Below the pieces are notes generated by a model. The model was given only the letters and a program-made list of their open reading frames with translations, was not told where the DNA came from and made no database searches. Positions 1 through 64,000 of a DNA stretch of 64,000 nt are shown piece after piece (the stretch's first letter is position 1; the number at the start of each line of letters is the position of its first letter). A program made the position numbers and the translations under genes. The stretch comes from a virus, in the IMG/VR virus record IMGVR_UViG_3300029286_000013. One strand, 5' to 3'.

Positions 1-249
1 GAGATTCCATTTATCACTAACTATGGGGTCAGCAAGAGCTTCATTATATACTTCCTCACTCTCCCACAACATGGTAGTAATGAGTGTTAGTCCATCACTT
101 GATTGTTGACGATCTAAGAATAGTAATTTAGATGTTTGTTTATATGTAGCGTCCCAGTGACTTCTAAATGCATCAGAATCTTCCCCCATGACAGAATAAA
201 ATTCTACGTCAACTGAAGGTCTTGTATGTTTTGCTGTTATTTGGTACAT
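1..249 (-). CDS. Partial ORF (3' end runs off window), ABM/dimeric alpha-beta-barrel-like; paralogue of the N-terminal domain of 259..1185
   Basis: Not in ORF track. My translation is MYQITAKHTRPSVDVEFY...LTLITTMLWESEEVYNEALADP, which aligns with MITITKKHTRPSVDIPFF...LTISTTTVWESQEAFAEYFSDP. AGGA RBS upstream; GATAAATA at 270-277. Confidence 0.75.
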   Translation of the reverse strand, partial: MYQITAKHTRPSVDVEFYSVMGEDSDAFRSHWDATYKQTSKLLFLDRQQSSDGLTLITTMLWESEEVYNEALADPIVSDKWNL

Positions 250-258
250 TCTTTTTTC

Positions 259-1185
259 CTATAATACAGTATTTATCATAGTTACAGTATTGCCGGTAAC
301 ATCTTTTGTAACATCGGCATAGCCTTCTTTTATAAAGGCTTCGGGATAGTAACTTTTAATCAAATCTGCTTGATGTTGGCCTTGAATTTGACCTTTCCAT
401 TGTACTGCCGCACTAGTCATTTCTTCTGGATTTTCCCAACGTTGGAATGCTAAAATAACAAACCCATTACCAGTACCTGCATCTTCATCACCGCCGTGAT
501 ACCCACCGTTAACTAACTTAGTACTAAGTCCTCCCCATGTTCTACTTGTATTAGTTATTGATCCTTCGTCAGGCTTCCAAGTTCCTCCGCCCCCCATTGT
601 CATAGTAATCACTTCCATTCTAGGATGTGAGTGTTTCCAGATGTACATGTTTGGATACTCAATATAAAATTCAACTTGATAGTTACCTTTTCTGAATAAA
701 CAAATAGCCACAGCATCGTCACTACGTATGACATTTGCATTCCAAGGAATCATCATGGGCATTCTTTGTTCACAATACCAATCTACAAAATCTTCGAGGC
801 TAGACCAATCATCTGGAATTTTAACATCTTTAAAATAATCCTTAGCATCAACTTGTTTCCATGTGGGTCTAATGAATCCAGCATCTGATGTTGAACTTGA
901 TACTATACCATTTATTTGCTCATACTCAGTACTGATTTTTGTAAAGTTTTCTACACAAAACGGATCACTAAAATATTCAGCAAAAGCCTCCTGTGATTCC
1001 CATACTGTCGTAGTAGATATAGTCAACTGATCCTCTGACATTGTTCTATCAAATCTCACTAGTTTACCAGTATCTATATAATTTGCTTTTAGATACGATC
1101 CGTATTCAGGTCTGACAAGCTTAGTCTGATAAAAGAATGGAATATCAACGCTAGGTCTCGTATGCTTCTTTGTAATAGTTATCAT
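259..1185 (-). CDS. Two-domain protein: ABM-like N-domain plus cupin-like C-domain
   Basis: WESQEAF motif typical of ABM barrels; HSHPRME...H cupin metal motif; GAGGA RBS. Confidence 0.5.
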   Translation of the reverse strand: MITITKKHTRPSVDIPFFYQTKLVRPEYGSYLKANYIDTGKLVRFDRTMSEDQLTISTTTVWESQEAFAEYFSDPFCVENFTKISTEYEQINGIVSSSTSDAGFIRPTWKQVDAKDYFKDVKIPDDWSSLEDFVDWYCEQRMPMMIPWNANVIRSDDAVAICLFRKGNYQVEFYIEYPNMYIWKHSHPRMEVITMTMGGGGTWKPDEGSITNTSRTWGGLSTKLVNGGYHGGDEDAGTGNGFVILAFQRWENPEEMTSAAVQWKGQIQGQHQADLIKSYYPEAFIKEGYADVTKDVTGNTVTMINTVL

Positions 1186-1195
1186 TTTAATTTCC

Positions 1196-2119
1196 TCATA
1201 TGTGTGTAAAATGTTTATTTCCCAATATTTCTAATTTCAATTGGTCGGGCGTTCTGTCTACAGTTTGCCTGTACGGCAATCCGTTATACTTTTTCTGCAA
1301 AAAAGATTCAAATTCATTAACTAGTGAATCAGTTTTTTCAAATCCTGTTTGTTTCTTGCGCTCAATAAGATCGGGATACGCTTCCCTATATCCAATAAGT
1401 TTAGTTGAGTTGGAACCCAACTTACCATAGTATTTATCGTTGACTAGTTTGTTAAACCATGTTGTTTTCATATAAGACAATACTAATCCAGGTGTCCACT
1501 TAAACCATTCAGCGATTCCGGGTTTATTAATCTGTCTTAAGAACTTTGACCAACCAATGTCATGTTCCCAACAACGCATCATCCACGTTCCTTTAATAGA
1601 ATAATCGTCATTGGTGCGCCAAGGTGATAAGTCACTTGCTCCCATTATCGGGAAGCCGTCTACTAGTTCTAATAGTTTACAATACGGCAATGCTCTAGGT
1701 CTATCAATCTGTGACAGTTCAGACATTCTTTCTGCGTCATTCTCGTAAAATTTTTGTAGATTGAAATCTAATATTTTATAGGGCACATTTAATATAGAAC
1801 ACACGGTTACTGCATAACTCACATCATAAATGTTATAGTCATTTTCATATCTTGCTATTAGAATCTCAGGATTAGCACCTATTTCTAAGAACGCACGTAA
1901 CATTATCTCACTATCGATACCACCACTGAATAATATTACAGGTGTTGAATCACAATGGTCAATAGTGCTACGTGCGGCATTAAATAATTCATCTTTGAAA
2001 TTACTTACCCTTCCGTTATATTGTCCAAAATTAGTATTAAACTTGTCATTGGATGTTTGTCTGCCAAATAGTCTATCATCATAACTCCAACTATACCAAT
2101 TATTCTCACTTGTGTACAT
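1196..2119 (-). CDS. PP-loop (N-type) ATP pyrophosphatase, asparagine-synthase-C/QueC-like
   Basis: LFSGGIDSE PP-loop and C-terminal RKKQTGFE (asparagine synthase RxKxGF-like). Start moved to MYTSENN to reduce overlap with the upstream gene. Confidence 0.6.
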   Translation of the reverse strand: MYTSENNWYSWSYDDRLFGRQTSNDKFNTNFGQYNGRVSNFKDELFNAARSTIDHCDSTPVILFSGGIDSEIMLRAFLEIGANPEILIARYENDYNIYDVSYAVTVCSILNVPYKILDFNLQKFYENDAERMSELSQIDRPRALPYCKLLELVDGFPIMGASDLSPWRTNDDYSIKGTWMMRCWEHDIGWSKFLRQINKPGIAEWFKWTPGLVLSYMKTTWFNKLVNDKYYGKLGSNSTKLIGYREAYPDLIERKKQTGFEKTDSLVNEFESFLQKKYNGLPYRQTVDRTPDQLKLEILGNKHFTHI

Positions 2120-2537
2120 GCTTATATGTCCCAAATATCATATCCCATAACGGGGTAAATAGTCCGTAATTTATTTCACCAGAGTGGTGCATCAAATGCC
2201 ATTTGCCACTAGTAAGAACAGGTAGATTAAATTGTCTATCATGTTCAATTGTTTCTTGTATGAATGCCGCCCATACATAATATAATACGCTAATCCACCA
2301 TTGATTGGTTATCAATGAAAAAAGCAAAGTAGGAATGACTTCAGTTATCCACAAGTCTATTGTACTAGTCCAATCATCATTAAATAGTAATAGGTTAGAC
2401 CAATGCCACTTAGTAGAATGATTAAGTATAAACTGGTGATGATGCAGATGAATTTTACGAATCACCGGCACTATATGACCAACTCTATGAATCCAATACA
2501 GTATTAGAGTCCATAGAAAGAAATATAAAACAATCAT
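2106..2537 (-). CDS. Fatty acid hydroxylase / sterol desaturase family membrane protein
   Basis: His boxes YWIHRVGH, HLHHH, EH, HLMHH followed by NYG...LWD..FGTY; hydrophobic segments. Confidence 0.85.
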   Translation of the reverse strand: MIVLYFFLWTLILYWIHRVGHIVPVIRKIHLHHHQFILNHSTKWHWSNLLLFNDDWTSTIDLWITEVIPTLLFSLITNQWWISVLYYVWAAFIQETIEHDRQFNLPVLTSGKWHLMHHSGEINYGLFTPLWDMIFGTYKHVHK

Positions 2538-3310
2538 TACGTTTTTATCAATTTAATAATCAATCCAGATATATCCAATTCCCACCATTGTTTTCTAAAA
2601 GTATAATCTTTGGGAAATCTATGATGATTGTTATGCCATGCCTCACCCCAACTAGGGATTGCAAACAACCAACTGTTAGTACTATCATCATTTAAATTGT
2701 ATGTTCTGTACCCGCTTATCCAATTGGGTTTGTGTCCGGCTATGTTAACAACATTACTCATTATACCTGTTAATACTGCCGGCGCCCAATGACCAAATAT
2801 CATCAACCAAACACCACCTATTGCAAATAATAACAAGCTCCAGGCTGCAATGATTACAAAGTAGTATCTATGTACAAATTGCTGAAATTTATCACTAATC
2901 AGTCGGCGCATTCTCCACTTAGTATCTTGATTAATATTTGCTTCATACTCAAGCAAGAAGATACTCCATCCTTTATATTTAGGAGAGTGTGGATCATTAA
3001 TAGTGTCACTTTTTAAATGATGATTAATGTGTATTGCTACCCACGCAATCGCACTACCTGTGCCTCCCAAAGCACCAAATATAGTAAACAATTTGGTCAA
3101 CCACTCGTTTGATTTATAACTATTGTGAGTTAATTTTCTATGGAACGTTACAACAATACCTAAACACCCGTATACAAAATATCCTGCCAACACAGCCCAA
3201 AACATACTGATAGTTAACGGATAGTATAGTAGTCCCATTAATGTCCCTAGTAATCCTAGTAGTACGAATAATTGAACTCCTTTAGTGCTTGATGATAGAT
3301 AGTGTGTCAT
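2537..3310 (-). CDS. Delta-9-type fatty acid desaturase
   Basis: HRKLTH, HINHH..SD...DPHSP and GEAWHNNHH boxes; TM helices. Confidence 0.92.
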   Translation of the reverse strand: MTHYLSSSTKGVQLFVLLGLLGTLMGLLYYPLTISMFWAVLAGYFVYGCLGIVVTFHRKLTHNSYKSNEWLTKLFTIFGALGGTGSAIAWVAIHINHHLKSDTINDPHSPKYKGWSIFLLEYEANINQDTKWRMRRLISDKFQQFVHRYYFVIIAAWSLLLFAIGGVWLMIFGHWAPAVLTGIMSNVVNIAGHKPNWISGYRTYNLNDDSTNSWLFAIPSWGEAWHNNHHRFPKDYTFRKQWWELDISGLIIKLIKT

Positions 3311-3318
3311 ATATGTAT

Positions 3319-3828
3319 TTATAGATTATTATCAATGATATATTGTTTAACTTCATCATATGATGCAGGTAACGGTACTCCTATACTTAGTAAATATCTG
3401 TATTCACTGAAGTTAAAAATTGTATGAAATTTATGCACGTTTAACAAAGTATACTTATCTTGCTCGTATACTAATTTAGTTACATCAACCATTCGCCCAT
3501 TAGCGGCCGGATTACCAAACATTGTTAAACTATCGTAACCGTCTATTAACATATTTATGCAACAATTTCTTCCTTGATGGTCAATATGCCATTTGTAACA
3601 AGTATTTGGTTTAAATCTATAGATTGCCAATTTTTGTTGGCAATCAAATTTCTCAATAAATCTAACTAAATTAGGTTCTGTCTTAAAATCATCTATTGTT
3701 AACAATAAACAATTCATCTCAATAATGTCTTTCCAATCACTTTCCGTTGATTTGGATATTATGTCACGCAAATACTGTGTCAACGTTGATGTGTTTTGCA
3801 ATCTATAAAATAATTTTACACTATCCAT
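3319..3828 (-). CDS. Small Fe(II)/2OG-oxygenase-like (DSBH) protein
   Basis: WHID...FHTIFN..RYLLS (HxD...H...R). Confidence 0.6.
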   Translation of the reverse strand: MDSVKLFYRLQNTSTLTQYLRDIISKSTESDWKDIIEMNCLLLTIDDFKTEPNLVRFIEKFDCQQKLAIYRFKPNTCYKWHIDHQGRNCCINMLIDGYDSLTMFGNPAANGRMVDVTKLVYEQDKYTLLNVHKFHTIFNFSEYRYLLSIGVPLPASYDEVKQYIIDNNL

Positions 3829-4409
3829 GCATAATCCTTATACTTAGATGCGCTTTCTTTAATTAAAGAAGAATGATTTTTCTTTAATGGCCCGTATACT
3901 AATAACAATCCTTTAGTCTTTGTATTATCATAAATTGCAGAATGCTGTAGAGGGTAGTCTTTATAATAAAATGAATTTGTATCTGTTGGCAATGTCAATT
4001 TTCTTTGTTGATTATTGTACGTGAACTCCCATATGGGGTCTGTGTAAGTGTTCCACAATACTGCTCTAAATTCGTCACGCGGAGATGCATAATCAGAATG
4101 CGATGGTACTGGTTCGGTATTTTCCATAACTCTAATTAATCTAGGCTCTAGTGGTACGTGTTTAAAAATCTGTTCTAGTAAGTTATCAATAACTGCACAC
4201 TTAGGTGCTATTACAGCATCATACAATGAATACAATCTTGTGTTTCCTGTATTGAATATGTCAACCCCCCTAAGCATATCCTTGACAGTATTATTATGAT
4301 TACTTGTCACTTTGTTTATAAACTGAGAATGAGTATTCCAAACATCCCACCATTCATCCCAATTGTTTGGTTCTATTTTTGGTATGTCTAACGGTGTGTA
4401 TATTATCAT
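3816..4409 (-). CDS. Small Fe(II)/2OG-oxygenase-like protein
   Basis: SHSD...LQHSA....K facial-triad pattern. Confidence 0.5.
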   Translation of the reverse strand: MIIYTPLDIPKIEPNNWDEWWDVWNTHSQFINKVTSNHNNTVKDMLRGVDIFNTGNTRLYSLYDAVIAPKCAVIDNLLEQIFKHVPLEPRLIRVMENTEPVPSHSDYASPRDEFRAVLWNTYTDPIWEFTYNNQQRKLTLPTDTNSFYYKDYPLQHSAIYDNTKTKGLLLVYGPLKKNHSSLIKESASKYKDYAWIV

Positions 4410-5167
4410 TTTTTTATTATTGATATAATTGTCATCACTGGATCATACTCTTTATCTTTTATTTGAGTTGAACACTCTTTGGGATTAGCATGATGATTGT
4501 TATGCCACGCTTCACCTAATATAAAGGGGAATAACCATATGTTATTTCTACTATCATCTTTGGTTACAAAATTTCTATACCCACTAGTATGACCAAAGTA
4601 ATTAAAATTGTTTTGACTTAAGTGAACCAAAAATACAGGAAGTATCCAAATGAAATACAACAACTCTAAATTGATTACCGCTAGTACAAATACAAATGAC
4701 AAGATTATAGCCATATACCATTTGTGTATGAACAATTGTTCTTTGGTCATCAAGTCTTTTACTAAAAAGATTTGCATAGGTTCTTCTTCTTGTTTCTTAT
4801 AATGACCAAAACCAAAAATCTTGTATCCTAAAAATTTGGGGCTGTGTGGATCTTTTTCTGTATCAGAATATGCATGGTGTTTTCTATGTAGATATGACCA
4901 TCCTAGCGGGCTACCCCGACCAGATAGCACAGCCAACAAAGTAAAAAACCATTTTAGCATATCATTTTTAAATTCAAATGATTTGTGTGAGAAGTAGCGA
5001 TGCAATGTCATCCAATTACCCAAAATATTAAGTATATAAAAACTAAATAAGGTGATTGTTAAATTGGGTATAGTAAACATGGATAGATTAACTATCCCCG
5101 CAAATACACTGAGTGTGATTCCCAAAGTTAGTAGATTGATGTTGCGAGATGTTGATCCTAGTTGCAT
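4406..5167 (-). CDS. Delta-9-type fatty acid desaturase
   Basis: HRYFSH, HRKHH.YSDTEKDPHSP, GEAWHNNHH; AGGAGG RBS. Confidence 0.92.
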   Translation of the reverse strand: MQLGSTSRNINLLTLGITLSVFAGIVNLSMFTIPNLTITLFSFYILNILGNWMTLHRYFSHKSFEFKNDMLKWFFTLLAVLSGRGSPLGWSYLHRKHHAYSDTEKDPHSPKFLGYKIFGFGHYKKQEEEPMQIFLVKDLMTKEQLFIHKWYMAIILSFVFVLAVINLELLYFIWILPVFLVHLSQNNFNYFGHTSGYRNFVTKDDSRNNIWLFPFILGEAWHNNHHANPKECSTQIKDKEYDPVMTIISIIKK

Positions 5168-5182
5168 ATTATTCCCTCCTTG

Positions 5183-5198
5183 TATTTATTAATAAATA
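5183..5198. promoter_or_regulatory. Bidirectional palindromic T4-type late promoter pair (TATTTATTAATAAATA)
   Basis: Perfect 16-bp palindrome with ATAAATA on each strand, between divergent genes. Confidence 0.7.
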
Positions 5199-5204
5199 AT
5201 CACT

Positions 5205-6698
5205 ATGCAAGTTATTCTATTCACAGACGTTGCCGATACTTTAGGCTATGGTAAATACGCAGGTACATACAAAGTTGCCACTGAGGTGAGGAACGCAGGT
5301 TATACTTGCCAAGTTGTTGATTTGTTCAGTAAATACACATACCAAGAACTTGAAAATATTTTAAACAAGTTTGTAACATCAGAGACAGTTCTTATTGGGT
5401 TCAGTTGTACACTTATGGAAAGACGGGTCGGGTTATACGGTAGTAAGAATTATACTGTCTACAATTTTGGTAGACCTGATAGTGAAGTAGAAAGTTTACT
5501 TGACTATGCCAAAACAAAAAATTCAAAGATTAAAACAGTCGTGGGCGGTGCTCGTATTAATATGAATGTCGGCTGGAAGTTCATTGATTATGCTGTAGTT
5601 AATAAAGGTGACATTGCTATTGTCAAACTAGTTGAACATTTACTATATGGTAACAATTTACCATTAGTTAGAACATCACCGTGTAAAGTTATTGATGGAA
5701 GTAGTAGTGATTATTTTTATAGCCAAGACCAGTTTGCTACAAGTAAAATTATATATCAACCTCAAGATATCATATTATCGGGCGAGTGTTTGCCAATTGA
5801 AGTGGCGCGTGGGTGCATCTTTAGTTGTGCATACTGTCACTTTGACTTGATTGGCAAAAAGATTGGTGATTGGCAAAAGGCAGAAGATTCTTTACGTGAT
5901 GAACTTATGCGTAATTATGAGTTGTATGGAACAACTCATTATATGGTATCAGATGAGTTAATTAATGAGAGTCTACCTAAGATGGAATTAGTACATAAGG
6001 TATTTACTTCATTGCCATTCAAAATAACATACACAAGTTATGCACGACTAGACTTGATATCAGCGTTCCCTCAAATGCGTGATATGATACAAGAAAGTGG
6101 TGCTGTTAGTATTGCGTTTGGCATTGAAACAATGAATGATGTTGCAGGTAAGAAGATTGGTAAAGGCTTAGGTAAAGTCAGAACTAAAGCGGCATTGGCA
6201 CACTGTGCTGAAACTTGGAAAGGTAAGATTGTAACAAGCAGTCAATTTATTGTCGGCTTACCTGGAGAGAATGAAGCAAGTATGCGTGAAACTGTTGATT
6301 GGTTAGTTAGCGATGAATGTGATTTGGATATATTTGGATTCTTACCGTTATTCATTCGACCAGAAGAAGATGGTCGATCTACTAGTAAGATTGATAGAGA
6401 CCCTGCAAAGTTTGGTTATGTGTTACATGAAGACAAACCTTGGCAAGGTGAGCATATGAACTTTCAACAAGCATGTCGCTTAGTCTCTAGGTTGTATAGT
6501 GATCCTAGAGTACAGAAAAAAATCAAGTTTTCTGCGGCTACATGGATGGGTAGATTGTTGAACTTAGGTTATAATATTGAAGATATCTTTAGCATGATTA
6601 ATAACAGAAATCTTGCAAAGAATGAGGTTGTTAGTATTATTAATGAAAAATCAGAAATTAAAAAACAACTTTATTATGAAGAATTAATGAAGATTTAA
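5205..6698 (+). CDS. B12-binding-domain radical SAM enzyme
   Basis: EVARGCIFSCAYC (CxxxCxxC), N-terminal Rossmann-like domain (GFS...VVGGA), FGIET, FIVGLPGE. Confidence 0.85.
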   Translation: MQVILFTDVADTLGYGKYAGTYKVATEVRNAGYTCQVVDLFSKYTYQELENILNKFVTSETVLIGFSCTLMERRVGLYGSKNYTVYNFGRPDSEVESLLDYAKTKNSKIKTVVGGARINMNVGWKFIDYAVVNKGDIAIVKLVEHLLYGNNLPLVRTSPCKVIDGSSSDYFYSQDQFATSKIIYQPQDIILSGECLPIEVARGCIFSCAYCHFDLIGKKIGDWQKAEDSLRDELMRNYELYGTTHYMVSDELINESLPKMELVHKVFTSLPFKITYTSYARLDLISAFPQMRDMIQESGAVSIAFGIETMNDVAGKKIGKGLGKVRTKAALAHCAETWKGKIVTSSQFIVGLPGENEASMRETVDWLVSDECDLDIFGFLPLFIRPEEDGRSTSKIDRDPAKFGYVLHEDKPWQGEHMNFQQACRLVSRLYSDPRVQKKIKFSAATWMGRLLNLGYNIEDIFSMINNRNLAKNEVVSIINEKSEIKKQLYYEELMKI

Positions 6699-7240
6699 TC
6701 CTTAAGCAAAAATATAGGATCTTTGTCAAATCCCAAAGATAATGTTATTCTAGGTGAGAGTTCTGACATAAGAACCGCATGCGGTTCGTTAACTAATACT
6801 ACTGTCGGTGCATCTATTTCTACACTATCTGCTGTTCTTATTCCGGCAATTCCTGATAGTATCCAGGCACCTATAGATGTTTTACTATTGAATGTTCGTT
6901 TGTTAAATTCGCCACCTGAATAGAATACAGTTTTGGAACCTTTACAATTTAATAGTGGTAAATTTATTCTTGCAGACTGGGGGTACCCATCGACATGTAT
7001 CGGACTGTGACTATTTTGTGTCATAACGTATGCCACAGCCCAATTGCAAGTCAATCCATATTTAGCAAACCCGGCATCTAATTTAGGACAGTATTTTTTA
7101 AACGCAGTAACATCTAATGGATGATACGTTGTATTAGTTAACCTATAATAGATTTCAGGCTTATGTATTTTTAGATAGTCAACTGCATCACTGACGATAT
7201 CATCATAAAAATCTATTTCTATCTTTTTGTAATATTGCAT
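6695..7240 (-). CDS. Small Fe(II)/2OG-oxygenase-like protein
   Basis: IHVD...RINLPL...PHAV...RITLS; similar to 3319..3828. Confidence 0.6.
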   Translation of the reverse strand: MQYYKKIEIDFYDDIVSDAVDYLKIHKPEIYYRLTNTTYHPLDVTAFKKYCPKLDAGFAKYGLTCNWAVAYVMTQNSHSPIHVDGYPQSARINLPLLNCKGSKTVFYSGGEFNKRTFNSKTSIGAWILSGIAGIRTADSVEIDAPTVVLVNEPHAVLMSELSPRITLSLGFDKDPIFLLKD

Positions 7241-7242
7241 AA

Positions 7243-7258
7243 CGTATTTATAAATACG
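7243..7258. promoter_or_regulatory. Bidirectional late promoter, palindrome CGTATTTATAAATACG
   Basis: Exact T4 late consensus TATAAATA on both strands, each 4 nt from an ATG. Confidence 0.8.
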
Positions 7259-7260
7259 GG

Positions 7261-7860
7261 ATGTCCTATACTATTTTAGCTTATTCCGATATGACACTGC
7301 CTCAACGTGGTATCTTCTTTGATTTTTTAAAAGAGGCTCGAAAAGAAACAACACAGCCTGCACATGAAAACATGTGGGATAATGACTGGAAAAATAAAAA
7401 CAATACTCTACCGTACTTATTAGAGTGTACTAACAGATTCACCTCAGGTGGAAAATATAATGTAGCATTTGACGGAGATCAAATAGTAGGATGTAGCGGG
7501 GTATACACTAGTGCATTTTGCTCTGAGTTAGCAATCGCAGGAACCAGAACTTGGATTCATAAAGATTATAGAAACAAGTCTATAGCTAGAGAATATTTAT
7601 TGCCAGCCGAGAAGGCTTGGGTTATTGAAAACAACTTTAAAGCTATCGCTATCTGTTTCAATGATTATAATAAGAACTTGACTAAAATTTGGAAACGCCT
7701 ACGTTTAGGAGAAAAAAGAACTCCTAGACAATCACACCATATGTTTTTTAACGGAGTAAATGCGCTGGAGTTCCCCGTTACTATTCAATATACAAAGCAA
7801 TGGATCATGTATGAAAAACTAGACCCATCATTTGATTTTGATTGGGATAGTATGAAATAA
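7261..7860 (+). CDS. GNAT-fold acyltransferase
   Basis: IVGCSGV...RTWIHKDYRNKSIA (motif A-like), FNDYN. Confidence 0.65.
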   Translation: MSYTILAYSDMTLPQRGIFFDFLKEARKETTQPAHENMWDNDWKNKNNTLPYLLECTNRFTSGGKYNVAFDGDQIVGCSGVYTSAFCSELAIAGTRTWIHKDYRNKSIAREYLLPAEKAWVIENNFKAIAICFNDYNKNLTKIWKRLRLGEKRTPRQSHHMFFNGVNALEFPVTIQYTKQWIMYEKLDPSFDFDWDSMK

Positions 7861-7862
7861 CT

Positions 7863-9347
7863 TTACTCTTTCTTACAAAGAAACGTAACAAAACCTAAAT
7901 CAGCATGTATCACTTCTACTGTTTTAAATCCCACCATATGTAATTTATTAGTATACCAGCCTAAGGTAACACTATGCATTATACCAATTAAATCTTTTTC
8001 TTTCTGCTGAATATATTCTTCAGACACTCCGTTTTTTCTTTTAAAATCATAATACTCACGCTTAACAATTTCTGACTGTTGTAATTTATCAGTAAGTATA
8101 AGATAACCATAATTTGATAATGAGTTATAGATATCAGTCAGATAGGAATACTTGTCCTGAATAAAATGCACAGTCCAATTAGCTAAAATAAAATCATAAT
8201 TGTTCTTAGGGAAAGAGTCACTTTCAATAACTAAATCAGGAAAAATACTATTATCAATCATTGCACGACTGTTATCTACTCCGGTAACATTAGTATAACC
8301 TTCATCAATAAATTGTTTCATTGTATATCCCAATGCACTACCAACATCAATTATTCTAGCGTCTTTTTTTAAATTTTTATTGGCAAATTCAACGCACATA
8401 TCAATAACAGTATGATAAGACGGTATATGTGCTTCTGCTTCAAGCTGAAATCGTTTAGCTACTGAATCATCAAATACCCAAGATGTTTTATTAATATTAA
8501 CACTATCACCTTTAATTATAGTATCTTTTAATGTTTCAGTTACATTATTGCCTCGAAAATATCTAGCAATATACCTCAAAGGTCCTTGTTTATCATTTTC
8601 AAACTTATGATATTGCTCACGGAAAGGATCATAACTATTTTCAAATTTTTCAGGAAGTAATGTTTCCTCTGTCCTATTAAAAGAATTAGTAGACATTATT
8701 ATATCTAGTGCATTTATTGAAATCCTACTAGCAATACCTTCATAATAAATATTTTTCGTTGTATCATCTACACTCCTAACCATTGGCTGACTTGAAGTAA
8801 CTAATATTTCACCGTATTTTTTAACAGAATCATTAGGATCAATATTTTTAGCACCAATTGAACCGTATCCAGGAGTAGAGTCTGGATAGTTAATTGTTTC
8901 TATTACTATAGCTTCTTTAGTTATTTTACATAGTTTATCAAGTATCGATACCATATTCAAGAAACAGTAAATAACTCCGGCTGCTAAAACATAATCATAT
9001 TTTATATTTTGTGCTATTTTTTCATCTAAAAAATCTTCAATCTCTTGGTGTACAATTAAAAATTTATTAGAGTCCCAATATTTTGATAAAAGTATATTAC
9101 TATGGTCAATATAGTAGTTCTGTAACTCTACACCTGTGTAGTGTTTTGCCCCGTTAGTTAATGCATAATGGCCTGCGGCGCCAAGCGCACTACCTAAATC
9201 TAAAATATTTTTATCTTCTATTAGATTTTTAGGTAGTTGAACTTGACATTTTTTATATACAGTTTCTATAGTAGTAGGATGGTATACTCGGGTCTGTCTA
9301 CAATCTAATTCAATAAATTCTGTTGCAATTTCAAATATATTAGTCAT
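7863..9347 (-). CDS. Tandem SAM-dependent methyltransferase fusion (CmoB-like N-domain plus CmoA-like C-domain)
   Basis: Two motif-I sequences (ILDLGSALG, IIDVGSALG). C-domain WVFDDSVAKRF..HIPSY, GVDNSRAM, NWTVHF follows the CmoA pattern. Confidence 0.7.
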   Translation of the reverse strand: MTNIFEIATEFIELDCRQTRVYHPTTIETVYKKCQVQLPKNLIEDKNILDLGSALGAAGHYALTNGAKHYTGVELQNYYIDHSNILLSKYWDSNKFLIVHQEIEDFLDEKIAQNIKYDYVLAAGVIYCFLNMVSILDKLCKITKEAIVIETINYPDSTPGYGSIGAKNIDPNDSVKKYGEILVTSSQPMVRSVDDTTKNIYYEGIASRISINALDIIMSTNSFNRTEETLLPEKFENSYDPFREQYHKFENDKQGPLRYIARYFRGNNVTETLKDTIIKGDSVNINKTSWVFDDSVAKRFQLEAEAHIPSYHTVIDMCVEFANKNLKKDARIIDVGSALGYTMKQFIDEGYTNVTGVDNSRAMIDNSIFPDLVIESDSFPKNNYDFILANWTVHFIQDKYSYLTDIYNSLSNYGYLILTDKLQQSEIVKREYYDFKRKNGVSEEYIQQKEKDLIGIMHSVTLGWYTNKLHMVGFKTVEVIHADLGFVTFLCKKE

Positions 9348-9354
9348 ATATTAT

Positions 9355-9870
9355 TTATAATGCAATTTTACCTACTGCATTTATAACTGCGGCAATCTTA
9401 CCGACTGCTTGTAGTTGCTGTACAGTCATTCCTTCATTCTTAAGAATGTCGTAATGTGACTTAACACAATGATTACATTTACCAACAATACTAGCACATA
9501 GTGCATACATCTCAAACTTTAGTTTTGAAACTCCACCGTGTGTGGCATATGCTTGCATACGTAATCCTGGGGGTAATCCTTTAAGGTTAGCATCACCTGT
9601 CATATCAACGAATGGATAATAAACGTTGTTCATACCCATCAATGCGGCCGCGGTCTTTGCGGCTTCACGTTCAGGGGTGCCCATAAGAGGGCCGTTCATC
9701 CCAATCTCAAGTGCTAATTCACCATTACCTGCACTAATCGCAGCCGCTAATGCACAGGCGTGTGCATCAACTTCATCTAGACCACTGCGATTAATGACCG
9801 CATCTAAGTTTAACTTAATATCCTTAGCGTGGTCTGGAATAGATTCCTTAACCTGGTCTACCCAACTCAT
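9355..9870 (-). CDS. ahpD: Alkyl hydroperoxide reductase AhpD
   Basis: AKDIKLNL, MNNVYY, GKCNHCVKSH (CxxC); directly follows ahpC. Confidence 0.92.
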   Translation of the reverse strand: MSWVDQVKESIPDHAKDIKLNLDAVINRSGLDEVDAHACALAAAISAGNGELALEIGMNGPLMGTPEREAAKTAAALMGMNNVYYPFVDMTGDANLKGLPPGLRMQAYATHGGVSKLKFEMYALCASIVGKCNHCVKSHYDILKNEGMTVQQLQAVGKIAAVINAVGKIAL

Positions 9871-10427
9871 AGTGTTGCACCACCAATAGCACGATTACAT
9901 GGGCATAGTTCGCCAGTTTGCAATGCGTCAAGAACACGCAATGTTTCTTCTGGGTTACGACCAACATCTAAGTTGTTAACAGTAATGTGTTGAATAACGT
10001 TTTGTGGGTCAACAATGAATGTTGCACGTAATGCCGCACCTGCTGGGGCATAGAATACTCCCAACTGTTCAATTAGACTTACGCTACCACGTTCTTCACC
10101 TGACTGATGACGAGCGGTATCAGCAAACTGATGATGTGTAATCTTACGCAAATCATCGTGACTTTTTTGCCAAGCTACTTTGCAGAACTCATTGTCTGTT
10201 GAACCTGTTAGTAATACTGCATCACGATCAGCAAAGTCTTGTGTCAACTTATCATATGCTACAATCTCGGTTGGACATACAAATGTAAAGTCCTTAGGGT
10301 AGTAAACAATAATTTTCCACTTACCTTCAAATGATTTTTCTGTGATTGTATAGAATGCATCTTCTGGTTGTCCTGGGCGAACACCTGTTATTACGAATGC
10401 TGTTAATTTATCTCCGACTGTTTTCAT
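9867..10427 (-). CDS. ahpC: Peroxiredoxin AhpC
   Basis: YPKDFTFVCPTEI peroxidatic motif, GELCPCNR resolving Cys. Confidence 0.96.
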   Translation of the reverse strand: MKTVGDKLTAFVITGVRPGQPEDAFYTITEKSFEGKWKIIVYYPKDFTFVCPTEIVAYDKLTQDFADRDAVLLTGSTDNEFCKVAWQKSHDDLRKITHHQFADTARHQSGEERGSVSLIEQLGVFYAPAGAALRATFIVDPQNVIQHITVNNLDVGRNPEETLRVLDALQTGELCPCNRAIGGATL

Positions 10428-10452
10428 AATTTTTCCTTGTGTGTAATAGTCT

Positions 10453-10490
10453 CTGTGAGTATATCATACTCTATGTTATTTATTCAACGA
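10453..10490 (-). promoter_or_regulatory. ahpCD promoter region (sigma70-like TTGAAT-N18-TATACT with nested ATAAATA)
   Basis: Read from the minus strand. Confidence 0.4.
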
Positions 10491-10500
10491 AACGGGTAGC

Positions 10501-10803
10501 TTAATCTTCAAATGAGCTTAAACCATTACTGTGTTTATCAGATACCTTTTCAGTATCCTGGTACAATCGTTTCTCTTGTGCAGTTAATGTATCTTTATGA
10601 GTTCTACGAGGATTACCGCATAAAGGACATTGTGGATTGCCACAATCCATAGCATGATGTTTTGCTAATCTATGCGGTTCTTTAATTGCTTTGTCTTTAT
10701 TTGTTAAACCATGTTGTTTAGCAATACGAACTTGTCTTGCAATTGCTACATCATTTTTATGACGGCGATGGCTATTTATGTATTTTGCGATTTCATTGCT
10801 CAT
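10501..10803 (-). CDS. Basic hypothetical protein with Cys/His cluster
   Basis: HHAMDCGNPQCPLCGNPRR; Arg/Lys-rich. Confidence 0.6.
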   Translation of the reverse strand: MSNEIAKYINSHRRHKNDVAIARQVRIAKQHGLTNKDKAIKEPHRLAKHHAMDCGNPQCPLCGNPRRTHKDTLTAQEKRLYQDTEKVSDKHSNGLSSFED

Positions 10804-10812
10804 GATAATATT

Positions 10813-11451
10813 CTATCGTATATCTTTAAATTTGTCAATACAATACTGAGTTTTATTTCTCCATTGTATCAATATTTCTTTCGAAAACTGTTCCATATTT
10901 ATATGTGTAAACATACTTATTTTGGTTATCAATTCTTCAATATTTCCCTTAAATAATTCTTTCCAAGAAATATCTAGTAGAGATTCTGTGCTTTGAATCG
11001 CACTAAAATATATATGATGATTACGTATGTTAGTAGCGTATGATTCTTTGGTATATTCTAACGATGTTGTTGCACAATCAATTATCCATTTTCCATAATA
11101 TACATTGGCTATTTCTTCTGCATCGTCTAGGTCATATACTATTCTTATAGATTTTTTAAAAGTATTATTAATTAAATTAATATCTTTCATATGGCAGGTT
11201 ACATAGCCTGGTTTTTCTATATAGGGGTTAGGTAATTGAGATAACAAATGGTCAATCTTATCCTGATCAGGCCAATCAAATCCTTTAGCGTAGGGTTCTA
11301 AATCCTTCATACCTTTATGTGAGTTCCCGTGTTCACTAAGATTTAATACATTTTTTATATTTCTCTTGGCACTTACTATAAAATGGCATAAAAAATGTCC
11401 GCCGGTTCCTCCCATATAAGTTATAGGTATTATATCCTCAGTGGGCAACAT
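10813..11451 (-). CDS. Hypothetical protein, possibly P-loop/sulfotransferase-like
   Basis: ITYMGGTGGHFL near the N-terminus; ISWKELF near the C-terminus. Confidence 0.4.
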   Translation of the reverse strand: MLPTEDIIPITYMGGTGGHFLCHFIVSAKRNIKNVLNLSEHGNSHKGMKDLEPYAKGFDWPDQDKIDHLLSQLPNPYIEKPGYVTCHMKDINLINNTFKKSIRIVYDLDDAEEIANVYYGKWIIDCATTSLEYTKESYATNIRNHHIYFSAIQSTESLLDISWKELFKGNIEELITKISMFTHINMEQFSKEILIQWRNKTQYCIDKFKDIR

Positions 11452-11827
11452 GTCTCTGTTTATAATCGTTTACTGCGGCTTTGATGGCGTCTTCCGCAAG
11501 GATTGAGCAATGGATTTTGACTGGGGGGAGTGCAAGTTCCTCTGCGATTTGAGAGTTTCTGAGTTCGGCAGCTTGGTCAAGTGTTTTCCCTTTGACCCAT
11601 TCAGTGACAAGACTTGAGCTAGCAATAGCCGACCCGCACCCATACGTTTTAAATTTGGCATCTGTGATTAATCCTGTTAGTTTATCTACTTTAATTTGTA
11701 ATTTCATTACGTCCCCGCAAGCCGGGGCTCCTACCATACCCGTACCTACATCGTCATCATCTTTTGCAAAACTACCGACGTTTCTTGGGTTTTCATAGTG
11801 GTCTACTACTTTTGCGCTATAAGCCAT
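11438..11827 (-). CDS. iscU: Fe-S cluster scaffold IscU
   Basis: DHYENPRNVG, GAPACGDVM, FKTYGCGSAIASSS, LPPVKIHCS. Confidence 0.97.
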   Translation of the reverse strand: MAYSAKVVDHYENPRNVGSFAKDDDDVGTGMVGAPACGDVMKLQIKVDKLTGLITDAKFKTYGCGSAIASSSLVTEWVKGKTLDQAAELRNSQIAEELALPPVKIHCSILAEDAIKAAVNDYKQRHVAH

Positions 11828-11849
11828 GTGTTAGTCTCCTGTATTGTAT

Positions 11850-12413
11850 TTAGCGTTCTTCGTTGTCATCAATTACTATCCAACCTAATTTCAATAAATC
11901 TTCTCGTATTTCATCAGTTGCACAGCTTTCTGGAACAAACTTTTTACCTTGTATATATGACTCTTGTTGTTCTTTAGTTAGTGCTCGGAACTCATCATCA
12001 TCTAGTACCTTACTATCTCTTATACCACTACAGTACCAATCAATGTAGTCTCCTTTTTCTTGCATGTCAGCAACGATGCCACCTGCATGTCTCCAACTAC
12101 AACTCCATCGCTTTTCAGTTAGTATAGGCCATACATCATTTTTAGTAAAATCATTGTTACACATTGCGGCATATAGATTCTGTGCATAAACCTCACTTGA
12201 TTTTACTTTATCGATAATCCATTGAGTACTACGTAAATCATACTCCATGTTATCTTTTTGCCATAATGGATCTACAACATTAGCTTCATCCTGTTCACGC
12301 CAAGTTTTAAACATGTCTAAATATTCAGGGGCAGGTAACTTGCCAGCCTCTTCTTGACGTTTGACATAGTTTTCTAATTGAAATGTATTTCTATCTGGGC
12401 TACTACTTATCAT
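11850..12413 (-). CDS. Hypothetical phage protein
   Basis: Intact ORF in operon (YAQNLYAAMCNN, SWRHAGGIVAD, YIDWYCSG). Confidence 0.7.
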   Translation of the reverse strand: MISSSPDRNTFQLENYVKRQEEAGKLPAPEYLDMFKTWREQDEANVVDPLWQKDNMEYDLRSTQWIIDKVKSSEVYAQNLYAAMCNNDFTKNDVWPILTEKRWSCSWRHAGGIVADMQEKGDYIDWYCSGIRDSKVLDDDEFRALTKEQQESYIQGKKFVPESCATDEIREDLLKLGWIVIDDNEER

Positions 12414-12879
12414 CTTCTACCTCTATCCAAGTGTGATCGCCTAACCATTTAACTTTGCAAATGTATTCATATTCTTCTGGAGCACTACTAGACCAATCGT
12501 TAGGTCCATTAATACTCAACCTAGTAAATTGTTTGCGTGTATCAAACAATAACCAATATATGTTGCCATTCGATAATTGAAAATCATATTTAGCGGCGTG
12601 TACCATATCAGTTAAGTCAAGTCTATGCTTAATCTGTTCTGCTTGCTTCTGTAATACAGTTACTAGTTCCATTATTCTATCATATTCTTGCTTGGCATGC
12701 AATCTTGCAACGTTCAGCATAATATCTTTATGCTTCTCTACTGGAACTAAATCAAATTTAGGTCCACTACTTTCTGTAGCATATGGTGTTACATTACGAT
12801 TAAAGAAATGAATCAATGAACCGGAACTAGTAGAATCATAACTACTAACACCGTTTGCTGAATTTGGTTTATCACTCAT
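12403..12879 (-). CDS. Hypothetical protein, DUF2452-like
   Basis: PYAT..SGPKF, coiled coil, then GNIYWL...LSI.GPNDW...DHTW. Confidence 0.5.
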   Translation of the reverse strand: MSDKPNSANGVSSYDSTSSGSLIHFFNRNVTPYATESSGPKFDLVPVEKHKDIMLNVARLHAKQEYDRIMELVTVLQKQAEQIKHRLDLTDMVHAAKYDFQLSNGNIYWLLFDTRKQFTRLSINGPNDWSSSAPEEYEYICKVKWLGDHTWIEVEDDK

Positions 12880-12885
12880 TAGACA

Positions 12886-13485
12886 TTATATATCATTTTC
12901 TGATTTAGTAACAGTGTTTTGGGTATTTTTTGGTTTCTTATGTTTACTATAAAAGATATGATTACCAATCTTTGCCACTTGTTTGTAAGGCCATAATGGG
13001 TCAACAGTTAAATTATGAAAGAATAACGCTGAATTAGGTAGAACATCGTTGTAAGCATCATTAGCCATAACTTCATACGCTACTTGTTGTGCTTGTTTGT
13101 ATCGTTGACTATTTGTGTTTGGTTCACCTTTACCTTCACAAACCCAACTAAACTGACATAGTTTAACTTTTGTAAGTTCATCGTCTATTATTTTTTCTAC
13201 TATATGTGATTGATATACAACTGCACAGGGAGTTTTAGCAAAACCATGATTAACACGATTTATTACTACTCTGGCCACGGCAGCTTGACCTAATATAGAT
13301 TCACTGCCTGCTTCATAGAATATATTTTTTGCCATACAAGCAAGTTGTTTAGGATCTACCACTTTAGCAACAACAACTTCTTCCGGTTCTTCTTGTGCAG
13401 TAAACAGGTCTATAGTATCAGCAGTAATATATACACCTATAATTACAATGAAGGCAATAATAGATTTAAGAAAATTTAATTTCAT
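12886..13485 (-). CDS. Cell wall hydrolase, SleB/Hydrolase_2 family
   Basis: CMAKNIFYEAGSE, AVARVVINRV, CQFSW, IGNHIFY; N-terminal membrane anchor. Confidence 0.9.
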   Translation of the reverse strand: MKLNFLKSIIAFIVIIGVYITADTIDLFTAQEEPEEVVVAKVVDPKQLACMAKNIFYEAGSESILGQAAVARVVINRVNHGFAKTPCAVVYQSHIVEKIIDDELTKVKLCQFSWVCEGKGEPNTNSQRYKQAQQVAYEVMANDAYNDVLPNSALFFHNLTVDPLWPYKQVAKIGNHIFYSKHKKPKNTQNTVTKSENDI

Positions 13486-13496
13486 AATTTATCCTG

Positions 13497-14930
13497 TTAA
13501 ATTAAATCCCAGCAGTCACAATTACAACGAATTACATCGTCAATTGCTTCTGCTATGGTGTATGTTGATGGTAATAAATTATTTGATGTATATAATACAT
13601 TCAAGTTAGATGGAATAAGGTTAGTATACAATGAGCCAGCAAATGAGCCAGCTACTTCAGAATTTCCTGTATCTACCACTGGTGCTAATGTAGATCCACT
13701 AAAGTTTGGATTAGTAACGTAATAGTTATTATCATTTGGATCATAAAATCCATACGGTGATGGATTAATCTCGTCACCGGTATCACAATTAACTTGACCC
13801 AATTTTGCAGGGGCTGAGTTAGCTACTGACCCGTTAGCTACTAACTCTTTATTTTGCACCGGAGTAATAGTATCATTGATATTATTATCTAACGGTACAC
13901 CTATTGTATTTAATCTAGCTTGATTCCGTGCTTCACGCATCATACCTACAATGCTTTGCCCGCCGGGTGTACATATATTAGCGATTGCTTCGATAGTTTG
14001 AGCTTGCATATGCGGATCAGTGTTCAATGCAAACTGTGGTATGGAATCAGTAAATGATATTTGCGTTGTGGGGAACTGTGCAAGATCGGGAACAATATCT
14101 TCCGTAGCAGGTGGAACAGGTACGGGTAAGCCTGTATCTAATGCACGTTGCTCAATCGTTAATTGAGTGCCGGTATAATTCCAATTAGTATTCAGTTGTT
14201 CTGCTAACAATGGTTTGGTAGTTTGTATAGACAATATTTCTGCATTGGCATCATCTATATACCCTTGAATGATACTGTTAGAGAATAACCCTGTACCCGG
14301 CGGCGGGGCAATGACTACGGTGTCAGCAGGACCTGTATAGCTTATTGATATTATTCTACCAAAAGTAGTTATGTTAGTGGTGTCAGTGCCTATTATAGCA
14401 ATTGCTGGATTACCACCTACGGTGACAGCAGGAGCTGATGCACCTTCACGACCATAGCCGCCGCCCCGATCAGTGTATGTAAATGAAGTTCCATTCCAAG
14501 TTGCAGTAGCCTGTTCCCAAGTGACTGCCAAATATAATTGTTTGTAGATATTATACAGAGTAGGTGTTTCTAATGCCTGAATCAATCCTTGAATATCAAT
14601 ACCAATGTAGGGTAGTCCAGTCATACAACCAAAGAAGTCACTCATCGTGTATGTACCATATGGCCCGCTTCCCAATGCGATTAATGGTAATGATCCACTT
14701 ACTAGTGTAGTATCTACTGGAACATTAGTTCCATTTACCGGTAATCCCGCAATCGTTTCAATATTAGTTACAACTTGTGCAAACTTTTCTACTGGCACAG
14801 TAGTAATGTTTTTAATTTGACCGACTGATACACCAAACGCGCCAGCCGCAGTTGCTACGTCAGGTGGTAGTATACCAGCTAAATATGATCCGAACCCTAC
14901 AGGAAATTGTTGTATTATTGTATCTGCCAT
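13497..14930 (-). CDS. Hypothetical, probably virion protein
   Basis: Acidic, Thr/Gly/Pro-rich; downstream of PAAR; C-terminal CNCDCW. Confidence 0.5.
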   Translation of the reverse strand: MADTIIQQFPVGFGSYLAGILPPDVATAAGAFGVSVGQIKNITTVPVEKFAQVVTNIETIAGLPVNGTNVPVDTTLVSGSLPLIALGSGPYGTYTMSDFFGCMTGLPYIGIDIQGLIQALETPTLYNIYKQLYLAVTWEQATATWNGTSFTYTDRGGGYGREGASAPAVTVGGNPAIAIIGTDTTNITTFGRIISISYTGPADTVVIAPPPGTGLFSNSIIQGYIDDANAEILSIQTTKPLLAEQLNTNWNYTGTQLTIEQRALDTGLPVPVPPATEDIVPDLAQFPTTQISFTDSIPQFALNTDPHMQAQTIEAIANICTPGGQSIVGMMREARNQARLNTIGVPLDNNINDTITPVQNKELVANGSVANSAPAKLGQVNCDTGDEINPSPYGFYDPNDNNYYVTNPNFSGSTLAPVVDTGNSEVAGSFAGSLYTNLIPSNLNVLYTSNNLLPSTYTIAEAIDDVIRCNCDCWDLI

Positions 14931-14931
14931 A

Positions 14932-16164
14932 TTACCTCACTGCATTGTCAAATGTATCATATACTTTGCCACTGTTACCAGTACTGGTTGTAGTCGTAAG
15001 GGTTGGTTCATTAGTAACAGTAGTAGTTTGATTTAAGTTTTCTGAAATTTGAGGAGCACCAGTTGGTGTTTGTGTTCCAATCTGATTTGCTACTTGAGGG
15101 CTATTTAAATTACCATTCACACCGCCACCACTGTATATAGGATAGTATGTTTTACTATTAGTTGGCGTTTGTGTAGTATTATACACTGGAACCGTCAATG
15201 ATTGATAGCTATTAGGGAATAACTTTTTAGGATTCAATAAATCAGCCAGTGAATCTAATCCTGCCGTTTTACAGTTTAATGGAATCAATACTTCAGCAAG
15301 ACCATCACCTACAATAAGATTAAAGGCTCCGTATATGTTTCGTTCTTGTTCTGTTGTTGCAGTAATAGTATTGTCTAGTATTTGACTTAATTCACTTTGT
15401 TGCATACCTGATGCTAATAATGCTAAACTTACATTTTGAGTGAGGGCATTATTTTGTACCAATGTTAATAGTAAATTAGAAGGTAATCCAAATGTAGATA
15501 TAGTTGATAAATTAATTGCGTTGCCACTGGTAATTAAATCACGACCAAATGTGGTCGTTGCTAAACTTACGCCGGAAATATCAGCACTAATCAAATCATT
15601 CATATTGCTATATGTGCCATCTAAGAATTCTTGTGAATTCGTCATAGACATAATAGCTTTATTAGTATAATCTACAAAACTACTTGCCGCTTGAAAAGCT
15701 GACAAGTAATCTTTATATTCAGGTAGACCGTCATTGTAATTGAATTCGTTATAACCTTGTAACGCAAACAATCTTACATAGCCCCAACGTGTTACTTCAT
15801 TTGTATGAGTATAGTTACTAGCCCAATTAGGATAACCAGTCCAATTAAATGTCGGAGCTTTACTATTACCTAATGCAGGTATACTAGCAGAACCAATTGA
15901 TATTAAGTTATCATACGTAGAGTCAGAAACCGTTTTAGTAGGTCCCGATACGGCTACACCCCTCACGTAAGCATCATTGATAGCATATGTAAGTAATCGT
16001 AAGCAAGTATCATTTACTATACTACCTAGATTAGTAGCAGATGATTCACTGATACTAACACCAGTGAAGTCAACCATAATAGGATTAATATTAAACCCAA
16101 TGTTTTGCAACAATGAACTTAATGTGTTAACTCCTAATGGACTTTGTTTTCCTGTATCGCTCAT
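14932..16164 (-). CDS. Hypothetical, probably virion protein
   Basis: ATGA overlap with the PAAR gene; Ser/Thr/Asn-rich. Confidence 0.5.
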   Translation of the reverse strand: MSDTGKQSPLGVNTLSSLLQNIGFNINPIMVDFTGVSISESSATNLGSIVNDTCLRLLTYAINDAYVRGVAVSGPTKTVSDSTYDNLISIGSASIPALGNSKAPTFNWTGYPNWASNYTHTNEVTRWGYVRLFALQGYNEFNYNDGLPEYKDYLSAFQAASSFVDYTNKAIMSMTNSQEFLDGTYSNMNDLISADISGVSLATTTFGRDLITSGNAINLSTISTFGLPSNLLLTLVQNNALTQNVSLALLASGMQQSELSQILDNTITATTEQERNIYGAFNLIVGDGLAEVLIPLNCKTAGLDSLADLLNPKKLFPNSYQSLTVPVYNTTQTPTNSKTYYPIYSGGGVNGNLNSPQVANQIGTQTPTGAPQISENLNQTTTVTNEPTLTTTTSTGNSGKVYDTFDNAVR

Positions 16165-16445
16165 GGAACAAACACATCAGGACTACCATCAACGATACTA
16201 TGACCGCAACTGTTTCCTGACCCTACTCTAAGTACCGCACTACCTTCAGCAAACACTGTTGGACTAGCACTTGTTGTGGTTGCGGCTTTGTGAGGTGGAT
16301 GACCTTTTTTACTCCACGGTGCGTGTGGAGTAATCGTACTAACGTGTAGACCAACTTGGATTCCGTTGGCAAAGACAGTACCGGCACCTCTTACGATAGC
16401 ACCGCCCTCTTGATTCTTGTCACCTACACGACTTAGTTTTGCCAT
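16161..16445 (-). CDS. PAAR-repeat spike tip protein (T4 gp5.4-like)
   Basis: RVGD...TVFANG, PH...H, TVFAEG...RVG...CGH.I..GSPDVFV. Confidence 0.88.
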   Translation of the reverse strand: MAKLSRVGDKNQEGGAIVRGAGTVFANGIQVGLHVSTITPHAPWSKKGHPPHKAATTTSASPTVFAEGSAVLRVGSGNSCGHSIVDGSPDVFVP

Positions 16446-16446
16446 T

Positions 16447-16752
16447 TTATCCTAATACAATTTTCTTATCTGGTATTTTGATACCAGTTGTTGCTTCTAT
16501 ATATTTCATTTTGATACTGTCATCAGTTTCAGCATAAAGAGCAATGCTATTAGTATTTAGCTTAAATTCACCCTTCGGATTTGCAGTAAATACGCTAGGA
16601 ATCATTTGCATACCCTGTTGTGTGGGGGCAATTGATACTGGTTCTTCAATTGTAATAAACTCTCCACCTGTTTGAGTTACTTTTGCAATAAGTTCTTCTC
16701 CTGAGTTAAGTTTCAATGTATATACTGTATTTGGTGTTATTGATATTTGCAT
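16447..16752 (-). CDS. Conserved T4-like hypothetical protein, Sm-like fold suspected
   Basis: TLKLNSGEELIAKV...Y.EATTGI pattern. Confidence 0.55.
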   Translation of the reverse strand: MQISITPNTVYTLKLNSGEELIAKVTQTGGEFITIEEPVSIAPTQQGMQMIPSVFTANPKGEFKLNTNSIALYAETDDSIKMKYIEATTGIKIPDKKIVLG

Positions 16753-16982
16753 TACGCAGCCTTTGTTAAAAATTGTTTAAGTTCATTAAATCCACCAATC
16801 AATTCACCGTCAATGATAATTTGTGGTACTGTTCGTGCTGATGGAATTTCTTCTAGTAGTTCTTCTTTTGTATAACCGTCTCCGATTTTCTTTTCTTCAA
16901 ACGGTATATCTCGTTGCCCCAATAATGCCTTTGCTTGGTCACAATAGGGACAATGATACTTACTCCATACGATTGCTGTCAT
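16752..16982 (-). CDS. Glutaredoxin (NrdC-like)
   Basis: CPYC, RTVPQI, IGGF; downstream of nrdAB. Confidence 0.93.
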   Translation of the reverse strand: MTAIVWSKYHCPYCDQAKALLGQRDIPFEEKKIGDGYTKEELLEEIPSARTVPQIIIDGELIGGFNELKQFLTKAA

Positions 16983-16995
16983 TTTATTTTCCTTT

Positions 16996-17715
16996 TTAAT
17001 GTCTTGTCCAATATTTGGCTTTTGGTGCAGTATGTCCTACTGTACTATCGTAATCTATTATCGTGTCTTTTGTAATGTTATACTTATCTGCACATTGCTG
17101 AAGTTTTTCAGGAATCCAATAATCTATTCCTAAAAAATACCAGTAATCATTGCTATGATTTGTAAACTCATGTAGGTCTTCTGCGTGAAAGGCAAACATC
17201 ATTCCCGGATTCAATGATATCTCATTGTTGTTTATTACAACTGATATATCAGGGGAACTTTGTTTAGATGCTGTAAATATATATCTAGTTACATTTGTCT
17301 GGTAAGGTAAATTATCTACGTGTGCTGAAATTTTACTTCCAGGTGGACAGTTCCATACAATCATTCTTCCAAACGGGCCAGTTTCTTTATTAAACTCTCT
17401 AGCCATTTCAAATAGTTCTAGTGACTTTGTAAACAATGGATTATATTCATAGCCATTCAATGCTAAATGTATTGTACTTTCTTCATATAAAATGTTAAAA
17501 TTTCTATTAACAAAATGTAATTTAACATCGTCAAATACACCCTTTGTTGTATTAGATGGATCTGTTGTTCTAACGCCATTTTCGTCTACACGCCAATTAT
17601 TAGCATAATGCCAATCTGGATCTAATTGTTTAGCCGTTTCAATTTCTTTAGAAATTGTTTCTGCCCATTCAGGAAATTGGTATACATTAAATATTGGGAA
17701 GTTCATCATATTCAA
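16996..17715 (-). CDS. Asp/Asn beta-hydroxylase-like Fe(II)/2OG oxygenase
   Basis: GRMIV..CPPGSKISAHVD...LHEFTNHS...LGID; start overlaps the nrdB 3' end, exact Met uncertain. Confidence 0.65.
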   Translation of the reverse strand: MNMMNFPIFNVYQFPEWAETISKEIETAKQLDPDWHYANNWRVDENGVRTTDPSNTTKGVFDDVKLHFVNRNFNILYEESTIHLALNGYEYNPLFTKSLELFEMAREFNKETGPFGRMIVWNCPPGSKISAHVDNLPYQTNVTRYIFTASKQSSPDISVVINNNEISLNPGMMFAFHAEDLHEFTNHSNDYWYFLGIDYWIPEKLQQCADKYNITKDTIIDYDSTVGHTAPKAKYWTRH

Positions 17716-18787
17716 TACTATCAGTCATTACACCAATTACATAATTAGTTGATTCATTTTCTTGTAATGCAGTTTGTTTCTTACTTGTATCAACGTGTTT
17801 GTTGAACCAAGGAATAGGAGTTGTTTTAGGTGCAGGACTATTATATCTAATACCAATTTCTTTTAATGCGGATACAGCCGTGTAATCAACAAAGTCTTTC
17901 AACACAGTTGCATTCAATCCAATAACTGGACCCATCTTAAACAAGTAGTCAGCCCATTCTTTTTCTTCACGTATCACATCCAAGTAAAGTTGATAGACCT
18001 CAGCTTCACATTCTTGTTTAATTGCGGCGAAGCGGCTGTCTTCTTTTACTACTTGATTAATAAGGTAGGCAGTCCAGCCTTTATGGAGAAGTTCATCTTG
18101 GAGAATTAAACTGATAATATTGCCATTACCAATAAAGATTTTGTTCTCAACCATTGCTAAACTTGTAGCGAATGATACCATAAAGCGGAATGCTTCCAAT
18201 GCGTAACTGGCGTGTAATGCCATATAAATTGCTTTAATGTGTTCTTTTTCGTTCACATCTTGACCTAACTCTTTGCGGCAATTAACTTTGTGTAGTTCGT
18301 CATAGTATCTACCGACACTACTTGCCATGTCTACAATTTCTTTTGTATCGTGTATAGTATTGAATACATCTTTAGGTACATTATAGATATTACGAATGAT
18401 GTGACTATAGCTACGACTATGAATATTAGTCTCAAAGAAACTCCAGTTGTATATCAATGCTTCTAGTTCTGGTAATGATACAACAGGTGTGAACACTTGG
18501 CTTGGAGCACGACCTTGTAAACTATCTAATGCAGTTTGACGTAATAGGTTACTAGTAAAGATATGCCTAACTGCATCACTTGCTTCTTTAAAGTCATTAG
18601 CATCTTTTGTTAATGATACTTCTTCTGGAACCCAGAAGAAACCACGGGCCGTTGTTTCAAAGTCTGCAATCTTTTTATATTTAACCTCTTCAAATCTTTG
18701 GATGGTTACGGGACCTTCCGGGTCCAAAAACATTTTTCTATTCAAATAATCTGTCTTTGTATTTAGGTTATATTGTGCGTGTGACAT
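17687..18787 (-). CDS. nrdB: Ribonucleotide reductase class Ia beta subunit
   Basis: FFWVPEEV, LDSLQGR, ETNIHSRSY (radical Tyr), LEAFRF, DELLH, QENESTNY. Confidence 0.97.
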   Translation of the reverse strand: MSHAQYNLNTKTDYLNRKMFLDPEGPVTIQRFEEVKYKKIADFETTARGFFWVPEEVSLTKDANDFKEASDAVRHIFTSNLLRQTALDSLQGRAPSQVFTPVVSLPELEALIYNWSFFETNIHSRSYSHIIRNIYNVPKDVFNTIHDTKEIVDMASSVGRYYDELHKVNCRKELGQDVNEKEHIKAIYMALHASYALEAFRFMVSFATSLAMVENKIFIGNGNIISLILQDELLHKGWTAYLINQVVKEDSRFAAIKQECEAEVYQLYLDVIREEKEWADYLFKMGPVIGLNATVLKDFVDYTAVSALKEIGIRYNSPAPKTTPIPWFNKHVDTSKKQTALQENESTNYVIGVMTDSIEYDELPNI

Positions 18788-19464
18788 TATGCTAATTCCT
18801 TCTGCTTTCGTTTATTTTCTTCTCTATTTCTTGCCGCTATTTTCATTTTTTCTTTTGTTTCCTCTGACATTTTTTTGCCCTTACGTGCGATTGACATTTT
18901 AGATTTTATTTCATCTGACATTTTTTTACCAGTCCATGGACTATTTGGCACACGTTTTTTTAGTTTTTCTCTTGTTTCTTCGCTAATCGGAGGTCTATTT
19001 TTTGCGACTTCAGCCATTTTCAATTTAGTTTCATCTGTAAAGGTTCTTCCCTTTTGAGACATAGACATTTTTGCTTTTGTTTCTTTTGTACGGGTTTGAC
19101 CAATCCTTTTAAGTGCTGCCAATTTTTGTAACTCTGGATTTTTTCTATTTGGATTGTTATCTCCGGACATAGATTCTGCATATTGTCTACGTAACCATCC
19201 ATAGGCTTTATTAGTTCTTTTACCATTATTAATCATTGAGCCAGTGGTCATATTCATTGTGGCATATAATAACTTTTGATTTTTTGGATATATTTTACAT
19301 AATAACAAGTGGGCAAGATAATGCTCCTCAGGATATAATTCAACTATGTTTTCTTTGTCATCTGTTCCACCCAAACAACGAGGGAGGATGTGATGTTTTT
19401 CAACATACCCAATTTTTTTGGTTTTGTTACTTATTAACCTAATATATATTGCTTGATAGTTCAT
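18787..19464 (-). mobile_element. mobE: Free-standing HNH homing endonuclease with NUMOD3 repeats (MobE-like)
   Basis: MNYQAIY...EKHHILPRCLGG.DDKEN...EEHYLAH, repeated ETK.KMS. Lies between nrdA and nrdB like T4 mobE, with TAATG overlaps at both ends. Confidence 0.85.
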
Positions 19465-21782
19465 TATAATTTACACGATTCACAATCGGATTCATCATCA
19501 AAATCTATTGGATCTAACATTGTAGGAGGTTCTTCTGCATCCGCTTTGCTGCCTGCCTTATTTATAAGGCTATAATAGAATGTCTTGATACCATAATAGT
19601 GTGCTTGCATTAAATTTTTTGCTATTAATGTAGTTGGGATTTTTCTATCAGGAAAATGTTTTGGGTTATAAAAAGTATTTACGGATATAGCCTGATCCAC
19701 ATAGGCCGCAATCACTGCCGCTGTTTTTAGATAACCATCACAATCTTTTTGTTCCCACATCATTTGATATTTATTTTTCAATTTGTGATATTCTGGAACA
19801 ACTTGAACAAATGATCCTGCTTTACTTTCTTTAACACTAATTAGACTCATTGGCATTTCAATACCATTTGTAGAGTTAATTACCACGCTACTAGATTCTA
19901 CAGGAGCTACAGCCATTTGTGTAGCGTTACGGACACCATACTCTTTCATATTTGTTCGTAGTGTTTCCCAATCAAGTTCAGGGGTGAAGTCGGCCAACTC
20001 ATTAACACCCTTTGCTCGTAATTCCCAAGGGAATACACCTTGTCCGTATCTTGTTTTATCACTGCCTTCACAACGACCACGTTCTTTGGCAAGCTCAACA
20101 CTGGCTTCTGTTAAGTAAAATGACAAATGTTCCATCCAAGACTTAAGTTCAGTTAACGCATCCTTCTCACCGTATTTAAAGTTTCTTTTGGCGTGCCAGT
20201 AGGCTAAGTTAGTTACACCGATACCTAATGGACGAATCTCATCATTGCTCAACTTAGATTGAATACTCAAAAAGTCTTGATAGTCCAATATATTATTGAG
20301 GCTACGATGTAGAATACGGCAAGCACGGCGCATGTCTTCGGGATTTCTAAACGCACCCCAATTTATACTCCCGAGGGTACAGAGGGCTATCCTGCCGGTA
20401 TCGTCATCTAATCGCTTAAAACTTTTTGTCGGAAGTAGGATCTCACAACAGAGGTTGCTTTGATAGATGGTATGATACTCAGGATCGAATGGTCCTTGTT
20501 TCATCACATTGTCAACGAATACAAGATAGATGCGTCCTGTATCAGTGCGTTCTTTCAATATGCCTGATTTAAAAACTTCTTCAGCATTCATAGTTTTCTT
20601 ACGCAAACCTGATTGCTTTTCGTATTTCACATATAGTTCTTCAAATAGTTCTGTATTACTATAGAATGCTTGATATAAATCAGGAACTTCGTTTGGATCA
20701 AAGAAAGTTATGTTTTCTTTGTTTTTGAATCTTCTCCAGAAGAAAGCACTAAGCACAACCCCATAATCCATATGACGGACTCGGGTTTCTTCTGTTCCTT
20801 GGTTGTTCTTAAGTACAATAAGGTCATCAAACTGATGATGCCAAATAGGATAAAAAACAGTAGCACTTGCATTACGAATACCTCCCTGACTGCAACTTCT
20901 TAAATCACCGAACCATTTCTTTAAGAATGGTATCATGCCGGTGTGCATAATCTCTCCGCCACGTATAGGACTGCCTAGTGGTCGTAGTCTACCAATCTCT
21001 AATCCAATGCCAGCACGTTTGCTAGCATATTTAGCCATCATTTCTCCACTGGCGAAAATACTGTCCAAATCATCATCCGAGCGAATAAGTACACAACTAC
21101 TAAATTGTTTAGTAGGAGTGCCAAGCCCCGCCAACACTGGTGTAGCCAATGTGAAAAGACCGTCACTGGCTGCTGTGTAATATTCTTTGATATATCGCAT
21201 TCTTGCATTGTTGGGTTCTTCACTGTGAAAAACTGTCGCAGCCGCGACCATATACCTAATTTGTGGAGTTTCATAAGTTTCTTTCGTACTTCTATTTTTT
21301 ACTAAATATTTTTCAATCAATTGCTCAATGGCGGCATAAGAGTATTGCTCATCCTTAGAATGATCCAACATATCATTCATCTTATTCCAATCTTCTTCAC
21401 TATACCATTTTAATAGTTCATTAGTGTATAAACCAGTTGCTACATTCTTTTTAACTATTTCATATAGGTGTGGCACTGTATAACTTCCATATACATCTTT
21501 ACGTAGCATACTCAATCGTTGCTTACCTGCAACATATTGATAATTGGTATGACCAACATCTGGATTTTGTTCTACGTCAATTAAATCTACGATAGCACGT
21601 AATGTTATTTCATCAATTTGATGTGTAGTAATACCATCATAAAAGTGTAGTTGAGATTTAATTTCTATCATTGAAGGACTAACGTCTGCTATTCCTTTAC
21701 ATACTTTTGCTACTTGTGCTTGCCATTTTTCTAATGTGAGAGGCTCTTTACTACCAGAGCGTTTGATAACGTTTATCTTCAT
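19464..21782 (-). CDS. nrdA: Ribonucleotide reductase class Ia alpha subunit
   Basis: ATP-cone VIKRSG, QFSSCV, SNLCCEI, KTFYY, C-terminal CESC. Confidence 0.97.
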   Translation of the reverse strand: MKINVIKRSGSKEPLTLEKWQAQVAKVCKGIADVSPSMIEIKSQLHFYDGITTHQIDEITLRAIVDLIDVEQNPDVGHTNYQYVAGKQRLSMLRKDVYGSYTVPHLYEIVKKNVATGLYTNELLKWYSEEDWNKMNDMLDHSKDEQYSYAAIEQLIEKYLVKNRSTKETYETPQIRYMVAAATVFHSEEPNNARMRYIKEYYTAASDGLFTLATPVLAGLGTPTKQFSSCVLIRSDDDLDSIFASGEMMAKYASKRAGIGLEIGRLRPLGSPIRGGEIMHTGMIPFLKKWFGDLRSCSQGGIRNASATVFYPIWHHQFDDLIVLKNNQGTEETRVRHMDYGVVLSAFFWRRFKNKENITFFDPNEVPDLYQAFYSNTELFEELYVKYEKQSGLRKKTMNAEEVFKSGILKERTDTGRIYLVFVDNVMKQGPFDPEYHTIYQSNLCCEILLPTKSFKRLDDDTGRIALCTLGSINWGAFRNPEDMRRACRILHRSLNNILDYQDFLSIQSKLSNDEIRPLGIGVTNLAYWHAKRNFKYGEKDALTELKSWMEHLSFYLTEASVELAKERGRCEGSDKTRYGQGVFPWELRAKGVNELADFTPELDWETLRTNMKEYGVRNATQMAVAPVESSSVVINSTNGIEMPMSLISVKESKAGSFVQVVPEYHKLKNKYQMMWEQKDCDGYLKTAAVIAAYVDQAISVNTFYNPKHFPDRKIPTTLIAKNLMQAHYYGIKTFYYSLINKAGSKADAEEPPTMLDPIDFDDESDCESCKL

Positions 21783-21785
21783 GTT

Positions 21786-22223
21786 CTACCTATTTTTTTT
21801 AATTATTGTTTGTAAATCTAATTTTTGTACTATTTTAAAATCTTTTAGTTTATTACTTATGACCGTATCGGGCCAGTAATTCAGTATATATTTTGCGTTA
21901 TCAACTAGGACTAATACAACATCTTCTCCTGTATTATTTCTAGCCAGTACCAATTCTATATCATTTATTCCTATCAGACATAGAGTATAACACATTCCTA
22001 ATGCTCTTGCAACCTCACAATAGGTATTTTCGGACAAAAGTTCCCAAGGATCGGGCCAGTTATCTATGTCATGCGGGTGAAGGTGATGGGTAACCAATGG
22101 CGCATGTTGCCACCATTCGTCTATGGTTATACATTGTTGTTCTATGGGTAAACTAGATACGGATTGCCGTAATTGAAACCAAGCTTGAAGTCTTGCTTCA
22201 TAAGTTGATTGGAAGATATTCAT
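21786..22223 (-). CDS. Hypothetical protein, possibly transglutaminase-like fold
   Basis: WPDPWEL...YCE.ARALG..YTL...VLVLVD..YILN. Confidence 0.4.
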   Translation of the reverse strand: MNIFQSTYEARLQAWFQLRQSVSSLPIEQQCITIDEWWQHAPLVTHHLHPHDIDNWPDPWELLSENTYCEVARALGMCYTLCLIGINDIELVLARNNTGEDVVLVLVDNAKYILNYWPDTVISNKLKDFKIVQKLDLQTIIKKNR

Positions 22224-22258
22224 ACATCACTACTTATCATTTGTAAGTAGTGAGTATG
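22221..22258 (-). promoter_or_regulatory. Inverted repeat covering a GATAAGTA promoter and the start codon of 21786..22223
   Basis: CATAC-A-TCACTACTTA / TAAGTAGTGA-GTATG arms, 7-nt loop. Confidence 0.6.
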
Positions 22259-22268
22259 AATTTGATAT

Positions 22269-25172
22269 TTAAGCGTAAGTTGCTTGGAATCTTGAACCAG
22301 CACTCAATGCAAAGTTACCAGTTACTGTAGCAGTTGTAGTATTTGCACCAGTAGTAAATGTGTTACCTAGATGTGTTGCACCTGTACCACCAACTGTACC
22401 AGTAGAAACTAAATTACCACCAGTAACATTACCTGATGCACTTAATGTAGTATATACACCTGTAGCCGCACCAATGTTACCAACGTTAGCATTACCAGAA
22501 ACACTTAATGAAGCTAATGTGCCAACCGCTGTAATGTTTGTCTGTGATGCAGTAGTTAATGTACCAACTAAGTTAGTAGCACCAATATTACCAACGTTAG
22601 CATTACCACTAACGCTTAATGAACTTAGTGTTCCCAAGCTAGTAATATTAGATTGAGCCCCTGTATAAACAGTACCTGCTACTAATGCGTTACCTACTTG
22701 TCCGGTAACATTTCCACCAGTGATAGCACTTAAACTAGATCCATTACCCGAAACACTTGTAAATACACCTGCGGCCGCGCCAACGTTACCAATGTTCGCA
22801 TTACCACTGATACTCAATGATGCTAATGTACCAACTGCTGTAACGTTAGGTTGAGACGCAGTAGTTATTGTACCAGTTATCAATGTACCAGCAATATTGC
22901 CACCAGTAATATTACCCGTTGCAGTAATTAAACCACCTGTACCAATGTTACCAATATTTGCATTACCACTGATACTCAATGTTGTCAATGTACCAACACT
23001 TGTTAAACTAGAAGTAACAATTGTTGAGTTTAGTGTTGTACCAGTTAAGTTTGCGGCGTTAGCTGTAATTGCTACGTTAGCGGCAGCACTTAGTTGACCT
23101 TGACCGTTAACAGTAAATGTAGCGTTATAATCTCCATTACCGTATGCACCGGCTGTTACAGCAGTATTAGCAATACTGAATACACTACCGTTTAACGCTA
23201 ATCCTGTACCTGCTGTGTATGTACCTGCACCACTAAACTGTGTCCAAATAACTGGACTTGTACCAACTGTAGTAACAGGGTCAGTCATTACCCAACCAGT
23301 ATTATCATATACTGTACCTGCAGTAACGAATGTGAAGTCACCGCCTGCCATTTCAGTAGGAGTGTTGAAGTCATCTGCACGTGTTAACACTGTTGCACTC
23401 GTTCTTACATAGATACCGTTATTTGCAGTAGTTACTTCATCCTTAACAAGAATACGCATACCATCTGACAATGTGACACCGTCAATAGTTGTGTATGTTC
23501 CTGTTGTTGTCAATGTTGCGCCAACTCCACTTGTACCGTTATTATATGTAACCGTACCGCCTGAAATACTTGCTAATGTAGTTTGAGTGGCTGCATTACA
23601 ACTATCGTGTGTATGTAGACCTTGAGCAACGTCATCAACGTATTGTTTAGTTGCCGCATCATTGCTTGCTACTGGAGACGCAACGTTAGAAATTATAAAG
23701 TTACCAACGTTAACTGTACCAGTTCCTGTAGGAGTTAAGTTGATGTTTTGGTTAGAGCCAGTTGCTGTAATTGAGACACTTTGTGTTCTACCAACAATCA
23801 AATCTGTTACTACGTTTGCATTAGATACGATATTACCGATTGCTGTAATTAGTCCGCCGGTTATTAAGTTGCCACCTGATACGTTACCAGTAGCAACAAT
23901 TAAACCACCTGTACCCAAGTTACCAACGTTAGCATTACCGGTTGCAGTTAATAAACCACCAGTAACAATATTTGCACCCGTGATGTTACCAGTAGCATTT
24001 AATAAACCACCAGTAACAATATTTGCACCAATAACATTTCCTGATGCAGAAATTGCATTTGCAACTAAAAGACTTGTAATGTTTGCTATATTAGATTTTA
24101 TTTCACCTGTTGTTGCCAACACATTCCCGGTAGCATTTATATTGACAACAGAAATATTACCGGTTGTACCAATGTTAGCGGCAGAAACATTACCGGTTGC
24201 ATTAATGTTACCGGTTGCATCTATACTTCCACCTGTGAATAAGTTAGCACCAGTGATATTACCCGTCGCAGTAATTATTGCAGTACCAATGTTACCTATA
24301 TTAGCATTACCTGAAACACTTAGACTTGCTAATGTACCAGTGCTTGTGACATTTGGTTGTGCTGCCGTAGTTAATGTTCCGGTAATCGTTGTGAATACTC
24401 CATTGGTTGCACCTATATTACCAACGTTAGCATTACCTGTAACACTTAGACTTGCTAATGTACCAGTGCTTGTGACATTTGGTTGTGCTGCCGTAGTTAA
24501 TGTTCCGGTAATCGTTGTGAATACTCCATTGGTTGCACCAATGTTACCAACGTTAGCATTACCTGTAACACTTAATGCACCGCTAGTAACTAAATTTCCA
24601 CCAGTGATATTACCTGTAGCAGTAATTAAACCACCGGTGCCTACATTACCAATGTTAGCATTAGCTGTAACTGATAATGATGCTAGTGTTCCTGTACTTG
24701 TAATATTTGGTTGAGCCGCTGTAGTTACAGTACCTGCAGTAGTTGCGGCACCACTCAATGCACCAGTGAATGTTGTGGCAGCTACGTTACCAGCAGAGAT
24801 ATTACCAGTTATAGATAACACTCCGGTTGTTTTGTCAAAAGTAAAACCAGTGTTACCACCTAATGAGCCAGCGTCATTAAATTGAATTTGTGTATTAGAG
24901 CCACCTGGGGTCGCACTATCAGTATCCCAATATACGTGTCCGTTACCTCCGTATGATTTAAGTACTTGACCATTAGAACCGTTGGCAATAAAAATATTGC
25001 CTACTGGTCCTAAGTCAACGTTACCGATAGCAACGAAAGAACCGTTAAATGAACCGTATCCTCCGTTACTATTCAGAACGTTAAAGTTTCCGTTTGTATC
25101 AACGAATAGTGTTGACTTACCGGCTGGCGGGTTGGGGACATTTGCACTTGCTCTTTGTAGTAAAATCAGCAT
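22269..25172 (-). CDS. Long Asn/Gly/Thr-rich tail fibre-like protein
   Basis: GNITGGN, QPNITS.GTL repeats; internal DAATKQYVD...RILVK...NGIY module. Confidence 0.75.
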   Translation of the reverse strand: MLILLQRASANVPNPPAGKSTLFVDTNGNFNVLNSNGGYGSFNGSFVAIGNVDLGPVGNIFIANGSNGQVLKSYGGNGHVYWDTDSATPGGSNTQIQFNDAGSLGGNTGFTFDKTTGVLSITGNISAGNVAATTFTGALSGAATTAGTVTTAAQPNITSTGTLASLSVTANANIGNVGTGGLITATGNITGGNLVTSGALSVTGNANVGNIGATNGVFTTITGTLTTAAQPNVTSTGTLASLSVTGNANVGNIGATNGVFTTITGTLTTAAQPNVTSTGTLASLSVSGNANIGNIGTAIITATGNITGANLFTGGSIDATGNINATGNVSAANIGTTGNISVVNINATGNVLATTGEIKSNIANITSLLVANAISASGNVIGANIVTGGLLNATGNITGANIVTGGLLTATGNANVGNLGTGGLIVATGNVSGGNLITGGLITAIGNIVSNANVVTDLIVGRTQSVSITATGSNQNINLTPTGTGTVNVGNFIISNVASPVASNDAATKQYVDDVAQGLHTHDSCNAATQTTLASISGGTVTYNNGTSGVGATLTTTGTYTTIDGVTLSDGMRILVKDEVTTANNGIYVRTSATVLTRADDFNTPTEMAGGDFTFVTAGTVYDNTGWVMTDPVTTVGTSPVIWTQFSGAGTYTAGTGLALNGSVFSIANTAVTAGAYGNGDYNATFTVNGQGQLSAAANVAITANAANLTGTTLNSTIVTSSLTSVGTLTTLSISGNANIGNIGTGGLITATGNITGGNIAGTLITGTITTASQPNVTAVGTLASLSISGNANIGNVGAAAGVFTSVSGNGSSLSAITGGNVTGQVGNALVAGTVYTGAQSNITSLGTLSSLSVSGNANVGNIGATNLVGTLTTASQTNITAVGTLASLSVSGNANVGNIGAATGVYTTLSASGNVTGGNLVSTGTVGGTGATHLGNTFTTGANTTTATVTGNFALSAGSRFQATYA
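24301..24573. repeat. Near-perfect 126-bp tandem repeat (about 2.2 copies; 42 aa)
   Basis: ttagcattacctg recurs at 24301, 24427 and 24553 with almost identical intervening DNA. Confidence 0.9.
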
Positions 25173-25232
25173 AATTTTTTCCTATTATATTATATTTATC
25201 TCTTTATCATTTAATACTGTATTTTTACAATA

Positions 25233-25931
25233 TTATGGGCTATAATTCAATATTGGGTATGCACTTAATATCCAACCACGTGGAGTATTATAGTATACCA
25301 ATGTTACCGCAGAATCATTGACTCCCAGTACATACGCATTAGCATCACCCAATATATTAGATCCGTTTCCACTAATTGATATTGGGCTTAGATAGGCATT
25401 ACCTGTACCGTCAATGATTGTTACTTGATCTCCAAAACCAACATTAGCGGCTGATGGTAACAATACTGTTCTGGATACTGTTGTATCTACAATATATGAT
25501 TTACCAACTTCCATTTGAACATTATTAGATGTGACTGATTCGAACAAGGCTGCAGGATCTGCTGTACCTACTTCAATCAATTCACCATCAATTGTAAAAT
25601 CACCGTTGATTGTAATTGTATTTGCAAATAGACCTTGAAAGTTATCATTAACTATGTATGATTCACCGTTAGGAATAAGATAGGGCATTGGGCCTGCACT
25701 ATTACTGACTGATTCGGGTACTGCAAATGTCAATACTCCATTACCGTCAGTTTGTAAGAATTGACCGTTTGCACCACCTGTAATAACGATGTTTGCTACG
25801 TTACCTAGATTTGCATCGAGACTTACTGTTATGGCATCAGTGGTAATATTGCCAGCAGAATCAATGATAACAATGTTAGCATTTGATCCTACTGCGAATC
25901 CACCTAGCGAACTTAAGGGTTTTTGTGCCAT
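25233..25931 (-). CDS. Fibre-associated structural protein
   Basis: Shared N-terminal MAxxP...GGFxVG motif, GGANGQFLQTDG module, C-terminal YIVDT...LP...GDQV.IID...GW beta domain. Confidence 0.65.
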   Translation of the reverse strand: MAQKPLSSLGGFAVGSNANIVIIDSAGNITTDAITVSLDANLGNVANIVITGGANGQFLQTDGNGVLTFAVPESVSNSAGPMPYLIPNGESYIVNDNFQGLFANTITINGDFTIDGELIEVGTADPAALFESVTSNNVQMEVGKSYIVDTTVSRTVLLPSAANVGFGDQVTIIDGTGNAYLSPISISGNGSNILGDANAYVLGVNDSAVTLVYYNTPRGWILSAYPILNYSP

Positions 25932-25950
25932 TTTTATTCTTTACTAGTTA

Positions 25951-28900
25951 TTAAATTGTTCTGAACTGTGTTGTCCAAACAGTACTGTTAGTACTTGCCG
26001 GGGTTACTTGCAATTCAATGTTACTACCATTCAATGCAACACTTAGTGTTCCAGTTGATAATCCACCAACTAAAACTGTTCCATATGTTGCGTAATCTGC
26101 AACAGTTGTTCCGTCCGTAACTGCTTGAACAGTTGTTACAGAGTATTTACCACCGGTTGCATCTACACCTTTAACTAAGAACTCTACACCAGTTATACCA
26201 GAAACTGCAACACTTGCAATTACTTGACCTGCAGTAATTGCAGTTGTTGTTGCTGTTCCCCACTGAATGTTAGTGTTACCTAGTGTTACAAAAGTAGAGA
26301 TGTTTGCAGTATTAGACTGAACTACACCAGCAGTTATTAAATTAGCGCCGGTTGTATTACCTGATACTGATAAGTATCCATTGACATTTGCACCAGTACC
26401 TGTGAATATAACAACATTTGCATTACCGGCTACTGAGAATTCAATATTGCCATTAGCATTTGGAATACTTACATTACTATTACCATTACTGATACTTGAT
26501 ACACTGATTGTAGCGAATGATAATCCACCAGAACCATTTGTAGTTATAAATTGACCATTAGAACCACCAGTAATTGTAACATTACTAATTGGGCCTAAGT
26601 TACTTGTGCCAACCATTGACAATGTGCCAATGTTTGCAGTACCAGTTGTTGTTATATTGCCAGTAGTTAAGTTACCTGTAACATTTGCAAATGCACCAAT
26701 ATTTGCATTACCAACAGTTAACAAATCTACAACTACATCATACGTGAATGTTGATGCGTCAACTAATTGTCCACCTGTATTAGAGAATGTAACACGACCA
26801 TTTGACAAGTTGTTAGAAGTTAAGTTTGCCGCTATTAAGTTAGCAGTAAAGTTACCCTGACCAGTTGTTATTCTGTCCCAGAATGAATCATACAATAGAT
26901 TTGCATTGTCAACCAACAAACCATTTGTATCAGCAAACGTTATACGTCCGGAAGTCAATGATGTTACTGTAACGTTTGGAGAGTTAACTAATGTTCCAGC
27001 ATTTATGTTTGCTCCAACGTTAGCGTTACCAACAGTTAATAAATCACCTATTGCGGCATATGTAAATTGTGAATCACCTGCTAATAAGCCACCTGTACCA
27101 GCAAATGTAACGTGTGTTGCTGTTAATGCATTTGATGTTAGGTTACCTGCAATAACATTACCAGTTAAATTAGCATTAACAGTTGATAGTGTATCAGTTA
27201 TGAATGTTAGATTAGTACTGTCTGTTAATATACCAGCAGTACCAGCGAATGTAACACGTGTTGATGTTAAACCATTTGATGTTACATTGCCTGCAACCAA
27301 ACTAGTTGTAATATTTGCAGTATTTGAACTTAATGCATTATTAGCAGTAATATTATTAGCAGTAAAGTTTCCAGTGAATCCAGAATTTCCATTAACTGTT
27401 AAGTTACCAACTGATAAGTTACCTGTAATATTACCTGTATTAGCACCAAAGTCATTAGTGATACTTAAGTTGTTAGTAGTACTATTACCTGTTACAGATA
27501 ATGATCCTACATTTGCTGAGGTTGTAATAGTTAATGTATTAGAAGAAACTAATCCATTAGAAGCAATGTTATTGACTAATACATTGCCTGTTAAATCAAT
27601 ACTTGTACCAATTGCCGCACCAATGTTTGGTGTTGTAAACTGTGCATTAGCTTTAACAACAATGTTACCACTGCTTATTTCAGTTGTAATGCCATCAACG
27701 TTTGCCGTGAATAATGTGCCATTTAATGCAATACCGTTAGCCGCTTGATATTGACCACCACCAGAAAACTGTGTCCATACTACAGGAGTTGTTCCAACTA
27801 CTGTAATAGGTGCTGTTTGTACCCAACCTGTATCAGCCAATGTTGCACCAGTACTAATGAAAGTAAATGATCCATCAAATTCTGCCGCTACGTTCATATC
27901 TAATGAACGAGTTAATACGAATGCTGTGCTTCCGTTACCTGCAGTTGTTAATGTGTATATACCATTATAAGGTGCATTGCCGGCTGTTTCATTCTTAACA
28001 AGAACACGTGTTCCTAAAGTTGATATTGTTTCACCGTCAACAACTAATGCACCGTTTGCACTTGCAGTAATAGTTGCTCCGACACCTGCTGTACCGTTAT
28101 TATAAGTATATGCTGGTAATGCTGCCGCAGTACCTACATATACTGAAGCTTTGATGTTTAATCCTTGTGCTACAGCATCAACGTATTCTTTTGTTGCCGC
28201 ATCAAAATCACTTGTTGGTGTTGCAAGACTTGTGATTCTTACATTACCTACATCAACTGTACCAGTACCAAAAGCGTGTAAGTTAATGCTTGTATTACCG
28301 GCTTGTTCAGAATAAATGTCTAATGCACCTGTTTTAGATGTTAGTGTTGTAGAATACAATGCACCTGCATTGACGTTACCATTAGCATCAATGTAACCTG
28401 TTACGTTTGCACCAAGTTCAGATACAACGATGATGTTAGCAAAACCATTTGCGCTGAAAGCGATGTTAGCATTTGAGAATATTTGTATATTTGATGTACC
28501 GTTCGCTAATATACCATACAAGTAATTAGCATTAACAATATTTGCACTTACGTTACCAGACGCAGTAAAGTGATTAGCTTCGGCTAAATTACCTAAGTTA
28601 GCATTTAGTGCTGTTAAGTTACTACTGAAGTTACCATAACCTGTAATGTTAGCACCAGTTGGTGTCAATACTAATGTTGTGTTACCACCTGATACTAAAT
28701 TAATATTACCATTGTTTGTGATGGCTATGTTTGAATTTCCGTTTGCTAATGTACCTGTGAAGTAATTAGCTGTAACCAAGTTACCCAAATTAGCATTACC
28801 AGCTGAAATATTACCTGATACACTGAATGAATTAGCATTTAGTGTAAAGATGTTTGCAATATTTGCAATCAAAGTGTCTGTTACATTGGCATTTGCAGTT

Positions 28901-30702
28901 GTCAACAACGTTGTTATGTTAGCAGTGTTTGCTGTTAATAATGTAGCAATGTTTGCAGTATTTGCTGTTAAAACATTAGTGATGTTAGCATTAGCAACTA
29001 TTAGGTTACCAGAAATATTAGCAAAGTTGGCTGTTATTAAGTTGCCTAAATTAGCATTACCAGATGTGATAGTACCGTTAATATTTGCTACGTTTGCAAG
29101 AATTGTTCCTAAAACGTTAGCATTGTTAGATTGTAAGTTACTAGTAACTTGTAAGAAATTAACAATTGCATAGTTACCTAAGTTAGCATTACCTGTAATC
29201 AAGTTTGCACTAACGTTAGCGTATTGTGTTTCTAAGAACTGGGTGATGTTTGCATTACCTGCATACAAGTTACCAGTTATGTTTGCTGAGTTTGCATTAA
29301 TATTACCAGAAATATTTGCAGTGTTTGCGGTTAATATTCCAAAGTTTGCATAGTTTGCTGTTACTAAGTTACCTAAATTAGCATTTAGTGTAATAATATT
29401 ACCAGAAAAGTTTGCTGTATTACCAGAAATTTCTAAGTTAACAGCTAGATTATTTGTTGTAGTATTACTTGACACACTAACAAAGTTAGCAGTAGCTAAA
29501 TTACCTAAATTAGCATTTAATGCAGAAACGTTACCACTGAAATTACCAACGTTGCCGTTTAAGTTTTGAGTGATATTGGCAGTGCCAGTAACATTTAATG
29601 TATTCGTAGCATAATCAAACGTGAAGTTTGCGCTTGCGCCAAAATTGTTACTACCATCATTGTATTGGATCTGTGTATTTGCGCCGGCTGCTTCTTGTAG
29701 ATCCCAAGGATTACCGTTAGCATATAATAAATTGTTTGTACGAACATTGCCGGCTTGCATTGTATCAGTAACATTAACATTACTTGATACGTTAACAAAG
29801 TTAGCTGTTGCTAAATTACCTAAGTTAGCATTTGTTGATATGATGTTACCATTAACGTCTAAATAACCAACTACGTTTGCGCCATTAGTTGTAATTACTA
29901 GAGTTGTGTTTCCACCAGCAGTAACATTAACGTTACCGTTTGCTACGGGGATACTTAAATTACTAGTACCATTACTTACACCTGATGTGTCGATACCAGA
30001 TAATTGACTACCATTACCATAAAGATAACTAGCAGTGATATTACCACCAATAACTACTTGACCAGATCCATTAGGATTAATATTTAAATTTGCATTTGCA
30101 GTAGTACCAGCAATATTAGAACCTGTAATTTCAATATTGCCAATGTCAGTACCGCTTGGTAAATTTGTTACACCAGTTAAACCAATGTATCTGTAACCAA
30201 CGATATAAAGAACTTTACCAGCAGTCAATGCCGCAGGGATAGTTTCACCGATGAAGTTTAATACACCAGATTCATAATTGTAATAGTATTGACCAGTACC
30301 ACCTGAACCATCAGCAAAGATTTGTGTACCTGTGCTTGTTGGGTTTGCGGCACCTGTATCGTCAACCCAGACTTGAACTACATAAGTTGCACCAAATTCT
30401 TGTGGAATCCAGTTAGTTAATTGTGTTTTCCAAGTTGGGTAAATGCCGCCAACTGGTACTGTTGTGTTATCTGCAATACATTCTACAGCGTTTGCACCAA
30501 CATATGCCTGAACAATATTAGCTACTGCGGCTGCTGGATTGGGAATTGCATTCGCTTGTGTCCAAGCGGTGTCACCGCGATTTAATGCGGGACTAGGGAT
30601 TGATTCGTTACTAGGACTTTTATTTTGTGCAGTGTCAGTTTTAGTGACACCGAAGGCTTGTTTATATAATAGGTCAACGATTTGTGCTTGTGATACGGCC
30701 AT
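25951..30702 (-). CDS. Very long Asn-rich tail fibre-like protein (1583 aa)
   Basis: NANLGNL repeats, DAATKEYVD module shared with 22269..25172, C-terminal beta domain. Confidence 0.75.
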   Translation of the reverse strand: MAVSQAQIVDLLYKQAFGVTKTDTAQNKSPSNESIPSPALNRGDTAWTQANAIPNPAAAVANIVQAYVGANAVECIADNTTVPVGGIYPTWKTQLTNWIPQEFGATYVVQVWVDDTGAANPTSTGTQIFADGSGGTGQYYYNYESGVLNFIGETIPAALTAGKVLYIVGYRYIGLTGVTNLPSGTDIGNIEITGSNIAGTTANANLNINPNGSGQVVIGGNITASYLYGNGSQLSGIDTSGVSNGTSNLSIPVANGNVNVTAGGNTTLVITTNGANVVGYLDVNGNIISTNANLGNLATANFVNVSSNVNVTDTMQAGNVRTNNLLYANGNPWDLQEAAGANTQIQYNDGSNNFGASANFTFDYATNTLNVTGTANITQNLNGNVGNFSGNVSALNANLGNLATANFVSVSSNTTTNNLAVNLEISGNTANFSGNIITLNANLGNLVTANYANFGILTANTANISGNINANSANITGNLYAGNANITQFLETQYANVSANLITGNANLGNYAIVNFLQVTSNLQSNNANVLGTILANVANINGTITSGNANLGNLITANFANISGNLIVANANITNVLTANTANIATLLTANTANITTLLTTANANVTDTLIANIANIFTLNANSFSVSGNISAGNANLGNLVTANYFTGTLANGNSNIAITNNGNINLVSGGNTTLVLTPTGANITGYGNFSSNLTALNANLGNLAEANHFTASGNVSANIVNANYLYGILANGTSNIQIFSNANIAFSANGFANIIVVSELGANVTGYIDANGNVNAGALYSTTLTSKTGALDIYSEQAGNTSINLHAFGTGTVDVGNVRITSLATPTSDFDAATKEYVDAVAQGLNIKASVYVGTAAALPAYTYNNGTAGVGATITASANGALVVDGETISTLGTRVLVKNETAGNAPYNGIYTLTTAGNGSTAFVLTRSLDMNVAAEFDGSFTFISTGATLADTGWVQTAPITVVGTTPVVWTQFSGGGQYQAANGIALNGTLFTANVDGITTEISSGNIVVKANAQFTTPNIGAAIGTSIDLTGNVLVNNIASNGLVSSNTLTITTSANVGSLSVTGNSTTNNLSITNDFGANTGNITGNLSVGNLTVNGNSGFTGNFTANNITANNALSSNTANITTSLVAGNVTSNGLTSTRVTFAGTAGILTDSTNLTFITDTLSTVNANLTGNVIAGNLTSNALTATHVTFAGTGGLLAGDSQFTYAAIGDLLTVGNANVGANINAGTLVNSPNVTVTSLTSGRITFADTNGLLVDNANLLYDSFWDRITTGQGNFTANLIAANLTSNNLSNGRVTFSNTGGQLVDASTFTYDVVVDLLTVGNANIGAFANVTGNLTTGNITTTGTANIGTLSMVGTSNLGPISNVTITGGSNGQFITTNGSGGLSFATISVSSISNGNSNVSIPNANGNIEFSVAGNANVVIFTGTGANVNGYLSVSGNTTGANLITAGVVQSNTANISTFVTLGNTNIQWGTATTTAITAGQVIASVAVSGITGVEFLVKGVDATGGKYSVTTVQAVTDGTTVADYATYGTVLVGGLSTGTLSVALNGSNIELQVTPASTNSTVWTTQFRTI

Positions 30703-30704
30703 GA

Positions 30705-33251
30705 TTAGTTACTCGCAGTTTGTAATGATAATGCAGTCACCGATTGACCGCTTGTTAGTGCTATCCTAACATAAATTTCGTTTGTTGCAGTACTAGAACT
30801 ACTTACAGTACCAAAAGTAGCAGTTACCGACTTATTTGTTTGTGCAGAATTTAATGGGGCAACACCTCCTAATGCACATCCATCAGATCCGTTACCACCT
30901 GAGCCAATGTTTTGACCAGGAGCGCCTGAACCTGCATATGCAACACTCATATCTATCCAGCCGTTAGCGCCAGATGTTGAGTCAATGATACTTCCCGGTA
31001 ATGCTACCCACATACCAGCAACTGTGCCAGTCCATTTAACATCAAATTTAGAAACTGATGTTCGAACAATCTTAAATGTAAAGTATTGTGTGCCAGCACG
31101 ACCTGAACTTAAGTTAGGTCCAACTGGTAAATAACCAGTTGAGTAATTAGTCTGATCGTGTTTTAGTATATTTGCAACTACTGTTGCATCGTATACTTCT
31201 AATGTACTTGATTGGCTGTTGAAGTTTGCTTCACTACCAGTGAATGTAGGTGTATTACCTGAACCCGGGTTATCAATTCTAACTGCTAAACCAGATCCAC
31301 TACCAACCGTTGATCCAACGAATACGTTTGCTTCTTCAATTCTAGTAGCACTACTTACAGTACCTGTTTTGTATAACACGTTTGCTCCAGGACTAAATGA
31401 TTGTGTTCCAGTAGCATAACTGTTTAGTGCGCTTAATGAAGGTGCACCAGAACTTGCGCCAAATCCAGAAATAATTGTTGAGTTTGTATTTGCTGTTAAG
31501 CTACCAGAGGCAACATATAAGTTTTGTGCTAAAGGTGTACCAACACCTGCTGTTGTGTATGTAACGCTTGTAGGAGTACCAAAAGCACCACCTGCAGTTC
31601 CAGTAACAAATGTATCACTTACTGGGTACATATTACCTGATAAACGATTTACGTTAAATGCCAAGTTAAATGCATTTGTGTTATCATAGTGAGGAACTGT
31701 ACTTGAATAAGCATAGCTTGGTGATACCGGTGCATTAATACTTGTTGAACTAAACTGTGGTGTACCTGGGGCACTTGAGTCATAGAACCAGAAAGGAATA
31801 TTTGTGTTTGTTGCGGCACTGTCAGCAATGTACACTTCGTTCCAACCCTGAGTTACTGTTCCGCTGGCTCTAGCAGAGAATACACTCCAGAAGCCAGCAG
31901 GAATATTTGCATTAGCAACATTGTAATCATAGTTATTAAATATAACCAAATTACTATAAGTTCCGTTACCGTCAAGATTTGCAGTTAGTGTTCTAGAACC
32001 TGCAAGTGTACCATTTAGATATGTAGCAATTGTTCCGCTATCTCCGGGGCCCACTGTAGAAATATTTGATGTTGTATAGCCACTTGCTCTTAGTACGCTT
32101 GACACTGTAGTTCCACCGGCTACACCTTTATTCGCACCTGATGTATTATCAGTCTGTGTATAGTTAGCCATACGGAATGTTGACAAACCAGTAATACTTA
32201 ATGTTTGTCCACCCGGGAAACTTGATGGAGAATTAGGAACTAGTTTGCCTAATACGTTATTCAATAATGCAATAGCATTTGATACCGATGAACTGTTTGT
32301 TAGTGTTACTGCATTACTTACTAGATTACCTTGGGTTGGATCACCCAATTGTAAACCTGTACTACCACCTACTGTATTTGCAATAACTACTAATCCAGTA
32401 CCATTTGGAGCCAAGTTTAAGTTAGCATTACTTGCTGTTGCAATGACACCGTCTTCAATTGTAACGTTACCTGTAGTAGTAAGATTTCCATCAACTGTTG
32501 CCCTATTGTTAGAAACAACGAATACGTTTGCTTGACCACCAACACCAAATAGAATATTACCATCTATGACAGGGATACTGATATTTGAAGTACCATTACT
32601 TAAACCTGATGTGTTTAATCCTGTTAATTGACTACCGTTACCAATAAAGAAGTTACCAGTAACATTACCAGTTGCACTAACTTGGCCGGCTGTTGTAATA
32701 TTTCCACCAGAAACATTGCTTGTAGCAGATACAATACCACCTGTGAATAAGTTAGCACCAGTTATATTTCCGGATGCAGTAATTAACGTTGTACCAATAT
32801 TTCCAATATTTGCATTACTTGATATATTTGCAAAGTTAACTATTAGTAAGTTACCAGCATCAACATTACCTGCAACTAAGTTACCAGTTAAGTTACCAGT
32901 AGTACCGTAAAAACCAGTAGCACCAATATTGCCAACGTTGGCATTACCTGATACACTTAAATTTCCTGTGACATTTGCACCTGTACCACTTACAACCAAT
33001 ACGTTTGCGTTACCGGTTGACGATATTTCTATGGCACCGTTCGCTACAATAATTATATTAGAGTTACCGTTTATAAAGTTACCGGTAAAGTTATTTGATG
33101 TAGTGAGATTTCCTAAATTAGCATTTAGGGCAGTAAGATTACCGGCAAAATTACCAAAATTACCTGTAACGTTGCCTGTATTACTGATGACGACATTCGG
33201 CGATTCCCCGATAGAGAAACCGCTTACCGAATTAAATGGTTGTAGTGCCAT
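30705..33251 (-). CDS. Fibre/baseplate-associated structural protein
   Basis: Asn-rich repeats N-terminally, Ser/Thr-rich beta C-region; 2-bp gap to the next gene. Confidence 0.7.
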   Translation of the reverse strand: MALQPFNSVSGFSIGESPNVVISNTGNVTGNFGNFAGNLTALNANLGNLTTSNNFTGNFINGNSNIIIVANGAIEISSTGNANVLVVSGTGANVTGNLSVSGNANVGNIGATGFYGTTGNLTGNLVAGNVDAGNLLIVNFANISSNANIGNIGTTLITASGNITGANLFTGGIVSATSNVSGGNITTAGQVSATGNVTGNFFIGNGSQLTGLNTSGLSNGTSNISIPVIDGNILFGVGGQANVFVVSNNRATVDGNLTTTGNVTIEDGVIATASNANLNLAPNGTGLVVIANTVGGSTGLQLGDPTQGNLVSNAVTLTNSSSVSNAIALLNNVLGKLVPNSPSSFPGGQTLSITGLSTFRMANYTQTDNTSGANKGVAGGTTVSSVLRASGYTTSNISTVGPGDSGTIATYLNGTLAGSRTLTANLDGNGTYSNLVIFNNYDYNVANANIPAGFWSVFSARASGTVTQGWNEVYIADSAATNTNIPFWFYDSSAPGTPQFSSTSINAPVSPSYAYSSTVPHYDNTNAFNLAFNVNRLSGNMYPVSDTFVTGTAGGAFGTPTSVTYTTAGVGTPLAQNLYVASGSLTANTNSTIISGFGASSGAPSLSALNSYATGTQSFSPGANVLYKTGTVSSATRIEEANVFVGSTVGSGSGLAVRIDNPGSGNTPTFTGSEANFNSQSSTLEVYDATVVANILKHDQTNYSTGYLPVGPNLSSGRAGTQYFTFKIVRTSVSKFDVKWTGTVAGMWVALPGSIIDSTSGANGWIDMSVAYAGSGAPGQNIGSGGNGSDGCALGGVAPLNSAQTNKSVTATFGTVSSSSTATNEIYVRIALTSGQSVTALSLQTASN

Positions 33252-33287
33252 GTTATTATCCTTGTTATATTATATTTATCATTAGGG

Positions 33288-35351
33288 TCAAATATCATAC
33301 GATTGAATTGATATTTTGTGTACTATATTATTGTTCGTTGTCGGTGTGACATACAGAACAAATTGTGGTGTAACAGAAATATTACCCGGCAAATAAGCCA
33401 TTGAATAGTACCCTGTAGCACCGTTAACAGCTAATGTGCTGTATTCATTGTATTGGTAAGCCTCTCCTAAAAAGATTGAAGATATTTTACTTACCTGTCG
33501 TGTGTTTGCAGTTGTGTCAGTTGCGATGATTGTAAAATCTGCACCTGATATTGTATCCGCTTCAATAGAATACAACTCTTGTGTTGCGTTGCTACTTGTT
33601 ATCGCAAAGAATACATTAGACCGAGAAAAAGCGTAAACACCTGATCCCAACGTTAATGCATTCGCAATTAAATTACCAGCGACCTGAACATTGTTGGTGT
33701 TTTCATTAAATGTAAAGAAAGAACTACCATTAAACACGCCCTGGTCATTGTATTGTACTTGTGTATTAGAACCACCAGGTGTTCCATTTCCACCGCCACC
33801 TCCACCTGCTGTCCAACTTAAATTACCTGCACCATCAGTTGCTAATACATAACCATTTGTTCCACCCTGAATATGTAAATTAGATACTGAACCTAAATTT
33901 ATATTTGGAGACATTGTTGCATTAATATTACTTGATGCTGTTAGTACTCCAGTGATATTAGTTGTGTATAAATTTGCAGTAGTGTTGACTGTTAATACGT
34001 TTGAAATAGAAACAGTGGTTGTGTTAATAGTAGGTACCGCTAATACATAACTGAATGGATTAAACGTGAGGTTTGCGCTTGCGCCAAATACACCATTATC
34101 ATTAAATTGAATCTCAGTTGTATTACCACCTGGTGTACCATTCCCGCCACCTCCACCTGCACTCCAACTTAAATTTCCTGCACCGTCCGTGCGTAAGAAA
34201 TATCCGGCAACACCGCCACTGATATGTAAATTAGCTACAGTACCTAATGTAACATTTGGTGCAGCCGTAAAGTTTACGTTACCAAGAGAAGTAATAGTAC
34301 CTGTATTAGTTACAGTAACTATACCTGATAAATTAGTAGACCCTGTTATATTAGCATTTAGTGCATTGAAGAATTGATTTGCAGTAACATTAGCACCAAT
34401 AATATTGGCTGTTGCTGTAACATTACCCGAAGTATCTACGTTAAGTAGTGTACCAACACTTGTAATATTTGGTTGACTGCTTACAGTTACATTACCGGCA
34501 TAGTTTGCAAAGTTTGCTAATGGACTGTAATTTGCATTACCTACACCAGTTAAGAATGCACCATTACCAAAATAGAAATTAGCTGTTGCACTGTTTCCTA
34601 AATTAGTATTACCTGCTGTTATATTTCCAGTAACACTTAAATTGGCTAATGTACCAACTGATGTAATGTTTGGTTGAGCATTTGTTGTAACTGTCCCTGC
34701 TGTATTTGCATTTCCGTAAAATCTACCTGTAAAGAAGTTTGCAACAGCACTGTTTCCTAAATTAGCATTACCTGCTGTAACATTTCCTGCAACACTTAAA
34801 CTAGTTAATGTACCAACACTGGTAATATTTGGTTGACTACTTACAGTTACATTACCGGCATAGTTGGCAAAATTAGCAGTTGTAGCTGAGATACCAGTTA
34901 ACTGACTACCGTTACCTATTAAATAATTTGCTGTAATATTACCGGATGCGGTAATTCTAGCAATAGTTATGTTACCGGTGCCAATGAAATTATTAGATAC
35001 AATGTTACCTGATACAGATAAAATATTGTTTATACTGTCATAGGTAAATCCAGCATCACCGCCAAAGTTGCCAGCGTTGTTATATTGAACCTGTGTATTA
35101 GAGCCACCTGGACTACCGTTACCACCACCGCCATTGCCACCGGGTGCCCAAGTTAATCTGCCTTCACCATCTGTTTGTAAGAAGTATCCGTTCTCGCCAC
35201 CGGTAATAATAATATTACCAGTTGGGCCTAAATTTGTTATACCGGTGACTGTTAAACCGTTTAGGGTGGCTATGCCGTTATCATCTATAACTACTATTGG
35301 TGGTATGCCTACTGATAATCCACCAACTAAACCAAAAGGTTCAAATGCCAT
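33288..35351 (-). CDS. Tail fibre-like protein
   Basis: Three GG.xGY.L.TDG.G.L.W...PGG..T..Q.N modules and QPNITSVGTL repeats. Confidence 0.72.
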   Translation of the reverse strand: MAFEPFGLVGGLSVGIPPIVVIDDNGIATLNGLTVTGITNLGPTGNIIITGGENGYFLQTDGEGRLTWAPGGNGGGGNGSPGGSNTQVQYNNAGNFGGDAGFTYDSINNILSVSGNIVSNNFIGTGNITIARITASGNITANYLIGNGSQLTGISATTANFANYAGNVTVSSQPNITSVGTLTSLSVAGNVTAGNANLGNSAVANFFTGRFYGNANTAGTVTTNAQPNITSVGTLANLSVTGNITAGNTNLGNSATANFYFGNGAFLTGVGNANYSPLANFANYAGNVTVSSQPNITSVGTLLNVDTSGNVTATANIIGANVTANQFFNALNANITGSTNLSGIVTVTNTGTITSLGNVNFTAAPNVTLGTVANLHISGGVAGYFLRTDGAGNLSWSAGGGGGNGTPGGNTTEIQFNDNGVFGASANLTFNPFSYVLAVPTINTTTVSISNVLTVNTTANLYTTNITGVLTASSNINATMSPNINLGSVSNLHIQGGTNGYVLATDGAGNLSWTAGGGGGGNGTPGGSNTQVQYNDQGVFNGSSFFTFNENTNNVQVAGNLIANALTLGSGVYAFSRSNVFFAITSSNATQELYSIEADTISGADFTIIATDTTANTRQVSKISSIFLGEAYQYNEYSTLAVNGATGYYSMAYLPGNISVTPQFVLYVTPTTNNNIVHKISIQSYDI

Positions 35352-35447
35352 TGTTCATCCTAAATTTATGTGATATATTATTTATCAATAAATCTGAATG
35401 AATACCATAGAAAAAAACACCCAGGTGTGCTTTTTATTAAATAGTTG

Positions 35448-35813
35448 ATGCTTATAAGACAGCCAAACAGACCCCTATGTATAAATTGCAATGTATCATT
35501 GGCAAAACCCAATGGTGTGAGTAAACACGGCTTTACCAAGTGGCACAAGTACTGTGTTGATTGTGCTAAGGGTGCATATAACAGTAAGTTTGGTTACTTA
35601 CTACACAAGAAAGATAAGTGTGAGAAGTGTGGCTTTGTACCAGAAGACAAATGCCAACTTGATGTTATCTATAAAGATGATAACAAGAAGAATAAAGATA
35701 AACGCAATCTAAAAACATTGTGTGCCAACTGTAATAGATTACATCAGAAAAAACTAAAAGAAAAACGTAAAAGTATTTTGGATATTACAAGCGACACTGA
35801 TTATACTATTTAA
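35448..35813 (+). CDS. Zn-finger/HNH-fold protein, catalytic His apparently lost
   Basis: Four CxxC pairs; QLDVIYKDDN...NLKTLCANCNR. ATG at 35448 lies 4 nt after TTAAATA. Confidence 0.6.
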   Translation: MLIRQPNRPLCINCNVSLAKPNGVSKHGFTKWHKYCVDCAKGAYNSKFGYLLHKKDKCEKCGFVPEDKCQLDVIYKDDNKKNKDKRNLKTLCANCNRLHQKKLKEKRKSILDITSDTDYTI

Positions 35814-36187
35814 TAGCTTTTTTCCTCAACAATCGTGCTACCTACAAGTTTGTTGATTTGTTTTTTAAGACTGGAACGCAAATCGTTTTTAAGATAGACT
35901 TGTCTTGCGGCATTAATAAACGCATCATCAAATAATTGTTCTTTTTCAGATTGGCGTTTGTAGTTTTCAATATGCCAAAGCTCTACATTGACTTTGTATA
36001 GTTGTTGTTGCAGTGGATCTACATTATTCAAATCTAAGTTTAACTCATCTTTAAGTTCTTCTAATGATTGAAGTTCTTTTTCAATGTTAACCAACTTATC
36101 TTTATCTTTGATAAGCTTTGATTTAATTTTTAGTATGGTAATTTTGTCAATCAGTTCACCTACTGATATTGGAGCAAGTACAATCAT
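35810..36187 (-). CDS. DUF6165-like protein
   Basis: PISVGELIDKITILKIK...LW.IE..R...F...AR.VY..ND.R..LK..IN...GS.IVEEKSY. Confidence 0.75.
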   Translation of the reverse strand: MIVLAPISVGELIDKITILKIKSKLIKDKDKLVNIEKELQSLEELKDELNLDLNNVDPLQQQLYKVNVELWHIENYKRQSEKEQLFDDAFINAARQVYLKNDLRSSLKKQINKLVGSTIVEEKSY

Positions 36188-36191
36188 ACGT

Positions 36192-36899
36192 TTATATAGT
36201 ACGTATTTTAGCTAGCCTAAAAAATTTAAAGATTGATAACCACATATAACCCATATCAAACTCAAACCATTTTCTACTTAGCTTAGGATTTGCTGGTTCT
36301 AAATGATGATTGTTATGTAGTTCTTCTCCACCTATTATTATTCCCCAAGGACTGATATTACGACTATGGTCTTTAGTCTCTCCATTACGATACCCTATCC
36401 AATGTCCTATGCCATTGATTACGCCGGCTGCCCAGAATGGAATCCATATCATTTGTATAGCCCAAATTAGTATTCCCCACCATGAAAAACAAAGTAAATT
36501 TACAAGCAATAACAAAACAATTCCTAAACGACTATGCTTACTGTATACATTTTGTTCCACCCAATCATCAGGTGTTCCTACACCATATGAATTTACCATT
36601 GTTTTATCTTTACTAGCAGTATGGTATAACAATGCTCCTTTGAACAATACATTGTATATTCCAAAAACGTGAGGTGTATGTGGATCTCCCTCAACATCAC
36701 TATATCTATGATGTTTGCGATGTATTGCTACCCATTGTTTAGTAACCATACCGGTTGTCAACCACAACCAGAATCGCATAAAGTGACTGAGTATAGGATT
36801 AAATTGTATTGCTTTATGTGCTTGACCTCTATGTAAGAATAGAGTAACACATACTATAGTGATGTGTGTAACTATTAAGGTATATAATAATTCGTTCAT
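36192..36899 (-). CDS. Fatty acid desaturase, proteobacterial DesA-like
   Basis: TLFLHRGQAH, WVAIHRKHH..SD..GDPH, GGEELHNNHH, WFEFD.G. Confidence 0.93.
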   Translation of the reverse strand: MNELLYTLIVTHITIVCVTLFLHRGQAHKAIQFNPILSHFMRFWLWLTTGMVTKQWVAIHRKHHRYSDVEGDPHTPHVFGIYNVLFKGALLYHTASKDKTMVNSYGVGTPDDWVEQNVYSKHSRLGIVLLLLVNLLCFSWWGILIWAIQMIWIPFWAAGVINGIGHWIGYRNGETKDHSRNISPWGIIIGGEELHNNHHLEPANPKLSRKWFEFDMGYMWLSIFKFFRLAKIRTI

Positions 36900-36917
36900 T
36901 AGATATTTATCACCAAC

Positions 36918-36942
36918 AAAAAAGCACCCCGAAGAGTGCTTG
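36918..36942 (-). terminator. Rho-independent terminator, UUCG loop
   Basis: Minus strand AAGCACTC-TTCG-GGGTGCTT followed by a T run. Confidence 0.85.
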
Positions 36943-36975
36943 ATTGTAACTTCCCATCCCGTTGAGATATTGTAT

Positions 36976-37737
36976 TTATGCTATCTTACGCTTTTTGCCA
37001 CCAAGTTGCCAACCATCATCTAAGTAACTGTGTAGTGTGTCTTTCTTTACTTTCTTCTCGGTATTGTCTTTGTTGATACTTATGTTGCCTAATACTGCGT
37101 TGGCTACATTAGCTCCGTGTGTTTTAACTTTTGCTACACCTTTTTGTTTTACTGACCGTTTAATCTTTTCTTCTTCACTCATAGGACCTTTAGGTTTTCC
37201 CGTTGAAGCTAAACTTTGTTTTTGTCTAGTTTCTTCACTATGTGTATAACCTGCTCTACTTTCTTTCCATTTTGTAATTGTTTCTTCTGACTTAGGTGCT
37301 CTTTGTAATGCGGCATTTCTTAGATTTTCTCTATGTTCATCTGTTATCTCTACTCCACCTTTATTCCAAGGAACAAGGTTCTTAGACTTCATTAGTTTAG
37401 AATGATACTCCGCGTGTTCTATTCTATATTTTTCATAAACTCTTGCAGTAAAAATAGTTTGATATCTTTCTTGGTGTTCATTTTCTGCCCTCATCCCCAT
37501 TAGAGCATACACCATCTTATGATAGTATTCACCCTCAGTCATTTTTACTAATAGCCAATGACAAAGAAAATGTTCTCTACAAGACAAATATACTAGATTA
37601 CTTTTATCATTACTTCCTCCTAATGATTGAGGAATAATATGATGCCGTTCTCTACCTCGGGCTTTTTTCCAGCCTCGTTGAACTGCTTTCTCAATAGTTG
37701 AGAAGTATACTTTGGAATAGAATTTATTTGTGAACAT
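36976..37737 (-). mobile_element. Free-standing HNH homing endonuclease with NUMOD3 repeats
   Basis: ERHHIIPQSLGGSND.SNLVYLSCREHFLCH, HSEETRQK repeats. Start MFTNK is 5 nt after ATAAATA; the upstream ATG at 37764 is also possible. Confidence 0.85.
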
Positions 37738-37780
37738 AATAGTATTTATGCCAATACTTGACATTCCACTATTATATCAT

Positions 37781-37806
37781 AAAAAAGAGTGCCGAAGCAC
37801 TCTTTT
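37781..37806 (-). terminator. Terminator after gp23, UUCG loop
   Basis: Minus strand AAAAGAGTGC-TTCG-GCACTCTTTTTT. Confidence 0.9.
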
Positions 37807-37847
37807 GATTGGTGATTGTCCCTAAAGACAATCGGATGTACCCAATT

Positions 37848-39044
37848 TCACTGAAAAGTAAGATTTTGTACTGCTATTTCCCCAACGTAATCAGCCGCAT
37901 TACCGAAAGATGATGCAGTGTTAGTTAATTCGATATAACCATAACGTGTCATAAATGATACGACTGGTTCGAATGTTGATGGATCTAGAACAACACCACT
38001 GCTCATCAATGGAATGTATGGGCAATAGAATGCTGCCGCGTCAGTTTCGCTTGAACCTTTATAGCCAACTAATACTGGTGTAGTATCAGGAGCATAAGAG
38101 TCAACGAACACACGCATAGCGCCGTTCAATGTACCAACGAACTTAGTGTTAGTTGGAGCTTCGAAAGTACCTTCTGTTGTACGAGCAAACGCTGAAGTAG
38201 TTGCAGATTGCAATACTGTCAATGCGGCGCTAGAAACAACAGCCCAGTTACCTGCGCCACGACGTGTACGTTGGGCAATCAAGTTAGCAACACGGTTGAT
38301 AAGAACAGCTAAGGCAGCGTGTTCGTCACCAACGTAAGTAGCTGTACCTGATACAGTAGCTTGGTTGTATGTATACTCTGTAGATGCTAATGTACGCAAT
38401 GACAATAGAATCTCTTGGTCAATCTCAGCAGTAATCTCTTGTGCAAGAGCTGCCATGATTTCTGCTTCTACGTCAATACCATGTTGAGACTGTGCATCTT
38501 GTGCTGCCTCAAATGTCCAACGTGCTTGCAACTTACGTGACTTAGCTTCAACGGCTTGACGCAAGATTTGAACAGAAATCTGACGACCTCCGTTACCTTC
38601 AAGAGCCGCAGTGTTGTTACCTGTGTAACCTGTTGCAGTTGCATCATTAGATGGCTGACGTGAATATGCTTGAGCAATAGTGAATGGGCTCAATGCTTCT
38701 TGACCAGCAGTAACGCTAGTCTGAGCGGCAGAGTTGTCCACTAAGTTTTGTGCATAACGTACACGTAGTGTATGGATCTGACCTACTGGGCCAGTCATTG
38801 GCTGAACGCCAACCAACTCGTTAGCAATAACAGTTGGCATAACACGACGGATAACTGGAAGAATCACACGGTTTAATGTAGCGATGTTACCAGCAGTAGT
38901 TGTTCCTGCTGAAGATTCAGCAAGTAGTTGTTTCTTAGTATTTTCTAAGATAACACCCATAGTTGAGCGGCGAGTGCCCTTTAAGCCTTCTAACAGAGCT
39001 TCCTTGGTCTCGTCCCAACGGCTTTCTAATAGAACTTTTGACAT
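37848..39044 (-). CDS. gp23: Major capsid protein
   Basis: VGVQPMTGPVGQI, AKSRKLQARWTFEAAQD, GYKGSSE.DA..FYCPYIPL, TRYG. Confidence 0.97.
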   Translation of the reverse strand: MSKVLLESRWDETKEALLEGLKGTRRSTMGVILENTKKQLLAESSAGTTTAGNIATLNRVILPVIRRVMPTVIANELVGVQPMTGPVGQIHTLRVRYAQNLVDNSAAQTSVTAGQEALSPFTIAQAYSRQPSNDATATGYTGNNTAALEGNGGRQISVQILRQAVEAKSRKLQARWTFEAAQDAQSQHGIDVEAEIMAALAQEITAEIDQEILLSLRTLASTEYTYNQATVSGTATYVGDEHAALAVLINRVANLIAQRTRRGAGNWAVVSSAALTVLQSATTSAFARTTEGTFEAPTNTKFVGTLNGAMRVFVDSYAPDTTPVLVGYKGSSETDAAAFYCPYIPLMSSGVVLDPSTFEPVVSFMTRYGYIELTNTASSFGNAADYVGEIAVQNLTFQ

Positions 39045-39074
39045 TTATATTTCTCCTAATCTATGTCTTTTTAA

Positions 39075-40178
39075 TTAAAGCCCTGCCAGACGCTTGATAT
39101 CTATAACGTTATCACGTTGTTCCATATCAACTTCTTGTTTGGCAGCTTTATCCCCTGTAACTTCACTAATCATCTTTGACTCAGTTAAGCTAGACTTTAC
39201 AGCCTTCTTAGTAGAGCCAGTGTTTAGTACGGCTGGTAGATACTTATCGAAAGTAGCTTGCAGTTTACCTGTTTGCACACTTTCTAGTAAGTCCTGCATT
39301 ACTGTTGCTTTTTCCTCATTTAGAGTAGAAAGTAACTCAGTCATAGTTTTCTCACGAATATTAGACTCTTTAATAATACGAACTTCACGTTCTTTTGATT
39401 CAACTAACTTTTTAGTGTTGTTGATTTGTGTAATAGATTCAGCTAGTTGACGTTCTTTATCTTCTAGTTTTTGCATTAGTTTTCTTGTCTCAGCTTTATC
39501 ATTTAAATGAGTAACTGAAAATTCACCTGCAAAGCTTTCAAAAATTCTGCGACCAAAGTTATTTTCTTTAGCAACTTTAATATCTTCTTTCAACTGGCTT
39601 AATTCACCCTTTAACTGTCCTGCTACAGCGATAGACAATTTCTTAGCAGATTCAGCAACAAAACGTGCTTTCAATGCTTCTAATTGTTTACGACCTTCAG
39701 CAACTAACTTAACCTTAGCTTCAACAACTGCCTGTTTATCTTGAGCGAACTCTTTGATTTCACGGGCTAGTGCGTGAACAATAAATTGTTCTAGCTTCTG
39801 TTGACTTTCTTTAGCGATCATACGGTCTGAACGTAGTTCACGGATTTCTTCGGCTAGTTTAGTAACCATAAAATCATTGAATTTTGTAGCAGATTCACGT
39901 AGTTTCATTTGTGCTTTCACACGGTCTTCGTTCATTGCTTGCTTCTCAGAGTGAAATTCTTCAATTTCTTCTGATAGGCTTTCTGTAACCATCTTGTCAA
40001 GGGCTTCTACCATTACGCTTCTGTCATGTTCATAACGTTGTGCGAATTCTTCGTGTAATTCTGCACGGACTTGCTGGCGGGCTTCATTCAATTTAGATTC
40101 CCAGGCTTCATTTAACTGTTGCCCAATATCTTCATTGATTAGTCCACTGTCAAGTAATGGCTTGATAGCATCAAACAT
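39075..40178 (-). CDS. gp22: Prohead core scaffold protein
   Basis: Glu/Lys-rich coiled coil with GRRIFESF; position between gp21 and gp23. Confidence 0.85.
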   Translation of the reverse strand: MFDAIKPLLDSGLINEDIGQQLNEAWESKLNEARQQVRAELHEEFAQRYEHDRSVMVEALDKMVTESLSEEIEEFHSEKQAMNEDRVKAQMKLRESATKFNDFMVTKLAEEIRELRSDRMIAKESQQKLEQFIVHALAREIKEFAQDKQAVVEAKVKLVAEGRKQLEALKARFVAESAKKLSIAVAGQLKGELSQLKEDIKVAKENNFGRRIFESFAGEFSVTHLNDKAETRKLMQKLEDKERQLAESITQINNTKKLVESKEREVRIIKESNIREKTMTELLSTLNEEKATVMQDLLESVQTGKLQATFDKYLPAVLNTGSTKKAVKSSLTESKMISEVTGDKAAKQEVDMEQRDNVIDIKRLAGL

Positions 40179-40180
40179 GC

Positions 40181-40822
40181 TTATTCCCCTTTGTTAATTT
40201 TGAGATCCTTGATAAGGCGCATTACTTCCTCTTTCAAGTACTTCTCTACTTTCTTGTCGCCTCTTGCGTCCTTTGCAATATCCAACAATTTATGACCATG
40301 ACGCATATTCATCATACCTTCATAGATTGCTTTAGGATACGCATTTGGTGCGCTAGGTTGTGCAACAATATCCACGGTGACTATTTCAAAGTCACTTACT
40401 TTGCCGTTCATGTCGTCAACGTTTCCGCTTCCACGACTTGATACGCCGAGTTTCACACCACTCTCCAACATAGTTTTAACTAATTCACCCATTGGAGTTG
40501 GTAAAATCTTTAATTTGCCGAAGCCATTAGCTCCGTCCATCCACATAGATGTAATCATATGTGATACACGGTCTAAGTTAATCTTTAAATCGTCTGGGTG
40601 ATCTACTTCACCTAATACTGAGTAGCCACTTGTAATTTGTTCGTTAAGAGTACCGACGGCAGTTTCAATTTCAGATACGGGGTAAACACGCTCATTAGCG
40701 TTCTTTACCCCACCCTGAATGAAGATTCCCTTCATATAAAGGTTCTTCTTGTCGCCTTCACTGACAGACTCAACCACCATACCTGCGCGGTCAAATGTCA
40801 AGTGCTCTTTAAGATAAGCCAT
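40181..40822 (-). CDS. gp21: Prohead protease
   Basis: GIFIQ...NANERVYP, GEVDHP, GVSSRGSG, DIVAQPSAPNAY. Confidence 0.95.
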   Translation of the reverse strand: MAYLKEHLTFDRAGMVVESVSEGDKKNLYMKGIFIQGGVKNANERVYPVSEIETAVGTLNEQITSGYSVLGEVDHPDDLKINLDRVSHMITSMWMDGANGFGKLKILPTPMGELVKTMLESGVKLGVSSRGSGNVDDMNGKVSDFEIVTVDIVAQPSAPNAYPKAIYEGMMNMRHGHKLLDIAKDARGDKKVEKYLKEEVMRLIKDLKINKGE

Positions 40823-40837
40823 TTTCTCTCAGATTCC

Positions 40838-41656
40838 TTAAATGCGTCTTTTAGTAGTAGTTCTACGTGACTCTGCTACTGGACTACGAACTTTACCTGC
40901 TTCGTCTTTAGTGACTGGCTTAGGTGCGGCTGTTAAGTCTGCATTGTTTTGTGCTGGTGCATTTTTCCACTTGTTAGCATCTTTTACAGATGATTCACCT
41001 TTAGTGTATGCATTACTAGGGCCTTTTGGTCCTGTTGGAACTGATTCACTAGAACCACTGAACTTAACTGGTCTAGAATCCATTCCAGCTTGACCGCTGT
41101 TAGCGTCTACTGTGCTCTTATTTTGAACACCATTGTCACCGTGAGTAACAGAAACTTTCTTCAATGTGATAGCTTCCATCATTGCATCTTCTTCATCATC
41201 GGCTGCACCAAAGTCAGCGTCAGCATCAGACATATCATCTTCAGCGTCAGCCATGTCATCGTCAGCTTCAACTTCATCGTCATCACCAGCCATGATATCT
41301 TCAAATTCAGCCATTAATTGGTCTAATTTATCTTCTAGGTCAACAACACGGTCTTCTAAATCTTCTTCACCATCCATATCATCTTCACCGGCTTCAATGT
41401 CGATTACTTCATCTTCATCAGAATCAAACTCTAAGTCGTCATCTTCACCTTCAGCCATACCTTGTTCTTCAACATCGATCTCGTCAAGTAGATCACCTAC
41501 TTGACCGCCCATGCCTTCACCCATTTCATCATCCATCATTCCCTCATAGATTTCGCGGCTTTTCTCAACTACGATATCGTGAAATAATGCACGTGCTTGT
41601 TCTTCATTCTCATTGATAATTAAATCAATAAGTTGTTCAAATTTTTTATTGTCCAT
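40838..41656 (-). CDS. Highly acidic prohead core-like protein (positional gp67/68 analogue)
   Basis: Asp/Glu-rich; lies between portal and protease. Confidence 0.55.
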   Translation of the reverse strand: MDNKKFEQLIDLIINENEEQARALFHDIVVEKSREIYEGMMDDEMGEGMGGQVGDLLDEIDVEEQGMAEGEDDDLEFDSDEDEVIDIEAGEDDMDGEEDLEDRVVDLEDKLDQLMAEFEDIMAGDDDEVEADDDMADAEDDMSDADADFGAADDEEDAMMEAITLKKVSVTHGDNGVQNKSTVDANSGQAGMDSRPVKFSGSSESVPTGPKGPSNAYTKGESSVKDANKWKNAPAQNNADLTAAPKPVTKDEAGKVRSPVAESRRTTTKRRI

Positions 41657-41706
41657 TGTTTGTCTCCTGAATGTAAATGGCTTTGTAGAGTTATTTAGTG
41701 GGTATC

Positions 41707-41738
41707 AAAAAAAATAGCACAATAAGTGCTATTTTTTT
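41707..41738. terminator. Bidirectional terminator
   Basis: A8-TAGCAC-AATAA-GTGCTA-T7. Confidence 0.8.
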
Positions 41739-41760
41739 ACGTTTTTGTTTAAACTACTCG

Positions 41761-41985
41761 TTAAACTGTTGGTGCACCTTCTGCTTTGGGTGCATATTGT
41801 TGATGTATCTTTTTAAGATAATTGACTTTTTCATAATTACGTACATCATTCATCTTACGTAATTTGCGAATCTGTTTTAATGTTAACTTTGTTTTACGGC
41901 TTTCTCTCCACTTTGGTTGACTGTTATCAGCACTTACGTCTTGATAACCTGCTGTAGCTGGATCGAACATTTCAAACAGTTTCAT
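41761..41985 (-). CDS. Small basic head-module protein
   Basis: RKTKLTLKQIRKLRK; AGGA RBS; GATAAATA upstream. Confidence 0.6.
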   Translation of the reverse strand: MKLFEMFDPATAGYQDVSADNSQPKWRESRKTKLTLKQIRKLRKMNDVRNYEKVNYLKKIHQQYAPKAEGAPTV

Positions 41986-42086
41986 TTGGTATTTCCTATA
42001 ATGTATTTATCACCGAAATGAATAAATAAAAGTGTAGTTCGCGGCTGGCAGGCCCAACTACTCTAATGCTTAAAAGAGCAATCAGT

Positions 42087-42656
42087 ATGAATATTTATCT
42101 ATATAAGAAAACTCACAACATAACCGAGTTACAGTATTTAGGCAAAACAACAAAAGATCCATTCAAATATAAAGGATCAGGTGACTATTGGGTTTCACAT
42201 ATCAAAAAACATGGGTATGATGTCACTACTGAAATCATTAAAGAATGTCAAACTAATGATGAAGTAAAATATTGGGGTTTGTATTACAGTAATTTATGGA
42301 ATGTAGTTGATGACCCAAATTGGGCTAACATGAGACCTGAAGAGGGTAGCGGCGGGGCTACTAGAACCGGGACAACACAATCAAGTAATATGAAGGAAAA
42401 GGTTAGTGGACAAAATCATTATACTAAAAAGAATGGTTATGATTTAACTAATCATCATAACAAAGAATGTGACAAAAGAGGACCAAAAAATTCTAGATAT
42501 GATCCAACTATATATAAATTTGAAAATATACAAACTAATCAACTTGAATTCTCTACTAGATATAATTTAGCAAAAAAATATAATTTAAATTTAGGTAATC
42601 TAAGTAAAGTATTCAGCGGTAAATATAAACACTGCGGTGGTTGGAAACTTATCTAA
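42087..42656 (+). mobile_element. GIY-YIG (Seg-like) homing endonuclease with C-terminal NUMOD1-like domain
   Basis: IYLY..TH.IT.LQYLGKT...YKGSG, WAN..PE.G.GG, C-terminal HTH plus GGWK; antisense to the head operon. Confidence 0.82.
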
Positions 42657-44450
42657 TTACATGCCCGTGCCACCTGGCGCTGGCATATTCTGTCCTGGTT
42701 GAGCTTGTCCTGGTACTGGTACTTGACCGGCTGCCGCTAGTGATGGATCCATTGGCATTTCTTCTGCGGCAGTAGCATCTTCACCTGTTTGCATATCAGT
42801 TTCAATATCCCCAACCGATACACCAATTCCACGTAAATCACTACCTTGTGGTTCAATGTTAATCTCTTTGTCATTTTCTTCACGCCACATTTTTTCGTTT
42901 TTAGCGATTTCTTCTTCAGTTAGTCCCAAGAAGCGTTCCATAGCAAAACGTTTACTGATATATGGATAAGCTTCAACTGCTGTAAATGAACCCATACGTG
43001 CTGTATCTAGTTCACTTTGACGATAGGCTGCAAAGTTTTGTGGTGGATTAAATGTTAAGTTAAACAATCCACTGTCAATATTCAATCCTCTCCAGCGTAA
43101 GAATAACTTGAATTCTTCATCAAGTTTTCTAACCATATAATTCTGTAATCGTTCGCAATATTGATTGAAACGGAACTCTTGAATCATAGCGGTACCAACA
43201 CGACCATCACTCATAGGAGTAACATTGTCATCAGGACCAGTAGGTAAATAACTACTTGGAACACGTAGTCCACGTGCTAATCTATTATTGAAATAACGCA
43301 AGTCATCAATCTCACCCAAATTCTGTCCACCGGGTAGTAAATCAACACTTGAACCACGACCATCAGCAGTAACTGGGAAGAAGTAATCTTCGTTCATACT
43401 TAATGGATTGTATGTTGCATCAACCATACTGCCACCACCGTGTGTGCTTGGGATACGTCTTTGATGAATTTCATTCTTAATACGTTCAACGAATGCCATA
43501 GCCATATGACTTGGCATATTACCAACGTCAATCTTAAACACTCTACGTTCAGGTGCTCGTTGTACACGATAGATAAGAACCGCGTCTTCTAATAGTTCTT
43601 TTTGCTTATAAACTTTAAAAATGTTCTCTAAAATACTTTGTCCAAAAGGCCAAAAACGATCCAAACCTTCTGTTAAACTTAAATGAACAACGTGTTTAGA
43701 ATCAATAGCGGCTTCATTAAATCCTAAACTGAAACGACTACCAGTTGTATTATAAGGCATACTTGGAACAGTATATCCACCACCTCCGCCAGTTCCGCCA
43801 CCACCTGTACCACCTAATCCAGTTGCTGGATTAGCGGCAAAGTCTGTATTTGTTTTCTGTGCTACAACTAAGTTTTCTAAGTTAATGTTTAAGTCTTTGA
43901 TAACATATTGTTCAGGCTTTTTACCTTCACTTTCGTTAACAATAACTTTAATAACTTTGGTCATATCAACCCAGTATAATTTAAAGTTTTCTGGGTCACG
44001 AACAAAAACCTGATCCCCGTACTTTAAACAGTTCCTAAAGATTTTAAAGATACGTGTTTCCATTTCATTCAACTTACACCATTGTTGTAGTTGAGTTTTT
44101 AATAAATCTACTTCGTGTGGAGTGGGTTCTTCACGCCATTCTAAACTGAATGGTGTCTTATTATGTTCATTCTTTTGTGTACTGAATTCTGAAATAATAT
44201 CTAAACAAGCATTAATTTCAGCGTCTACATCCATCATTTCATATTGATTATAACGTTCAATACGATTTGGGTGACCCGTATATACTTCTGGTAAACGACT
44301 ACCATAGTTTTTGTAACCAAAGTCTTGATTGCTATAGTTGGTAGCTGAATTTTGTCCAGGACCATTCCAAGCGCCAGTGACACTACCGCCACCTAATGGG
44401 CTCATCTGTCCCGATTGATTAACTCTAGTAAAGTGTTTTTTGTATGTCAT
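42657..44450 (-). CDS. gp20: Portal vertex protein
   Basis: LLEDAVLIYRVQRAPERRVFKIDVGNMP, EDYFFP...GRGS.V..LPGGQNLGEIDD. Confidence 0.96.
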   Translation of the reverse strand: MTYKKHFTRVNQSGQMSPLGGGSVTGAWNGPGQNSATNYSNQDFGYKNYGSRLPEVYTGHPNRIERYNQYEMMDVDAEINACLDIISEFSTQKNEHNKTPFSLEWREEPTPHEVDLLKTQLQQWCKLNEMETRIFKIFRNCLKYGDQVFVRDPENFKLYWVDMTKVIKVIVNESEGKKPEQYVIKDLNINLENLVVAQKTNTDFAANPATGLGGTGGGGTGGGGGYTVPSMPYNTTGSRFSLGFNEAAIDSKHVVHLSLTEGLDRFWPFGQSILENIFKVYKQKELLEDAVLIYRVQRAPERRVFKIDVGNMPSHMAMAFVERIKNEIHQRRIPSTHGGGSMVDATYNPLSMNEDYFFPVTADGRGSSVDLLPGGQNLGEIDDLRYFNNRLARGLRVPSSYLPTGPDDNVTPMSDGRVGTAMIQEFRFNQYCERLQNYMVRKLDEEFKLFLRWRGLNIDSGLFNLTFNPPQNFAAYRQSELDTARMGSFTAVEAYPYISKRFAMERFLGLTEEEIAKNEKMWREENDKEINIEPQGSDLRGIGVSVGDIETDMQTGEDATAAEEMPMDPSLAAAGQVPVPGQAQPGQNMPAPGGTGM

Positions 44451-44474
44451 AATATAGGTCTATTCAGTATTTAG

Positions 44475-47204
44475 TTAAGCTTTTGAATACTGTAATAATT
44501 CACTTTGTATGCTATTGCTATCGGATTGGGCATCAATGAAGTTATCCATTTTTTCTACGAACATTTTCATCAACTCAATCATTTCAGCATTTGAAGAAAT
44601 TATATTTTCTGTAGTTGAATTATTAGTAGATGTATTAAATTCTTTTGCCATATCTGACACTGAAGTTTTAGATAACTTAGTAAGGATAGAGTCAGGATCC
44701 AACGGTGCTACTATTTCAGGTCCATGAAATGTCGCTTCTACTGGGTATCCAGAAGACGGCCCACTAACCATAGCTCCGTTTCTAGCTTGAAAGTGAACCG
44801 GGTCACCTGGAACTTTTTGTGATAACCCTTGTTTATTAAATGCGGCAACAGCAATTGGATCTTTATAGTTTTGAATATCAACTGCTTGACCTTTTTCGTG
44901 AAGACTACGGCCGGGTTTACCTACAGCCATTCCAGTAGGGCCTCGTCCAGGTCTGCCGGCTGCTACTGTTTCGTCATATAGTCTTTGCTGATCCTCTGAT
45001 GCTCTTTTTGCACTATTAATCATTATCATATTGCCAGTAACCGCATTATATTCAGTAGCGGCTGCAATTACTGCATCTTTAAAAGTAGAATCTAATCCTT
45101 CAAAATTCTCTTTACTTCCGGAGCCAGTTCCAAACTTTAGTATTTTACCTAGATCGACTGCTTTTGCTGACGCAGTTTTATCTTCAGAACCTTCCGGTGG
45201 TTGTGGCGTTGGTTTTGCTCCTCTATTACCTTCATTACCCATTGCTACTGGAGTTGCCGCTGGCGCAGAACTACTACTAAATATTTTTTCTCTATTTTGA
45301 TATATACCCACACCGGTGCCTACTAATCCGCCTACTGCGGCTCCAACAGGTCCTAGCATGGCTCCCATACCCGCACCAGTTGCTGCCGAACTTGCTACGT
45401 CTAGTGCCGTACCTGTTTTCTCGTAACCTTTTTCATTAGCATATTCTGCACCTTTACCAAGTGTGTATCCAGCTACCGCACCTGCTACACCTCCACCAAG
45501 TCTTTTAAGAACACTCGGTTTACCTTTACCTTTACCACCGTCACTATCAGGCATAGTAGATGTACCTAATACTTTTCCTATTGCACCTTTAGCGCCAATG
45601 GCTGCTAATGCGGCTGCGGCAGCTAATGCGGCTACGGTTAATGCAGTTACCGCTGTTGTTAAACTATTAAATCCAGACAATAAAGGATTGACTGCAACTA
45701 ATCCTCTCTCTAATGCTTTGTTAAACTCAATAGTTGTAGTTGTTACTGCGTTTCTAGCTTTTTGTGCAGGATCTTCTGCAGTGGTTTCACCTGTCTTACC
45801 TTCACTTGGTTTAGCTATCCCTCTTTTAGCGGCAGCTTCAGCTTCTTTTTCGTTTCTCTCAACAACACGACCTGTATTTAATATTAGTTCTTTGTTTAGA
45901 CCTAATGTTTTTCCTAATTCTTCTCCACCAAACTGTAAACTAGTTTCAAAGTTACCTAATTTTTCAGTTACTTTTGTTTTTACAGTTTCCGCAGTGTTAT
46001 TGAATAAATCAGCAACCTCTTCTCCTGGTTTTGCTTTCTTAAGTTTAGCCGCAAGTTCAGTTGCATCTATACCTAATTGTGCAATTCCTTTAGTAGATTC
46101 ATCGTATGCACCGGTTCGTGCTACTTTTGCTAATTGTAAACCTGTCTCTTCACCAAATCGTGCTGTTGCATCTGTGATAAACTGTTCCCTAGCTTTTTGC
46201 TCATCTTTTAATGCCTGAGCCTCTGCTAGTCTACCTTCTTGTGTTAATTGACGAATCTTGTCATCTTCAACTCTAGTTCTGACAACTTCTTCATATTGCA
46301 TCTTAGCAAGTTGCTGATCCTTTGCAATTTTATCAGCATCTTTGCCCGTTAATGCACTTAATCGTAATAAGTTTTCAGTATATTCTAATGATGATTTACG
46401 TAATTTATCTGCATCTTTTGCTTGAGTAACTAGTGACTTACCTGACATACCTTGCAAGGCAATGTATTCAGCTTGCTTACCCATTAATTCTTCTTGACTT
46501 ATACCTAATCTCTGAAATGCTTCACGTTCGCTGTTTGTTACAGCTAATAACTTAGCAAAAGATTCTTGTCCTTTAGCAGTTGTAGTTCCCAAACCAACAA
46601 TTCCATCGCCGGCTTTACGTAATGCTTTTGGTAGTAAATTCCACTGTTCATTACTCAAGCCAATACTGATGCTCATCTCTGCTATTTGTTTAGCAGTGAA
46701 GGCTCCAGCAGAACCCATCTTGTTAAATTCATCAGTTACCTTAAGGGCGTTATCTGCTTGAACTGTAGCTAATTGTGCTACTTTGGTTGCACCTTTAATT
46801 AATCCACCAATGATTAATCCAACTGCGCCAAAGTTTTTACCTAAAGCTAATGCGGCATCACCTGCATTACCTAATGCCCCGTTGAACTTACCAAACTCAG
46901 TGGATGTATTCATCATCGCACTAGTAAAATCTTTTAGTGCTGATACAGCCGAGGCATCAGCGGTAGCCCTGTTAGCGTCGGCGGCGGCTTTTTTCTTCTG
47001 TGCGTTAATATAAGATTGTTCTAACTCAGTCATGCCTTTAACAGCATTAGCGTGTTTGTTTAGTGCGTCTTGAACTTTAGTAGAACCTGATGCAACTCCT
47101 GTTAATTGTCCTAAACCGGTAATAAGTGCCGGCATGACATTATTCAACTCACGCATTGATTCATTGAATTGTCTAATCGATTCCGGATCTAAATTTTCTG
47201 CCAT
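44475..47204 (-). CDS. Tape-measure-like protein with C-terminal M15 (D,D-peptidase-type) domain
   Basis: Long Ala-rich helical region, glycine zipper, then SAKR..Q..LY...PGRSLHEKGQAVDI...DPVHFQ. Confidence 0.7.
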   Translation of the reverse strand: MAENLDPESIRQFNESMRELNNVMPALITGLGQLTGVASGSTKVQDALNKHANAVKGMTELEQSYINAQKKKAAADANRATADASAVSALKDFTSAMMNTSTEFGKFNGALGNAGDAALALGKNFGAVGLIIGGLIKGATKVAQLATVQADNALKVTDEFNKMGSAGAFTAKQIAEMSISIGLSNEQWNLLPKALRKAGDGIVGLGTTTAKGQESFAKLLAVTNSEREAFQRLGISQEELMGKQAEYIALQGMSGKSLVTQAKDADKLRKSSLEYTENLLRLSALTGKDADKIAKDQQLAKMQYEEVVRTRVEDDKIRQLTQEGRLAEAQALKDEQKAREQFITDATARFGEETGLQLAKVARTGAYDESTKGIAQLGIDATELAAKLKKAKPGEEVADLFNNTAETVKTKVTEKLGNFETSLQFGGEELGKTLGLNKELILNTGRVVERNEKEAEAAAKRGIAKPSEGKTGETTAEDPAQKARNAVTTTTIEFNKALERGLVAVNPLLSGFNSLTTAVTALTVAALAAAAALAAIGAKGAIGKVLGTSTMPDSDGGKGKGKPSVLKRLGGGVAGAVAGYTLGKGAEYANEKGYEKTGTALDVASSAATGAGMGAMLGPVGAAVGGLVGTGVGIYQNREKIFSSSSAPAATPVAMGNEGNRGAKPTPQPPEGSEDKTASAKAVDLGKILKFGTGSGSKENFEGLDSTFKDAVIAAATEYNAVTGNMIMINSAKRASEDQQRLYDETVAAGRPGRGPTGMAVGKPGRSLHEKGQAVDIQNYKDPIAVAAFNKQGLSQKVPGDPVHFQARNGAMVSGPSSGYPVEATFHGPEIVAPLDPDSILTKLSKTSVSDMAKEFNTSTNNSTTENIISSNAEMIELMKMFVEKMDNFIDAQSDSNSIQSELLQYSKA

Positions 47205-47274
47205 GTTTTTTACCCACTAAATATTATGTAGTATTTAGTATCAGGCAAACACCCATTTTATATCAAGGACAACA

Positions 47275-48105
47275 ATGACTATCCAAAACAACCCATTAAA
47301 GCAATATTTCCGTAGACCTTCAATTTATTTGAAACTACCTAGCGGTGGTAAGTTGTATCCACCAGGTGTAGTAACTATTCCAGAGTCTGGTGAATTACCT
47401 GTATATCCCATGACAGCAATTGACGAGATTAGTGCAAAAACACCGGATGCGTTGTATAACGGTACTGCTATGGCTGATATTATTAAAAGTTGTATACCGG
47501 ATATTAAAGATCCTTGGGCTATTAATAGTATTGACTTAGATGCTGTGTTGATTGCTATTCGTTCAGCGGCAGGTGGAAACGATATGTCTATTTCATCTGA
47601 ATGCCCAAGTTGTAAAGAAATAGCTGACTACGCTGTAAATCTAGTAGGTATACTAAGTCAGCTTAAAGCAGCCGATTATGAAAAAGAATTAACTATAAAT
47701 GACTTATCTATTAAGTTTAGACCATTGACTTACAAAGAAATGAATGAAGCTGGAACTACTCAACTTGAAGCACAACGTATTTTTCTAACATTAGAAAAAG
47801 AAGAAAATGAGGCAATACGTGCAAGTAGAACTCAAGAGGCACTAAAATTTATTACTGATGTAACTATGAGAATACTATCACAGACTATTACTCATATAAG
47901 AACTCCTAGCGCATATGTAGAAGAACGTGAATATATTTTAGATTTTTTAAAGAATTGTGATAGAGATACATATGTTTCTATCAGAGACTATAATGCTGAA
48001 TTAAAGGCACAGACTGAAATTAAACCATTAAAAATTAAATGTATACATTGCCAAAATGAATATAGTCAACAATTTACACTGAACACATCTGATTTTTTCG
48101 GATAA
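47275..48105 (+). CDS. Baseplate hub assembly protein, gp26-like
   Basis: YLKLPSGG...PMTAIDEI, DLDAVLIAIR.A..G, CPSC, FRPLTY, CIHC, ends DFFG. Confidence 0.8.
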   Translation: MTIQNNPLKQYFRRPSIYLKLPSGGKLYPPGVVTIPESGELPVYPMTAIDEISAKTPDALYNGTAMADIIKSCIPDIKDPWAINSIDLDAVLIAIRSAAGGNDMSISSECPSCKEIADYAVNLVGILSQLKAADYEKELTINDLSIKFRPLTYKEMNEAGTTQLEAQRIFLTLEKEENEAIRASRTQEALKFITDVTMRILSQTITHIRTPSAYVEEREYILDFLKNCDRDTYVSIRDYNAELKAQTEIKPLKIKCIHCQNEYSQQFTLNTSDFFG

Positions 48106-56081: not shown

Positions 56082-58697
56082 ATGGCAACTAATAATTTAG
56101 GTGGTACTCCGTCAGACGGTGATATAACTTATGATATTGATTATGCCGCTAGAGTTGCCGCAATGGAAAGCAATGCTACTGCAACTGGTAGTAATGAGAT
56201 GGAAACTCTTAATGAAAGTTTTGCAGGTCAAACTCAAGCCGGCCAAGCTCAAAAGCCTGCAGGAAATAGTGTAGTAGATAAAGGGGTAGGCAAGTCACCT
56301 AAACCTGGTAGCAGATTACAAAACCCCTTAGGAAATTTTAGTAGTTACACATATCAATTAAGTTTGTATATGATTACCCCCGATGCATATGATGCTTTTC
56401 AATTATCAGGTAGAAAAAATATTAATGCACTAAGTCAGACTGATGCTAGTGGTCAATCAACGAACGGTGGTGCATTCTTAATTGCACAATCTGGTGGCAT
56501 CAATAACAAAACAAGTAAACGAGCACCTGGATTTGAATTGGATTATTATATAGACGATTTAAAAATTAAATCAGCTATCAATGGAAAAAATACTCAAACT
56601 GCATCTAATGTTACTGGACTTACATTTAACATTTATGAACCGTATGGCTTTTCGTTTATCACTAAACTAAAAAGAGCAAGTGATGCATTAAGAAAAAATA
56701 GTAAATTAAAAAACTACGATAAATCGGCTAACGCAAGCAGACAGTTTTTTGTTTTAGGTATACGTTTTCAAGGTTATGACAAAAATGGAAACATTGCAAA
56801 TGCAAGTGAAGTATTTGCTAGTGATACACTTAATACTAGTCCTGATGCTAGTGGTGTATATGAAAGATTTTATGACATTGTTATAACTGCAATGAAGTTT
56901 AAAATTAATGGTGGTGCTACAACTTATAATATAACAGCTAACGTTATAGCTACTAACGTAGGAATGGGTATTGCTAGAGGAACAGCAGATAATAAAGTAC
57001 CAATTGTTGCTGGAACGGTTAAAGAAGCATTAGATGGTGAAGGTGATGGTATTACTAGTTTACTAAAAACATTAAATGAAAATCAACAAACACTAAAAAC
57101 ACAAGGTTCAGTTGAAATACCAAATGTGTATAAAGTTAGATTTATAGGTGATACTAGTCTTATACAAAATGCAAGTCTTGTTAGCAAAGCAGATCCTGAT
57201 AGAAAAAAACAACCAATGAGTAGGGCAGATAACTCAAATGAAGTAACTGAAGGGACAAGCGTTAAATCGGTACCTGACACTACTAAAAGATTAATTCAAA
57301 TTGATAAAGGTACACCTATTCCTCAAGCTATTAATAATATTATTAAGCAAAGTTCATATATGGAAGATGCGCTTAAAGTTATATTTGTTGCTAGTGAAGA
57401 ACCTGACCCTGACACGAACAGTCCAGAAGTTGTTACAAAAAAAGATATACCTCCTGTTAAATGGTATAATTTAAGCACTGAAGTTAAAGCATTAGGTTTT
57501 GATACTAAAGTAGGTGATTTTGCATATGAAATTACATATGTAATACAACCATATGAAACTCCGGCTGCATCCTCACCATACACAAAATCTAGTAAGTATT
57601 ATGGTCCGCACAAACGATATGAATATTGGTTTACTGGCAAGAACAGTGAAGTTATATCATATGAACAGACTATGGATAATACATTTATGAATGTGGCACT
57701 AACACCTAATGGCGATCCAGCAAGTCAAGGCGGAGGGGCAAACATACCTACATTTCCTAATAAAAAACAAAACCAAGATACACAGGGAAGACAAGATGTG
57801 GGTATGGAAGCACAAAACGCATATATGACTAGTCTGTTTGATCCAGGTTCATATACTAAAGCCAAAGTTACTATATTAGGTGATCCTGATTATCTGGTGC
57901 AAGAAACACCGGCAAGTGTTAATCAAGTTTATAATCAGTTTTACGGTAGTGATGGGTTTACTATTAATCCTAACGGTGGACAAGTTTTTATTGAGATAGA
58001 TTTTAAAGAAGCAGTGGATTACACAAATAGTGACGGTTTATTAAACATCAACGAATCTATATACTTTTGGAACTATCCTGCCGCAGTAGCTAATAAGGTT
58101 AAGGGTGTTAGCTTTATGGTTCTTGATATAGAACATAATTTTAGAGGTGGCAAGTTTGAGCAAGTATTAAATTGTACCATCAATGATTTCCCGGGCGTAG
58201 TAGGAACACCGGCGGCGGCACTTGGTGGAAGAGCAAATGTAACAGATGCTACAGCCGCAAGAACGGGCGTAGCATTAACTACTGAAACTGCTGCCAATGC
58301 AAGGGCAACATTTGCGGCAAATGATCCTAGAAGAATTGATTTATCAAGTTCAGATGTACGCACTAGCACAAGCGAAGGAGGAAATGGATCAACACCAAGT
58401 AGTGGAAGTAGCACATCGGCATCAACTGGGTTTACGCAAGATGACGCAACTGGTGTAGCTGAGGCAGTCGCTGTTCAAGCGGCAATTCAACAGCCAGAAA
58501 ATTTATCATATGACTATGCCGATACTCCAACTACAACTACAACAGAAAGCACAAATCAAGGTGTAGCAAATGACGATAGCGTTCAAAATGCAGGTCAAAC
58601 ACAATCCGGTATTGCTAATTCTCAAAGTCCGGATGCAGGTAGAGAAACAGAAAACACAACATTACTTACTGGTGCAAGACCGGGTGAAGGCGCATAA
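56082..58697 (+). CDS. Baseplate hub protein (gp27-like, inferred)
   Basis: Position between gp53-like and gp5-like genes; F.IYEPYG, ILGDPDY, H.F.GGKFEQ.L. Confidence 0.55.
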   Translation: MATNNLGGTPSDGDITYDIDYAARVAAMESNATATGSNEMETLNESFAGQTQAGQAQKPAGNSVVDKGVGKSPKPGSRLQNPLGNFSSYTYQLSLYMITPDAYDAFQLSGRKNINALSQTDASGQSTNGGAFLIAQSGGINNKTSKRAPGFELDYYIDDLKIKSAINGKNTQTASNVTGLTFNIYEPYGFSFITKLKRASDALRKNSKLKNYDKSANASRQFFVLGIRFQGYDKNGNIANASEVFASDTLNTSPDASGVYERFYDIVITAMKFKINGGATTYNITANVIATNVGMGIARGTADNKVPIVAGTVKEALDGEGDGITSLLKTLNENQQTLKTQGSVEIPNVYKVRFIGDTSLIQNASLVSKADPDRKKQPMSRADNSNEVTEGTSVKSVPDTTKRLIQIDKGTPIPQAINNIIKQSSYMEDALKVIFVASEEPDPDTNSPEVVTKKDIPPVKWYNLSTEVKALGFDTKVGDFAYEITYVIQPYETPAASSPYTKSSKYYGPHKRYEYWFTGKNSEVISYEQTMDNTFMNVALTPNGDPASQGGGANIPTFPNKKQNQDTQGRQDVGMEAQNAYMTSLFDPGSYTKAKVTILGDPDYLVQETPASVNQVYNQFYGSDGFTINPNGGQVFIEIDFKEAVDYTNSDGLLNINESIYFWNYPAAVANKVKGVSFMVLDIEHNFRGGKFEQVLNCTINDFPGVVGTPAAALGGRANVTDATAARTGVALTTETAANARATFAANDPRRIDLSSSDVRTSTSEGGNGSTPSSGSSTSASTGFTQDDATGVAEAVAVQAAIQQPENLSYDYADTPTTTTTESTNQGVANDDSVQNAGQTQSGIANSQSPDAGRETENTTLLTGARPGEGA

Positions 58698-61600
58698 TGG
58701 CAAATAATATCTTTAAACCCAAAGGCGCAACAAGCGCAAATAAACTAGGTGCAGGTGGTGCAGTAGTTAGTCCTGTACCTGTATTTGGAATAGTAAAAGA
58801 TAACATCGACCCTATACGTTCGGGTAGATTACGTGTATACCTAAGTGATATGGGCGGTACAGATCCAGATGATGCCAATAGTTGGGTAACCGTCAACTAT
58901 ATGACTTCATTCTATGGCTTGACTGAGGGTACAGGTGACAAGACAGGGTATGGCACATATTTGCAAAATCCAATTAGTTATGGTGTGTGGAATAGTCCAC
59001 CGGATATAGGCACAACTGTTATATGTATTTTTATTAATGGTGATCCTAACTATGGTTATTGGATTGGTTGTGTACCTGAGCCAGAAGCATTATACATGGT
59101 GCCAGCTAACGGATCAACTGAAACTGCTGTATTAAATCCTAGTGAAGCAAATAGTTACGGTGGTGCAAAGAAACTTCCAGTAACTAATATCAATACTAAT
59201 AACGATGCAATCAATAATAGTCCTGCTTTTTATAATGAACCTAAACCAGTTAACAGTTATCTTGCAGGCGTATTAAATCAACAAGGTCTAATAAGAGATA
59301 CAATACGTGGTACTATAGGAACCAGTAGTCAACGTGAAAGTCCTAGTCGTGTTGGTTGGGGAGTTAATACACCAGGTAGACCTATATATGAAGGTGGATT
59401 TACAGATGAAACGATTGCAGATGCCGCAACTGGAACAGGACAACAAAGTAGTTTAAAAATAACTTCACGTAGAGTTGGTCACAGTATTGTAATGGATGAT
59501 GGTGATCTATTAGGTAGAGACCAATTAGTAAGATTACGTAGTAGCTTAGGTCATCAGATATTAATGAGTGATGACGGACAATGTTTGTTCATTATTCACG
59601 CTAACGGACAAAGTTGGATAGAGTTAGGTAAAGAAGGTACAATTGATATGTACGCTACTAACTCAGTTAACATACGAACACAGGGTGATTTAAATCTACA
59701 CGCTGATAACAATATTAATATAAATGCTAAAAAAGATTTAAAAATCTCAGCAGAGAATATTAATATTGAGACTGACAAAAAGATGGAAATCAAAGCGGGC
59801 ACAGATTTCTCAACTTATACATTAGGTAAATACACATTAAAAACTGATTACCAAATGAGTTTTAAATCAGGTGGTGAAGCAAGTTTTGCAAGTCAGAATA
59901 CAACATATATCAATGGTAGTAAGATTAACTTGAACACAGGTTCATCAGGTACAGTTCCTCAGGTAGTCAAACCACTAACTAGAGTGGCACACACTGATAC
60001 ACTATACGATGCTACAAAAGGTTGGGCGGCAGCACCGGGAGCATTAGTAAGCATTGTAAGTAGAGCACCTGCACATAGTCCTTGGGCTAGTGCAAATCAA
60101 GGTGTTGATGTAAAAGTAGATAACAATGCTAGTGCAAACTTCCCAAGCGCACCCTCAGCGGCTGTTGCAGCCACTAATGCTTCTGTACCAAGTACACCTA
60201 GTGCACCGGTTGCACCTAGTGTAGCATCAACTGTTCCAGTGACTGGGGCAATCAGTAAAGCACTAGATACAAATACTACAACCGGTATGGTTGGTGCTGT
60301 TGCAACAGCGGCACAGACTGGAAAAGCCGCTGCCGCAGTTAAACTAGGAGCAGGAGTGGTAGACGGTACTGCTGTAATAGGTAAAATGGCACAATCTACG
60401 CAACAACTTGAAGCGGCTGGTGTAATTAAACCTGGATCAGCCACATTAGTAAATGCATTAATTAGTTCAGGTAAAACAATTGAACAGGCGATGCCTTCGG
60501 CTATTTTTACAGGAAAGCCGGGAGCAGAAAACATCGCAACTTATATTAATAATCCTACAGCACAGGTTCAAACACAAGTTAGTAACTTCCAACAAGCACA
60601 AACACAACTTACACAAGCAGGCGTTATAACAGGCAAAGAAGCATCTGGTCAAATTGCCGGACTAGTTACTGCTACTGCCAGTGTTGGTTTAGCTAGTACT
60701 GTTAATTATTTAAAAACAGCATCAGGTGCATTAGGTGTCGGCGGAGTTTCTGGAATAGTGGGTAAGGCAGGTGGAGCAGTCAACACAATGTTAGGTAGTG
60801 TAACTGGTGCAATATCTTCTGGTAATTTTGCAGCCAACTTAACTTCAGTTGTAACAGGTGGATTAGGTTCTATTGCAACATCATTAGGTGGTTTAACAAA
60901 ACTAGGTGGCGGACTAAGTGGGTTATTAGATAGTGCTAAAGGTGTTGCTGGTAGTGCGTTTGCCGCAATTACTAAAGGATTTCCAACTCTCAAGGCAGGC
61001 GTTCCGCAAAACTTAAAACAAATTGCTGATAAGGCTACAGCAGATGTACAAGCGTCTGGTACAGAAGCTAGCGATGTTGCAGGAGTACTAAAATCTGCGG
61101 CTGCAAACTCAGGAATAGATGCCGCAAGTATTGCCTCAGGAGCAGCCTCATCAGCTACTAATGGACTAGCAAGTGTTACAACAGCAGTTACTACTGGTTT
61201 AGGAGCTTCTACTAATTTAGCATCAGCCGCAGAAAATGCAGTAAATGCGGCTAAAGCAACATTACCAGCAAGTGCATCGACTGGACTAAGTGGATTACCG
61301 GGAGCACAAAGTGCTGTATCAAATATTATAGATAATGCTAAAGGTGCGGTAAATCTAATACCTGGAACTGCTGGAATAACAGCCGCTTTGGGACAAGTTA
61401 ATGCGGCTGTAAATATAGGCTCATTACCAGGTGGTGCAAGTAGTTTAATCAATCAACTAAAATTACCCGGCGCATCATTACAAGCATTAGCGAGTATTGG
61501 ACTAAGTCCTGCATTGGCTGCTAAATTGAATAGTTCAATAGCATCATTAAGTTCGGGTGGGTCAGTGCCAATAACATTACCAAATATAGGTACTAGAACT

Positions 61601-61957
61601 GATAATACTCGCCCTGCTTTAGCAAGTCAACTAGAGAATTTATTTGGTAGCAGTAAAATACCTACACCAAACTACGCCGGCAATCCTGCAACGACAGGGG
61701 AAACTTCAGGTACTGTGGCAGTAAATAAATTACAAGAAAAATTAAAACAACTTAATGATATAACGGCTGAAATTGATGTACAAAAGGAGGTAGTATCTAC
61801 GGCAACATTGGCTCTACGCAAAGCGACAGAAGATTTGCCTGCAGGAGATCCGGGAATTGAAACTGCAAAACAAGAATATATTGCACAACAAGTAAAAATG
61901 TTAGCGTTATTAAAGAAATCGACTGAATTAGCTTCCGATGCTAATAAACTTATCTAA
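58697..61957 (+). CDS. gp5: Central spike (gp5/VgrG-like) with long Ala/Gly/Ser-rich extension
   Basis: OB-fold DNIDP.RSGRLRV...PPDIG..V...F..GD...GYWIG, GHSIVMDD, beta-helix repeats. Confidence 0.8.
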   Translation: MANNIFKPKGATSANKLGAGGAVVSPVPVFGIVKDNIDPIRSGRLRVYLSDMGGTDPDDANSWVTVNYMTSFYGLTEGTGDKTGYGTYLQNPISYGVWNSPPDIGTTVICIFINGDPNYGYWIGCVPEPEALYMVPANGSTETAVLNPSEANSYGGAKKLPVTNINTNNDAINNSPAFYNEPKPVNSYLAGVLNQQGLIRDTIRGTIGTSSQRESPSRVGWGVNTPGRPIYEGGFTDETIADAATGTGQQSSLKITSRRVGHSIVMDDGDLLGRDQLVRLRSSLGHQILMSDDGQCLFIIHANGQSWIELGKEGTIDMYATNSVNIRTQGDLNLHADNNININAKKDLKISAENINIETDKKMEIKAGTDFSTYTLGKYTLKTDYQMSFKSGGEASFASQNTTYINGSKINLNTGSSGTVPQVVKPLTRVAHTDTLYDATKGWAAAPGALVSIVSRAPAHSPWASANQGVDVKVDNNASANFPSAPSAAVAATNASVPSTPSAPVAPSVASTVPVTGAISKALDTNTTTGMVGAVATAAQTGKAAAAVKLGAGVVDGTAVIGKMAQSTQQLEAAGVIKPGSATLVNALISSGKTIEQAMPSAIFTGKPGAENIATYINNPTAQVQTQVSNFQQAQTQLTQAGVITGKEASGQIAGLVTATASVGLASTVNYLKTASGALGVGGVSGIVGKAGGAVNTMLGSVTGAISSGNFAANLTSVVTGGLGSIATSLGGLTKLGGGLSGLLDSAKGVAGSAFAAITKGFPTLKAGVPQNLKQIADKATADVQASGTEASDVAGVLKSAAANSGIDAASIASGAASSATNGLASVTTAVTTGLGASTNLASAAENAVNAAKATLPASASTGLSGLPGAQSAVSNIIDNAKGAVNLIPGTAGITAALGQVNAAVNIGSLPGGASSLINQLKLPGASLQALASIGLSPALAAKLNSSIASLSSGGSVPITLPNIGTRTDNTRPALASQLENLFGSSKIPTPNYAGNPATTGETSGTVAVNKLQEKLKQLNDITAEIDVQKEVVSTATLALRKATEDLPAGDPGIETAKQEYIAQQVKMLALLKKSTELASDANKLI

Positions 61958-61977
61958 ATACATTATAGGATAAAAAT

Positions 61978-62427
61978 ATGCCAACATATATAGGATTTTC
62001 AACAATCGGGGCGAATGAACCAAAGACAACTAATGCTAGTACCGGTATAGATGGTGGTACAGGTGGTGTATTACAACCAACTATCCCGGGTAAAAAGTAT
62101 CGTTTAGTAGATGAAGCTTTAGTGGTAAGAGACTTTATAAATGCATTGAATATTCAACAAGGACAAAAAGTTGGTAATCCTGGATATGGTTCTACTATTT
62201 GGAGCTTTGTTTTTGAGCCCAATGATCCACAGACTCAATTTAGACTTGAAAATGAAATTCGTAGAATTGCCAATGGTGATCCTAGATTGATAATTAATAC
62301 TGTAAAAAGTTATTCTCAGGAAAATGGCATATTACTTGAAGTAGAATTAGCTATCGCACCCTTTAACAATGCTGAAATATTGAATGTATTCTTCAATAAT
62401 TTAACTAATACAGCAACGATTCAATAA
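61978..62427 (+). CDS. gp25: Baseplate wedge protein gp25-like
   Basis: N.LNI.QG.K...P.YGS.IW...FEP...DPR. Confidence 0.85.
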   Translation: MPTYIGFSTIGANEPKTTNASTGIDGGTGGVLQPTIPGKKYRLVDEALVVRDFINALNIQQGQKVGNPGYGSTIWSFVFEPNDPQTQFRLENEIRRIANGDPRLIINTVKSYSQENGILLEVELAIAPFNNAEILNVFFNNLTNTATIQ

Positions 62428-62473
62428 CAAAACAGTGGTTTCCTTTAAGATAAATACTTAAAAGAGAATAACT

Positions 62474-64000
62474 ATGGCTACAAGTTCAAGACAATCAGCA
62501 ATATTTGGTGTGCAAAATTGGCAGGCCATTTACCAAACCTTCCGAGAAGCAGATTTTAAAAGCTATGATTATGAAACTCTGCGTAAGAGTTTTATAGATT
62601 ATCTGCGAGTGTATTATCCTGAAACGTTTAACGATTACATTGAGTCTAGCGAATTTATTGCTTTACTTGACGTTATTGCGTTTATGGGTCAAGGTCTTGC
62701 TTTCCGCAACGATTTAAATACACGTGAAAACTTCATTGATACTGCCGAACGTAGAGACAGTGTTGTTAAACTAGCCAACTTAGTAAGCTATAACCCAAAG
62801 CGTAATAATGCAGGACAGGGTTATTTAAAAGTAACTAATATTAGTACAACTGAGAATATCACCGACATTAATGGTGTTAATCTAAGTAATCAAACAATTC
62901 TTTGGAATGATCCTGCAAATGCTAACTGGTTAGAGCAGTTCAATACAGTTGTAAATGCCACATTAATTAATAGTCAACGAGTAGGTCGTCCTGGAAATAG
63001 TGCTGATTTGTTAGGAGTTAAGACTGATGAATATAGTATTAATATTCCACCTGCTAGTTTACCTATTGTACCATTTACAAGTACAGTAGATACTATCAAT
63101 ATGAATTTTGAATTAGTTAGTGCCACTAGTTTAGATGAAGATTATGTTTATGAGATACCGCCGGCACCAAGCGGCAAGATGAATATGATGTATCGTAACG
63201 ATAGATTAGGTTACGGTAGTCCAAATACAGGTTTCTTCTTTTATTTTAAACAAGGAACATTACAGACTTACGATTTCAATTTAGCTCAACAGATTAGTAA
63301 TCAGGTAGTTGATATTGATATTCAGGGTATTAATAACACAGATACATGGTTATATCAAATAAATGCTAGCAATGGTGGTAGAACATTATGGAGATTAGTA
63401 GATAGTGTTTACGCTAATGCTAATTTACAAACGGAAACTAGTTATAAGAAAGTATTCTCAGTTGTTTCCAGATTCAATGACCAAGTTAGTTATACTTTCG
63501 GTGATGGAGTATTTTCCGAAGCACCAGTTGGAACATTTAGAGCATATGTACGTGCAGGTAATGCATTGACATATACTATTGACCAAACTGAAATGCAAGG
63601 AATTCAAGTAACAATACAGTATATTAGCAGAGCAGGACGAACAGAAGCACTCACTATAGGATTAGCATTACAAACACCAGCTTCAACAGCGCAAGCCAGA
63701 GAATCATTAGCAAACATTAAACTACGTGCTCCTGCTCGATATTATACACAGAACAGAATGGTTAATGGTGAAGATTATACAAATTTCCCATATACATTAT
63801 ACAGTTCAATTATTAAAAGTGCCGCTATTAATCGCAGTTCTATTGGCGTGTCTAAAAACTTAGACCTACTTGATCCTACAGGAAAATACTCCAGCACGAA
63901 TTCATTTGCAAGTGATGGTGGATTATATCAAAATAGCGATAACGGTAATTTGTTATTGACTATAACTAACACTGGCGATATTATTAAGTTCTTAACTGAT
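62474..64000 (+). CDS. gp6: Baseplate wedge protein gp6-like (partial, runs off window)
   Basis: Not in ORF track. My translation: MATSSRQ...YDYETLRKSFIDYL...FNDYIESSEFIALLDVIAF...RENFIDTAERRDSVVKLA...FGDGVF...APARYYTQNRMVNGEDY. GATAAATA at 62449. Confidence 0.9.
   Translation, partial: MATSSRQSAIFGVQNWQAIYQTFREADFKSYDYETLRKSFIDYLRVYYPETFNDYIESSEFIALLDVIAFMGQGLAFRNDLNTRENFIDTAERRDSVVKLANLVSYNPKRNNAGQGYLKVTNISTTENITDINGVNLSNQTILWNDPANANWLEQFNTVVNATLINSQRVGRPGNSADLLGVKTDEYSINIPPASLPIVPFTSTVDTINMNFELVSATSLDEDYVYEIPPAPSGKMNMMYRNDRLGYGSPNTGFFFYFKQGTLQTYDFNLAQQISNQVVDIDIQGINNTDTWLYQINASNGGRTLWRLVDSVYANANLQTETSYKKVFSVVSRFNDQVSYTFGDGVFSEAPVGTFRAYVRAGNALTYTIDQTEMQGIQVTIQYISRAGRTEALTIGLALQTPASTAQARESLANIKLRAPARYYTQNRMVNGEDYTNFPYTLYSSIIKSAAINRSSIGVSKNLDLLDPTGKYSSTNSFASDGGLYQNSDNGNLLLTITNTGDIIKFLTD

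Follow-up and report, generated by a model that had tools for sequence, protein, structure and literature searches.

A modular, putatively late-expressed island of modifying enzymes in an uncultured jumbo lake phage

A recurrent but variable enzyme island

A block of oxygen- and SAM-dependent modifying enzymes is carried by an uncultured, T4-distant jumbo lake phage; it is real and common to many relatives of this phage. Within the window (the whole 64,000-nt stretch of DNA analysed here), positions 1–9347 hold 12 back-to-back enzyme ORFs with intergenic gaps of ≤37 nt (Table 1) and are best read as most of a hyperplastic accessory island, flanked by conserved backbone (lysis genes, NifU, AhpC/AhpD) on one side and a phage tRNA array on the other. 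Directly established were the fold- or family-level identities of the enzymes, the promoter-like boxes and their positions, the non-random co-occurrence of the families and their cellular counterparts. We tentatively interpret the region as a modular, late-expressed island of separable units tailoring lipids or acyl-amides, a reading that we hold with slightly less than even confidence. The substrates would then be lipids, and any product shared by the island genes could decorate the virion or remodel the membrane. The separability of the units, the distant position of a third desaturase (Des3) and the lack of an acyl carrier protein in the window count against this reading.

Pfam/NCBIfam matches and motifs bore out the 12 consecutive modifying-enzyme genes, of named classes, listed by an earlier note made from the letters of this DNA, and the HMM and structure searches it proposed for each gene backed these classes, apart from the ABM-like one, at fold or family level.

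Table 1 Coordinates of the island genes, related genes and promoter-like boxes in the window.
Feature	Position	Strand	Evidence or remark
A0, stand-alone ABM-like small protein	1..249	-	First 83 of ~105 aa; runs off the window
A1, ABM-like N-domain (~100 aa) fused to cupin-like C-domain	259..1185	-	HSHP..E motif in C-domain
PP-loop ATPase, 307 aa	1196..2119	-	SGGIDSE motif; predicted fold
Small membrane di-iron hydroxylase, FA_hydroxylase/sterol-desaturase superfamily	2106..2537	-	PF04116 2.3e-12, full profile length
Des1, delta-9-type membrane desaturase, 257 aa	2537..3310	-	PF00487 6.7e-19
Ox169, HxD..H protein	3319..3828	-	Invariant H, D, H columns common to Ox197 and Ox181
Ox197, 2OG-Fe(II) oxygenase fold	3816..4409	-	Model pLDDT 90
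Des2, second delta-9-type membrane desaturase, 253 aa	4406..5167	-	PF00487 7.5e-20
Class-B (B12-domain) radical SAM	5205..6698	+	CxxxCxxC motif; PF04055 2.3e-11; weak PF02310
Ox181, HxD..H protein	6695..7240	-	H/D/H columns shared with Ox169 and Ox197
GNAT-fold acyltransferase, divergent phage family	7261..7860	+	PF00583 6.9e-5, 23.5 bits (cut-off 20.7)
Dual methyltransferase, two domains in one ORF	7863..9347	-	PDB CmoA 4gek 3.3e-15, residues 288-481
AhpD-like CMD protein (CxxC) and AhpC/TSA peroxiredoxin	9355..10427	-	PF02627 5.7e-11; PF00578 2.5e-19
Des3, third desaturase paralog	36192..36910	-	phrog_35201 1.6e-19
gp55-type late sigma factor homolog, 302 aa	53453..54361	-	phrog_12791 1.7e-74; phrog_234 2.2e-20
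GATAAATA box	270..276	-	20 nt ahead of A0 start codon, then AGGA-type Shine-Dalgarno
TATAAATA box	3316..3323	-	Ends 5 nt ahead of Des1 ATG; Ox169 stop codon inside box
Back-to-back AATAAATA(-) and AATAAATA(+) boxes	5183..5198	both	(-) 15 nt ahead of Des2 ATG, with Shine-Dalgarno; (+) 6 nt ahead of radical SAM ATG
20-nt palindrome, two overlapping TATAAATA boxes	7241..7260	both	Each ends 4 nt ahead of a divergent ATG (Ox181, GNAT)
TATAAATA box	9352..9359	-	Ends 4 nt ahead of methyltransferase ATG; CMD stop codon inside

Co-occurrence across relatives, also proposed in that note, was counted over 25 distinct related phage loci. Desaturases occurred in 20 loci (at least two copies in 18), GNAT, hydroxylase and ABM-like genes in 17 each, any of the Ox genes in 16 and radical SAM genes in nine; desaturase, GNAT, hydroxylase and ABM-like genes recurred non-randomly. 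Chromosomal operons of Bdellovibrionota likewise contained PP-loop paralogs, desaturases, GNATs, AspH-like proteins and a B12 radical SAM enzyme. In sister islands, the gene for a 72-aa acyl-carrier-like protein was flanked by a GNAT-like gene on one side and a PP-loop paralog on the other, an order that is fixed in these cassettes. The backbone neighbours CMD and peroxiredoxin were often co-conserved with the island in related loci, and possibly offer it peroxide protection.

Island content nevertheless differed between relatives, and genes in a hyperplastic region can come to lie side by side without working together. The genes could share no substrate at all, the site having accumulated unrelated one- or two-gene auxiliary functions, each under a separate promoter; among these could be a desaturase for membrane fluidity, an enzyme acting on tRNA, a nucleobase/sugar amide synthetase and various oxygenases. 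We consider this account rather unlikely. It is favoured by at least seven promoter-like boxes for 12 genes, by the variable content, with a different cassette at the same backbone site in one relative (L058), by the occurrence of the hydroxylase/PP-loop pair alone in another operon and of Des3 alone in the structural module, and by a CmoA-like methyltransferase foreign to lipid chemistry. It does not readily explain why the same five or six families occurred together in 17–20 of the 25 loci, why they also did so in Bdellovibrionota operons, hydroxylase-to-PP-loop overlap included, or why sister cassettes keep their order. The 'mini pathway' of the earlier note survives in part: desaturases, GNAT, hydroxylase, PP-loop and ABM-like genes do travel together and the toolkit is that of the bacterial operons, but the individual promoter-like boxes of most genes, the lone pair in five loci, the distant Des3 and the absence of the methyltransferase from nearly all islands speak against it.

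Late-type promoter boxes

ATAAATA boxes were found at 270, 3316, 5183, 5192, 7245, 7250 and 9352, in agreement with the earlier note, which was also correct that gp55 is encoded in the window. The gp55 homolog adjoins SbcD and SbcC homologs, and its best-matching family, phrog_12791, is annotated as 'sigma factor for late transcription'. Neither ATAAATA (27 found vs 37 expected) nor TATAAATA (6 vs 11.6) was enriched window-wide; however, 14 of the 27 ATAAATA occurrences lay on the sense strand within the 45 nt ahead of a start codon, a 26-fold enrichment and the top of all 7-mers. Most island genes had their own promoter-like box, the motif also preceded portal, baseplate and virion genes, and no sigma-70-type promoter was found in the island intergenic gaps. 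At motif level, these observations uphold the earlier view that the genes are late-expressed, and we infer that the island would be transcribed late in infection. For six accessory genes the box ended 4–6 nt ahead of the ATG, which leaves no room for a leader or Shine-Dalgarno sequence. As this tight spacing recurs in related phages (4–5 nt in 20 of 48 cases), it suggests leaderless late mRNAs.

Enzyme units and their candidate substrates

Under the lipid/acyl-amide reading, the island would be a kit of semi-autonomous units, most under their own gp55-type late promoter: delta-9-type desaturases; a translationally coupled membrane hydroxylase and asparagine-synthetase-type amide-forming enzyme; a GNAT that frequently has a B12 radical SAM partner; several soluble oxygenases of the 2OG type; and ABM-like and cupin proteins. 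Late in infection, these would target hydrophobic acyl substrates of the host membrane. Acyl chains would gain double bonds and hydroxyl groups, a carboxylate would become an amide via its adenylate, an amine would be N-acylated and a carbon would receive a methyl group, resulting in either remodelled membrane lipids or a newly made amide-linked lipid.

The three desaturases are assigned to the SCD1/DesC type by their sequences. The family profile matched SCD1 (4ymk) at 7.7e-31, all nine His were invariant across Des1–Des3, and Des1 has an SDxxxDPH motif and two hydrophobic hairpins (a four-helix pattern). Des3 stands away from the island and has a separate GATAAATA box, whose end lies 4 nt ahead of the ATG. 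The desaturase of the cultured pelagiphage Mosig EXVC030M is a homolog (99.7% hhalign probability).

The hydroxylase carries three His boxes (HRVGH, HLHHH and HLMHH). The 3' end of its gene overlaps the PP-loop gene by 14 nt, for which ATG 2119 is the most likely start instead of TTG 2134, and the same overlap of hydroxylase stop and PP-loop start was present in one Bdellovibrionota chromosome. The modelled PP-loop protein (pLDDT 90) folds as an asparagine-synthetase/beta-lactam-synthetase amide-forming domain, with VIA-align scores of Z 15.8 over 265 aa against AsnS 9b6c, 15.2 against AsnB and 13.6 against beta-lactam synthetase; all other PP-loop classes scored clearly lower. An AsnB-like fold is consistent with the 'adenylate/amidate' step proposed earlier. 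Identification as TilS or QueC was rejected (Z only 8.5 and 7.3, respectively), even though weak QueC and QatC hits were the sole Pfam/NCBIfam matches of the protein.

These weak matches bear on a different explanation, in which the enzymes modify nucleic acids and the PP-loop protein is a QueC-like amide former. The target would be either the adjacent 27-tRNA array (U34 and others) or a DNA base of the 7-deazaguanine type. In five of the 25 loci, the pair occurred without the rest of the island, inside an operon with TGT-like (DSGGFQ), Gfo/Idh/MocA, ADH, cytidylyltransferase, UDP-sugar-dehydrogenase and GTP-cyclohydrolase-I (FolE) genes, lying between the TGT-like and FolE genes, and this context hints at sugar or deazapurine chemistry. 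A tRNA array just downstream in relatives L001, L003 and L009, AlkB-, TET- and FTO-type enzymes among the fold matches of Ox197, and the CmoA-like domain point the same way. We judge the explanation improbable, given the AsnB-like fold, the implausibility of membrane desaturases and hydroxylases acting on nucleic acids, the lack of TGT-like or FolE motifs in the window and bacterial counterparts without tRNA arrays.

The methyltransferase is also missing from almost all related islands. Its C-domain is CmoA-like (carboxy-SAM synthase family) and its N-domain a generic class-I methyltransferase; it was absent from related loci L001–L016 and present in only two other contigs, directly after the CMD gene both times. 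It is a backbone/island boundary gene outside the recurrent island, and its probable role lies with the tRNAs nearby, not with the island chemistry.

Among the soluble enzymes, the Ox197 model is a 2OG-Fe(II) oxygenase at fold level, all 50 of its 50 best VIA matches being 2OG oxygenases (Z 7.2–9.9). Ox169, which had no Pfam match, is probably a 2OG-Fe(II)/cupin-type oxygenase, and the Ox181 profile found weak AspH-like relatives in Bdellovibrionota clusters. NCBIfam matches of the radical SAM enzyme (PhpK family 4e-17; TIGR04072 2e-15, residues 20–367) were all far under cut-offs. The GNAT, frequently paired with a B12 radical SAM gene, matched viral and GNAT clusters of the Atlas (score 0.95–0.97). 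A0 is a paralog of the A1 N-domain and its family had 2–4 copies per related locus; the two halves of A1 are separate genes in relatives. Sequence searches with A1 returned no Pfam, NCBIfam or PDB match, and 'ABM-like', for A0 and the A1 N-terminus, is a lead from language-model ABM+Cupin clusters (score 0.84) and a non-significant PDB match.

AsnB-type enzymes include lactam-forming cyclases. Together with RiPP C-methyltransferases among the B12 radical SAM matches, prolyl and aspartyl hydroxylases that fit the Ox197 fold no worse than any other match, late-type promoters and the multi-copy ~100-aa ABM-like proteins, this would suit protein or peptide modification (Asp/Asn or Pro hydroxylation, N-acylation, C-methylation and side-chain amide/lactam formation) of virion fibres or of the ABM-like proteins themselves. 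A comparable island abuts tail-fibre genes in Mosig, whereas fibre-like genes lie at least 12 kb from the island here. Three integral-membrane di-iron acyl-chain-type enzymes without known protein substrates, the acyl-carrier-like protein of sister cassettes and the lack of any protease or leader-recognition gene also weigh against protein modification, to which we give little credence.

Comparison with known systems

Bacterial aminolipid tailoring offers a parallel to the lipid/acyl-amide reading, as an N-acyltransferase and 2OG/AspH-type and membrane di-iron hydroxylases act there on one amide-linked lipid. In ornithine-lipid synthesis these are OlsB (GNAT-like), OlsC/LpxO (AspH family) and OlsD/OlsE (FA_hydroxylase family), to which the phage enzymes are likened by class and not by sequence-level membership. 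To our knowledge, ornithine-lipid pathways have no AsnB-type synthetase, delta-9 desaturases or B12 radical SAM enzyme.

The PP-loop protein shares its SGGxDS motif and fold with AsnB, beta-lactam synthetase and carbapenam synthetase (Z 12.4–15.8, 245–265 residues), which implies that it adenylates a carboxylate and then forms an amide or a lactam. In contrast to these enzymes, to which it is just 8–13% identical, it lacks the N-terminal glutaminase domain (307 aa vs about 500 in AsnB-type enzymes) and appears translationally coupled to a membrane hydroxylase. The C-terminal half of the methyltransferase aligned with CmoA of the cmo5U34 tRNA pathway from E. coli and H. influenzae (3e-15 and 2.5e-14), but shares its polypeptide with another methyltransferase domain, which had no sequence match to CmoB.

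T4 late promoters, read by gp55, have TATAAATA at -13 to -6 (PMC1524935), and ATAAATA is the predicted late promoter of the related Rak2-like jumbo phages CBB and GAP32 (PMC5259590). Here, too, this core motif stands ahead of structural genes, but it also precedes accessory genes, which are mostly early in T4-like coliphages (PMC1524935), and abuts the ATG of six genes without a leader.

Cyanophage DesC-like delta-9 lipid desaturases (vFAD; Roitman et al. 2017) are active and thought to tune host membrane unsaturation during infection (PMC5776448). Both they and the Des proteins are phage-borne membrane acyl desaturases with HxxxxH/HxxHH/HxxHH boxes. The Des proteins differ in being shorter (235–257 aa), in belonging to a non-cyanophage jumbo phage with three paralogs per genome (up to six in relatives), in their linkage to hydroxylase, amide-synthetase, GNAT, 2OG and radical SAM genes, and in the late-type box fused to each predicted start codon.

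Finally, marine T4-like phages have similarly mosaic, hypervariable enzyme blocks, such as the 'host recognition cluster' of pelagimyophages and the island of Mosig EXVC030M (PMC7029224; MT647606). Mosig lacks a PP-loop homolog, and its island, unlike the one described here, has aminotransferases and a carbamoyltransferase; the islands share Asp/Asn-hydroxylase-like oxygenases, a small desaturase, peroxiredoxin, GNAT, methyltransferases and radical SAM cassettes.

Twelve modifying-enzyme genes in a jumbo-phage background

The window comes from an uncultured jumbo myophage with a G+C content of ~35%, whose major head protein shares 66% identity with its counterparts in Vibrio phage 2.275.O and the Pseudomonas PA5oct group. 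The window also encodes a portal protein, a prohead protease, baseplate proteins, ribonucleotide reductase and SbcCD. The first 9347 nt are filled by 12 ORFs separated by gaps of no more than 37 nt, confirming the run of consecutive modifying-enzyme genes listed in the earlier note, whose class assignments agree with ours. Megablast of positions 1-9400 against GenBank phages returned zero matches. This island adjoins a conserved backbone that encodes an AhpD-like CMD protein, an AhpC/TSA peroxiredoxin and, as Fe-S scaffold, a NifU-like protein; these may provide peroxide protection and Fe-S supply for the island's oxygenases and radical SAM enzyme. Three homing-endonuclease-like genes were also identified, one between the ribonucleotide reductase subunit genes and two within the head module.

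Coordinates of features in the window and, where prefixed by a locus name, in related loci
Feature	Location	Strand	Basis
A0, ABM-like small protein	1-249	-	Atlas lead and sequence
A1, ABM-like plus cupin-like protein	259-1185	-	Atlas lead and sequence
PP-loop ATPase	1196-2119	-	motif; start ATG at 2119 supported by homologs
FA_hydroxylase	2106-2537	-	PF04116, 2e-12
Des1, FA_desaturase	2537-3310	-	PF00487, 7e-19
Ox169, HxD..H protein	3319-3828	-	motif alignment
Ox197, HxD..H protein	3816-4409	-	motif alignment
Des2, FA_desaturase	4406-5167	-	PF00487, 8e-20
B12-type radical SAM enzyme	5205-6698	+	Pfam and NCBIfam
Ox181, HxD..H protein	6695-7240	-	motif alignment
GNAT	7261-7860	+	PF00583
Two-domain methyltransferase	7863-9347	-	Pfam
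Late boxes fused to start codons	3311-3323, 5192-5204, 7241-7260, 9348-9359, 36900-36910		motif
AhpD-like CMD protein (CxxC) and AhpC/TSA peroxiredoxin	9355-10427		
Conserved 100-aa gene	10501-10803		
Sigma-70-type promoter	10803-10838		TTGACA-17-TAGAAT, 11/12 matches
NifU-like Fe-S scaffold	11438-11827		
Homing-endonuclease-like genes	18787-19464, 36976-37764, 42066-42656		phrog_655, phrog_314
Des3, third desaturase	36192-36899		
Major head protein	37848-39044		
RusA-like protein	48838-49416		
gp55, late sigma factor homolog	53453-54361		phrog_12791, 1.7e-74
Operon with hydroxylase/PP-loop pair	L069:2674-11404		
TctC/Bug-type, cytochrome P450 and second PP-loop family genes	L003:12026-12955, L003:14490-15440, L013:16256-17143, L009:13431-14570, L013:13093-14286		
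tRNA with CTA anticodon	L013:2734-2810		ARAGORN

Late boxes and their fusion to start codons

It had been proposed that the island genes are expressed late, from ATAAATA boxes read by a gp55 encoded in the same window. A motif scan recovered these boxes at the positions listed in the earlier note, and the gp55 homolog was identified next to SbcD and SbcC homologs, as in T4. The gene at first suspected from synteny to be gp55 proved RusA-like instead. Window-wide the box is slightly depleted (27 copies of ATAAATA against 37 expected; 6 of TATAAATA against 11.6). Fourteen of the 27 ATAAATA copies lie on the sense strand within 45 nt upstream of a start codon, a 26-fold enrichment that ranks first among all 7-mers. 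The portal gene, two baseplate genes, one virion structural gene and three large fibre-like genes are preceded at 16-27 nt by (G/C)ATAAATA or CTAAATA, with an AGGA-type ribosome site between box and start. The window shows the sequence features of a gp55-dependent late regulon: boxes of the TATAAATA type stand before accessory and structural genes alike, and gp55 is encoded. In the related jumbo phages CBB and GAP32, too, ATAAATA has been predicted as the late promoter (PMC5259590), and a sigma-70-type promoter scan of the island matched only intragenic, AT-rich sites. Together with the non-random box placement, this supports predicted late transcription of the island genes well at the motif level.

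In six accessory genes (Des1, the radical SAM enzyme, Ox181, GNAT, the methyltransferase and Des3) the box ends just 4-6 nt before the ATG, without room for a Shine-Dalgarno sequence. The same arrangement was observed in relatives. Across 12 phage loci, 20 of the 48 boxes upstream of called ORFs stop 4 or 5 nt before the ATG (mode, 5), mostly ahead of desaturase-sized and Ox197-sized genes; the wider set listed for this observation comprises loci L001-L019. The T4 late box occupies positions -13 to -6 (PMC1524935), and with this geometry a 5-nt spacing would place +1 on the A of the AUG. The promoter-ATG fusions therefore predict leaderless late mRNAs, although the A/T-rich box could alternatively act as a translation enhancer independent of Shine-Dalgarno pairing. 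Our literature search found no paper tying leaderless mRNAs to T4-type late promoters. Outside the island, only 6 nt separate a near-consensus sigma-70-type promoter from the ATG of the conserved 100-aa gene; this may give another leaderless transcript, here from a host-type promoter.

A PP-loop protein with a predicted AsnB-type fold

The PP-loop protein (307 aa, SGGIDSE motif) was modelled with a pLDDT of 90 and compared exhaustively with solved structures. Asparagine synthetase (Z 15.8 and 15.2), beta-lactam synthetase (13.6) and carbapenam synthetase (12.4) ranked highest, this class aligning over 245-265 residues, and TsnB9 scored 11.3. NAD synthetase, LarE, TilS and QueC fell clearly below, the next PP-loop class reaching 9.6. 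The model aligned just to the C-terminal part of its targets (e.g. residues 119-516 of 1ct9), the N-terminal Ntn glutaminase domain being absent. Its predicted fold makes the protein an AsnB-type synthetase domain that lacks a glutaminase domain. Such an enzyme would adenylate a carboxylate and then form an amide or lactam, which matches the adenylation/amidation step envisaged in the earlier note.

Sequence searches were less informative: the window protein did not match PF00733, a paralog in related locus L011 reached only E 0.014, and a PDB sequence search gave nothing useful. Assignment as QueC was rejected on fold (Z 7.3 versus 15.8 for AsnS), and matches to the QueC profiles stayed below their cut-offs (PF06508, 19.4 bits against 22; TIGR00364, 17.2 against 150). 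TilS, considered because the phage has a tRNA-Ile2, was likewise rejected, its structures scoring far under the AsnB class (Z 8.5 for 1ni5, then 7.3 and 6.9) and no Pfam or NCBIfam match supporting it. A tblastn search of GenBank phages found no match, and hence no cultured phage carries this protein. Among metagenomic homologs there were at least 491 cluster representatives, and the contigs that carry them reach 359 kb.

Membrane desaturases, hydroxylase and the remaining enzymes

Nine histidines (H57, H62, H94, H97, H98, H193, H226, H229 and H230) and an SDxxxDPH motif were invariant in an alignment of 13 desaturases, including the three in the window; they supply the three His boxes together with the additional His/Asn ligands expected at the di-iron site. 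The desaturases scored 69-72 bits against PF00487 (cut-off 29.7), contain two hydrophobic hairpins, and their family profile matched mammalian SCD1 (4ymk) at 7.7e-31 across 235 profile positions. Equivalog level was not reached for the DesA family NF049918 (82-86 bits against a cut-off of 400), the alignment being limited to the first 230 of its 385 positions. We assign all three window desaturases from these sequence features to the delta-9-type membrane desaturases. Carotenoid enzymes (CrtW/CrtZ) were ruled out for the short desaturases and hydroxylase, the His boxes being of delta-9 type (HxxxxH) and not HDxxH. The hydroxylase scored 47.9 bits (cut-off 31) over positions 2-132 of the 132 in PF04116, the FA_hydroxylase/sterol desaturase superfamily, and carries HxxxH, HxxHH and HxxHH boxes. 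Des3 is inserted by itself into the structural module, close to the gene for the major head protein, following a terminator-like hairpin and adjoining an HNH homing endonuclease gene. With its own box, it shows that desaturases also work as single units.

For Ox197, modelled with a pLDDT of 90, all 50 of the 50 best structural matches were 2OG-Fe(II) oxygenases (Z 7.2-9.9), and H104, D106 and H156 were invariant throughout the three Ox groups. The model thus places Ox197 in the 2OG-Fe(II) oxygenase fold with an HxD...H iron triad; Ox169 and Ox181 are putative members of this superfamily from the HxD..H motif and alignment. AspH matched the Ox197 model at Z 8.6, level with many other 2OG oxygenases, and a bacterial relative of Ox181 reached E 0.0015, below cut-off, against PF05118 (Aspartyl/asparaginyl beta-hydroxylase, which includes LpxO/OlsC). 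Eleven Ox-family members gave no Pfam match, PF05118 included, and hhalign of the Ox profile against two Asp_Arg_Hydrox proteins of Mosig, a pelagiphage with a comparable island, was not significant (0.5-1.8% probability).

The radical SAM enzyme has the core motif CIFSCAYC and scored 44.6 bits against PF04055 (cut-off 29.5). Its B12-binding domain matched weakly (19.5 bits against 32.1), and its best NCBIfam matches were all class-B families with scores far below cut-offs. GNAT scored 23.5 bits against PF00583 (cut-off 20.7), with only weak PDB profile matches (E 0.037). A1 fuses a ~100-aa module to a ~200-aa HxH..E module, and these occur in relatives as separate multi-copy genes. The cupin-like HxH..E motif is visible in the sequence, an Atlas feature score of 0.84 links the protein to ABM+Cupin_2 clusters, and the PDB match to ABM (PF03992) was E 1.4; 'ABM plus cupin' is only a language-model lead. 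PDB sequence searches with GNAT, the radical SAM enzyme and the ABM-like and cupin domains gave nothing useful.

The C-terminal half of the dual methyltransferase (residues 274-486) matched the carboxy-SAM synthase CmoA over the whole domain (4gek, 3.3e-15; 1im8, 2.5e-14) and is predicted to be CmoA-like. The gene was absent from the first 16 related loci and present in two other contigs only, both times directly after the AhpD-like gene. At the same site, one of these contigs carries a GNAT-like gene, a 72-aa acyl-carrier-like protein, a 28%-identical PP-loop paralog and two desaturases. This position, with a differing island, indicates that the methyltransferase marks the edge of the backbone and that the island is replaceable and exists in several versions. 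In three related contigs the same island is followed, 3-8 kb downstream, by a tRNA array. The CmoA-like methyltransferase most likely belongs with the phage's tRNA array rather than with the island chemistry.

Recurrence in related phages and Bdellovibrionota

We compared 25 distinct IMG/VR loci encoding a PP-loop homolog with at least 40% identity, counting families within 8 kb. Desaturases occurred in 20/25 loci (two or more copies in 18), and GNAT, hydroxylase and ABM-like genes in 17/25 each; any Ox protein was found in 16/25 and the B12 radical SAM enzyme in 9/25. No ACP-like ORF or motif was detected within the 64-kb window. In sister loci L009 and L058, an acyl-carrier-like protein adjoins the 28%-identical PP-loop paralog and scores 20.3 bits against PF00550 (cut-off 20.8).

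Five of the 25 loci carry only the hydroxylase/PP-loop pair, which we therefore regard as a self-contained unit. Here it is embedded in a different operon (L069; also L061, L067 and L077), in the order TGT-like (DSGGFQ), Gfo/Idh/MocA, ADH-like, two unknowns, hydroxylase, PP-loop, unknown, cytidylyltransferase, truncated UDP-sugar dehydrogenase and GTP cyclohydrolase I. PA5oct-type phages carry the TGT-like protein without annotation, and a PDB sequence search with it gave no match. As a candidate locus for hypermodifying bases or sugars, the L069-type operon could use the PP-loop enzyme in place of QueC, and it keeps open a sugar-carboxylate or deazapurine as substrate of the amide synthetase.

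Further genes in related islands encode secreted solute-binding proteins of the TctC/Bug type (PF03401, 3e-14), cytochrome P450s (PF00067, 3.5e-15) and another PP-loop family, which is longer (~370-420 aa) and has an SGGxDSH motif. In L013, ARAGORN called a tRNA-Pyl, i.e. an amber-suppressor-like tRNA, beside the AhpD-like gene. Two short contigs labelled as a Nitrososphaerales MAG (L018 and L019, JANWKP01) contain the phage island at 64-66% identity and are probably mis-binned phage DNA. A desaturase match in 'Acinetobacter phage MD-2021a' (L057, CAKLQH020000002.1) was dropped, being surrounded by trpBC, btuB, baeSR and other chromosomal genes; this record looks like a bacterial chromosome rather than a phage.

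A profile scan of one genome per species retrieved PP-loop homologs at 26-32% identity, mostly on long contigs of Bdellovibrionota. Several of these genomes encode PP-loop paralogs alongside desaturases, GNATs, a B12 radical SAM enzyme, and weak AspH-like and DUF6445 proteins. One contig bearing groES/groEL has a co-directional run of 2OG-like, FA_hydroxylase-like, PP-loop, AspH-like and two desaturase genes, the FA_hydroxylase-like and PP-loop genes sharing 4 nt, much as hydroxylase and PP-loop genes overlap in the window. Another, with PTS genes, encodes a PP-loop protein, an unknown, a desaturase, an Ox181-like protein, a GNAT and a second Ox181-like protein. In a quick PP-loop tree with an arbitrary root and a long stem, the window-type phage proteins formed one clade (support 99) nested among Bdellovibrionota. 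These bacterial operons are the best argument that the island families work jointly.

The mini-pathway suggested in the earlier note holds in part: its families recur both in phage loci and in Bdellovibrionota operons, but the hydroxylase/PP-loop pair and the third desaturase are separable, and the methyltransferase falls outside. The same separability would fit a collection of unrelated units, a reading we find rather unlikely beside the joint recurrence of the families.

A modular island and its possible product

From its gene content and boxes, we read the island as a modular tailoring island, putatively late-promoted. Hydrophobic acyl substrates are suggested by the membrane desaturases and hydroxylase, by the carrier protein of sister cassettes and by the neighbouring AhpC/AhpD genes; amide bonds are suggested by the AsnB-type enzyme and GNAT. 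Our tentative, far from certain, explanation is that the island remodels lipids or makes an amide-linked lipid. Modification of proteins or peptides by the island enzymes we consider improbable, and modification of nucleic acid equally so. A bolder proposal, which we regard as speculative and on balance doubtful, is that a giant freshwater phage lineage and Bdellovibrionota share an undescribed amide-linked lipid pathway. A membrane hydroxylase, an AsnB-type amide synthetase, GNAT, delta-9 desaturases, 2OG oxygenases and a B12 radical SAM enzyme would together produce a new amide-linked, unsaturated and hydroxylated lipid, which the phage would make late in infection from leaderless mRNAs starting exactly at promoter-fused AUG codons.

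Phages are already known to carry lipid desaturases and, here and there, 2OG oxygenases. Our literature search turned up no account of a multi-enzyme kit that recurs across hundreds of contigs from uncultured giant phages and has counterparts on the chromosomes of predatory bacteria. Should the kit make or edit a lipid, it would give phages a new means of changing the host envelope shortly before lysis, or their own particles, and would imply a bacterial lipid or metabolite not yet known. The promoter-ATG fusions could account for the movement of single genes from phage to phage, each gene bringing its own complete expression cassette, and would offer a test case for leaderless late translation under T4-type regulation.
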